The notes below the pieces were generated by a model. That model was not told where the DNA came from and did not search any database. It saw only the letters and a program-made list of their open reading frames with translations. From sequence record SRR20825006_1900: 39,977 bases of DNA. The stretch is one strand, 5' to 3'. Positions within the stretch are counted from its first letter, which is position 1. Every line of letters starts with the position of its first letter. The translations under genes were made by a program, and so were the position numbers. Below are positions 1 to 39,977 of this stretch, in pieces.

Positions 1-2889
1 CACCGAGAAAATTTCCCACGGTTCGCCATCGGTTTCCCAAGTGAGGCTTTCGTTCTGATCGGTGTCTTCCGCATCAGCCGCGATAATGTCGGCCGGCACC
101 CGCTGACCATTGAGGTAAACCTGCCAATCAATATCGAATGCAGGCGCCGTCCCATTGCTGTTGGACAGCCCGATAGGATTCACGCCCTGATAAAGATCAT
201 CCAGGCGGTCGCCGGACCAGCTACCCGTGTTATAGACATTGATGGTGTTGGTCAGATTGTCCAGCGTGGCGCGGATTTCCACCGGACCAAACACCCAGCT
301 TTTGCGAATAATGTCTCCGGCCTGATAGTTATTACGGGCACCACAGGACCAGTCCAGCCAGTAAATCGCATCACGAAAATCGCCGGCACCGCCACTGGCA
401 ATACCACCGCCGGTAGCTTCGGAACCCTGTGGGCAGTTCACCACCGCCCGGGTAGACACCTGGTAGTCTTCCACTTCGCCATCATCCGCACCTTCATAGG
501 GATCGATGGAGGGCGTGGTTGACCAGCGGAAACGGGTGATCACATCATTGGCATCCACTGTGCCCGTTGCCGCACTGGCAACAATGTCGATCTGTCCATC
601 GCCATCCGTGTCCTGAAGATCCTCAGCAATTTGCTCTCCGGCATCATCAAAATCCCCATCCTGGTTCCAGTCCACCCAGGCCTGCAGATAACCACCATCA
701 CCTTCCACACTGACCGAAATCGGGTTGATGCTCGGCAGCACGGAAGGAAAGGTCACCCCGTCATCAAAGGTGTCGGCATCGGCATTGGGATCCGCGTATC
801 CGCCCACATCCTCTGAGACATCGACGCCAAGACGAATGCCATCAACCAGAACATGAGACGGACTCTGGTAACTGGCAGGCGCATCGCCGTAGTCAACCAA
901 CACCTGAGGAGGGGCGTCGATCACACAGACTTTCTGCAGGTTGCTGGAACCGCCGGTGGAACCGGTAAAACCGAAGAACACATTCGGGTCGCCGGCAAAA
1001 TCCAGAGTGGTGAAGTCCCGATTCACAACAGCCACAAGAGAGCCATCAAAGCGGTACTGAAGCTGGTTGGATACCGGATCCCAATCCAGTGACACCGTGT
1101 GCCAGCCTCCATCCTCAATATTGCCCAAATCCACCACGGGACTTAGCAGACTTCCTCCACCGTTGTTGCTGGTATAGTTAACCGGGTCATAAATAACGGT
1201 ATGGTCATTGGCGATATCGCCGTACCCCCCACCGTTGCTATAGGTATCAAATTCCACCGCCACGGCCGGATCCAAACCGCCCACCCCCAAGGCACCACCA
1301 AACACACCGGTCGCACTGCTGCCGGCATCGTCATTCTGGAAGGCAAAGGCAATCCCGTCCGCGCCACTAGCGTCTTTTGTCCCCAAGTAGATGGAAAATT
1401 CCACCGTAAAGGGGGAAAGCAGACTAATGCGATTCTGTGACCAGGCAGAGCCGGACTGATTGCCACTATCCTGGGTCAGGGTAATTTCATTACTAGATGT
1501 ATTTCGCGTGGCACTGCCACTGAGCGACAGGTTCGCACTGATTGCGGCATCACAGGTTTGTGACGTGACATTCAAGCGGTAATCTTCCACCTCACCATTT
1601 CCCGCGTTGTTGCCTATCCCGGGATTTGTTGACTCGGTAAATTTAAAACGCGCATAGGTCACACCGGACGCAGCAGAACCCGGCACATTAATGGTCACCG
1701 GCGTGACCGTAACGAAATTGGAGGAATTATTGCCGCTGGATGTTTCGCCGTTATTGGTGATCTGACGATTGGATACCATCCGCTCGCCGGCATCGCTGAA
1801 ATCCCCATCCCGGTTCCAGTCGAACCAGACGTTCAGGTAACCCGAACCGTATGTGGTCACCGACAGTTCGCTTTGCTGCCCCGGAAAGATGGATTGATCA
1901 TTCAGAGCGCTTCCGCCCAGGGTAACGCCATCTTCATCGTCAAAGTTGACAACCGCGCCCCCCGCCCCATCAAGGTCATCACCGTCCGCGCCCGCACTGG
2001 CTTGCTGCGCACTTTCATGGTCTGGCACCAGACCGGCACCCAAACCCAGAAAACTGCTTACAGCCTGTCGGGCAGCCACATAGGGCGAAGGGGCATCGCC
2101 GTAATCCGTGTTGCCGTCCACCACATCATCGAAATCGTCAACACGCAGAGACAAATAGGAAACACGCCGGGCGGTACTCGACGAGCTTTCTGTTCCGTAC
2201 GCATTATCATTCTGAACCCGAAAAGACGCATTGGATGTTTCCGAAAACACCACACTGGCACGGCACTCGGGCTCGACGGTTGTGGCACCGTCGGTGCAAT
2301 CAGTATCCCGCCCTTTTATGCGCGTGTTATAGCCGCCAGACGCCGATGAAGAAACGGTGGTATCCGTGTTAACGGACACATAGGAACGCGTTTTTTCACC
2401 GGTGTTGAAGTAAAGGTCATCACTGCCTGTGCGAGAGTTGTCCGAGTTTCGATCGAGATCGAACCCGGTAACGATCAGCCGGTCCACAACAACAGGCGTG
2501 GTGGTTCCCTGACGAACCACCGTTAACCGCAAATCCTGGTAGGCAATATTTTCGCCGCTATCCTTGTCTCGCAAACTGGCAAACAACACGCCCTCTTCCA
2601 CTCCCAGACACTGGAAGCTCCCGGCCTGCTCATTGTCTTCCTGCAGCACCTGAACCAGAACATCCAGCGCCTGACCGTCGTAGCTTGCGGATGTACCAAA
2701 CCGGTATGTCGCCTGAGAACAGTCACTGCCGCTAAGAATTGTCCGCGAACCATTCAGCGGCAGACTAATAGCTTCTGCGGCCCCACTCACCAGGCACAAG
2801 CCGATAAAGAGCATGGCAATAAAAACCTGCATTGCCAGCAACCCTGCAACCAGTTTGCCTTTATTTTTTTTCGGTTCGGTTGTCTGCAT
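1..2889 (-). CDS. Large secreted adhesin, 3'-truncated by the window edge (>=963 aa): signal peptide, unknown N-domain, GEVED domain, L-type (legume-like) lectin domain, second GEVED domain, CshA-NR2-like domain
   Basis: Not in the ORF track; translated by hand. ATG at 2889, 4 nt after the upstream TAA, open to position 1. Starts MQTTEPKKNKGKLVAGLLAMQVFIAMLFIGLCLVSGAAEA. Contains DYGDAP...DDEDGV...YLNVWFDWNRDGDF...GEVEDY (GEVEDY at 1579-1596), then ADGIAFAFQ...AVEFDTY...WHTVSLDW...FFGFTGSTGG (lectin), then DYGDAP...YLQAWVDWNQDGDF...GEVEDY (463-480), then IYWLDW...ADAED. Confidence 0.88.
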   Translation of the reverse strand, partial: MQTTEPKKNKGKLVAGLLAMQVFIAMLFIGLCLVSGAAEAISLPLNGSRTILSGSDCSQATYRFGTSASYDGQALDVLVQVLQEDNEQAGSFQCLGVEEGVLFASLRDKDSGENIAYQDLRLTVVRQGTTTPVVVDRLIVTGFDLDRNSDNSRTGSDDLYFNTGEKTRSYVSVNTDTTVSSSASGGYNTRIKGRDTDCTDGATTVEPECRASVVFSETSNASFRVQNDNAYGTESSSSTARRVSYLSLRVDDFDDVVDGNTDYGDAPSPYVAARQAVSSFLGLGAGLVPDHESAQQASAGADGDDLDGAGGAVVNFDDEDGVTLGGSALNDQSIFPGQQSELSVTTYGSGYLNVWFDWNRDGDFSDAGERMVSNRQITNNGETSSGNNSSNFVTVTPVTINVPGSAASGVTYARFKFTESTNPGIGNNAGNGEVEDYRLNVTSQTCDAAISANLSLSGSATRNTSSNEITLTQDSGNQSGSAWSQNRISLLSPFTVEFSIYLGTKDASGADGIAFAFQNDDAGSSATGVFGGALGVGGLDPAVAVEFDTYSNGGGYGDIANDHTVIYDPVNYTSNNGGGSLLSPVVDLGNIEDGGWHTVSLDWDPVSNQLQYRFDGSLVAVVNRDFTTLDFAGDPNVFFGFTGSTGGSSNLQKVCVIDAPPQVLVDYGDAPASYQSPSHVLVDGIRLGVDVSEDVGGYADPNADADTFDDGVTFPSVLPSINPISVSVEGDGGYLQAWVDWNQDGDFDDAGEQIAEDLQDTDGDGQIDIVASAATGTVDANDVITRFRWSTTPSIDPYEGADDGEVEDYQVSTRAVVNCPQGSEATGGGIASGGAGDFRDAIYWLDWSCGARNNYQAGDIIRKSWVFGPVEIRATLDNLTNTINVYNTGSWSGDRLDDLYQGVNPIGLSNSNGTAPAFDIDWQVYLNGQRVPADIIAADAEDTDQNESLTWETDGEPWEIFSV

Positions 2890-2893
2890 CGTT

Positions 2894-5773
2894 TTACTCC
2901 ACCCGTAACCCGAAAATAAGAACGGCGGTTTCACCCGCTTTCAATTCGCCCACATTGACCGACACATCACCGGTACCCGCTTCGGCAGGTGCAACCACAT
3001 CGGCGCTGCAATCCCCCGAGGGAAGCTGGCAACGGGTGGCAGCAGACAGCATGGTTGTGAACGGCTGGGTGCGATCATTAATGGTCACTTCATACATGCT
3101 CTGCGCCCCGGTATTGGCTGCCGTCAGGCGATAAATCACGCACTGCTCGCCAGGTGTTGCCGTAAATCGGGTATAGACAAAACAGCCATCCGCAGTACAA
3201 CTGCCCGGGCCATCCGGCACGCCATCACAGTCGGCATCCAGTGCCTGCTCTTTGGTCACGGCCACATCGGTATTGCTGGTCGTGGTGGAATCCGTCGCCG
3301 TGTCGGTCACCGTCTGCCCGGCACCTTGTGCCGTAACAGTGAGCGTCTTGAGGTTGGTAATGCCGTACGCTGCCGTGGCCGGGGCAAAAACCCGGGCGAA
3401 CACGGACAGGCTCTCACCCACGGCAAGCACACCATCTGCCCCGGCAGTCTGCAGAGGAGTGCCATCGACAATCAGGGTATCCGCCGTATCCCATTGGCCA
3501 TTGCCGTTGCTGTCCTCGTAGAGGGTAATCGACCAGCCATTGTCACTGGCGCTGTCAGGCGTGCCGCTGAGCAGCACATTGGTCAAATCCACATTACCGG
3601 TGTTGGTGAGCTGATGGCTATAAAGCACGCTGCTGCCCGGCGCCACTTGCCCGGTCTGGTCCGGCTGCAGGGAAAGTGCCGGTCCCGCCACTACGACCAC
3701 CTGATCCAGCTTGATGTCGCCGGCATTACTGGTCGGCGACAAGGCTCGCAGGTACAGCGGCAAGGTATCGCCTCCGCTAGCCGATTCCGGCACCGTGACC
3801 TGGGCACACACCAGCCGCTGGCTACCTGCCGGCACCAGCCCGGTATTGGTAATGGCAACGCCATTGGCGCTGCAATCTGCCGATCCACCATCACGGTAGA
3901 AGGTCACGCTCCACCCCGCAGGCAATTGCCCCGGATTGAAATTGCTGTTGCTGGCGTGCAGGTCGTAGCTGTCCTGCCGCGGCCCGGTGTTATTCACATA
4001 CAACACAAAGGTGCCATGATTACCCGGGGCGACTGACAGGCTGCGCACCGGCGTCGCTTCCGGTCCTGGTCCTTCACCCGGAGCACTGCCGTTAACCGGC
4101 TGATCGTTGGTCAGGTCCACACTGTTTGTCGCAATACTGATGAGTGTGTCGGTCACCGCATTACGGACCTGGGGGTCCGTAACGGAACTGGCGACCTTGG
4201 TGACCTGAAAGGGGCCACCCAATGCATTGGGCGGCAGAATCACCTGTAGAACAACGCGCACGCCGCACACACCATTGCCGGCATCGCGGACAAAGCGGGA
4301 TGGGCACTGGCCACCTTGATCGACCAGCGGGATCGGCCCGGTATCCGGTACCCCGTTGCCATCGGTATCCACCAACGGGGTTGCACCATCGGCCTTGAGC
4401 AACTGGAAGACAGTGCCCTGGGGGAAGGGCTCGCTTAACGCTGCCCCGGAACGGTCGTTAACGGCGTCGAGAGTGATATCGAAACGGTCTTCGCCATCGC
4501 CGGTATTCCAGATCACGTTATTGAACAGCACGGTGCCACCCTGACCGGCACTGGCAATCTCGACACGGTTACCGGTATCGCTCACGTCATCGCTACCGGT
4601 AATGCTGTCATTCTCACTGTTGTTGGCCACCACCGCTGGCGCCAGCGCCCGATCGATAACAAGGTAGCTCACCGCATTGGTACTGAACGGAGACGGCGTA
4701 CCGAAATCCGTATCGCCGGCTTCGTTGGAGTAGCGGAAACGGCCAGTATTGCGAACCCGGTCGCCGGCACTCAGGCCCGCATCCAGGGTAACCTCGAACG
4801 TGAGAGTACCCACACCGCCCGGCGGCAATTGCGCCACGACCGCTTGAACCCGGTCCTGACAATCCGGTTCGGCCGCATCCGTATCGTAGGCACAATAGCG
4901 GATCAGGTTAGGGGCATTGCCCTGATCACCATCATCGCCATCGTCGGTGAGTGGGGTGTTGCCGGTAAAGGTCCAGCGAGCGGAATCCGGCACATAGGTC
5001 ATGCCTGCTGACACCCCATCCACGGAGACGGTGGGCAGCACATCTTCAATGACGATATCCGTGGCCGCCTGGTCCGATGGGTTACGGTAATCCAGAGTGA
5101 CGGTGATTGGCCCGTCCGGGGAACGGCCCTCCCGCTGGCTCAATGACTTGACCACTTCAATCACCGGGCCATCGATGACATCCGCTTCATCCGTATTGAT
5201 GGCCAGCAGGGTGTTATCCGCATCACTGCGCGCACGAACCTGCAATGACGGCTGCTGGCCCGCCACCGTTCCCGCCGACAATTCCGCTTCTACCACCAGC
5301 GAGAAGGTTTCGCCGGAAATCATGTCCGGGGTCAGATTATCCCAGCAGCCATCTGCGTCAGACTGGGTAAACAAGGCGCCGCCCGCATCCGGTTGGCCAT
5401 CGCCGTTACCGTCGGCGTAAACGGCCCAGGCATCAATGTCGCTATCCACATTGGTAATACACAACTGATACTGGTCGTGACCATTACCGGTATTGGTCAA
5501 TACATGGGAGAAGTACACCAGCCCACCTGGCAGCGCCGGCTTGCCCTGATCACTGACCAGTTCAATGCCCGGTACGTTCTGCACCAGTGTCTGCACCAGG
5601 TTGGAGGTCACCCGTTGTGCTTCCGCCTGCTCCGTACAGCCATCATCCAGACAGGCCCGGTAACTCGCCGACGCCTGGTTCTTGATCACGGTGCCTGCCG
5701 CAGGCGTGGCCGCCTGAACACCGCCCCCCAGCATCAGCAGCACCATCAGCCCTGTACGTTGCAGTTTATTCAC
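2894..5773 (-). CDS. Secreted multi-Ig/DUF11-domain protein (959 aa), putative minor fibre subunit
   Basis: Signal peptide (..GGGVQA). Repeated PG-x-V-x-F/Y-x-H-x-L-x-NTGN Ig-like units, one complete DUF11-type domain (VVKS..IEDVLP..RVRNTG..STN) and DxNGxG Ca-binding loops. Collinear paralog of 12825..15791. Confidence 0.8.
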   Translation of the reverse strand: MNKLQRTGLMVLLMLGGGVQAATPAAGTVIKNQASASYRACLDDGCTEQAEAQRVTSNLVQTLVQNVPGIELVSDQGKPALPGGLVYFSHVLTNTGNGHDQYQLCITNVDSDIDAWAVYADGNGDGQPDAGGALFTQSDADGCWDNLTPDMISGETFSLVVEAELSAGTVAGQQPSLQVRARSDADNTLLAINTDEADVIDGPVIEVVKSLSQREGRSPDGPITVTLDYRNPSDQAATDIVIEDVLPTVSVDGVSAGMTYVPDSARWTFTGNTPLTDDGDDGDQGNAPNLIRYCAYDTDAAEPDCQDRVQAVVAQLPPGGVGTLTFEVTLDAGLSAGDRVRNTGRFRYSNEAGDTDFGTPSPFSTNAVSYLVIDRALAPAVVANNSENDSITGSDDVSDTGNRVEIASAGQGGTVLFNNVIWNTGDGEDRFDITLDAVNDRSGAALSEPFPQGTVFQLLKADGATPLVDTDGNGVPDTGPIPLVDQGGQCPSRFVRDAGNGVCGVRVVLQVILPPNALGGPFQVTKVASSVTDPQVRNAVTDTLISIATNSVDLTNDQPVNGSAPGEGPGPEATPVRSLSVAPGNHGTFVLYVNNTGPRQDSYDLHASNSNFNPGQLPAGWSVTFYRDGGSADCSANGVAITNTGLVPAGSQRLVCAQVTVPESASGGDTLPLYLRALSPTSNAGDIKLDQVVVVAGPALSLQPDQTGQVAPGSSVLYSHQLTNTGNVDLTNVLLSGTPDSASDNGWSITLYEDSNGNGQWDTADTLIVDGTPLQTAGADGVLAVGESLSVFARVFAPATAAYGITNLKTLTVTAQGAGQTVTDTATDSTTTSNTDVAVTKEQALDADCDGVPDGPGSCTADGCFVYTRFTATPGEQCVIYRLTAANTGAQSMYEVTINDRTQPFTTMLSAATRCQLPSGDCSADVVAPAEAGTGDVSVNVGELKAGETAVLIFGLRVE

Positions 5774-5785
5774 TCCAACTCCCCT

Positions 5786-6406
5786 TTACTTGACTGGCGC
5801 CGGCGGCACAAATTCATCGCCGCCACTGCCGGCAAAGTCAGCCCGCAATACCAGCGGGCGGCTCTGCGCATCCAGCGGCATCAACTCAACACGGCGGTTG
5901 ATGACCCGTTGTTCGTTACTGGCATTTGACAAAATAGGTAGTTCTTCACCCAATGCGACGCGTTTGATGCGGCCATTACTGATACCCCCATCTCGCAGGT
6001 ACTGCACCACCTGGTCCAGGCGGCGAGCCGCCAGTTTCTGGTTATAACTTGCTGCGCCTTTTTCATCGGTAAACGCCTGCACACTCACCTGCAGGGTCGG
6101 GTACTGTTTCAGCACCGCCAAATTACTGTCCAGCCGGCGCACCTCAGCCTCGGCCATCTGGCTCTGATCAAAACCAAAATACACCGCCGGTTCCCAAACC
6201 TGGGTACGACTTTCACCTGCCATCAGGCCTGCTCCGCCGCCAGCAGCAATCCCGGTGACCGTCACCAGGCCGTTGCTCGTTACCCTGGCTTCCACCGGAC
6301 ACAGCTCATCATACTGTGCATACAGAGACTCGGTGCTGGCACATCCGGCCATTACTGCCATGCTCGCCAGGATCAGTAACGCCAGCCGCGCTTTCATCAT
6401 GTTCAT
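5786..6406 (-). CDS. OmpA-family (OmpA_C peptidoglycan-binding) lipoprotein
   Basis: Lipobox MAGC; VYFGFDQS, FTDEKG..YNQKLAARR, NRRVEL motifs; ATGA overlap with the upstream gene. Confidence 0.9.
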   Translation of the reverse strand: MNMMKARLALLILASMAVMAGCASTESLYAQYDELCPVEARVTSNGLVTVTGIAAGGGAGLMAGESRTQVWEPAVYFGFDQSQMAEAEVRRLDSNLAVLKQYPTLQVSVQAFTDEKGAASYNQKLAARRLDQVVQYLRDGGISNGRIKRVALGEELPILSNASNEQRVINRRVELMPLDAQSRPLVLRADFAGSGGDEFVPPAPVK

Positions 6407-9400
6407 CGCGCATCTCCCAGATAACTGCGCTGCCCGGCGGCTTTACTGCCCAGCCAGCTCAGGTCATCTTCATCGAATTTGTATTCCAGTCCAACAAACA
6501 CGCCTTCTGCGTTATAGCCTTCCGGGTCCAGGTCATCGTCACGGAAACCGGTGAAGTTATAGCCCACGCCCATGCGCAGATTACGGCGCACCAGTGCATT
6601 GACGGTAAAGCCGTAGCTGTAACGGCGCTCTTTAACGCCTTCCGTGGTAATCGCACCACCATGCAAATCCAGATCAAAACGGCGGGTGATATCCCAGATA
6701 ATCCGGCCATCCGCCACATAGGCATCCGATTCCACATCCAGATTGCCCAGCTCGGTTTGTTGCCATTTGGCGCCCAGGCGACCAGAGAAAATCCAGTCGT
6801 CATGGGCCTGATAGTTATGGTGAGTGGAGAACAAATGCACAGTGCGATCACTGCCGCCACTACCGCCCCACTCTTCTTTCCATTTGTACATGAACAACAT
6901 GTGGTGACGGTTATCCCGACGCGGACGGCGGGCCATCCCCAGGGTGACAATGTTGTCGCCTTCCTTGGCTTCCGTATCGAAATACTGCAGGCGCAGGTCA
7001 TCACGCACCACCGCAGACCAGTCGGTATTCACTCGCCAGATATTGGCCGCACTCAGACCGTAGTACTCACGATCATCGCCAAAGCGGGTTTCCACCCGGC
7101 CCAGGGTACGACGGTTTTCATTGCGCTTGTCTTCTGCCCCCACGGACAGGGCCGTGGCGTCCTGATTGGTTTGTCCGTCCAGTGTCTGAATCCACTCCAT
7201 GGACGGCGACACGGTGAGCCCCGGTTCAATTTCAATATCCGACTTCACACCATTGGCGGCTGCTACATCACGGCCATCCACGGCACCGCGCAAACGGTAC
7301 TCGGAATACACATCCGTATTGCGGGTGACCGCGGAACGCACACCGGTGGTGAACTGCTGCGTTTCCACATCATCATCCAGCGTATTGATACCATTCAGAC
7401 TGTTGATGATTTCGTAACGGCTGTAGAGGCTGGTTTTCTCGGTGAGCTGCATGTCCGCGTCGGCCGCGATACGGCGGCGACTGGTATCGTTGAAGGCCTG
7501 CTCATATTCCGCGCCGATCTGGAAGGGTTTGCCCAACAGGTTAAAGCCCCGATCAGCGCCGAGAATATAGGTGCCGAAATCTTCACTGCCCTGGGCATCT
7601 TTCTGCTCGATACCGCGCACCCCGCCGCGCAAGGCGGTGGCGCCGATACGTTTTTCCCCGATCACGCCCAGGCTGTTCTGCTCTTCGGAGCCGTCCAGCT
7701 GCTTGGACCGGATGCCTTCCACTTCCACGGAGAAATCCCGGGCCAGCATCTGTTCGTGGCCCAAACGCATTTCTTCACGAGCGGCACTGATACCCGCCGA
7801 CGGGTTATCAAACCCCGCCTCCGCGCGCGCCCAGCGCAATTCGGTACGCGAGCCATCCACCCACAAACGCTCACCATTAATGCTGTAGGCGCGCCCTTCC
7901 GGGTCATTGTTTTCATGGGCCATGGAGCCTGAAGACACATTGATGCGGGTATTCTCGTCCAGCTTGTATTGAGCGGAAACGCTGGTCAGGTCGAAGCCTT
8001 CCGTTTCATGGTCATCCTGGGTGCGGCTAACGCCCAGCTGTAGCTGATCGGTCAGGTCGTAGTTCAGGCGCGCGCCGAGTACATTGTATTCTTCGGCATC
8101 GCCTTCCACGTTATAGCTCACGCGAACAAACACCGGATTCAGGCTGTCATCCACCGTGGGCACCACATCGTGGAAGCGAATATCACCGGTAAAATAGTTC
8201 ACCGAATAATCCACATAACGGGTCAGCGGCGTGGTTTCGATGACCAGCCCCGGGTTGTTGCGGTCACGGACAATAATTTCCACGGTTTCACTGTCGCGGG
8301 CCGGGTCGTTGCTCAAGGTAAACAGCAGCGCCGTACCATTACCCGGCAGCTCTTCTGTCACCTGCTCCATATCCGGGCGGGCAGCGAACACCTGGAAGCG
8401 GGCACGGCCGTTGTCGTAGACCCCATTCAACCCGGTCAGGGTACGCTGGGTCCGGCCCAGGTCGTAGAAATCGTTCTGCGGATCGGTGAGGTAGTCCCCC
8501 CACATGATGCTGCTGCGGTCTTTTTCCAGTTTCGCATACAGTTTGCTGCGACTGCGGGCATCGTAGCCGCGCACAGAGGCATCACCGGGGATCGGATAGT
8601 AATCTGCCGGGTTCAAATCACGGCGCACTTCGTCTTCGGTATCCAGATCCTTGTCGGTGTCGTAGGCCAGCGTCAGGTGGGCATCGCCGCGGACCTGACC
8701 TTTCATAAATACGGCAGCCCGACCATCCACACCGTCTTCAAATTCGTCGGCCACATCCGTGGGCGCATTTCCGTTGTCGCGCAACCCACCGGCGCGGCTT
8801 TGCACCTGTAAAAAACCGGTTGCCAGCAACGGACGAAGAGGGGCGATCTGCTCAATCTGGATGCTGTCGCTGAAACGGTCCAGAGTGGCGCGCAGACGCA
8901 CCGGCCCGGTGTATTCCGTGCTGCGCAGATGAGCCAGCGCCACCCCGTCCACCAGTTTGATTTGATGTCCCGGTGTGCCGCTCTGCAAATCCTCTTCCAG
9001 CCACTGGCCGCGATCGGTTTCCAGTGTCACAAAGTGGCTGCCCAATGCCGGGTTGCCTTTGGCATCATTGAGACGAACACGCACACCCAGGGTTGAGCGC
9101 CCACCGTCTGCGGGCAGCGTATCGGATTCGGTTTCCAGGGTGATAGACTGCGGTGCAGCCGGGCGCACCACGGTTTTTTCTGCCATCACCCGCTCGTTAC
9201 CGAACATGTCCCGGGTGCTGACTACCAGCGTGTTTTCCCCTTCACCCAGGGTAACGCCGTACCAGGTAACAACCTGAGCGCGCTCGCGCTTGTTGACCAC
9301 CTGTTCGCCCAGCTGCGCCTTGGCTACCGTCTTGCCATTCACGCTCAGTACCGGATCCACCCCGGCACGTACCACTACCTGGAAACGACCATCACGGCTG

Positions 9401-12400
9401 ACGCCCCCGCGAGGCCACAACCAGGCACCCTGTTCCGCCTGCTCACGAGTAATGCTGGCCGCCGCTTCCTTGGTGTTCTGCATGATGGCTTCCGGGTTGG
9501 CCGGCAGTACCGCGGCCGTATCCGTTTTCTCGCCCTGGGACTGGGAGACTTTTTCCCAGGCAGCGGTGAGTCCGTCATCCCCGGTCTGGGTATAGACACC
9601 GCTACCCAAATCACCACTGCCGTCGGCCTGACGCAAAACCGGATTGATGGTTTGCTGACGCAGGGGATCAAAGCGAGCGGCTTCATCCAGCATCCAGTCA
9701 CCGTTCATGGAGGCATTGCGGGCTTTGAGTTGTTCCGCCAGTGCTTTCGCCTCATCGCCGGCGGGACAAACGGCGGCAAAGTCCGCACGGTGATATTCAC
9801 CGGAGCGCAAATCCACAAACCGGCTTTCCGGGTCTGCCGCGTGGCGGTTATCGATAGGCTTGAGTTTGACACCAGCCGGCAAGGTCAGCGGGTCCACCTT
9901 GATGGTATGCAAACCCGGGTTCAGGCCATAAACGCTGTACTGGCCGTTCTCGTCGGTAATCACCCAGGTACCGTCCTGCAGGTACAGCTTCACGCCACCA
10001 ATGGGCCACTCGCCATCGTTCTGCAGGTTATTACAGTCCGCATCCACATAGACTTTACCGAACAGCATGGCCTTGTCTGACAGCACGCCTTCGTTGCGGA
10101 TCTCCACTTCGGCTTCGTCCTGGTTGGAACGGTAGGTAAAGCCGGAAGCCGTATTGGCCTGGGCCGTGGCCCGGTTGATGCCGTCACTGTCCACCGCGGC
10201 GGCCGACAACCGCAAACCGTAATGCAGTGTCACCGTTTCACCCGCCTGCAGTGGCAGTGCCACTACAGAGCCATTACTGCGCTCGCGCTCCAGGCGGAAG
10301 GTCAGCTGTGGACCAGGACGGCCCGCCGGATCTGGCATTTCGATGCGCTGCCCGCCCACGTCCAGCCAGGCGCTGTCATTGATGTAGCGAAAACCATAGG
10401 GCAACTGATCGATAATCCTGCCGGCGTAAAGCGCATCGGTGTGGTTGTTGGTCAGGTTGATGCTGTAGGCCAACACATCACCCACCGCAGCGCTGTCCTT
10501 CTCCACATTCTTGTCCAGCACCAGAATCCCGGCAGCGGTATTGGCGCTCGGGTCCAACGGAATATTCACAAACACATTCGAGGTACCCAACAGGAACGCC
10601 CCGTTGTTACTGCCCGCCACCCGCGCAGCTTTACGCCCCACCGGCGCCTGATAACCTTCCAGGCCGTAGGAGCTGTCATTCACATCCGAATAGAAGCTGC
10701 CCGCTGCAGCAGGAGACACCACTGACGGGAAGGTATAGCCCGCCGGTGGCAATACATCCAGGTAATAGCAGTGGCCCGGGGTAGCAAAGGGGTACTGGTA
10801 ATCGCCCAGCACAGAGGTGTTATCCACGTTGGCGGTATTGGTGTTTTCACCATCCAGGCTCTCACCGGTGAAAGGGTCTGTGCCCACTTCATAGTCGCTT
10901 TGCGCCAGATCCGCACAGCTGCCCGCGCCACTGGCCGATAAGGTTTGCCGGGACTGGTACAGAATCACCTGCGCACCACCCACCGGGTTGCCGTTGCTGG
11001 AGTCAAAGACGGTTCCGGCCGGGTCCACCGCGGCCACATCGGACACCACCTCATAACGCTCAACATTGCCGGTGGGACCATAAATCGGCATCTGAAAACG
11101 GGCGGTCAACGTATCGCGGGCCTCACTGCGCAACGCACAGGCCTCATCCAGCACCTGACTTGTGGTGGTATTACTATTGAATTCCTGCGCCTGGGAGGTA
11201 CTCGCGGTGGAGGGGCACTGGCGGCCGTAACCGTTTTCATCATTGCTAAGCACAAACGGGCGAATACTGCGGAATACACCGGAATCCGGTGTCGTCTCAC
11301 TCATGACAACGCGCAAGGTGTCGCCGGTCAGGGCCGATTCCACGGTCACAATAATGAGGCGCTCACCGGAGGGTCCTCGCTCCAGGAAATCCCGTTGGGT
11401 CGGGGACAGGTTCAGCTGTGAGGCGTTCAAGCGCAGGTAGACGCCATCGGTGAGTACCTGATTGTTTTCAGCGGGCAACAGCGCATACATATCCGCTAGC
11501 TGGAAGTCGCTGTCCTCGCTGTGCCGCGGCGCCTGCCCGGAACCGGACACCTGTGGCGTGGGGCGCTCGAATACCAGCGTCGGACGAACCGAACCCGCCA
11601 GGGTGTTGCACACCGTATTACTGAAAAAGTCGTCCGCGCCATCGCCATCGGTATCAACAACCGCCTGGTTGTAAATCCGTGTATTGCTGGTCAACCCGGT
11701 GCCGACCTGAACACCGAAGGTAAAGCCGCCAGACTCATTGGATTCCATGGCCGACGCGGGAACCAAAACGCCAAAGCGGTCCACTGGCGTGGACGGTGAC
11801 CACAGATCAAAGCGGATCCATTCATCATCCGCATCGCCGGAACGGTGCACCACCGCGACAGATTGAATTGGCGAGATACCGGTAGCGCTGCCCGGGCGTA
11901 ACTGCACGTTCGCCGGCAAGGCATCTTCCAGCATAACGCCCTGCTCCACCTGACCACTGATCAGGAAGCGCCTTTCTGCGGGGGCGCTGCTGCCGGTATT
12001 GGTATAGCTGATGCTGTAGTCCAGCGATTGCCCTTCCTGGGCAGGGTTATCACAACTCTGGCTGCTCGACTTGGTCAGATTCAGGAAGGCGCCAGAAGCC
12101 ACCGTGACACTGTCTTGCCGTGAGTCGGACACATCAGCATCCGTTTGCGACTCGGCCAGTACCGACACTCTCAACACATCATTCTGACCTTGCCCGGACG
12201 TCACCGTGCCTGCCACCACGAGGGAAAGTGACGCGCCGGCAGGCAAGCTCACCGGCGCCGTAATTTCCGGTTCACCGGCATCGACCACACCGTTGCCGTT
12301 CACATCTTCATACAGACGCAAATTCAACAGGTCACCATCATCGCCGGCACTGTTCACCGCCGTCAGGCTGTAGTCATCGTCCACATTGCCGGTATTGGTC

Positions 12401-12663
12401 AGAACATGGGGCAGGTTAACGCGCTGGCCGGCGGCCACTGTCAACGCATTGTTGTTACCCAGCAGCACATCACGGTATGGCGCCACAACAAGTTGGGACA
12501 CATTGGAACTCTGCGTGACCACCTGCCCGGTAAGCGGGTTCAGGTAACGGACCTGGGCCTGGTTACGCAGCACCGTACCGGCCGGGGTGGCAGCCGCAAT
12601 GGCGCCGCTGGCAATCGCCAGCAGCGTCATTACGCTGATTGTCCAAACCCCGATCCGATTCAA
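6403..12663 (-). CDS. Giant outer-membrane protein: N-terminal Ig/DUF11 domains, SdrD-B/Cna-B-like and invasin-like Ig domains, ~800 aa C-terminal beta-barrel
   Basis: ORF 6403..12729. Likely start is TTG at 12663 (AGGA 9 nt upstream), which gives a clean signal peptide MNRIGVWTISVMTLLAIASGAIAA. Two complete DUF11-type domains; GKVYVDADCNN..ITDENGQYS; amphipathic strands from ~8844 ending GVFVGLEYKF. Confidence 0.8.
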   Translation of the reverse strand: MNRIGVWTISVMTLLAIASGAIAAATPAGTVLRNQAQVRYLNPLTGQVVTQSSNVSQLVVAPYRDVLLGNNNALTVAAGQRVNLPHVLTNTGNVDDDYSLTAVNSAGDDGDLLNLRLYEDVNGNGVVDAGEPEITAPVSLPAGASLSLVVAGTVTSGQGQNDVLRVSVLAESQTDADVSDSRQDSVTVASGAFLNLTKSSSQSCDNPAQEGQSLDYSISYTNTGSSAPAERRFLISGQVEQGVMLEDALPANVQLRPGSATGISPIQSVAVVHRSGDADDEWIRFDLWSPSTPVDRFGVLVPASAMESNESGGFTFGVQVGTGLTSNTRIYNQAVVDTDGDGADDFFSNTVCNTLAGSVRPTLVFERPTPQVSGSGQAPRHSEDSDFQLADMYALLPAENNQVLTDGVYLRLNASQLNLSPTQRDFLERGPSGERLIIVTVESALTGDTLRVVMSETTPDSGVFRSIRPFVLSNDENGYGRQCPSTASTSQAQEFNSNTTTSQVLDEACALRSEARDTLTARFQMPIYGPTGNVERYEVVSDVAAVDPAGTVFDSSNGNPVGGAQVILYQSRQTLSASGAGSCADLAQSDYEVGTDPFTGESLDGENTNTANVDNTSVLGDYQYPFATPGHCYYLDVLPPAGYTFPSVVSPAAAGSFYSDVNDSSYGLEGYQAPVGRKAARVAGSNNGAFLLGTSNVFVNIPLDPSANTAAGILVLDKNVEKDSAAVGDVLAYSINLTNNHTDALYAGRIIDQLPYGFRYINDSAWLDVGGQRIEMPDPAGRPGPQLTFRLERERSNGSVVALPLQAGETVTLHYGLRLSAAAVDSDGINRATAQANTASGFTYRSNQDEAEVEIRNEGVLSDKAMLFGKVYVDADCNNLQNDGEWPIGGVKLYLQDGTWVITDENGQYSVYGLNPGLHTIKVDPLTLPAGVKLKPIDNRHAADPESRFVDLRSGEYHRADFAAVCPAGDEAKALAEQLKARNASMNGDWMLDEAARFDPLRQQTINPVLRQADGSGDLGSGVYTQTGDDGLTAAWEKVSQSQGEKTDTAAVLPANPEAIMQNTKEAAASITREQAEQGAWLWPRGGVSRDGRFQVVVRAGVDPVLSVNGKTVAKAQLGEQVVNKRERAQVVTWYGVTLGEGENTLVVSTRDMFGNERVMAEKTVVRPAAPQSITLETESDTLPADGGRSTLGVRVRLNDAKGNPALGSHFVTLETDRGQWLEEDLQSGTPGHQIKLVDGVALAHLRSTEYTGPVRLRATLDRFSDSIQIEQIAPLRPLLATGFLQVQSRAGGLRDNGNAPTDVADEFEDGVDGRAAVFMKGQVRGDAHLTLAYDTDKDLDTEDEVRRDLNPADYYPIPGDASVRGYDARSRSKLYAKLEKDRSSIMWGDYLTDPQNDFYDLGRTQRTLTGLNGVYDNGRARFQVFAARPDMEQVTEELPGNGTALLFTLSNDPARDSETVEIIVRDRNNPGLVIETTPLTRYVDYSVNYFTGDIRFHDVVPTVDDSLNPVFVRVSYNVEGDAEEYNVLGARLNYDLTDQLQLGVSRTQDDHETEGFDLTSVSAQYKLDENTRINVSSGSMAHENNDPEGRAYSINGERLWVDGSRTELRWARAEAGFDNPSAGISAAREEMRLGHEQMLARDFSVEVEGIRSKQLDGSEEQNSLGVIGEKRIGATALRGGVRGIEQKDAQGSEDFGTYILGADRGFNLLGKPFQIGAEYEQAFNDTSRRRIAADADMQLTEKTSLYSRYEIINSLNGINTLDDDVETQQFTTGVRSAVTRNTDVYSEYRLRGAVDGRDVAAANGVKSDIEIEPGLTVSPSMEWIQTLDGQTNQDATALSVGAEDKRNENRRTLGRVETRFGDDREYYGLSAANIWRVNTDWSAVVRDDLRLQYFDTEAKEGDNIVTLGMARRPRRDNRHHMLFMYKWKEEWGGSGGSDRTVHLFSTHHNYQAHDDWIFSGRLGAKWQQTELGNLDVESDAYVADGRIIWDITRRFDLDLHGGAITTEGVKERRYSYGFTVNALVRRNLRMGVGYNFTGFRDDDLDPEGYNAEGVFVGLEYKFDEDDLSWLGSKAAGQRSYLGDAR

Positions 12664-12712
12664 TTCACGATTTCCTGTCGTTCCCACGCGGTGCTTGAGC
12701 ACCTTTTTTTGG

Positions 12713-12820
12713 GCCGCCCCAGCGGCCATGTTTTTAGAGCTTTCTCAGACGTTGCGCACAGCGCCTGAGAAAGCTCTCCCCCTTCCCCGCACAGGGGAAG
12801 AGGAAGAGCCCGGGAGGGGC
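12713..12820 (-). other. Cluster of intergenic stem-loops downstream of the putative major subunit gene
   Basis: Perfect 13-bp inverted repeat AGAGCTTTCTCAG/CTGAGAAAGCTCT (12736-12777); CTTCCCC/GGGGAAG (12782-12800); GGCCGC/GCGGCC near 12713-12727. No U-tract on the coding strand. Confidence 0.65.
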
Positions 12821-12824
12821 TTGC

Positions 12825-15791
12825 TTAGTTCACTTGCACACAGAACTGTGCATTGGCGTTATCACCCGCTGGCAAATCACCCACGAGCCACTCCACAACA
12901 GGCGCGGTGCCGGAGTTGGCCACCGAGTTGTTGTCCGAGGCACGCACAGAGTCTTTGGCGGCCAGGAAGGAGGTGTACGGGGTGGTTTCATCAGTGATGG
13001 TCACGTTCTTCGCCGTAGCCGCACCTTCATTGGTTGCCGTCAGGCTCCAGATCACACACTGACCCGGCTCCACTTCCGTGGTCTGGGTAGCAGCGAACGG
13101 GCTATCGGGTGTCCAGGTCGGGGAGGCATCGTTACAGCTACAATCCGCATCCACGCCGGCCGTCTTGTTCAGACGTACCTGGCCGAGAATGACTTCGGTC
13201 AGGTCGGTGGCGGTGGCAGACGCATCGGCACCCGCAGTGTTGTCTTCATTTATGGCAGACAGGGTCAGGGTGTCCTGGGTGCCCTGCGGCGCATTGGCCG
13301 GCGCGAACACCGTCACCTGCAGTTCCACTTTCTCACCCGCTTCCAGCGTCAGCTCCGGCGCGTTATCGCCGTCTGCATCCGCCACACCGATTTGTACCGG
13401 GTTACCCGCCTGATCACGCACCCACAGCTGGCCAGCCGTGGCCAGAGCGGCGATCTGGCTCAGCTCACGGTAAGCATCGGGAGTACCGTCGTTGTTGGTG
13501 TCCACATACAACTGGGTGGTGTTGGTCCAGTCCGGCGCATTGGAGTTTGCAGCACTCAGCTCAACGGTTTCGGTGGAATTGCCGTCGTTGGAAAGCACGT
13601 GCGGGTAGTCCACATTACCGCCTGGCTGTACCTGGTTGGCACCGTCAGGAGTGATGCTGATATCACGGTTGGCAACAACGTCTACCGCATCCAATTTGCT
13701 ATCGGTAATACTGTTATCCGATGAGGAGGTCACGGTGAAGGTCACCGGATAGTCACCGTCGCTGTCGTTGGTATTAACCGCGTCACCGCCGGTGTAGTCC
13801 GCTTCGGCCTGGGCCACGTTGGAAGACACTTTCACTTCCGCGGTGTAGTGGTAAACCGCGCTGGCAGGCAGGTTCGGGGTGGCCGTTACCACGGTGCCGG
13901 CATCGACGGTGTTATCCAGGGTGCCATTGCCGTCGTTGTCGATACCCACTTCCTTGAATACCACCGTCCAGCCGGAAGGCAGTGTGGAACCCAGCGTATA
14001 GGACTGCGGGTTACCGGATTCATTGGCGACAAACAGGCTGAAGCTGGTGGTTGCACCGGCCGCAGCTGAATTGGTGGTGGTGGGTGTGCCGGTGTTGGCA
14101 TCCGCATCCACTGCACTATCACCCAGACCGGTTGCCGTGGCGCTGTTGGCAATATCCACAGCCGCCGCATTAATGGTCGCGAGCACACCCTGAGTGTCAT
14201 CACTTTGGTTATTGTCGCCAGCAGAGGTGGCAGTGAGCGTATAGGCATAGGGGCCTGCACCACTGGCCGACGCCGGCAGATCCGCTTTCACGGTAATATT
14301 CAGCGCATTCGCTGCACCTGGCGCCAGGGAACCGGTATCCGGGTTGCCATCGCCATTGGTATCGGTGATTTGCACTGTGCCAGCCGCATTCCAGAAGCTG
14401 TAAGTGGTGCCCGCGGGGAAAGTGCTGCCCGCCGTATCCACGCTCAGTTCAAACACATCGTCGCCGTTACCGTTGTTGGTGATGGTGTGCTTGAAGTCCA
14501 CCACGGCACCGCTGGCGGCGCTGGCGACGTTGAACACATCATCATCGGTGGTATCGGGGGCAATTTCGGTGTCGTCCGCATCCACGGCATAGGTCTGACC
14601 GATAACGGTGGTTACCGTGTTGGAAGTCACCGGGTTATCCGGGGTGTTATCACCATCCAGGTCGCCCTGGGCGGCAAAGGTGTTCTTGATCTCAGTACCT
14701 GCAGCAGCAGCCGGATCAAAGCTGACGGTATACACCACAGACACGGTGGTGTTCACACCCAGGCTGGCATCGGTCAGCAAAATACCGGGGATACCGGTTT
14801 CACCGCTGGTGCCATCGCCATCCAGGTCTACACCGGCGGGCTCATCAATAGAGGCCAGAGCTGCCGGCGTGTACATGGTGGTCGCATCCGCCGGGATATT
14901 CTGGTCCGTACCGGTATTGTCTTCGTAGGTGTCACCATTGGATGCCAACAGACCATTCACCGTGGTGATATCCACAAAGGTAGCGTTGGCCGGCACCGCA
15001 TCGAAGATGTCTACCGCGGTCGCCGCACGGCCACCGTTGTTTTTCACCGTCAGGGTGTAGGTAATGGTGTTGGCTGTCAGATCAACGGACGCCGCCTTGG
15101 TGGTTACCAGCACGGCATCAGTGGTCACTGTCACCTGGTCGCTGTTGGTATCGTTACCGTCTGCGCCGTTAACACCGTCAGAGTCATAGGTGCCAGCATC
15201 GCCGTTGGTGCCGATATCCTGTACCAGGCCACCGTCATTGGCGTCGAAGCTGCCATCGCCCCGGGTCGAACGCACCAGCAAGGTGCCATCGATGGTGGCG
15301 CCCGCTGCGGTTCCGGAGGGAACCGGCACGGCCAGGATCAGCTCGACCTGGTCACCGGCATCAACGATCACTGACGTGGCGGCGCTTTCACCGGCATCGG
15401 GCTGACCATTGCCGTTGGCGTCGATAAACACCTGATAGCTACCCGCTGCGCCGGCACCATTCAGCCCGTCCAGGGTGAAGGTATCGGTGGCATTACCGGT
15501 GTTTTTCAGAGTGTGGCTGAAGTAAACGGTTTCACCCGGCGCACCGGATTTGTTGCCGTCATTTTCCAGCGTACCCGCATAGACTTCTGCAACGGTCACT
15601 ACCGCTTCATTGGACTGTGCGGAGTAGCTGTTGCCGTTGGCATCTTCATAGGTAACGGTTGCCTTGTTCTTGATGTCCGTCCCTGCGTCAGTCAGCGCCC
15701 ACGCTTGCCCTGCGGCAAACAATAGACCCCCAGACACAAGGGATGCGGCCATTTTCGAAGACAACACGCCCTTATTGAAGGCATGTTTCAT
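12825..15791 (-). CDS. Secreted multi-Ig/DUF11-domain protein (988 aa), putative major fibre subunit
   Basis: Signal peptide (..AGQAWA), AAGGA RBS, A/T/D/N/G-rich composition, four Ig-like units, one complete DUF11-type domain (K232, D264, N370), many DxD/NGDG loops. Confidence 0.82.
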   Translation of the reverse strand: MKHAFNKGVLSSKMAASLVSGGLLFAAGQAWALTDAGTDIKNKATVTYEDANGNSYSAQSNEAVVTVAEVYAGTLENDGNKSGAPGETVYFSHTLKNTGNATDTFTLDGLNGAGAAGSYQVFIDANGNGQPDAGESAATSVIVDAGDQVELILAVPVPSGTAAGATIDGTLLVRSTRGDGSFDANDGGLVQDIGTNGDAGTYDSDGVNGADGNDTNSDQVTVTTDAVLVTTKAASVDLTANTITYTLTVKNNGGRAATAVDIFDAVPANATFVDITTVNGLLASNGDTYEDNTGTDQNIPADATTMYTPAALASIDEPAGVDLDGDGTSGETGIPGILLTDASLGVNTTVSVVYTVSFDPAAAAGTEIKNTFAAQGDLDGDNTPDNPVTSNTVTTVIGQTYAVDADDTEIAPDTTDDDVFNVASAASGAVVDFKHTITNNGNGDDVFELSVDTAGSTFPAGTTYSFWNAAGTVQITDTNGDGNPDTGSLAPGAANALNITVKADLPASASGAGPYAYTLTATSAGDNNQSDDTQGVLATINAAAVDIANSATATGLGDSAVDADANTGTPTTTNSAAAGATTSFSLFVANESGNPQSYTLGSTLPSGWTVVFKEVGIDNDGNGTLDNTVDAGTVVTATPNLPASAVYHYTAEVKVSSNVAQAEADYTGGDAVNTNDSDGDYPVTFTVTSSSDNSITDSKLDAVDVVANRDISITPDGANQVQPGGNVDYPHVLSNDGNSTETVELSAANSNAPDWTNTTQLYVDTNNDGTPDAYRELSQIAALATAGQLWVRDQAGNPVQIGVADADGDNAPELTLEAGEKVELQVTVFAPANAPQGTQDTLTLSAINEDNTAGADASATATDLTEVILGQVRLNKTAGVDADCSCNDASPTWTPDSPFAATQTTEVEPGQCVIWSLTATNEGAATAKNVTITDETTPYTSFLAAKDSVRASDNNSVANSGTAPVVEWLVGDLPAGDNANAQFCVQVN

Positions 15792-15837
15792 GGCTTCATT
15801 CCTTTAATGGATTGTGTTTTGGATTACCCTCGGTTTC

Positions 15838-15951
15838 GAAAGCCTTGCGAGAGCGGCCCCTCGTTATTCACAAGCGGTCCGCCCCTCCCCATGCGGCCGA
15901 TCGCAACGATCAAGCCGCTCGCACAAGACTTCCCGGGATCTTTCGATCCCG
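15838..15951 (-). other. Structured intergenic leader RNA
   Basis: CGGGATC-GAAA-GATCCCG hairpin (15934-15951) and a 20-bp helix, 15914-15933 with 15838-15857, with G-U pairs and one mismatch. Confidence 0.55.
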
Positions 15952-15969
15952 CGTCTGCTTCTCCCGGAG

Positions 15970-16440
15970 CTACTGCACCCGTACCCGGTAGCGGTATTCC
16001 TGCACCTGGTCAGGCTGCAGGCTGCCTTTCGGCTGCCAACGCACCTGGGTGTAGTCGCTGGGAGAAACCTCGACGTTCTTGGACTGGCCATTTTCGCCAG
16101 TAACTGTTTTGGTGACCGGCTCAGCCTGGAAGCTGTCGCCGTTATCAATGCTGACGGTGAAATCGGCGCTCACCTGGGTGGCAGCACTGTCTTTTAGATA
16201 AACGGTATTCGCCGGAACCGGTCCGGTAATAACCAGACCGGAAAGCGGCTGGTCACCGTTATTGGTATAAGTCAGCCGGTATTCGACAATATCCCCGGGA
16301 CTGGCCTGCTCGGCTTCCTCCACCACTTCCTTGCCGTCTTGACTGGTCACCAGATAAGAATCCATCTGGCTGGATAACGGAGCATCCGCCCAGACAGCAG
16401 CGGACATCAAGAGCATCAAAGCCGAAAAGAACAGTTTCAT
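15970..16440 (-). CDS. Small secreted stand-alone DUF11-like protein (putative chaperone or cap)
   Basis: Signal peptide MKLFFSALMLLMSAAVWA (ORF track starts at 16449); ASPGDIVEYRLTYTNNG..LVITGPVPANTVY..LQPDQVQEYRYRVRVQ. Confidence 0.85.
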   Translation of the reverse strand: MKLFFSALMLLMSAAVWADAPLSSQMDSYLVTSQDGKEVVEEAEQASPGDIVEYRLTYTNNGDQPLSGLVITGPVPANTVYLKDSAATQVSADFTVSIDNGDSFQAEPVTKTVTGENGQSKNVEVSPSDYTQVRWQPKGSLQPDQVQEYRYRVRVQ

Positions 16441-16530
16441 GAGCAACATTCCCGGTATAAATCAGGGTCCACCCTGACCTTCACTCAATACATCGCACCG
16501 TGCGACATACCCCTATATGAAAATATTTTT

Positions 16531-16589
16531 TGTGACGAGAGTCCCATAAAAGAACCCTGTTACTGTAATTCTTTGTGACAGCATGCGCA
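16531..16589. promoter_or_regulatory. Two CRP/Vfr-like boxes upstream of the fibre operon
   Basis: TGTGA-cgagag-TCCCA (16531-16546, 9/10 to TGTGA-N6-TCACA) and TGTGA-cagcat-GCGCA (16574-16589, 8/10), both with AT-rich flanks. Confidence 0.5.
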
Positions 16590-16729
16590 TTTTGCACAAA
16601 AAATGTCGTCTTTGGGTGAATAGAATGTAAAAAGACCGTAAACGAAAAGTGGGGCTATCGCTCCAGACAATCCCCGAAAGGCGCGCAGCTAAAGGCTTAC
16701 AAGGTTGTAAGCAAAAGCTTACAACCAAT

Positions 16730-16757
16730 AAAAAACCCGCCAGTGGCGGGTTTTTTT
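16730..16757 (-). terminator. Intrinsic (bidirectional-type) terminator after hflC
   Basis: AAAAAACCCGCC-AGT-GGCGGGTTTTTTT, ~20 nt after the hflC stop. Confidence 0.9.
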
Positions 16758-16778
16758 GCGACGAACAGTATTCACATA

Positions 16779-17840
16779 TCAGGGCCTGCCGTTTGCCCCC
16801 TTCAGATACCGGAAGAAATCACTGTCCGGCTCCAGAATCAGCACGTCTTCAGGCTGGTCGAAACTCTCCGTATAGGCTCGCAGGCTGCGATAGAAACGGA
16901 AGAACTCCTTGTCCTGATTATAGGCTTTCGCATAGATCGCGGCGGCCTCGGCATCACCTTCACCCCGTGAGCTTTGCGCCTTGCGATACGCCTGGGCCAG
17001 TGTCTCGGTGCGCTGACGATCCGCCGAGGCGCGAATTTTCTCCGCTTCCTCGCGGCCCTGGGAACGGTGCGCCGCCGCATCACGCTGGCGCTCCGCCCGC
17101 ATCCGGTCAAAGACCCGGCCACGGACCTGATCCGGCCAGTCCACCTGCTTGACGCGGATATCCACCACTTCGATACCCAAATCTTCCAGGGTGGACTTGT
17201 TCACCTCTTCACGTACCTGGTCCATCAGCGCTTCACGCTGATCATTGGCCACGCTGGGGGCGGGTGACTCACCGTCTTCCTTGCCGGCTTTAGCCTCACG
17301 CAGTACCGATTCATCCAGCTGATCGGTCGGCACTTCTACCGTTTCCCCCGTAGTGGGGTCGCGAATAATAGCCTTGTCACCTTCCACTTTTTCCACGTCG
17401 CTCTCGCCGGCCACCACCTGGAATACGGTGCGCGAAGCAAACTCGTTACGCAGGCCTTCGTTTATCCGAGGGTCCAACAACTCACGGGCGCGGCGTTCCA
17501 TCACCTGCGAATCAGAAGAACCGCCGCCCACGCTGACGATATAACGCTGCACATTGCTGATACGCCAGATCACGAACGCATCCACGTTGAGCAGTTTTTT
17601 CTCGGCGGTCAGGAATGACTGGGTGCGCACGTCATAAACCAGTGCACGCCCGTCCACCTTCACCACTTCTTCCACCAGCGGCCACTTGAAGTACAGACCC
17701 GGCTCAATGTCGGTCTTGTCGATCCGGCTGAACTGTTTCAGTACCGCCTTTTCTTTCTGGTTCACAATGAAAAAGGAATCCAGCGCCAACAACGCCAGCA
17801 CACCCAGGGCCAGCAGCGCCATCCATCCACGATTATTCAT
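16779..17840 (-). CDS. hflC: FtsH protease modulator HflC
   Basis: SPFH domain, FLTAEKKLLNVD, RMRAER, FFRFYRSLRAY; follows hflK. Confidence 0.96.
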   Translation of the reverse strand: MNNRGWMALLALGVLALLALDSFFIVNQKEKAVLKQFSRIDKTDIEPGLYFKWPLVEEVVKVDGRALVYDVRTQSFLTAEKKLLNVDAFVIWRISNVQRYIVSVGGGSSDSQVMERRARELLDPRINEGLRNEFASRTVFQVVAGESDVEKVEGDKAIIRDPTTGETVEVPTDQLDESVLREAKAGKEDGESPAPSVANDQREALMDQVREEVNKSTLEDLGIEVVDIRVKQVDWPDQVRGRVFDRMRAERQRDAAAHRSQGREEAEKIRASADRQRTETLAQAYRKAQSSRGEGDAEAAAIYAKAYNQDKEFFRFYRSLRAYTESFDQPEDVLILEPDSDFFRYLKGANGRP

Positions 17841-19012
17841 TAGCGCAGCTCCTGGTTTCGGTTGTTGTACAGGCTGCGGCCGGTATTGCGGCCACTGCCA
17901 CCATCATCCGCGCCGGCACTCGAGGTCGTGCCGGAAGGCGTCGCGCTCTGGTTCGGAGCCTTGACCTTGCCGTCCTGGTTCTTCATCAGCTTGTCCAGCG
18001 GCAGATAAATCAGACTGTCACCCTTGTTCACGTCCACCAGTACTTTACTGGTGTTGCTGAACACCTCGGTCATGGTTTCCAGGTAGAGACGTTCGCGGGT
18101 CACATCCGGCGCCTTGCGATACTCGGTGAGCAGGTCTGTAAAGCGATTGGCATCACCCTTAGCTTCGTCAATCACCTGCTGCTTGTAGGCAAAGGCTTCT
18201 TCCTCAATGCGCTGGGCTTCACCACGGGCCTGGGGAATCACTGAATTACTGTACGCTTCGGCTTCTTTCTTGAAGCGGTCTTCGTCTTCTTTCGCCTTGG
18301 ATACATCATCGAAGGCATCACGGACCGCATCCGGCGCTTCGGTTTTATCCAGCACCACCTGGCGCAGCACCAGGCCGGTATCGTAACGATTCAGATAATC
18401 ATCCAGCCGTTCGCGAACCTGTACCCGGATTGCCTCACGGTTATCCTTGAGCACATCATCCATGGAGGATGACCCCACCACATGGCGCAAAGCCGAGCTG
18501 GTAGCGTGTTCCAGAATTTCTTCCGGTTGCGCAACCTTCAGCAGGAACGGGCGCGGATCCAGCACCTGATATTGCACCTGCAAGGTCACGCTGACGATGT
18601 TGGTGTCCTTGGTGAGCATTTCTTCGGTAATCTCGTAGCGGCGGTTCTGCCCCACGTCCACCTTCTCGAACTGCTCCAGAATAGGCGCCCGCCAGTTCAG
18701 GCCCGGCTCCACGATGCGATCGAACTTACCGAACCGCAGCACCACGGCGCGTTCGCGCTGATCCACCTGGAAAAACCCCATCAGGCCATAGCCGATAGCC
18801 ACAATCACCAGCGCGATGACCAGCACCGGCCAGGGAGACCCGCCGCCACTGCTGCTTCCGCCACCGCCGGACTTGCCGCCTTTGCTGCCGAAAACATTGT
18901 TGATCTTGTCTTTCAGGTTTTTCAGGGCTTCATCCAGGTCCGGCGGCCCCTGGTCGCCACCACCACCCCAAGGGTCCTTCGGCTTGTTGCCGCCGGGTTC
19001 ATTCCACGCCAT
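17840..19012 (-). CDS. hflK: FtsH protease modulator HflK
   Basis: Canonical start MAWNEPG at 19012, GPPDLDE, APDVTRERLYLE. Confidence 0.97.
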   Translation of the reverse strand: MAWNEPGGNKPKDPWGGGGDQGPPDLDEALKNLKDKINNVFGSKGGKSGGGGSSSGGGSPWPVLVIALVIVAIGYGLMGFFQVDQRERAVVLRFGKFDRIVEPGLNWRAPILEQFEKVDVGQNRRYEITEEMLTKDTNIVSVTLQVQYQVLDPRPFLLKVAQPEEILEHATSSALRHVVGSSSMDDVLKDNREAIRVQVRERLDDYLNRYDTGLVLRQVVLDKTEAPDAVRDAFDDVSKAKEDEDRFKKEAEAYSNSVIPQARGEAQRIEEEAFAYKQQVIDEAKGDANRFTDLLTEYRKAPDVTRERLYLETMTEVFSNTSKVLVDVNKGDSLIYLPLDKLMKNQDGKVKAPNQSATPSGTTSSAGADDGGSGRNTGRSLYNNRNQELR

Positions 19013-19049
19013 GTAGATCTCCAGTCCGCCAGAGCCAACGGGCTCCAGC

Positions 19050-20423
19050 CTAATGATGACTCGCGTTTGACGAGCGTTCTGAATTGTAGGAAGGGGTGTC
19101 GTCACCTGCAACCGCAGGGGCCGGAATTACCAGCTCTTCCTCTTTTAATCCTTGTTCACGAAGCAGGCGCTCAAAATGCACCCGATTCACATTAATACGC
19201 AGTAACATGCTGCCGTCGGTAGCGGTCTGCTCTTCCAGCACCTCACCGGCCTCGTGCAAGCGCGCGCGCAGGCGCCCTGCTGAAGCCGGCAACCGTACCC
19301 AGCAATCCACCCAGCCCGCCGCCAGCCGCTCTGCGATGGCCTCAAACAACAGGTCGAAGCCGTCACCGGTCTGTGCGGAAATCCATACCCGCCAGGGCTG
19401 CCCATGCTCGTCGCGTTCAATCCGGGGAGGCTGATCCAGGTTATCGACCTTGTTGTAGACATGCAGCACCGGCAGCTTGTCGCCACCAATCTCTTCCAGC
19501 ACTTCGTCCACCGCGGCCACATTGCTGTCACGCTCTTCCGCGCTGCAATCGGTCACATGCAGCAGCAGGGTGGCGTTGACGGTTTCTTCCAGGGTCGCCC
19601 GAAATGCCTGCACCAACCGGTGCGGCAGGTGACGGATAAAGCCCACGGTGTCCGCCAGAATGGCGGGGCCGACGCCCGGCACTTTCACCTTGCGCAGGGT
19701 CGGGTCCAGCGTGGCGAACAACTGGTCCGCCACATAGACATCCCCGGTGGTGATGGCATTGAAAAGGGTGGATTTCCCCGCATTGGTGTAGCCCACCAGG
19801 GAAATCAGCGGGGTTTCCGAGCGCTGCCTCGCCCGGCGCCCTTGAGCACGCTGCTTACGGACCTTGTCCAGCCGCGATTCAATACCGCGAATACGGTCAC
19901 GCAATAAACGGCGGTCCGTTTCCAGCTGGGTCTCACCCGGGCCACGCAGACCGATGCCGCCTTTTTGTCGCTCCAGGTGGGTCCAGCCCCGCACCAGGCG
20001 GGAGGACAGATGGCGCAACTGCGCCAGCTCAACCTGCAAGCGCCCCTCGTGGGTACGCGCCCGCTGGGCGAAAATATCGAGGATCAACCCGGTGCGATCC
20101 AGCACCCGGCATTTCACCACACGTTCCAGGTTACGTTCCTGGCCCGGGCTGAGTGCATGATTGAACAGCACCACGTCCGCCTTGTGCTCGCTCACCATGG
20201 CGGCCAGCTCGTCGGTTTTGCCGGTGCCGATGAACAGGGCCGGGTCCGGGCGATCGCGCTTGCCGGTTAACTCGACCACCGGCTGCACACCGCTGGAGGT
20301 GACCAGGTGATGAAATTCGTCCAGATCTTCACGCCCCATGGCATCGGGCAGCTCCAGATGAACCAGAATCGCCCGTTCACCAGCTTCGGTACGTGTTTGC
20401 TCTGTACGATCAAATAATTCCAT
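19050..20423 (-). CDS. hflX: Ribosome rescue GTPase HflX
   Basis: GPGETQLETDRR, GYTNAGKST, DQLFATLDPT, DTVGF, NKVD. Confidence 0.98.
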   Translation of the reverse strand: MELFDRTEQTRTEAGERAILVHLELPDAMGREDLDEFHHLVTSSGVQPVVELTGKRDRPDPALFIGTGKTDELAAMVSEHKADVVLFNHALSPGQERNLERVVKCRVLDRTGLILDIFAQRARTHEGRLQVELAQLRHLSSRLVRGWTHLERQKGGIGLRGPGETQLETDRRLLRDRIRGIESRLDKVRKQRAQGRRARQRSETPLISLVGYTNAGKSTLFNAITTGDVYVADQLFATLDPTLRKVKVPGVGPAILADTVGFIRHLPHRLVQAFRATLEETVNATLLLHVTDCSAEERDSNVAAVDEVLEEIGGDKLPVLHVYNKVDNLDQPPRIERDEHGQPWRVWISAQTGDGFDLLFEAIAERLAAGWVDCWVRLPASAGRLRARLHEAGEVLEEQTATDGSMLLRINVNRVHFERLLREQGLKEEELVIPAPAVAGDDTPSYNSERSSNASHH

Positions 20424-20505
20424 AGGATCCGGATATCGGGACAGGTGGCCCTAGTTTAAACCAGGATGACGGTGGAAAGGCAGGAAATACGTACAGGGCA
20501 CAACG

Positions 20506-20533
20506 CACAGAGCCACCCGAAGGTGGCTCTGTG
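20506..20533 (-). other. Stable hairpin downstream of hfq (12-bp stem, cUUCGg loop)
   Basis: CACAGAGCCACC-TTCG-GGTGGCTCTGTG on the minus strand; no U-tract. Confidence 0.7.
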
Positions 20534-20556
20534 TGACTCAGGCGCAGCAAACAGTG

Positions 20557-20838
20557 TTACTGATTGCCATACCCTTCGTCGGCAGCCGGGGCAGCCGTTG
20601 CCCCTGCGGCCATGGCCGGGTTACCGGTTGCGCGCGGGTTACGGGCCGGCACCACGGTAGAAATCGCGTGCTTGTACACCATCTGGCTGACTGCATTTTT
20701 CAGCAGCACGACATATTGGTCAAAAGACTCAATTTGCCCCTGCAGCTTTATTCCGTTCACCAGAAAAATAGATACCGGAATACGCTCCTTACGCAGCGCG
20801 TTCAGGAAAGGGTCTTGTAGCGAGTGCCCCTTTGACAT
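20557..20838 (-). CDS. hfq: RNA chaperone Hfq
   Basis: [18 protein letters not shown]...[10 protein letters not shown]. Confidence 0.99.
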
Positions 20839-21084
20839 GGCAGTTCTCCTTGAAATAACAGTAAAAAGTAGCGCCCAACACTTCGGGCAATCAGCGCGTT
20901 AAAGCAGCGAAACCGTCCCAAACGGCCACCACCTTCGCCCGGTGCGCCACCGGGCAAATTTTTGTCAACAACCCAAGCAAAAGGTTCCGGGTCCCGACCC
21001 ATCCATGGCCGCGACACCATTCCCAAGCAACGTCGCCGACCTATGCAGTCATTGCATTATAAACCAAAACGCATGCTTTCTGGG

Positions 21085-22071
21085 CTAACTAAACACAGAT
21101 TTACAGTTCTTCGCAAGCAGCCCAAACAGCGCCTCTCGCTGTGACAGATCATTACTGTCGAACCACTGCAGATCCGGCCATTTTCGCAACCATGTGAACT
21201 GGCGCTTGGCCAGCTGGCGGGTGGCAATAATGCCCCGCTCCACCATGGTGTCGTAGTCGTACTGGCCGTCCAGATATTCCCACACCTGGCGGTAGCCCAC
21301 CGCCCTGATGCCCGGTAACTCCGGATGCAGTTGCGGCTGCTGTCGCAGCCCTTCCACTTCGGCCAGCAAACCCGCGTCGAGCATGGCCCGGAAACGCAGG
21401 GCAATCTGCTCGTGCAGCCAGGCCCGGTCCCGGGGCGCCAGCGCCAGGCTAAGCACGGGATACGGCAACCCACTGAACTGACTCAAACCATCACGGTTCT
21501 TTATGACAGTTGTATGATGTTCCGCATGGAACGCGGACAACGGTCTCCCGGTAAGGCGAAACACTTCCAGCGCTCTCTGCAGTCGCTGCCGATCCGAGGG
21601 CTTGAGCCGCGCCGCTGTCACCGGGTCCACCTCGGCCAGCGCCTGATGCACCGCCGGCCAGCCCTGCGCATCGGCCAGGGCCGCAATCTCCGCCCGCACC
21701 TGCGGGTCCGCTTCCGGCAACGGCGCCAGCCCTTCAACCAGGGCTTTGAAATACAGCACCGTGCCGCCCACCAGCAACGGCAGCTTGCCGTTGGCGTGGA
21801 TCTGTTCAATATGCCTGAGCGCATCGGCGCGAAAATCCGCAGCGGAATAGGGCTCGGTCAGATCACGAAAGCCCAGCAAACGGTGCGGCGCCAATGCCAG
21901 TTCCTCTTCAGTGGGGCGGGCAGCGCCAATATTCAAGCCCTGATAGACCAGCGCCGAGTCCACATTGATAATTTCGATGGGCAGGGACTGCACCGCCTCG
22001 ATAGCCAGCGCCGTCTTGCCGGAACAGGTCGGACCCATCAGCAACAAGATAGGCAAGCACGCTTCAGGCAT
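21085..22071 (-). CDS. miaA: tRNA dimethylallyltransferase
   Basis: [29 protein letters not shown]; between mutL and hfq. ATG at 22071 preferred as start. Confidence 0.97.
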
Positions 22072-22144
22072 CACGCTGACACGCAAAAGACCGCGCGCCC
22101 TCCGCGTGTTGCCTGTCTGCGTATCGCGTGCAAGCGGCCATGAT

Positions 22145-24016
22145 TCACTGCCCCCGCATGAACAGTCGATCCAGATCCTTGATGCTCATCTGGGTCCAGG
22201 TGGGGCGGCCGTGGTTGCACTGGCCGGAACGCTCGGTGGCTTCCATGTCGCGCAGCAGCGCGTTCATTTCCGGAATCGTCAGGCGACGATTGGCGCGCAC
22301 ACTGCCGTGGCAGGCCATGGTGGACAACAGCTCATCCAGTTTCTGGGCAATGCGCTCACTGCTGCCTTGCGCCAACAAATCCGACAATACATCGCGCACC
22401 ATGGACTCGCTGTCACCGTTACGCAGCAAGGCCGGCACTTCACGCACCACCAGGGTTTCCGGGCCGGCGCGTTCTACCGCAAAGCCCAGGCGGGAAAACA
22501 CCTCCGGCTGTTGCTCGGCGAAATCCGCTTCCCGGGAGGACACCGCCAGCGACACAGGCACCAGCAATGGCTGGCTACGCACCTTGTCGTCCGCCCAACT
22601 CTGCTTGAGCCGCTCATAGGTAATCCGTTCGTGGGCGGCGTGCATATCCACCACCACCATGCCTTGCTGGTTTTCCGCCAGAATAAAGATGCCGTGCAGT
22701 TGCGCCACCGCGTAGCCCAGCGGCGGCACGGTTTCATTGTCGCTGGCCGGTGGCATCACCGCCGGCGCCGACTCACCCACCTTGCCGCCAACCAGGGCTC
22801 CGTAGGCATCCGCCTGACGGGCGCCCTGACCGTAGCCAAACGCGCTGCCCCCCGTGGGCGGATAAGCCTGCCCGGGAGACGGTGACAGGGACGACATTCC
22901 GCCCCCCATTGGCGAAGACAGCGACATATTGCCTTGGCTCGGCGCCATAGCCGCCTCCATGCCAGCGGCTGGAGCGCCTTCATCCACCACCGAACCTGCC
23001 AGTTCCTGACCGGGGCGCACCCCGGCAATGGCACGATGCAGGGAGCTGTAAAGAAAGCCGTGCACCATCCGCTGTTCACGGAAACGCACTTCGTGTTTGG
23101 TGGGATGAACGTTCACATCCACCATCGCCGGGTCCAGTTCCAGAAACAGCACATAAGCCGGGTGACGGCCATGGTAGAGCACATCCGCATAGGCCTGGCG
23201 CACCGCGTGGCTCACCACCTTGTCGCGAATCACCCGGCCATTCACATAGAAATACTGCAGATCCGCCTGGGAGCGGGAAAAGGTGGGCAGCCCCATCCAG
23301 CCATGCAGGCGCAAACCATCACGCTCCACGTCCACCGGTACGGCCTGCTCCATGAAGCCCTTGCCGCACAGCTTGGCCACCCTTGCCGCCCGCAGAGTGT
23401 CATCCAGCCCGGCGGGCAGTTGATGAATGACCTTCTGGTTATGGGTGAGACGAAAAGCCGTATTGAACTCACTCAGGGCAATGCGCCGAAAGACTTCTTC
23501 GAGATGATTGAATTCGGTTTTTTCGGTGCGCAGGAAACGGCGTCGAGCCGGCGTATTAAAGAACAAATCGCGCATGGTCACGGTAGTGCCACGGGGATGC
23601 CCCGCCGGCGAGACCGTCGGCGCCATATCGCGCCCTTCCACGGTAACCTGCCAGCCTTCCGCTTCGCCTTCCACGTTACTGGCCAAGCTCAGTCGAGAAA
23701 CAGAACTGATGGCTGCCAGAGCTTCACCACGAAAACCCAGGGTGCCAATGGCTTCCAGATCATCCAGCCCTCGAATTTTGCTGGTGGCATGGCGGGACAG
23801 GGCCAGCGGCAAATCATCGCGTTCGATGCCACTGCCGTTGTCGCGTACCCGCAACAGCTTCACCCCGCCTTGCTCCACATCCACACTGACGGATTCCGAG
23901 CCGGCGTCCAGCGCATTTTCCAGCAGCTCCTTGAGCACAGACGCAGGGCGCTCAACCACCTCACCGGCGGCAATCTGGTTAGCAAGGCGGGAATCAAGCA
24001 GCTGAATCTTGGACAA
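22145..24016 (-). CDS. mutL: DNA mismatch repair endonuclease MutL
   Basis: [48 protein letters not shown] start. Confidence 0.98.
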
Positions 24017-24118
24017 AACAAATCCTTTAGAAAGTTATCTGCCCCGACACACAACGCTCACCCGGCACGCTTGGCGTTTAGCGTGCCGGCATGATGCGTG
24101 CTGCATGCCAGCGGAATA

Positions 24119-25471
24119 TTATGAACGGGGAATTTTCAGCACCTGGCCAACCATGATGCGATCACCATTCATGTTGTTGGCCGAACGGATCGACTGCTCG
24201 GAAACACTGTACTGCCGGGCAATTTCCGACAGTGTATCACCGGGCTGAATACGATACTCATCACCCTGCTCACGGCGCTGGGCCGCATACCAGCTATTGG
24301 GTGCCGGGTGGCTGCGGAAATAGGCATCGATGCCGTTAAGCACCGAACGGGCCAGCTTGGTCTGGTGCGCCGAGGAGCGTAAATTCCGCTCTTCGGTGGG
24401 GTTGGAGATAAAACCGGTTTCCACCAGAATGGACACCATCTCCGGCTCTTTCAGCACCGCAAAGCCCGCTTGTTCCACTTTGTCGCGGTTACCATGCAGC
24501 TTGGTGACTTTACCCATTTCCAGCAGCACCTGGCGGCCCAGATAGAGACTGCCGGCCATGGAACCGTTCATCTGCAAATCCGCCAGCACACTGTAGAGCG
24601 AACTGTCGTCTTCCTCTTCTTCATACACCCCGGCCACGCGGTCAGACTCGTTGGCAATCTTGGCAAGATAGCGGGCACGGGCACTGGTGGCGCCCCGATT
24701 GGACAAGGCAAACACGGAGGCGCCATGGGCGCGGGCATCGGTGAAGGCATCCGCGTGGATGGAAACAAACACATCCGCGCCGTGCTTTTCCCGGGCGATC
24801 TTGCGTCGCTCGACCAGTGGCACGTAGTAATCCCCATCGCGCACCATCACCGCGCGCATGCCGGCTTTGTCGTTGACCATCGCTTCCAGCTTTTTGGCAA
24901 TCTGCAGCACGATGGTCTTTTCATAGGTGCCGCTGGGACCACGAGCACCCGGGTCCTCCCCGCCATGCCCTGCATCAATGGCCACAATCATCAGCCGCTG
25001 CGCCTTGGGTTCTGCCGGCGCCTGCGGCTTGGGCTTGTCGGCCTTGGCGGTTTGCAGCTCCTTGTCGAACAGATCCACCACCAGACGCCAGCCGTGGGGC
25101 TCAATAGGCTTGAGCAGATTGGTGCGGGTACGTACGGACTCTTTCATGTCCAGTACCACCCGGGTTTTATCGGTGTGCTTGCCCACCCGGATATTGGCAA
25201 TGGGGCTGCTGGCGTAATCCAGCGTTTTCACGTCGAAATCCAGCGCGGCGTCCTGCAGATCCAGCACAATGCGATCCGGGTTGGCCAGCTTGTCGAGCTT
25301 GTGGTCCACCGGTGCGGGCAGGTCAAACACGATCCGGGTGTGATCCGGCGCCCGGTGCAGGCGCACGGAGTCGATGGTGGTCTGGGCAAACGCCAGCGAA
25401 CTCCAGCACAGGCCTGCCAGAGTGAAAAGAACTGTGGCTACGGTCTTCTTATTGTAAATGCGTAATCTCAT
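24119..25471 (-). CDS. amiB: N-acetylmuramoyl-L-alanine amidase (AMIN + Amidase_3 + LysM)
   Basis: IDAGHGGEDPGA, SIHADA, LVETGFISN, C-terminal LysM; synteny with tsaE and mutL. Confidence 0.93.
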   Translation of the reverse strand: MRLRIYNKKTVATVLFTLAGLCWSSLAFAQTTIDSVRLHRAPDHTRIVFDLPAPVDHKLDKLANPDRIVLDLQDAALDFDVKTLDYASSPIANIRVGKHTDKTRVVLDMKESVRTRTNLLKPIEPHGWRLVVDLFDKELQTAKADKPKPQAPAEPKAQRLMIVAIDAGHGGEDPGARGPSGTYEKTIVLQIAKKLEAMVNDKAGMRAVMVRDGDYYVPLVERRKIAREKHGADVFVSIHADAFTDARAHGASVFALSNRGATSARARYLAKIANESDRVAGVYEEEEDDSSLYSVLADLQMNGSMAGSLYLGRQVLLEMGKVTKLHGNRDKVEQAGFAVLKEPEMVSILVETGFISNPTEERNLRSSAHQTKLARSVLNGIDAYFRSHPAPNSWYAAQRREQGDEYRIQPGDTLSEIARQYSVSEQSIRSANNMNGDRIMVGQVLKIPRS

Positions 25472-25477
25472 AGGCGT

Positions 25478-25906
25478 TTAATCGCTACCCCATTCCAGGG
25501 TCGCTTTTCTTCCGTGGCCATTCACGGCCAGTGTAATGGTCAAATCCGGCGTTGGCACCACTCCAGCACCCCGCTCCGGCCATTCCAGGAAACACAGGGA
25601 TCCAGCATCGAAATAATCCCGCACGCCGATCAGTTCCAGTTCTTCCGGATCCGCCAGACGATACAGGTCAAAGTGATAGATATGGACGCCAGCAATCTCG
25701 TAGGGTTCCACAATAGTGTACGTCGGGCTCTTTACGGCCCCTTCATGCCCCAGACCACGGAGCATACCGCGAACCAGGGTGGTTTTCCCTGCACCCAGGT
25801 CCCCTTCAAGATAAACGCAGCCGCCCGCCGCCAGGCGGTGGCCCAATTCAGCGCCCAGCGACAGGGTCGCCGCCTCATCCGGCAAATCGTAAAACTCCTG
25901 GCTCAT
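25478..25906 (-). CDS. tsaE: tRNA t6A biosynthesis ATPase TsaE
   Basis: GDLGAGKTT, VKSPTY, HFDLYRL, EWPE; ATGA overlap with the nnr stop. Confidence 0.97.
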   Translation of the reverse strand: MSQEFYDLPDEAATLSLGAELGHRLAAGGCVYLEGDLGAGKTTLVRGMLRGLGHEGAVKSPTYTIVEPYEIAGVHIYHFDLYRLADPEELELIGVRDYFDAGSLCFLEWPERGAGVVPTPDLTITLAVNGHGRKATLEWGSD

Positions 25907-27441
25907 TGGCGCCCCGTCTCTTTCTGCCATTCGCATTCCTGCAACCCGTGATTCAATTGTTGGCGCAATCCATCCAGCAAGTCTGTGGCCAACAAGCCAC
26001 GCTCACCCTGCAGCGCCGCACAATGGTCCGCCGCGCGGGCATGCACCATGGCACCAAACCGGGCGGCGTCGAAGCTATTGAGGCCCTGGGCACGCAGGGC
26101 CGCAATCACCCCGGTAAGCACATCGCCCATGCCGCCGGACGCCATGCCCGGGTTGCCATCACGAATCAGCGCCCGACCCGGCCCGGCGTCCAAGGGCTCG
26201 CCCTGCACCAGAGTGCCCAGCCCCTTGAGCAGCACGGTACCGCCATAACGGGCAGACAAACTGTCCAGCGCAGCAAACCGATCCTGCTGAATGTCGCCAG
26301 CGGACACCCCCAGCAGCCGGCCCGCTTCGCCGGGGTGCGGGGTGAGCACCCAGTCCGCCGAGCCGATATCGGCCTGCCCGGCGATCAGGGTCAGCGCATC
26401 CGCGTCCACCACCATTGGCTTGCCCGCTGCCAGAGCGGCATCCAGCAAACCTTGGCCCCACGCATCCAGCCCCAGCCCGGGACCAATGGCAATCACCGTG
26501 GCCGCCTCCATCAACGCGGCGGCGTCTTCCGGGCGATCCACCCCGCGCACCATGATTTCCGGCTGGCGGATCAACGCCACCGCCACATGAGCCGGACGCG
26601 TAATCAACGTCACCTTGCCCGCCCCGCAACGGGCGGCGGCCTGGGCACTCATGACCGGCGCGCCGGCAAAACCGTGATCGCCACCAATCACCAACACATG
26701 CCCGTAATGGCCCTTGTGCCCATTACGGCGACGGGCTGGCAGACAGTGCTGCAGCGTCTCGGCGCTGGGACTAAGGCAGTCTGGCTGCAGCTGGGCGTAG
26801 ACATCCCGCCCCACCTGCAAATCGAAAAAACGCAGCGCGCCACAATGCAACGGCCCTTCGCCAGTGAGCAGACCGCGTTTGAGGCCAATAAAGGTACAGG
26901 TCATCTCAGCCTGCAACACTGCCCCCAAGGGCATGCCGCTATCGGCGCTGAGTCCCGAAGGAATATCCAGTGCCAATACCGGAAGCGACAACCCATTCAG
27001 GGCGCGCAACAACGCGGCCACGTCATCACGCAGCGTACCGTTAAGACCGGTACCCAGCAGGCCATCTACCAACAGGTCCGCAGAGCGCGGCAGGTCCGAG
27101 AGGGTCAGCGACTGCATGGGAATAGCTGCCGCCTGGCAGCGCCGGGCCATGGTCAGGGCATCGCCCTTGAGCTGATCCGGCGGGGTGATAAACCAGATTT
27201 GTGGCTGCAGGCCAGCCTCGGCAGCCAACCGGGCCACCACATAGCCATCGCCGCCGTTATTGCCACCGCCACACAGCACGCCCAGCGTACTGGCCTGGGG
27301 CCAGCGCTCGCAGAGCGCATCGAACGCGGCCTGTCCGGCCCGCTCCATCAAGTCAGCGCCCGGCGTACCAGCGGCAATGGCCAGCCGATCCAGCTCGCGG
27401 GTCTGCGCCGCGGTGTATAAAGCAGCAGGTAGCTCAGTCAC
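25903..27441 (-). CDS. nnr: Bifunctional NAD(P)HX epimerase/dehydratase
   Basis: LMERAG, GNNGGDG, DIPSG, GPGLG, TPHPGE, GGMGDVL. Confidence 0.96.
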   Translation of the reverse strand: MTELPAALYTAAQTRELDRLAIAAGTPGADLMERAGQAAFDALCERWPQASTLGVLCGGGNNGGDGYVVARLAAEAGLQPQIWFITPPDQLKGDALTMARRCQAAAIPMQSLTLSDLPRSADLLVDGLLGTGLNGTLRDDVAALLRALNGLSLPVLALDIPSGLSADSGMPLGAVLQAEMTCTFIGLKRGLLTGEGPLHCGALRFFDLQVGRDVYAQLQPDCLSPSAETLQHCLPARRRNGHKGHYGHVLVIGGDHGFAGAPVMSAQAAARCGAGKVTLITRPAHVAVALIRQPEIMVRGVDRPEDAAALMEAATVIAIGPGLGLDAWGQGLLDAALAAGKPMVVDADALTLIAGQADIGSADWVLTPHPGEAGRLLGVSAGDIQQDRFAALDSLSARYGGTVLLKGLGTLVQGEPLDAGPGRALIRDGNPGMASGGMGDVLTGVIAALRAQGLNSFDAARFGAMVHARAADHCAALQGERGLLATDLLDGLRQQLNHGLQECEWQKETGRQ

Positions 27442-27540
27442 CTGTTATCCTTCGCGTTATTTCGTGCGCCCCCGCTTACCGGGGCGCCACAACACATTTC
27501 CCGCCATTATACGCACGAGAGCCGGTTGCCCCGAAACGTC

Positions 27541-28596
27541 ATGGATCTGAATCAACTGAAAGCCCAAATCCAGCAATGGGGCCGTGAACTCGGCTTCCAG
27601 CAGATCGGTATTGCCGATACGGATCTGCACGCGGAGGAAGCGCAATTGAAAGCGTGGCTGGCGAAAGGTTATCAGGGGCAAATGGAGTGGATGTCAGCCC
27701 ACGGCAACAAACGCTTTCGTCCGGGGGAGCTGGAACCGGGCACCCTGCGGGTGATTTCCGCGCGCATGGATTACCTGCCCCCGGACACCCAGCCGGTGAA
27801 GTTGCTGCGACAGAAAGACAAAGCCTATGTGTCCCGTTATGCCCTGGGCCGTGACTATCACAAGCTGATCCGCAAACGCCTGGCGATTCTGGCCAGCCGC
27901 ATTCGCGAGGAAGTGGCGGACAGCGAGCTGGCACGGGCCTTTGTGGATAGCGCCCCGGTGATGGAGAAACCGTTGGCTGCCAAAGCCGGGCTGGGCTGGC
28001 AGGGCAAACACACCTTGGTGCTGAACCGGGAAGCGGGAAGCTGGTTTTTCCTGGGCGAGATCTACACCGACATTGCCTTGCCGGTGGACACCCCCGGCGA
28101 AGACCATTGCGGCAAGTGCAAAGCCTGCATCACCGTCTGCCCCACCGACGCCATTGTGGCGCCATACGAGCTGGATGCCCGGCGTTGCATTTCCTACCTG
28201 ACCATCGAACACGAAGGCAGCATTCCAGAAGAGCTGCGCAAGGGCATCGGCAACCGTATTTTCGGTTGCGACGACTGCCAACTCATGTGCCCCTGGAACC
28301 GCTTTGCCCAACACACCGACGAAACCGATTTCCAGCCCCGCCACGGGTTGGGCGACAGCGATCTGGCGACACTGTTCTCATGGAGCGAGGAAGAATTTCT
28401 GGAACGCACGGCGGGATCGGCGATTCGTCGCGCCGGGTACCTCAAGTGGCTGCGCAATATTGCCGTGGCGCTGGGCAATGCGCCCACCTCCGAGGACATC
28501 GTGCAGGCGTTGAACACCCGGGTGGATTACCCGGATGAGACGGTGCGCGAGCATGTGTTGTGGGCACTGGAGCAGCACGGCTCTGCCAATCCCTGA
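27541..28596 (+). CDS. queG: Epoxyqueuosine reductase
   Basis: YALGRDYH, CGKCKACITVCPT, CISYLTIE, GCDDCQLMCPWN; divergent from nnr. Confidence 0.97.
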   Translation: MDLNQLKAQIQQWGRELGFQQIGIADTDLHAEEAQLKAWLAKGYQGQMEWMSAHGNKRFRPGELEPGTLRVISARMDYLPPDTQPVKLLRQKDKAYVSRYALGRDYHKLIRKRLAILASRIREEVADSELARAFVDSAPVMEKPLAAKAGLGWQGKHTLVLNREAGSWFFLGEIYTDIALPVDTPGEDHCGKCKACITVCPTDAIVAPYELDARRCISYLTIEHEGSIPEELRKGIGNRIFGCDDCQLMCPWNRFAQHTDETDFQPRHGLGDSDLATLFSWSEEEFLERTAGSAIRRAGYLKWLRNIAVALGNAPTSEDIVQALNTRVDYPDETVREHVLWALEQHGSANP

Positions 28597-28629
28597 CAAC
28601 GCTTCGGCCAACTTCCGCGCTGACGCGCG

Positions 28630-28656
28630 GTTCGCACCTCGAGAGGCACTCCTACA
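28630..28656 (-). repeat. GTAG-type REP-like element
   Basis: TGTAGGAGTGCCTCTCGAGGTGCGAAC; 21/27 identical to 33807-33833. Confidence 0.6.
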
Positions 28657-28677
28657 GGCGCTCCGGATCCGGGGTTC

Positions 28678-28730
28678 CGTAGGGCGAAGACAGGCTCACG
28701 CCTATTCACCCTGCGTTTCTTTCCTGTTTT
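28678..28730 (+). terminator. Hairpin plus T-rich tract between convergent queG and orn (REP-like stem)
   Basis: CGTAGGGCGAA...TTCACCCTGCG followed by TTTCTTTCCTGTTTT. Confidence 0.5.
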
Positions 28731-28770
28731 GCATGTCAGCGTGTTGCGTGAAGCGTGCCAGAGGCGCCGG

Positions 28771-29316
28771 TCAGGCGCTAATAAAATGCTCGCGGTAATA
28801 CACCAGCTCGGCGATGGATTCGCGGATATCATCCAGCGCCAAATGCTTGTTCTCTTTACTGAAGCCCGGCAGGATTTCCGGCTTCCAGCGCCGCGCCAGC
28901 TCTTTCAGGGTGGACACATCCAGGTTGCGGTAATGGAAGAAGGCTTCCAGTTTCGGCATGTAGTTGGCCAGGAAACGGCGGTCCTGGCAGATGCTGTTGC
29001 CGCACATGGGCGACATGCCCGCTTCCACATACTGCTCCAGAAACGCGATGGTCTGGGACTCTGCGGCCGCGTCATTCACCATGCTGGCTTTCACTCTCGC
29101 CACCAACCCGGAGTTGTTATGGTGAGTGGTATTCCATTCGTCCATGCCATCCAGTAGCGCATCGCTCTGATGCACCGCCAGCACCGGCCCTTCCGCCAGC
29201 ACATTCAACTCGGCATCGGTAACAATGGTGGCGATCTCAATGATGCGATCGTTTTCCGGGCTTAGGCCGGTCATTTCCAGATCGATCCAGATCAGATTAT
29301 TGCGCTTGTCGGTCAT
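28771..29316 (-). CDS. orn: Oligoribonuclease
   Basis: [31 protein letters not shown]. Confidence 0.98.
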
Positions 29317-29416
29317 GGGCTCGGCATCTCTTTGCTACGCGGAATGTGGCCTCCATGGTAGCATGCCCCCATTGTCATACTAGATCCCATACCCGAAGAC
29401 AGGACCGCAATAACCC

Positions 29417-30469
29417 GTGGCCAAACGCAAACTCAATCGCCGCCAGCAATGGCGCATCGAAAAGATCCAGGCGGAAAAGCGCGACCGCGCCAACCGTCGC
29501 ACCGACCAGCAGGAAACCCTGGTGGCCGACGATCTGGGCGATGAGCAACACGGGGTCATCACCGCCCACTTCGGCCAACAAGTGGAAGTGGAAAGTGCTG
29601 ACGGTCCTGGCGCTGACAACCGAACAACCCGCCGCTGTCACTTCCGGGCCACCCTGGAGCAACTGGTGGTGGGTGACAAAGTGATCTGGCAGCCCCCCAA
29701 AAGCGAAGGCCTGGGTGTGGTCGTCGCCATTGAGCCCCGCGACACGGTGCTCAAACGCCCGGACCTGTACGGCAACCTGAAACCGGTCGCTGCCAACGTG
29801 GAGCAGATGCTGGTGGTGTTTGCGCCCTTGCCTACCCCCTCCAGCTCGTTGCTGGACCGTTATCTGGTCGCGGCGGAACTCTCTGACATTCCCGCCACCC
29901 TGGTCCTCAACAAGGCCGACCTGATCGACGAGACCCTGCGTCCGTTTGTGGATGAACTGTCCGCCATGTATCGCACCCTGGGTTATCCGGTGCTGGAAGT
30001 ATGCGCCCATCAGAGCGAAGGGCTGTCGCCACTGCACGAAGCGCTGATTGGCAAAACCAGCGTCTTTGTCGGGCAATCCGGGGTAGGCAAGTCCTCGCTG
30101 GTTAATGGCGTATTGCCGGAGGCCGACCTGCAGGTGGGCGAGCTGTCCAGCAACTCCGGCCTGGGCCAACACACCACCGTCACCGCCCGATTGGTCCACC
30201 TGCCCACCGGTGGCCAGCTGATCGATTCCCCCGGCATCCGCGAATTCGGCCTGTGGCACATCGGCGAAGACGACCTGCTGCACGGCTACCGGGAGCTCTC
30301 CGAGCTGGCGGGTTACTGCAAATTTCGCAATTGCTCACACCGCAACGAGCCCGGCTGCGCACTTATCGCTGCCGCCGACAATGGCGACATCGACGAAGAA
30401 CGACTGAGTAACTTCTACCAGATTGCCGACACTCTGGACGAGGAAGGACGGGAACGCTATTCCAGTTGA
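29417..30469 (+). CDS. rsgA: Small ribosomal subunit biogenesis GTPase RsgA
   Basis: NKADL, GQSGVGKSS, GQHTT, DSPGIREF, CKFRNCSHRNEPGC. Confidence 0.98.
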   Translation: MAKRKLNRRQQWRIEKIQAEKRDRANRRTDQQETLVADDLGDEQHGVITAHFGQQVEVESADGPGADNRTTRRCHFRATLEQLVVGDKVIWQPPKSEGLGVVVAIEPRDTVLKRPDLYGNLKPVAANVEQMLVVFAPLPTPSSSLLDRYLVAAELSDIPATLVLNKADLIDETLRPFVDELSAMYRTLGYPVLEVCAHQSEGLSPLHEALIGKTSVFVGQSGVGKSSLVNGVLPEADLQVGELSSNSGLGQHTTVTARLVHLPTGGQLIDSPGIREFGLWHIGEDDLLHGYRELSELAGYCKFRNCSHRNEPGCALIAAADNGDIDEERLSNFYQIADTLDEEGRERYSS

Positions 30470-30600
30470 CAGCTGTTAGTGGACAGTTGACAGCGAAACC
30501 CGGCTACCAGAACGCCGTTATATAAGGAATAATGGGCCGCTCCAAGACGCGCTGTTTTGACTTTTAGCTGTCAACTTTCAACTGTCCACTATCAATTGTC
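30463..30600. repeat. Inverted pair of degenerate heptamer (NAGTTGA) tandem arrays
   Basis: TAGTGGACAGTTGA (30477-30490) is the exact reverse complement of 30578-30591, and further heptamers flank both arms. Confidence 0.75.
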
Positions 30601-30604
30601 TTTT

Positions 30605-31423
30605 ATGCTGCCATTGCTGCTCGAACCCGCCGAACTCGCCAATCGCCTTGACGCCGACAAGCTGCTCATCCTCGACCTGAGCAAGCCCGCCGTTTACGTG
30701 CAGGCCCATGTGCCCGGCGCCATTCACCTGGACTTCAAGCGCTTGCAGACCGGCGCCCAGCCTGCGCCGGGCATGATCCCCTCGGATGACGCCCTGAGCG
30801 ACCTTTTCTCCGAGCTGGGCCTGACCCCGGACACCCACGTTGTCGCCTATGACGACGAAGGCGGCGGCTGGGCCGGGCGACTGCTGTGGACCCTGGACGC
30901 CATCGGCCACAAGCACTACAGCTACCTGAACGGGGGCATCCACGCCTGGCTGGCAGAAGGTCACCCCACCAGCAGCGAAGCCCACGACCCAACCCCCAGC
31001 GATTATGAAGTGGGCGCCCATGATCCTCTCACCGAAGTGGACCTGGATTATCTGCTGGCCCACTATCAGGATGACGACGTGGTGATCTGGGATTCACGCT
31101 CCCTGGACGAATTCGACGGTGTGCGTGCTTTCGCCCAGAAAGCCGGGCACATTCCCGGTGCTCGCCACCACGAGTGGACCGAGCCCATGGACAAGCAGAA
31201 CAATCTGCGACTGCGCCCCCTGGACGATATCCGTGCCGAACTGGCCACCCTGGGCATCACCGGCGACAAGGAAGTGATTACCCACTGCCAGACCCACCAC
31301 CGCTCCAGCTTTTCCTGGCTGGTGGGCAAACTGCTTGGCTTTGAACGCATGCGCGGTTACGCCGGCTCCTGGGCGGAATGGGGCAACCATCCGGACACCC
31401 CGGCAGAAAAGTCCGATGCCTGA
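30605..31423 (+). CDS. Two-domain rhodanese / thiosulfate sulfurtransferase (RhdA-like)
   Basis: HVPGA, GHIPGA, active-site HCQTHHRS, YAGSWAEW. Confidence 0.93.
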   Translation: MLPLLLEPAELANRLDADKLLILDLSKPAVYVQAHVPGAIHLDFKRLQTGAQPAPGMIPSDDALSDLFSELGLTPDTHVVAYDDEGGGWAGRLLWTLDAIGHKHYSYLNGGIHAWLAEGHPTSSEAHDPTPSDYEVGAHDPLTEVDLDYLLAHYQDDDVVIWDSRSLDEFDGVRAFAQKAGHIPGARHHEWTEPMDKQNNLRLRPLDDIRAELATLGITGDKEVITHCQTHHRSSFSWLVGKLLGFERMRGYAGSWAEWGNHPDTPAEKSDA

Positions 31424-31498
31424 CGCGGCCAAATCAAAAAGCCCCAAACCGGGCGGCTCGCACCACACCCCATTAATCACAAAACCAAGGATTTCCCC

Positions 31499-32365
31499 TT
31501 GAACAACTGGCGCGACAAACTGTTTGTTACCCTGCAATACTTGGTTCCCCAGCACGGCCTGTCCCGGCTGGTGGGCATGCTGGCCCGCAGCGAAGTGCCG
31601 TGGATCAAGACCACTTTCATCAACCAGTTCATGAAGCGGTTTGGCATTGACTTGTCCGAAGCGCAAATTGAAGACGCGGACCAGTTTCCCACCTTCAATG
31701 CCTTTTTTACCCGGGCCCTGAAAGCCGACGCCCGGCCACTGGAAGCCAGCGGCGACAACGACATTGCCTGCCCCGCGGACGGCGCCGTTAGCCAGCTGGG
31801 CGCCATTCGTGCCAATCAGGTATTCCAGGCCAAAGGCCACGACTACTCACTGTACGACCTGCTTGGCGGAGACAGCGCCCTGGCCAGCGAATTCACCAAC
31901 GGCCAGTTCGCCACCATCTACCTCTCCCCCCGCGACTATCACCGGGTGCACATGCCCTTTACCGGCACCCTGCGCGAAACCCGCTACGTGCCCGGCGATC
32001 TGTTCTCGGTGAACGAAGCCACCGCCAACGGCGTGCCCAACCTGTTTGCCCGTAACGAACGGCTGGTGTGCATCTTTGATACCGAACAGGGCCCCATGGC
32101 AGTGATTCTGGTGGGCGCCATGATCGTCGCCGGCATCGAAACCGTGTTCAGCGGCCAGGTGACGCCGCTGCCCAAACAGGTGGTCACCACCGACTACCTG
32201 CGTACCGCCCCCATCACCCTGAAAAAAGGGGAGGAGCTGGGGCGCTTCCTGCTGGGCAGCACCGTGGTCATGCTGTTCCCGGAAGGCAAAGCCGGGTTTG
32301 CCGACGACCTGAAAGCGGGTAGCCAGGTGCGGGTCCGCGGCAAACTGGGAGCTTACACCCACTAG
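31499..32365 (+). CDS. psd: Phosphatidylserine decarboxylase proenzyme
   Basis: [25 protein letters not shown] self-cleavage motif. Confidence 0.97.
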
Positions 32366-32516
32366 GCAGCACATCCCCGCCCCCGCCGCAATGACCCCCA
32401 ATGCGGCCAATCGGGGCGGGTATCCCCCCTGACATCAACCGCGGTCCGTACGGCAACTGTGCCAGCCCGCATCTTCCCTACAATAACCGGCCGTAGATCT
32501 TTAGCCGGTAGAATCC

Positions 32517-33662
32517 ATGCTCACAGACACCCTGCAACAGGCTGTTCAAACCCGAACCCGCCCCTGGCGACAACGCCTGGACAATGGCCGTGCCCGTCTA
32601 TTCGATGCCCGGCAACTGAGCCAGGCGGAACAGACCCCCTACGACACTCTGTTCGATGATGGTCTGGTGAAACTGCGTTACTACCCGCCCTTGACGGAAA
32701 ACGCCATCCCATTATCCGACGGCACTGTGGTCCCGGTGAGCCAGACCAGCCAGCGTACTCCGCTGGTGCTGGTAGCTCCGCTGGCGGTGAACATGCTGAT
32801 TTATGATCTGTTTCCCCAGCGAAGCCTGGTGCGTTATCTGCGTGCACGGGGTTTTGAACTGTACATGGTCGACTGGGGCCGCCCGGGTCGCCATCACAAT
32901 CACCTGAGCCTGAGCAGTTACTTTGCGGACTATCTACCCAAGCTGCTGGTGCAGGTCCGCCAGCACAGCGGGCAGAAAACATTGAGCCTGCACGGCTGGA
33001 GCTTCGGCGGGCTGTTCAGCCTGTGCTACACCGCCCTGGGCAATGACCCGGATATCAAGAACCTGGTATTGATCGGCGCGCCCACGGATTATCACCGCAA
33101 CGGCGCACTGGGCGGCCAGTACCGTGCCCTGAGCCGGCGCGCCAAGTGGATCCGCAAACGCACCGGCCTGCGCATTCACAATGTGCCAGCGGACCTGCTG
33201 CGCTCACCGGGCTGGGTAAACAGCCTGGCGTTCAAGCTCACCAATCCGATAGGCAGCCTGCAGGGCTACTGGAGCCTGCTAAAGAACCTGCACGACCGTG
33301 ACTTCGTCTCTTCCCACGCCACCAACGGGGCCTTTCTGGATGACATGGTTGCGTACCCCGGCGGCGTCATTCAGGACATTGTTCGCTATCTGTGGACTGA
33401 TAACGTGGTCGCTCACGGCCAGCTGCCCATGGCAGGCACCAACGGACACCTGAACCAGGTCACCGCCAACGTACTTAACATCACCGGTGCCAACGACCCT
33501 ATTGTCACCCCGGAATGCAGCCAGGCCATGAAACCGTTGATTCGCAGCAAGGATAAAACCTTTATCACCATTGATGGCGGGCACATGGGCATCCTGGGCA
33601 GCGCCGCTGCGCAGAAACAGAGCTGGGGACGCATTGCGGACTGGTTGATAGAGCGGGATTAA
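32517..33662 (+). CDS. Alpha/beta hydrolase related to class III PHA synthase (PhaC-like, Ser nucleophile)
   Basis: PLVLV.PL..IYDL.P.RSLVRYL..GF..Y.VDWG, GWSFGG, DPIV, GGHMG. Confidence 0.75.
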   Translation: MLTDTLQQAVQTRTRPWRQRLDNGRARLFDARQLSQAEQTPYDTLFDDGLVKLRYYPPLTENAIPLSDGTVVPVSQTSQRTPLVLVAPLAVNMLIYDLFPQRSLVRYLRARGFELYMVDWGRPGRHHNHLSLSSYFADYLPKLLVQVRQHSGQKTLSLHGWSFGGLFSLCYTALGNDPDIKNLVLIGAPTDYHRNGALGGQYRALSRRAKWIRKRTGLRIHNVPADLLRSPGWVNSLAFKLTNPIGSLQGYWSLLKNLHDRDFVSSHATNGAFLDDMVAYPGGVIQDIVRYLWTDNVVAHGQLPMAGTNGHLNQVTANVLNITGANDPIVTPECSQAMKPLIRSKDKTFITIDGGHMGILGSAAAQKQSWGRIADWLIERD

Positions 33663-33806
33663 ATAGCTGCGACGAGCTGCTAGTGACTAGAACAACGCGG
33701 GTTAGGCACGGTGCCTCACGGTGGCCGCTCTGCCCGCAGGATCCAGTTGAAAGTTCAAAGTTGAAAAGGAAAACCGGAGCGACACCAGCCTCTCCGTTGG
33801 CCCTAC

Positions 33807-33833
33807 TGTAGGAGCCCAACTTGAGGGGCGAAC
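33807..33833 (+). repeat. GTAG-type REP-like element
   Basis: TGTAGGAGCCCAACTTGAGGGGCGAAC; related to 28630-28656. Confidence 0.6.
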
Positions 33834-33943
33834 CGAGCGGAGCGAGGCGACAGGAATCCAGGTCTACCCGCAATGTTTCCTGAAACCTGTCGAGCCCAAG
33901 GAACTTTTCTGGCTTTACCTATCTGTTTTTCGCAACTCGCAAC

Positions 33944-33977
33944 TTGTCATATAACAGTCATTCTTGCCGCCTAGTCT
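33944..33977 (+). promoter_or_regulatory. Pho box (PhoB-type direct repeat) with -10 element
   Basis: TTGTCAT-ATAA-CAGTCAT (33944-33961), 10-nt spacer, TAGTCT (33972-33977). Confidence 0.72.
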
Positions 33978-34012
33978 GAAAGACGTTTCCGCTGACGACA
34001 GTGTTCGCTTTC

Positions 34013-35065
34013 ATGCCTCGCCTGTTGATTCTTTTCCCGTGCAGTCACATGGGCAATCTGCTGATTGCCCTGCCACATTTACGCGCCATGCTATCGACAC
34101 ATCCGGATGCCTTGCTGGTGGTTGATGCGCGCTACCAAACATTGGTGAAGCAAAGTTTACCCGGCGAAAAGCGGCTTCTTTTTTACCCGGAACAGGCACT
34201 CTCTTCGTCCCAACCGTTATGGCAACGGATAAAACACTATCTGATGTTTGTTCATGCCATGCGACGTTTTCGCGCAGACCTTTGTATAGACATTGAAGGC
34301 GAACAGAAATCCGCCACGCTGAGCCGGCTGTCCGGTGCGACAACACGCATCGGCCCACCGCGCCGCCATGGCCACTGGTTCTATAACATGTCGCAGGAAC
34401 CGGACTGGCAAGGGCACCGCTGGCAGGGATACGCCAGCCTGAGCCAACCGGCGGCAAGCGCGCCAGCGCATTACCTGCCGCTGGTCGAATGCACTGACAG
34501 CAACGCGCGCATTTGCGCCTTGCTGCCCATGCACGCCGCTGATACACGGCTGATCGTGCATGTCGGTGCAACCAAGACGTACAAAATGTGGCACGCGGAA
34601 CAATTCGCCTCCCTGTGCCAGCAGGCACGTCGAGCCGGACTCACCCCCATACTGATCGGGGCCGGTCACAAGGACCGTGTGCAAATTGCCCGCGTGCAAT
34701 CCTTTCTCTGCGAACCGGTGCTGGATCTGTGCGATCAACTCAACCTGTCGGAATTCATCGCACTTCTGCAACACAGCCGAGCCTATGTGGGTAACGACAG
34801 CGGCCCCATGCATCTGGCGGCGGCCTGCGGTATTCCCACCGTCGGCCTGTTCGGCCCCACCAACGACAACCTCTGGCGCCCGCTATCACCCCACGCCCGC
34901 GTATTGCGCTGGCAAGCCTGCGCTGCGGAATGCGAGCGCAGCAGCTGCGTGCAGGACACCTACCCCTGCCTGCAACGCATTACTGTGGATCAAGTGATGG
35001 ACACGCTGTTGGCGCTGGGCGTGCCTGTCGGCGCACATGCCAACACATCCCGACGCGCGGTATAA
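34013..35065 (+). CDS. Glycosyltransferase family 9 (LPS heptosyltransferase-like)
   Basis: HMGNLL, HVGATKTYKMW, GNDSGPMHLAAA, GLFGPT; start is either GTG 34001 or ATG 34013. Confidence 0.9.
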   Translation: MPRLLILFPCSHMGNLLIALPHLRAMLSTHPDALLVVDARYQTLVKQSLPGEKRLLFYPEQALSSSQPLWQRIKHYLMFVHAMRRFRADLCIDIEGEQKSATLSRLSGATTRIGPPRRHGHWFYNMSQEPDWQGHRWQGYASLSQPAASAPAHYLPLVECTDSNARICALLPMHAADTRLIVHVGATKTYKMWHAEQFASLCQQARRAGLTPILIGAGHKDRVQIARVQSFLCEPVLDLCDQLNLSEFIALLQHSRAYVGNDSGPMHLAAACGIPTVGLFGPTNDNLWRPLSPHARVLRWQACAAECERSSCVQDTYPCLQRITVDQVMDTLLALGVPVGAHANTSRRAV

Positions 35066-35129
35066 CAGGCCAGCACACCCCGCTTTGATCAACAGCATGA
35101 TCACCAACGAGACGCTTGCCTGAAGCCGG

Positions 35130-35163
35130 AAAAAAGAAAACGCAGCCCGTCTCCGGACTGCGT
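35130..35163 (-). terminator. Intrinsic terminator of the phosphatase operon
   Basis: ACGCAGTCCG-GAGA-CGGGCTGCGT-TTTCTTTTTT on the minus strand. Confidence 0.8.
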
Positions 35164-35220
35164 CATTGTCAAAAAATGGATCTGCCTTTGTTGTTGTGGG
35201 AATGCGTTTTCTGCCTCCGA

Positions 35221-37347
35221 TTACAAACCGTCGAACAACCCGGCCAACAAGCCAGTGATCGGCGACAACAAATCCAGCAAGGGCGCCAGCGGGCTCAACA
35301 AGCGCTCATCGAGCTGCTCTGTGACTTCCCGCACCACCGTGAGCAACACCGATGACAAGGCATCGCCTGGCAAGGTGGTGTATTCCTCTGCACCGGGAAT
35401 CTGGTTAAGCCACAGGACATCATTCACCAGGTGTTCCAACGTTGCCTGCACCGTACCCACCAGCTGCTCACCGGTAGCACTGCTATCCAACATCACCAAC
35501 TGCTCCAACGTATTGGCCAGCCCCAGTGATACCGTAGAAAGCACGGAGGTAAGCCCGGCGAAGACCGGCACTTCCCCTGGCACCTGCTCCTCAACGCCAT
35601 CCAGAATATTGTTCAGGTTGCGCGACAGAGACACCAGCGGCGCAGCAATAAAGGCAATGTCGTCTACGGTGCTGCCGTCGCCGCCCAGGCCCACATCGCC
35701 GCTACCCGTACCGACGCCGGCGGCCAGGGCATCAAAGGCGCTGCCAAGCTGGTCAAAGGGTGCCGGCAGGCCACTGGTATCGATGGCCTGCAACTGCTCG
35801 GAAGCCGCCAGTACCGCCTGTACCGATTGCGTCATTTCACTGCTGTCGCCTTCCAGAATCGCCGCGGTTGCCGCGTCCATGGCATTGAACAGGATGTCCG
35901 TACCGGCAATGATCTGGTCGAACACCTGACGCTGTTCTTCCGGCAGGTTGGCCCCCACTTCAGTAAAGCCGGACACCAATGTCTCACGCAGTTCTTTCAA
36001 CGGGCCGGTGAAGTCCGCATCGAAACCATCCGGCAGCGGTAACGGCAATGCACCATCACCCAGCGGCTGGCCGGAGAAATCGTTGTTGCCACTGAGCAGC
36101 ACCATGGGCTGCTTCTCATAGCAATGGGTATAGGCCGGCGTCAGCTCACCGCCACTGATGACACCCAGGCCTTCCGCTTCCGGGTCCACCGTATAGGCTT
36201 CGATGCAGAGCTGAGCCGGAGCCATGGTTTCGGCATTCGCCTCTACCGCTTTCATCCAGAAAAATCCGTAAACATCCCCTTGCTGAAACCGGGCAGTGTT
36301 ACGCTCCGGATCATCAATGGATCGAGTCTTGCCTGCAGCACCACTGACAACAAACTCCGTGCGCCCACAGGACGGCACGGCATTGAGCACCTGTAAATCG
36401 TGGTCATGACCGGCGAAGAAAAAATCGGTCTGGTCACAGACCGCTTCTTCCATGAACGCCTTCCAGCGCTCACCAGCCAACACCGGTAACAGTTCACTGG
36501 GTACGCCATCGTAGTTGCCCGCGTTACCGTGACTGCCATTGGATAAATACGGATGGTGCGCCATGCCAATCCGGAACACCGCATTGGAACCGGCGATGGC
36601 ATTTACTGCCCAGTTGCGCTGGTCCACACCGTAGGTGTGATAGGCGTAGGCGATATCCGGGTCAGCAAAGCCACCCGCAATGGGATTGGAATCCAGAGCA
36701 AAGAAATCCACCAGAGGGCGCTCCCCCTGAGAGGTATTGCCCGCACTGTGTTTGAAATAACGATCAGGCATATTCCAGCGGTCGGACAGGCGGCCATCAA
36801 AGTAGGAATAATCCACCTGGAATTCGCCACGGGCATTGCCCGCCCCGTCGCCTCCCACGTAACCGGTATTGTCATGGTTACCCAGCACCATGTAGAACGG
36901 CAGCTGTACCGGCTCAAACGGTTTTTCGAATTTTTCCGCGAACTGGGGATCATCCACGCTGGTGACCCCGGACTCATAAATGTTGTCGCCCAGCCCGACC
37001 ACCAGATCGCACCCTGCAAAGGCCATGTCACCGATAAATTCATCCTTGCCGTCACAGACATCGGCTATCGCCTGCCCCACGGCATACTGGCCCGCAGAGC
37101 CGCTACCGGAATCGCCAATCACAATAAAGCGTACCGCCGCTGGCGGGTTACTGACGGTTTCGCCGCCGCCATCCGGCTCACCGTCCCCTTCACCTTCACC
37201 TTCCCCACCACCATCACCGGGGCCATTGGGGGTTTCCACATTACCGCTTCCGGCATCCGCATTCGCACCACCAGAGGAGCCTCCTCCGCCGCAGGCCGTC
37301 AGGGTAATCGCCGCCACCAGGGGTAACAGTTTCCAGTAAGCGTTCAT
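35221..37347 (-). CDS. Lipoprotein metallophosphoesterase (purple acid phosphatase-like) with a long C-terminal helical extension
   Basis: Lipobox LTAC; GDSG, GDNIY, GNHD, HHP, GHDH motifs. Confidence 0.87.
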   Translation of the reverse strand: MNAYWKLLPLVAAITLTACGGGGSSGGANADAGSGNVETPNGPGDGGGEGEGEGDGEPDGGGETVSNPPAAVRFIVIGDSGSGSAGQYAVGQAIADVCDGKDEFIGDMAFAGCDLVVGLGDNIYESGVTSVDDPQFAEKFEKPFEPVQLPFYMVLGNHDNTGYVGGDGAGNARGEFQVDYSYFDGRLSDRWNMPDRYFKHSAGNTSQGERPLVDFFALDSNPIAGGFADPDIAYAYHTYGVDQRNWAVNAIAGSNAVFRIGMAHHPYLSNGSHGNAGNYDGVPSELLPVLAGERWKAFMEEAVCDQTDFFFAGHDHDLQVLNAVPSCGRTEFVVSGAAGKTRSIDDPERNTARFQQGDVYGFFWMKAVEANAETMAPAQLCIEAYTVDPEAEGLGVISGGELTPAYTHCYEKQPMVLLSGNNDFSGQPLGDGALPLPLPDGFDADFTGPLKELRETLVSGFTEVGANLPEEQRQVFDQIIAGTDILFNAMDAATAAILEGDSSEMTQSVQAVLAASEQLQAIDTSGLPAPFDQLGSAFDALAAGVGTGSGDVGLGGDGSTVDDIAFIAAPLVSLSRNLNNILDGVEEQVPGEVPVFAGLTSVLSTVSLGLANTLEQLVMLDSSATGEQLVGTVQATLEHLVNDVLWLNQIPGAEEYTTLPGDALSSVLLTVVREVTEQLDERLLSPLAPLLDLLSPITGLLAGLFDGL

Positions 37348-39071
37348 GAGATCACCTCTTCAGTATTCAGCACGGGGGGATGGGAAAATGCGGTGCGCAA
37401 CGTGCGCGGTCTGGACAGGGGCTGGTCTTCAATGATGCGGCTATCACCACTTTTTACCGTCACCACCTTGGTTTTTGCCGTATTGATTTGTCCACGCAAA
37501 TCGTAGGACTCAATGCTTTGCGCGTAGTAGAACTCACCTTGTGCACGCTGGCGGGTCACATCTACCAGAATGAAACCTCGGGATTTGGCTTCCACATAGC
37601 GGATATGCGGATTGGCCACGGGAATCACCACGCCGGCAAGCTCTGCCACGCCATCCGGAAAACCGGGGCTGGTCACCGCTGGCGTAACAAACTCCGCTGC
37701 TAACGCTTTATCAAAAAGATCACCCAACAGGGTGCCTGGATTGCGATAAATTTCGCTGGCCCAGGAGGTGTGGATATCGCCGGTGAGAATCACCACGTTG
37801 TCGATATCGTTATCGTCGATGTGGTTCAGAATTTTCAGCCGATCCGCCGCGTAGCCATCCCACTGATCCATGTTGATGGCAGACAGATTGCCACGCAGTT
37901 GCGCATGGCGTTCGCTCAGCGAAGGAATCTCGGCGATATTGAGTTGCGCAAACATCACCTGCTGACCAATGAAGCGCCACTGGCTGTTCGATTCACTCAA
38001 GCTGTTGAGCAGAAAGTCCATCTGCTGCTCGCTGATCAGGTGTCGATCCTCGTCGTTACGCCCCGGATCGGCGGGTATGCTCAATTGCTCATCGCGACCT
38101 TCCAGCCGGGTATCCAGCATGGTCAGATCAATCAGGTCACCGAAGGAAAAGTTGCGGTAGATCACGCTGTGATTACCTGGCTCACGGGGCCGGATCGGCA
38201 ACCATTCGAAGTAGGCCTGCTGGGAAATCTGTTTGCGGGCAGCCCAATCCCCTTCGGTCAGCGGATCATGATTGCCCGCCCCGTCGCGGTAGCTGTTATC
38301 GGTGGATTCGTGGTCATCCCAGACAGCAATCATCGGGAATTGCTGATGCACCGCTTGCAGATCTTCGTCGGTTTTATACTGCGCATGGCGTTGACGATAA
38401 TCCGCCAGGGTGATCATTTCGTGGGGAGGCTGCGGATCGCGCTCGGGGAAATCACCGTACTCGCCGGCCCCGTACTCGTACAGGTAATCACCAAGGTGCA
38501 GGACAAAATCCAGATCCGCATGATTGGCCACGGCCCGGTATACGGAGAAAAATCCGTAGGGATAGTTGGCGCAGGAAACCACCGCAAAGCGGGCCCGGTC
38601 GATAAACGTTTTCGACGCGGGGAAGGTCCGGGTGCGCCCCACCAGTGACACCTGATCGCCCACGGAAAACTGATAGTAATACCAACGATCCGGCTGCAGC
38701 CCCGTGGCATCCTGCTTCACGCAGTAGTCGCTGGACGCACTGGCGGTGGCGGTATAGCTGGCCACCGTTTGCTGCATGGCCAGATCACTGGCCACAGTCA
38801 CGGTGACAGACACATCCTCTCCGCTGTCCCGATCCGGCGTCACCCGGGTCCAGAGAATGACACGATCAGACAGTGGATCTCCGGAGGCCACCCCATGCAG
38901 GAAAGACACGCCGGGCAGAGCGTCCGGGGCATCCGGTTCGTCCGGCAGACTGGGTGTGGGCGTATTGACCAGCGGCGCGGCTGAAGAGCTGCTGTCGCCA
39001 CCACAACCCGCCAGCGACAATGCGCCCCCAACGCCCAGCGCCTGCACGAGGGTGCGTCGTTTGCGATCCAT
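37344..39071 (-). CDS. phoD: PhoD-family alkaline phosphatase, Tat lipoprotein
   Basis: RRTLV twin-arginine plus LAGC; HGVASGDP, HLGDYLYE, WDDHE, DQWDGY, TGDIH. Confidence 0.93.
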   Translation of the reverse strand: MDRKRRTLVQALGVGGALSLAGCGGDSSSSAAPLVNTPTPSLPDEPDAPDALPGVSFLHGVASGDPLSDRVILWTRVTPDRDSGEDVSVTVTVASDLAMQQTVASYTATASASSDYCVKQDATGLQPDRWYYYQFSVGDQVSLVGRTRTFPASKTFIDRARFAVVSCANYPYGFFSVYRAVANHADLDFVLHLGDYLYEYGAGEYGDFPERDPQPPHEMITLADYRQRHAQYKTDEDLQAVHQQFPMIAVWDDHESTDNSYRDGAGNHDPLTEGDWAARKQISQQAYFEWLPIRPREPGNHSVIYRNFSFGDLIDLTMLDTRLEGRDEQLSIPADPGRNDEDRHLISEQQMDFLLNSLSESNSQWRFIGQQVMFAQLNIAEIPSLSERHAQLRGNLSAINMDQWDGYAADRLKILNHIDDNDIDNVVILTGDIHTSWASEIYRNPGTLLGDLFDKALAAEFVTPAVTSPGFPDGVAELAGVVIPVANPHIRYVEAKSRGFILVDVTRQRAQGEFYYAQSIESYDLRGQINTAKTKVVTVKSGDSRIIEDQPLSRPRTLRTAFSHPPVLNTEEVIS

Positions 39072-39257
39072 GAGAATTCCCCCTAACCATAAAAGGCCAT
39101 CGCCCTACGGCAACAGCACGTCAAGATTAGGCAGGAAATTGCACGGAAACAGTGGGCCTTGGGTAGTCGCACTGTAGTACTATGTAGCCCCCTGTAACCG
39201 CCCAGTTAAAGGTGACAAAACAGAGAAAAAGTCAGGAAATTTCGGTGATAGTGCCGA

Positions 39258-39902
39258 TCAAACCAGCGCAAACGCCCCCCGCAAATGCTGGCGCAGAGTC
39301 AGCAAATTTTCTTCCTGCACCGCCATTTCACCAAAACAATTGGCCATGGTGCCGGCGTATCGCAGGCCATCCTTTTCAATAGCCTCTGCGGTCAGCAAGG
39401 CGTGATTGATGCACCCCAGCTTCATACCGACAACCTGGATCACCGGCACATCCAGCTCCTTGGCCAGCCCGGACAACATCTCTCGGCTATTGAGCGGCAC
39501 GCGCCATCCGCCGGCGCCCTCAATCAGAATCAAGTCCGCCGGGTGGGCACTCAAGGCGCCCCGCACATACCCCACCAACCGGGACAGACTGATATCTTTT
39601 CCCTCTTGCTGGGCAGCGAGATGTGGCGCTATCGGCGCCTTGAATGCCACCGGGTTAACCATCTCGTAGGGCAGCTTCACTGAGCTGGCCGCCATCAACT
39701 GCAGGGCATCTTCATTGCGCCACCCATCCGGCGTCTCATCACAGCCCGCAGCAACCGGCTTGAGCCCATAGCAACTCAATCCGGCTTCCCGGGCTCGCTC
39801 CAACAGGCGACAGCTCACCCAGGTCTTGCCGACTTCGGTATCGGTGCCGGTGACAAAGAAGATGCCCTTGAGGGCGGGGAGCGGTGGTTTTTGATCGGAC
39901 AT
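39258..39902 (-). CDS. bioD: Dethiobiotin synthase
   Basis: TGTDTEVGKT, KPVAAG, EGAGG, LGCINH. Confidence 0.97.
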   Translation of the reverse strand: MSDQKPPLPALKGIFFVTGTDTEVGKTWVSCRLLERAREAGLSCYGLKPVAAGCDETPDGWRNEDALQLMAASSVKLPYEMVNPVAFKAPIAPHLAAQQEGKDISLSRLVGYVRGALSAHPADLILIEGAGGWRVPLNSREMLSGLAKELDVPVIQVVGMKLGCINHALLTAEAIEKDGLRYAGTMANCFGEMAVQEENLLTLRQHLRGAFALV

Positions 39903-39947
39903 ATCTGTTTTCGTCTTCTGGTTTCAGGGGCTTGATCTGGATTACGC

Positions 39948-39977
39948 CGAGTTTCGAGTTTCGAGTTTCGAGTTTCG
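39948..39977. repeat. Perfect heptamer tandem repeat (CGAGTTT)n, at least 4 copies, truncated by the window edge
   Basis: CGAGTTT x4 + CG. Confidence 0.9.

Follow-up and report, generated by a model that had tools for sequence, protein, structure and literature searches.

Background

Covalent pili are known from the sortase systems of Gram-positive bacteria and, in enzyme-free form, from BsaA and the archaeal threads. In the chaperone-usher pili, as set out in the main text of a review (PMC13721041), minor subunits (FimF/FimG, PapF/PapE/PapK) join the adhesin to the rod, and the incomplete Ig fold is completed in trans by one non-covalently held strand of an N-terminal extension, with the help of a strand-donating PapD-type chaperone and an usher. 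The main text of a preprint on BsaA of Clostridium perfringens, a Gram-positive, SipW-linked protein of the TasA family with a single small domain of the TasA fold, describes an "exchange and lock" mechanism in which the N-terminal donor residue N35 is linked to K74 of the next monomer with E56 as the catalyst, and mutants that lose oligomers (bioRxiv 10.1101/2024.11.04.621531). Intact CLIPPER/DUF11 domains (PF01345, PDB 9IFR) form a Lys-Asn bond through K715/D748/N806, within one chain and in tandem stalk repeats (Costa et al. 2025, PMC12617251, main text, where the word "donor" does not occur); the DUF11 hook of Litorilinea is described in the text available as a single long chain. Donor-strand fibres outside the usher pathway include, going by the main texts, the archaeal thread Saci_0406, in which an isopeptide joins the N-terminal amine to an Asn of subunit n+2 (PMC9715654), the Tat-fimbriae with their modelled adaptor TafE (PMC11821415) and the Elr/WxL pilus (bioRxiv 10.64898/2026.10.17.759780).

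We analysed a stretch of 39,977 nucleotides from sequence record SRR20825006_1900 (hereafter the window), which holds an operon in the order E, A, C, OmpA lipoprotein, B, D (Table 1). Its protein B shares with the published CLIPPER domains (PMC12617251) a CnaA-like fold with a Lys on the first strand, an Asp and an Asn, but its terminal domain appears to be split between chains. The BsaA arrangement of an N-terminal donor Asn and a recipient Lys plus acid recurs here as a conserved sequence pattern; unlike BsaA as described, the B system would combine a multi-domain DUF11 subunit, a two-strand donor, an Asp catalyst, an outer-membrane partner and a separate adaptor. Completion of an Ig-like fold in trans by an N-terminal extension recalls the chaperone-usher pili, with the differences from the reviewed systems that two strands are modelled, a covalent lock is predicted, a dead acceptor would replace the donor chaperone and a membrane protein itself bears a donor. 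The Saci_0406 thread, the Tat-fimbriae and the Elr/WxL pilus have, as published in the texts cited above, folds and envelopes other than those here, and the thread bond differs from the Lys-Asp-Asn triad whose rebuilding we propose (PMC9715654). The literature searched, a partial set of main texts without supplements, gave no account of a split-DUF11 pilus or fibre, and the tables of the CLIPPER paper could list such truncated domains; the principles are thus known ones and the parts apparently undescribed.

Table 1. Positions of the features discussed, numbered along the window
Feature	Positions	Strand	Remarks
Gene D, adhesin, cut by the window; GEVED, legume-lectin and CshA_NR2 domains	1..2889	-	domain matches
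Gene B, 959-aa minor subunit, proposed tip adaptor	2894..5773	-	GTG start
C-terminal acceptor of B, residues 835-959, lacking the last two strands	2897..3271	-	K841 at 3251-3253; D900 at 3074-3076
Complete internal DUF11/CnaA-like domain of B, K209/D244/N342	4652..5167	-	conservation and fold match to BcpA 3rkp
Donor hairpin of B, residues 22-66	5576..5710	-	N32 codon 5678-5680; key A36/V60/T62
C41-C46 loop within the B donor hairpin, lineage-specific	5636-5653	-	
Predicted Sec signal peptide of B, residues 1-21	5711..5773	-	hydrophobic core ends VQA; similar leader in homologs
OmpA-domain lipoprotein, marker of the two-subunit layout	5786..6406	-	
Gene C, about 2100 aa; proposed base/export platform	6403..12729	-	N-terminal donor, A-type key
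Strong stem-loop right after gene A	12770..12810	-	70-nt fold, -43.9 kcal/mol
Gene A, paralog of 988 aa, probably the major subunit of the shaft	12825..15791	-	derived donor key V/A/V
Gene E, lone acceptor domain without Lys and Asp	15970..16449	-	candidate non-covalent cap or chaperone

Anatomy of protein B

Protein B consists of a signal peptide, the donor hairpin, an Ig domain, a complete DUF11 domain, three further Ig domains and a truncated DUF11 acceptor that ends in IFGLRVE directly before the stop codon. An earlier note on this DNA had given the gene as 2894..5710; the lower end is right, and 5710 is the first mature residue, A22, the reading frame extending to a GTG start at 5773. The residues it quoted (N32, K209, D244, N342, K841 and D900) are each found at the number given. 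When a profile of 149 positions was made solely from the complete internal domain (columns B 203-374), the N-terminal hairpins of the three proteins A, B and C fell on its positions 115-148, with N32 in the N342 column, and the C-terminal domains aligned with its front part; the hairpin comprises exactly the two strands absent from the C-terminal DUF11/CLIPPER domain of B. When Lys, Asp and Asn were sought in one domain, the C-terminal domain was found to lack the Asn strand, the Asn sitting in the N-terminal hairpin. B also has no C-terminal LPxTG sorting signal with hydrophobic tail, the chain stopping at the last strand of the acceptor.

The full-length alignment of A and B (28% identity, E 9e-82) confirms the collinearity of the two paralogs that had been proposed. 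Truncation at the same strand had been ascribed to selection, and in agreement with this at most five residues follow the last strand in 103/103 aligned proteins and 117/117 homologs retain K841, D900 and N342; N32, K209 and D244 are each present in 115/117, both proteins without N32 being N-terminal fragments. The split triad is accordingly retained across paralogs and homologs, and the non-conservation of K841, D900 and N32 that would count against it was not seen among these 117. Among the Lys columns, 57/103 is exceeded at K209 and K841 only. The greater number of Cys claimed for B also holds (16 versus 4 in A).

The internal domain matches the CnaA-like beta-sandwich of BcpA 3rkp (Z 13.1, rmsd 3.0, 136 aligned), and in the AlphaFold2 model of mature B (mean pLDDT 92.1, donor 65-80) it continues two strands beyond the strand that ends the C-terminal domain. 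In the family databases, PF01345 scores B at 19.2 bits (E 0.0016), below the curated cut-off of 24.6, and paralog A at 42.6, above it; TIGR01451 gives B 26.7, above its cut-off of 24; and the Atlas offers automatic DUF11 names only, with a recognition value of 2055, below the 2300 mark. Sequence searches of solved structures returned for B alone one row at E 0.72, for profile A1 none and for E none relevant, and Foldseek with the full B model recovered generic Ig chains only. No TasA/camelysin Pfam row was obtained for B, and the D acceptor profile gave TasA chains at E 0.74-0.92 only. For the modelled D acceptor the top Foldseek row was 9IFR (E 0.01, TM 0.52), the match covering only chain residues 20-110 (Z 7.8, rmsd 2.1, 90 aligned); if chain residue 20 equals 708, as the Lys position would suggest, it stops eight residues before the bonding Asn806.

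Operon partners and a proposed assembly

D, whose ATG lies 4 nt after the B stop, is the adhesin gene that the earlier note had recognised as adjoining B. In relatives D is about 1600 aa long, with a variable adhesive head, no donor and a terminal acceptor with Lys and Asp. C has no C-terminal acceptor; its C-terminal 819 aa are closest to clusters automatically named outer membrane protein (0.98), and this part is probably a barrel. Pfam and NCBIfam scans (E 0.01) of A, B, C, E, the OmpA lipoprotein and the portion of D that lies in the window listed neither usher nor PapD families.

We propose that, after Sec export, the N-terminal hairpin of one subunit would fill the two-strand gap in the C-terminal DUF11 domain of another, where its Asn would meet the acceptor Lys and Asp, and an inter-chain Lys-Asn isopeptide would form enzyme-free with the Asp as catalyst. 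The B hairpin, with what may be the ancestral key, would enter the acceptor of adhesin D at the tip, and the acceptor of B would receive the A hairpin with its derived key; B would be present in one or a few copies and A in many repeats, the hairpin of outer-membrane C, which bears A's key, would close and anchor the chain, and E would hold hairpins reversibly. B would thus act as a tip adaptor and key converter (D <- B <- A(n) <- C), a reading to which we assign a probability of roughly 0.58. What the analysis shows is the anatomy of the proteins, the conservation of the triad, the clades, the distribution of the keys, the marks by which major and minor genes differ and a modelled fit of the B hairpin in the acceptor of D. 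Hairpin complementation in trans is very probable, and the covalent lock between chains is a probable though less secure addition; the fibre itself, the A-into-B joint, the subunit order, the tip position and the roles of C and E are inferred.

Distribution and phylogeny

A scan seeded with B gave 79 loci (from the best 80 of 553 matches). Among the matches listed, the six-gene layout of the window occurs in 24/79 loci, all from Gammaproteobacteria, the two-subunit families being Alcanivoracaceae, Halomonadaceae, Granulosicoccaceae, Thiotrichaceae and others; 50/79 have a one-subunit layout of E, one subunit and C, with D in view in 25 of the 50, and the remaining 5/79 are split, cut or different. 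With a single subunit in 50/79 of the listed loci, the system does not generally depend on an adaptor. In searches seeded with A, the one-subunit loci recovered (L140, L141, L142/L143, L157) nonetheless score higher to B, the A-type loci L154 and L155 include B when the contig extends far enough, and no A-like sole subunit was found.

In a midpoint-rooted FastTree phylogeny of 70 proteins, from which 24 of the 49 full-length sole subunits were left out, A (19) and B (24) form separate clades (support 1.0 and 0.996) with similar sub-trees; the sole subunits group with B (0.999), apart from A. On this evidence B is an old and long-kept second subunit of a distinct clade. B is not the divergent newcomer of the pair; it groups with the sole subunits of four-gene operons, and the derived key is that of A. 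Since the root is a midpoint, calling the key of B "ancestral" relies on how widely the sole-subunit key is spread over phyla.

Donor keys and their acceptors

The donors of A and B differ at positions 36, 60 and 62 (B numbering), and the key was read there. It was readable, among the matches listed, in 23/24 B, 16/19 A, 49/50 sole-subunit and, for C, 16/24 two-subunit and 25/46 one-subunit donors. Within this set an Ala/Val/Thr-type key (Ala-36/Val-60) is found in B (23/23), sole subunits (49/49) and one-subunit C (19/25), and a key with a large residue at 36, a small one at 60 and Val/Ile at 62 in A (16/16) and two-subunit C (16/16); the latter is seen in 0/23 B, 0/49 sole subunits and 1/25 one-subunit C. 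The C donor has changed with that of A, and the B donor has not. Most simply, C and A would share a target acceptor and the B donor would still address the adhesin, the acceptor of which resembles that of one-subunit-operon D: the mean identity of two-subunit D acceptors is 39% to the latter versus 23% to A (among the matches listed). The key switch may have been one evolutionary event.

The specificity of the B donor had previously been linked to a CLDDGC insertion in its hairpin. The insertion is present and a class-specific donor pointing to the adhesin agrees with the tip adaptor that had been suggested, but C41/C46 is confined to close relatives (29/30 closest homologs, 0/87 distant ones), namely B of the Alcanivoracaceae/Halomonadaceae type. 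As it is missing from the B proteins of Granulosicoccaceae and Thiotrichaceae with the same gene order, CLDDGC is not the key and was rejected as the specificity element.

On the acceptor side, column 837, which lies within the modelled donor/acceptor interface, is Val/Ile in 20/20 A and 21/25 B among the matches listed, and in D it is Leu (17/17 and 23/25 of those listed); this pattern fits an A-into-B joint, but it concerns one column, and others split differently. Column 839, in contact with donor 36 according to the model, fails to separate A and B from D. In one-subunit operons column 837 tracks C residue 36 weakly (5/8 versus 3/19, p 0.027 uncorrected, among the matches listed; two columns were tried and related loci are not independent), and column 885 did not track it (3/8 versus 9/19 of those listed, p 0.70). 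A steric lock between Phe/Tyr at D column 885 and Ala36 of B was also considered and rejected, as the residue at 885 is offset by Gly950 of the same domain and intact internal domains combine Tyr229 with Phe/Tyr346. Residues 36 and 60 may compensate each other inside the hairpin, in which case the locks would not be selective.

We also co-folded the D acceptor with the A and B donors in ESMFold2, taking D from the nearest genome (G001, L037), which is 99.8% like the D part of the window. The B donor, not the A donor, took the groove of the D acceptor with a score of 0.74 (best control 0.01), above a mark reached by 51/78 solved complexes and 2/108 mismatched pairs. At least 82% of contacts recur between runs, with a partner pLDDT of at least 81, and B was chosen in all three, which differ in seed only. 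The interface lists include D Lys8, D Asp62 and the B donor Asn, with the A donor absent; the 25 listed pairs do not include Lys with Asn directly, and by their register the D Asp lies opposite Ala34, an invariant residue two positions away from the Asn. The job had three chains, a set-up other than that of the calibration, used no alignments, ran in one direction and gave B the longer donor; close cousins passed the test of the tool in 10/12 cases, and a pass may reflect likeness to an intact CLIPPER. The model thus backs complementation, and selectivity weakly.

These results bear on the possibility that A and B are interchangeable shaft subunits, any hairpin entering any acceptor and B being rare through expression alone. 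All donors do share the core I-x-N-x-A and S-N pattern, the acceptor differences at contact columns are small, and one subunit performs every job in the one-subunit loci that make up the majority of those listed. Such exchange is nevertheless unlikely, as the key is strictly class-bound over several families, C having changed with A and B having not, as the seeded runs consistently picked B over A, and as B remains adjacent to D.

Probable major and minor subunits

Strong 3' hairpins, defined by a z below -2 relative to 30 shuffles, were seen after 17/19 A genes, 34/50 sole-subunit genes and 0/23 B genes among the matches listed, a comparison biased by the fact that B runs directly into coding sequence. 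Codon indices are higher for A than for B in 16/19 and 19/19 of the listed loci by two indices, the values in the window being 0.65 and 0.97 for A and 0.50 and 0.77 for B. B comes after the 6-kb gene C and directly adjoins D, which lies within a few bases of the B stop in 16/17 listed loci showing both. RNA contigs in Logan from three studies end at 12813, 12821 and 12813, beside the post-A hairpin (4/21 runs), and the contig of X2 crosses it; the search stretch was 5900-15850, with B outside, and depth was unusable for ranking genes. They hint weakly that a transcript may end after A. The 3' hairpin and codon usage support A as the probable major and B as a distinct minor subunit.

Alternatively, B could build a thin fibre of its own or a long fibrillum at the tip with D as its cap (B-B-B-D), alongside the A fibre or on top of it. 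B-B chains are conceivable since the B donor matches that of a sole subunit that presumably self-polymerises; B groups with these self-sufficient subunits at 0.999 and keeps their key, and B acceptors are 34% alike to sole-subunit acceptors versus 30% to those of A (among the matches listed). We consider this slightly less plausible still than the interchange of A and B: B is without the marks of a major subunit, its acceptors have Val/Ile-837 and Ala-885 in common with those of A, and as the C donor carries the A key a pure B fibre would be without a matching anchor.

Live and dead acceptors

Both Lys and Asp are present in 87/87 A, B and D acceptors (42/42 for D alone) and each in 49/50 sole-subunit acceptors, versus 0/51 E-type acceptors keeping either (all among the matches listed). 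Their retention in live acceptors and loss in the E type implies that they are not mere fold residues. This weighs on the idea of a non-covalent complementation, or of a B hairpin folding back into its own acceptor to give a monomer closed on itself or a C-A-B-D stalk of short, fixed length in place of a long fibre. Both fibre and bond are proposed here from genes and models, and the monomer model of B (pTM 0.61) leaves the hairpin unplaced, so that it gives no location for it, closure on the own acceptor included. The idea is improbable given a near-invariant Lys/Asp/Asn with a Lys-free control family, the existence of acceptor-only D and donor-only C, which need partners in trans, and the marks on A of an output far above that of C, B and D. 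That B is instead a base adaptor, with C donating into B, B into A, and A capping with D, is very improbable, for although the B acceptor looks able to accept the key of C and the B gene is located after those for C and the OmpA lipoprotein, the B donor would then serve the A acceptor yet lacks A's key, unlike C, two-subunit D acceptors keep Leu-837 as in one-subunit operons, and the D acceptor took B over A in the model.

Implications

Extending the tip-adaptor reading beyond this locus, these operons, seen in at least seven named phyla, might define a class of pili in outer-membrane bacteria that polymerise through the rebuilding of a split isopeptide domain between chains, without sortase, usher or donor-type chaperone, with a Gammaproteobacterial pair of two orthogonal self-ligating keys in which B fixes the order adhesin-B-A(n)-anchor; we advance this broader proposal tentatively, at somewhat below even odds. 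If true, a Gram-negative fibre locked by the rebuilding of a split DUF11 domain would be a new assembly route, and a large set of operons for unannotated "DUF11 protein" would gain a function. The two-subunit operons, which offer three donors and, on the acceptor side, three live domains and a dead one, make the assembly order testable, and if the keys are orthogonal they would be natural sequence-encoded tag/catcher pairs, ready-made for spontaneous protein ligation. The swappable adhesin head may bear on surface attachment in Alcanivorax-like marine bacteria. Close homologs and loci are named Alcanivorax, and a match was found in 15/24 Alcanivorax genomes, all 15 of which list both A and B.

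Possible allele exchange and the variable adhesin head

Comparison with the window revealed a divergent allele of gene A, which encodes the probable major shaft subunit, in locus L047: its donor hairpin is 97% identical, and its acceptor and body are 82% and 81% identical respectively. As the B and C genes of that genome (minor subunit and proposed outer-membrane platform) are 96-99% like those of the window, these sequences suggest that the shaft gene was exchanged. Across L047, L044, L046 and L039 the N-terminal part of the adhesin gene D is swapped from strain to strain, with the acceptor being kept (identities for head, stalk and acceptor of 56%, 92% and 96% in L047, and 20%, 38% and 77% in L046). 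Within the genus the operon is patchily distributed, occurring in 15 of 24 genomes.

Acceptor variants and alternative subunit layouts

The aromatic position beside the acceptor lysine is Trp in A (20/20) and Tyr in B, D, E and the sole subunits of one-subunit operons. Neither Lys nor Asp is retained in any of the 51 E-type acceptors from loci among the best 80 of 553, and the product of gene E, a lone acceptor domain, is likely to act as a reversible cap for donor hairpins. The predicted structure of the D acceptor matched the hypothetical protein TTHA1873 of Thermus (PDB 7wrk/7wwo; Z 8.0, rmsd 3.1, 105 aligned). Judging by their separate branch on the tree, the tandem subunits of L079 probably arose by independent duplication. 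In L144 two short subunits flank an E-like gene. The subunit genes of L062, L076, L097 and L108 are each in two reading-frame pieces, which may reflect assembly error or decay.

Features of the operon and related loci
Feature	Location	Strand	Remarks
Gene E, acceptor domain	window:15970-16449	-	Hydrophobic residues where Lys and Asp would stand
Gene A	window:12825-15791		
Gene A, divergent allele	L047:820-3801		
Two tandem subunits	L079:7039-12604		Moraxellaceae; own branch on tree
Short subunits (327-443 aa)	L141:10643-11974, L144:6801-9456, L151:1423-2439		Donor/acceptor ends as in full-length subunits
Strong terminator-like hairpin	window:16730-16756		3' of Band-7 (hflC-like) gene, immediately upstream of operon

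Follow-up and report, generated by a model that had tools for sequence, protein, structure and literature searches.

The 39,977-nucleotide stretch of DNA analysed in this study (sequence record SRR20825006_1900, in the following called the window) carries on its minus strand a series of fibre genes, g1 to g6. The first of these raises the question of what a lone acceptor-type domain, devoid of the residues that form a covalent bond, might do next to subunits possessing them. A reading made earlier from the letters of the window only (the sequence-only reading) had taken this domain for a putative donor-strand chaperone or cap. The positions of the features discussed below are compiled in Table 1.

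Judged from its sequence, g1 appears to be a small protein that a marine Alcanivorax secretes. Its likely start is Met4 (nt 16440), as indicated by the start in orthologues and by an Atlas record, which results in a product of 156 amino acids. The end coordinate of g1 in the sequence-only reading fits this start, and the residue numbers given there follow the 159-amino-acid frame. By eye, g1 has a signal peptide of the Sec type and no lipobox cysteine, and the mature protein is free of cysteine. In the monomer model, residues 1-3 and 10-20 have pLDDT values below 50.

The terminator-like hairpin of the upstream gene hflC implies that the g1 operon needs its own promoter, located somewhere in 16450-16730. 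Contigs from four RNA-library runs (four studies) span g1 and g2 and end at positions 16546-16582; with DNA carry-over being possible, these ends are a weak hint only to the promoter of the operon. The depth of such contigs cannot rank genes, and for this reason no expression ratio was drawn for g1. RNA folding of the g1-g2 spacer yielded -77.4 kcal/mol (z = -3.97). No terminator was found in this spacer, which may act as an attenuator or stabiliser.

Table 1. Features of the g1 operon and its surroundings (nucleotide positions refer to the window, residue numbers of g1 to the 159-amino-acid frame)
Feature	Nucleotides	Strand	Residues	Description
terminator-like hairpin of hflC	16730..16756	-		belongs to the upstream gene
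g1	15970..16449	-		open reading frame, 159 aa
g1 signal peptide	16387..16449	-	1-21	predicted cleavage after AVWA (AVWA/DAP-type), by eye
g1 strand A	16339..16377	-	25-37	Met29 (codon 16363-16365) where the isopeptide Lys would stand
g1 strand C region PLSGLVITGPVP	16213..16248	-	68-79	Gly76 (codon 16222-16224, GGA) at the place of the catalytic Asp
g1 last strand QEYRYRVRVQ	15973..16005	-		stop codon 15970-15972 directly after
g1-g2 spacer	15792..15969	-		178 nt; G+C-rich, strongly structured RNA, without T-run
g2	12825..15791	-		988-aa fibre subunit: signal peptide, donor hairpin, DUF11 repeats, C-terminal reactive acceptor
g2 donor hairpin	15576-15695	-	33-72	Asn42
g2 reactive acceptor	12828-13208	-		VRLNK, ITDETTP
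g3	6403..12729	-		2108 aa: donor hairpin, Ig-like stalk (DUF11, SdrD_B), C-terminal all-beta region
g3 donor hairpin segment	12418-12597	-		Asn56
g3 C-terminal all-beta region	6406-8985	-		~860 aa, modelled as very large outer-membrane-type barrel
g4	5786..6406	-		OmpA-family (peptidoglycan-binding type) lipoprotein, 206 aa
g5	2894..5773	-		959-aa second subunit: donor hairpin and C-terminal reactive acceptor
g5 donor hairpin segment	5534-5713	-		Asn32
g5 reactive acceptor	2897-3292	-		VAVTK, TINDRTQP
g6	1..2934	-		lectin / GEVED / CshA_NR2 adhesin without donor; runs off the window

From g2 and g5 we defined a split-CLIPPER fibre subunit as a protein combining a donor hairpin with a reactive acceptor; a published definition was not found. 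The hairpin follows directly after the signal peptide and carries the motif A-G-T-x-I-x-N-x-A-x-v-x-Y ... S-N. The beginning of g2, g5 and g3 corresponds to the last two strands of a DUF11 domain including its Asn; the remainder of such a domain, with Lys and Asp, forms the C-terminal end of g2, g5 and g6. With the donor strands at one end of a subunit and the remainder at the other, head-to-tail insertion should rebuild the domain and lock it covalently, and it is from this arrangement that we infer a covalent fibre chemistry. The full orthologue of g6 in genome G009 (1603 aa) has a reactive acceptor at its end (LLLQK, VTVNDSTP), which makes g6 the presumed covalent tip. In g3 a donor hairpin is present and an acceptor absent, so that its insertion must end growth.

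The sequence of the g3 barrel had no match in the PDB, and Foldseek revealed only a generic large-barrel likeness (E 1e-7 to 1e-5, TM 0.12-0.27). Because of this generic likeness the barrel was placed in none of the families considered (usher, LptD, SprA); for SprA, the score with TIGR04189 was 15.6 bits against a cut-off of 200. An assignment to the Proteobacterial dedicated sortase system (PdsO) was also rejected, since g4 reached 57.4 bits with TIGR03789, below the cut-off of 152.2.

The isopeptide triad of CLIPPER domains is Lys715-Asp748-Asn806 in the crystal structure 9IFR, according to the available part of PMC12617251. We found g1 to be a single DUF11/CLIPPER domain, scoring 27.5 bits with PF01345 (cut-off 24.6) and 37.9 bits with TIGR01451 (cut-off 24). 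From the local Pfam match alone, in which residues 46-126 correspond to profile positions 10-94 of 114, a truncation could not be concluded. The truncation rests on alignments, where the end of g1 (...YRYRVRVQ) falls into the same column as the ends of g2 (...FCVQVN), g5 (...FGLRVE) and the G009 orthologue of g6 (...YDVRVSP), in agreement with the common end point of g1 and the subunits claimed in the sequence-only reading. After this column three internal complete domains continue with an i-x-N-x hairpin that is absent from g1; compared to a complete CnaA-like Ig fold, the final two strands with the Asn are missing.

The two other residues of the triad are lacking as well. The first strand, LSSQMDSYLV, is without Lys and has Met29 in its place, and the motif ITG76PVP contains Gly76 instead of Asp. 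Furthermore, a regular expression for the donor motif gave no match in g1 and matched g2 at residue 40, g3 at residue 54 and g5 at residue 30. Of the traits that define a split-CLIPPER subunit, g1 has thus retained the acceptor ending before the Asn hairpin and has neither the donor hairpin nor Lys and Asp. The stand-alone truncated domain, the altered Asp motif, the first strand without Lys and the missing N-terminal donor had all been proposed from the letters of the window, and each of these observations stands. On these alignments and motifs, g1 is the 'acceptor half' of a split CLIPPER (DUF11) domain, standing alone and, by prediction, incapable of the isopeptide chemistry.

A comparison of the g1 model with the PDB by Foldseek gave 0 matches at E <= 0.001, so that no structural relative can be named. 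Searches of the PDB with the g1 sequence and with the family profile were borderline only (LptD chain 8h1r_A, E 0.023 and 0.011, the profile match at E 0.011 covering residues 63-126 of this chain), and the profile showed weak matches to sialidase BNR/Asp-box repeats (E 0.045-0.6); these matches were set aside in naming relatives. We also considered g1 as a circular permutant, the N-terminal hairpin of which (strands 25-37 and 40-45) would be a degenerate donor filling the groove in cis. This was rejected, because the donor motif is absent from g1 and because the 22 residues from Met29 to Pro51 lie inside the range of 19-33 counted by hand from the Lys to the PG motif of the acceptors. Moreover, in the complex model described below residues 27-31 pair with the second strand of the incoming donor and Met29 contacts the donor Asn.

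The loss of the reactive residues extends over the whole family. A set of 62 diverse small g1 homologues, drawn from 50%-identity clusters, exhibits at the Asp column Gly in 43, Val in 6, Ala in 6, Asn in 3, Asp in 2, and Ser and Thr in one protein each. The column of Met29 is occupied by Met (33), Leu (24), Ile (3) or Val (1), with one gap, and by Lys in none of the 62; the homologues being kin, we give counts and not a probability. Gly76 is invariant in all 17 close orthologues. The reactive acceptors, on the other hand, keep both residues: Asp is found in 19 of 20 subunit C-termini (the twentieth row is gapped there), and a crude regular expression detected phi-x-K in strand A in 19/19 reactive acceptors of the same loci. 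The expectation that orthologues consistently lack the Lys/Asp pair was therefore borne out. The end residue is also conserved, with 50 of the 62 homologues ending exactly as g1 does and the other 12 having 1-5 more residues.

Family members were present at E <= 1e-15 in 22 of 400 sampled Gammaproteobacteria genomes, and the family is thus widespread enough to matter. Among the best 150 cluster representatives there are 60 small members, and only these 60 match the whole profile. Fused longer forms of g1 amounted to 0 of 670 longer candidates at E <= 1e-10, which is weak evidence. As far as can be judged from these matches, the g1 family is a stand-alone soluble protein.

For the binding of a donor we modelled g1 residues 22-159 together with the g2 donor hairpin in three runs, accompanied by three controls; supplied alignments were not used. 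The donor was placed in the open groove of g1 with an ipSAE of 0.86 in 3/3 runs, compared to 0.02 for the best control; the mark applied is reached by 51 of 78 solved complexes and by 2 of 108 mismatched pairs. The pLDDT of the partner was at least 84, and the contacts were 100% alike between runs. Residues 27-31 of g1 pair, as strand A, with the second strand of the donor, residues 72-75 pair with donor residues 14-18, and the strand C region pairs with the first donor strand. Met29 contacts Asn12, Ala14, Ser30 and Asn31 of the donor, and Gly76, which the donor Asn adjoins, contacts donor residues 14-15. The model supports, in silico, a non-covalent capture of the donor by g1. The sequence-only reading had supposed such binding for three donor peptides, and the model speaks in its favour for the g2 donor, the one of the three that it covers. 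The high score may stem from the resemblance to intact DUF11/CnaA-type domains, whose fold the donor would simply complete.

Alternatively, it might be that g1 is no donor binder at all. It would then be a small periplasmic or secreted Ig-like protein with a conserved surface for another ligand, e.g. the g3 barrel, peptidoglycan, a glycan or Ca2+, and with a groove that is incidental. An Asp-box-like VSIDxG loop together with EPV, YTxxRW and YRV would form this family-specific surface. The conservation excess of the modelled interface over the rest of the protein was not significant (2.43 versus 2.23 bits, Mann-Whitney p = 0.11; a value at least as high resulted from 25 of 137 circular shifts), and the most conserved positions, S100, D102, G104, P111, G121, Y133, W138, Y154 and R155, lie outside of it. 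The weak profile matches to BNR/Asp-box repeats and to LptD point in the same direction, and the triad is missing from some DUF11 domains anyway, as stated in the available part of PMC12617251. Nevertheless we consider this explanation quite unlikely, as it does not account for the exact truncation point that g1 has in common with the reactive acceptors and that is conserved in the family, for the tight linkage of g1 to donor-bearing genes, or for the confident docking with the donor Asn against Met29. In addition, a chaperone too needs a second surface, for docking at the translocon.

The linkage was deduced from 17 g1-like loci from 15 genomes. In 15 of these loci a g3-like gene encoding donor and barrel is situated downstream on the same strand, with a gene for a donor-plus-acceptor subunit in between; the other two are orphans with no g3-like gene downstream. 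Seven distant operons were read upstream. In three of these (G239, G357 and G196) the operon consists of only the g1-like gene, one subunit gene and the g3-like gene, and about 14 kb of upstream DNA encode no acceptor-only protein besides the g1-like one, which could therefore be a structural distal cap there.

Such a permanent distal cap or initiator would sit on the free N-terminal donor of the outermost subunit, leave the cell together with it and remain at the fibre end as a minimal, adhesin-less tip, comparable to the FimH or PapG pilin domain. The acceptor-only build of g1, which it shares with the tip g6, is in line with this role, and the docking model fits a cap as well as a chaperone. 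As a fibre end bears no load, a cap would not need a covalent bond, and chaperone-usher pili show that strand-complemented Ig folds can do without such bonds and still be very stable. We regard this explanation as unlikely, because g1 is kept in operons that possess a covalent donor-less tip: beside g6 in the window, beside the g6 orthologue in G009 and beside an 802-aa tip in G190. Tips were looked for in the operon neighbourhood. The three cases indicate that the tip does not replace g1. Furthermore, a covalent bond would be costless in a permanent joint, yet Lys is absent from 62/62 and Asp from 60/62 homologues. A covalent bond is of advantage to a structural joint, and that reactivity has been lost so uniformly is therefore in keeping with a role depending on release. 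In its rate of evolution g1 is close to stalk and barrel, and a comparison that also included hflC gave no means of deciding between chaperone and cap; nothing in it marks g1 as conserved machinery; between loci L039 and L040, g1 shows an identity of 45% versus 36-41% for stalk and barrel, and the donor hairpin one of 77%.

The truncated fold, the triad dead throughout the family, the synteny and the confident docking model, all of them obtained in silico, are consistent with g1 being a capping chaperone for the donor hairpins of the fibre, presumably located in the periplasm, that hands them over to a reactive acceptor. We propose this role tentatively, as possible rather than probable. The groove of g1, open as in the acceptors, would take up a donor hairpin only non-covalently owing to Met29 and Gly76. 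g1 would bind this hairpin as the first part of a subunit coming out of the Sec channel, and would also bind the donor at the N-terminus of the g3 anchor. Capped in this way, a hairpin would not react with free acceptors, and g3 would not terminate growth too early. At the g3 barrel g1 would pass the hairpin on to a reactive acceptor, and bond formation would make the transfer irreversible. Against a chaperone it counts that no release mechanism is evident and that a two-strand hairpin, once inserted, would probably have great kinetic stability.

A special case of this reversible capping, without the delivery role, would be a regulator of length or termination. Here g1 would be a reversible competitor for donors, the pore-tethered one of g3 in particular; termination and anchoring would be delayed, and the fibre length set thereby. 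The end of growth upon g3 insertion and the linkage of g1 to g3-like genes would suit a regulator, and the structured g1-g2 spacer could uncouple the dosage of g1 from that of the subunits. We hold this explanation to be highly improbable; the present data do not separate it from the chaperone.

If g1 is indeed a capping chaperone, the operon would represent a Gram-negative fibre pathway in which donor-strand logic is combined with spontaneous covalent locking and in which g1, as control element, must bind a reactive tag without reacting. This would make g1, once shown, a new kind of assembly helper; we know of no other chaperone in which strands are taken up instead of given. In addition, g1 and its donor would parallel, in nature, the engineered pair SpyDock/SpyTag, and their two-strand tag may be useful for reversible-then-covalent protein coupling. 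In a wider sense, natural dead catchers might constitute an 'acceptor-type' (inverse) chaperone class of a sortase-independent diderm fibre that is isopeptide-locked via split CLIPPER. They would deliver hairpins to a giant self-anchoring barrel, with acceptor exchange and locking driving the assembly without ATP. This generalisation appears rather doubtful to us.

A published description of a g1-type protein was not found, and the protein is best compared with systems that share part of its features. The chaperones PapD and FimC consist of two Ig domains (PF00345/PF02753), and PapD donates a strand to the groove of the subunit. The logic proposed for g1 is the same in that a dedicated periplasmic protein covers the interactive element of a subunit by complementing its fold, up to the moment of assembly at a barrel in the outer membrane. 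The polarity would be inverted, as g1 would accept the hairpin of the subunit. To this extent the sequence-only reading was fair in calling g1 the inverse of PapD-type chaperones. A family relationship does not follow from it: g1 has one domain, neither PF00345 nor PF02753 was found in it by Pfam search (E <= 0.01), there is no relation in sequence or domains, and covalent linkage is expected for the present fibre. The tip adhesins FimH and PapG of chaperone-usher pili have a pilin domain with a groove and without a donor strand. They are acceptor-only proteins ending the fibre distally, a description that g6 fits and of which g1 could be a bare version; g1 differs from them by the lack of an adhesin domain and of reactive residues, and it coexists with the tip g6.

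By HMM, g1 belongs to the same superfamily as the CLIPPER/DUF11 domains (PF01345, TIGR01451), with which it has the motifs PGD-x-v-x-Y...N-x-G...v-x-i-x-[D]-x-x-P in common. In contrast to these domains it is single and stand-alone, is cut before the Asn hairpin and carries Met and Gly for Lys and Asp. In the available part of PMC12617251 only intramolecular bonds in complete domains are described, the five uses of 'intermolecular' referring to other systems, and the words 'split' and 'truncated' are absent from its text.

Fibres with an intermolecular isopeptide lock are described in the abstracts on BsaA of C. perfringens (TasA family; 10.1101/2024.11.04.621531) and on the Sulfolobus thread (PMC9715654). 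In both, an N-terminal donor enters the next subunit and a spontaneous isopeptide bond is formed ('exchange and lock'), as proposed here; the folds are different, and so are the organisms, a monoderm bacterium and an archaeon. A dead acceptor-only accessory protein is not mentioned in these abstracts.

An engineered precedent for a protein that binds a reactive tag without reacting is SpyDock, a non-reactive mutant of SpyCatcher, which according to the available part of PMC7844731 binds the reactive SpyTag reversibly and releases it still reactive. As would be the case for g1, a split isopeptide domain is involved whose larger part, itself non-reactive, holds the reactive smaller part non-covalently. 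SpyDock is an engineered protein, with the CnaB2 domain of an adhesin from a Gram-positive bacterium as its parent, and its tag is a single strand, whereas g1 is a natural, CnaA-like/DUF11 protein that, in the model, accepts a two-strand hairpin and is encoded within the fibre operon itself.

Within the row of minus-strand genes that begins after the hflC terminator, g1 comes first, followed by the genes g2-g6. Its product probably comprises 156 aa, starting with Met4 at nt 16440, because orthologues and the Atlas record begin there; this coordinate coincides with that of the sequence-only reading, and residues are numbered, as there, in the 159-aa frame. The protein carries a Sec-type signal peptide ending in AVWA (judged by eye) and contains no Cys. 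With 27.5 bits against PF01345/DUF11 (curated cut-off 24.6) and 37.9 bits against TIGR01451 (curated cut-off 24), both above the cut-off, g1 belongs to the DUF11/CLIPPER superfamily by HMM. Its AlphaFold2 model (17 orthologues) is confident and all-beta with ten strands (mean pLDDT 88.1, pTM 0.77). Close homologues bear the name Alcanivorax, by which g1 is assigned to this genus.

Features of the g1 locus (positions in the window)
Feature	Position	Strand	Length	Remark
hflC terminator	16730-16756			upstream of g1
g1	15970-16449	minus	159 aa	open reading frame
g1 family-specific loop	16090-16152			VSIDxGxxF/W...EPV, residues 100-120
g1-g2 spacer	15792-15969		178 nt	G+C-rich, strongly folding
g2		minus	988 aa	DUF11 repeats
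g2 donor	15576-15695
g3		minus	2108 aa	DUF11 and SdrD_B domains, long all-beta C-terminus
g3 donor	12418-12597
g3 C-terminal all-beta region	6406-8985		860 aa	predicted model
g4		minus		OmpA-family lipoprotein
g5		minus	959 aa
g5 donor	5534-5713
g6		minus		lectin/GEVED/CshA_NR2 adhesin, extends beyond the window

From the sequence alone, g1 had been described as a truncated acceptor fold with the end point of the subunits, and the alignment bears this out. Its last residues, ...YRYRVRVQ, share a column with the ends of g2, g5 and g6, and three internal complete DUF11 domains run past this column into the Asn hairpin. The N-terminal donor motif is absent, as had been stated, and so is the Lys of the first strand (LSSQMDSYLV). 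ITG76PVP indeed stands in place of the catalytic Asp motif, aligned with i-x-D-x-x-P of the acceptors; among 20 subunit C-termini from the window and 15 other genomes aligned with g1 by MAFFT, 19 have D in the Gly76 column and the twentieth has a gap.

Gly76 is invariant in 17 close g1 orthologues. A profile run against 1.84 billion cluster representatives had 6263 matches at E <= 0.001, the best 150 of which are 60 proteins of 126-320 aa, matched across nearly the full profile, and 90 giants of 1019-7895 aa with many matches each, all to the generic DUF11 core. In an alignment of 62 small members (g1, four close homologues and 57 proteins from the search) the Gly76 column reads G43 V6 A6 N3 D2 S1 T1 and the Met29 column M33 L24 I3 V1 with one gap, and Lys holds the majority in no column of residues 22-47 (maximum 21/62, at position 40). 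The C-terminus coincides with that of g1 in 50 members and runs 1-5 residues further in 12. Of the g1-like proteins in genomes that are more distant, most read ITNPIP; in the subunit acceptors of the same loci, phi-x-K was found in the strand A region in 19/19 (crude regular expression). The expectation that orthologues lack the Lys/Asp pair, which subunit acceptors keep, thus holds across the family; counts are given rather than a probability, because the sequences are related. Two tandem proteins, P0127 (319 aa) and P0128 (320 aa), were left out of the alignment. Each contains two g1-like units, every unit with an N-terminal strand pair and a truncated end, and could hold two donors simultaneously.

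After the signal peptide, g2, g3 and g5 start with A-G-T-x-[IL]-x-N-x-A-x-v-x-Y ... S-N ... V, which is the terminal part of a complete internal DUF11 domain (in g2, internal GTEIKNTFAAQGD...SNTVTTV, N-terminal GTDIKNKATVTYED...SNEAVVTV). The C-terminal DUF11 domains of g2 and g5 stop just short of this hairpin and keep the first-strand Lys and the Asp in i-x-D-x-x-P; that of a full-length g6 orthologue (G009, 1603 aa) is likewise hairpin-less with both residues kept. This points to a split domain, in which the N-terminal hairpin of one protein would complete the C-terminal domain of the next. A Lys-Asn lock would be possible; the triad of the solved CLIPPER domain has Lys715 in the first strand and Asn806 in the penultimate one, with Asp748 as the catalytic residue (PMC12617251). 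The fibre would then have g6 (acceptor only) as its tip, g2 and g5 as shaft and g3 (donor only) as base, its covalent chemistry being putative throughout.

Of all parts of the fibre proteins, the donor hairpin is conserved best by a wide margin, with 95-98% identity in relatives sharing 71-72% in g1 and 69-79% in the g2 stalk, and 74-78% where everything else lies at 35-48% (g1 39-45%). G7, N12, A14, S30 and V37 are invariant in 16 donors. g1 diverges about as fast as stalk and barrel (45% versus 36-41% identity in loci L039/L040; in L007, 72% for g1 and 85% for hflC). The C-terminal region of g3, modelled with 16 homologues, is all-beta with about 47 strands (pLDDT 76.2, pTM 0.68), and Foldseek matched it solely to large outer-membrane barrels (LptD, SlpA, MtrB, TonB-dependent receptors, FimD, SprA) at E 1e-7 to 1e-5 and low TM (0.12-0.27). 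The model points to a very large barrel without assigned family; joined to a stalk with a donor at its tip, it may constitute a new family of translocons or anchors.

A complex model of g1 residues 22-159 with the mature N-terminus of g2 (43 residues), the one donor modelled, scored 0.86 in each of three runs compared to 0.02 for the best of three controls, which included no reactive acceptor, and the run did not use the supplied alignments. The score mark is reached by 51/78 solved complexes and 2/108 mismatched pairs, and, by the tool's own warning, two halves of a single fold can pass through likeness. Partner pLDDT is at least 84, and contacts agree to 100% between runs. For the g2 donor, the model supports, but does not show, the non-covalent binding proposed earlier. 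The hairpin is placed between strands A and C of g1, donor residues 14-18 pairing with g1 residues 72-75 and 30-33 lying against 27-31. The invariant donor Asn12 (g2 Asn42) contacts Met29, and donor residues 14-15 contact Gly76; Met29 would thus occupy the Lys position and Gly76 the Asp position. The same contacts speak against a filling of the groove in cis by the N-terminal hairpin of g1 itself. In silico, then, there is support for g1 as a dead acceptor taking donor hairpins non-covalently.

The modelled interface is not better conserved than the rest of g1 (2.43 vs 2.23 bits, p = 0.11; 25/137 circular shifts reach the observed value). Conservation is highest in a second group of residues, S100, D102, G104, P111, G121, Y133, W138, Y154 and R155, together with E41, E56 and N63. 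The VSIDxGxxF/W loop resembles an Asp-box/BNR motif. The family profile matches sialidase BNR repeats weakly, as it does the stretch 63-126 of the LptD chain 8h1r_A (E 0.011). This second surface could be structural, a docking site or the actual functional face, and that g1 works through it appears quite improbable to us.

g1 matches at E <= 0.001 occur in 34/70 genomes of the family, some being partial matches in giant DUF11 proteins. The 62-member profile (E <= 1e-15) detected 22/400 evenly sampled Gammaproteobacteria genomes (18/321 genera), one of which, the unpublished G366, was excluded from later steps. Among 17 loci from 15 genomes, 15 carry downstream, in the same orientation, a g3-like gene (called by blastp to the barrel portion), with a donor+acceptor subunit gene lying between it and the g1-like gene. 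No g3-like gene lies within about 10 kb downstream of the two orphans, a second copy in G399 (L045) and the g1-like gene of G374 (L054). The latter reads IIIDDPIP, with Asp at the Gly76 position (by eye), and adjoins motA/motB-like genes. In G367, two complete operons stand back to back on a single contig (L041/L055), each with its own divergent g1-like protein (163 and 158 aa), which suggests that each fibre system needs a cognate g1 copy. In the mosaic locus L005 (G011), g1 is 93% identical to that of the window, the adjacent g2 stalk 47% and the donor 79%, suggesting recombination within the operon.

Distant operons are minimal, consisting of the g1-like gene, a single subunit gene (355-476 aa) and a g3-like gene whose product has about 1900-2250 aa. 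About 14 kb upstream of seven of them were read. G308, G189 and G225 have an extra donor+acceptor subunit there (in G225 split over two ORFs), and nothing related was found in this stretch in G239, G357 and G196. G190 has a 340-aa acceptor-ending subunit and, beyond it, an 802-aa donor-less protein with a reactive acceptor at its end. The 340-aa subunit (L056 147-1169) starts ...NTVVSSTATVDY, with Ser for the invariant Asn (manual comparison), and its donor may be naturally non-reactive. In G308 (L059), a 788-aa protein, taken from its C-terminal sequence as a sigma-54-type regulator, precedes the fibre operon; further upstream are type II secretion/type IV pilus-like genes (ATPase, platform protein, pseudopilin-like N-termini; all by eye), which hints at how subunits may leave the cell in some lineages.

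We tentatively lean towards g1 as a transient periplasmic cap, either a chaperone or a factor against both polymerisation and termination. The donor hairpin, as the first subunit part in the periplasm, would be capped by g1 until assembly. This is preferred because non-reactivity is family-wide, though a covalent bond would only benefit a permanent joint, because g1 is retained beside a covalent tip (g6 here; G190), because the donor reaches the periplasm ahead of the other subunit parts, and because g1 is always a stand-alone small protein among the best 150 of 6263 matches. The main rival, a permanent distal cap or initiator, would fit the three minimal operons without another acceptor-only protein (G239, G357, G196) and the expected kinetic stability of an inserted hairpin; the missing covalent bond and the presence of g1 together with a covalent tip count against it, and it is considered less likely. 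A role purely in length regulation seems even less probable.

In RNA libraries (four runs, four studies), contigs spanning g1 and g2 stop at 16546-16582, some 100-130 nt ahead of the g1 start codon, a weak hint at a transcript start there; such contigs give no level, and DNA carry-over is possible. The g1-g2 spacer folds with -77.4 kcal/mol (z = -3.97 vs shuffles) and lacks a T-run. The spacer may serve processing, stabilisation or attenuation, setting the g1:g2 ratio, and could uncouple g1 from g2 dosage.

Neither the literature searched nor the accessible text of the CLIPPER survey (PMC12617251) describes DUF11 domains that are split, an intermolecular CLIPPER bond or the small g1 family. 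An acceptor-type chaperone of a categorically new kind is a doubtful but possible description of g1. Two features that define a functional CLIPPER domain, a complete fold and the triad, are lacking in g1. The protein is no member of the PapD-type chaperones, of which the sequence-only reading had called it the inverse, and would only act alike, with inverted polarity; the known chaperones of donor-strand systems, the recent ElrE included, are strand donors as far as the accessible sources describe them. The nearest 'exchange and lock' precedents in these sources are BsaA (10.1101/2024.11.04.621531) and the archaeal thread (PMC9715654), and in the engineered SpyDock a dead catcher reversibly binds a reactive tag (PMC7844731).
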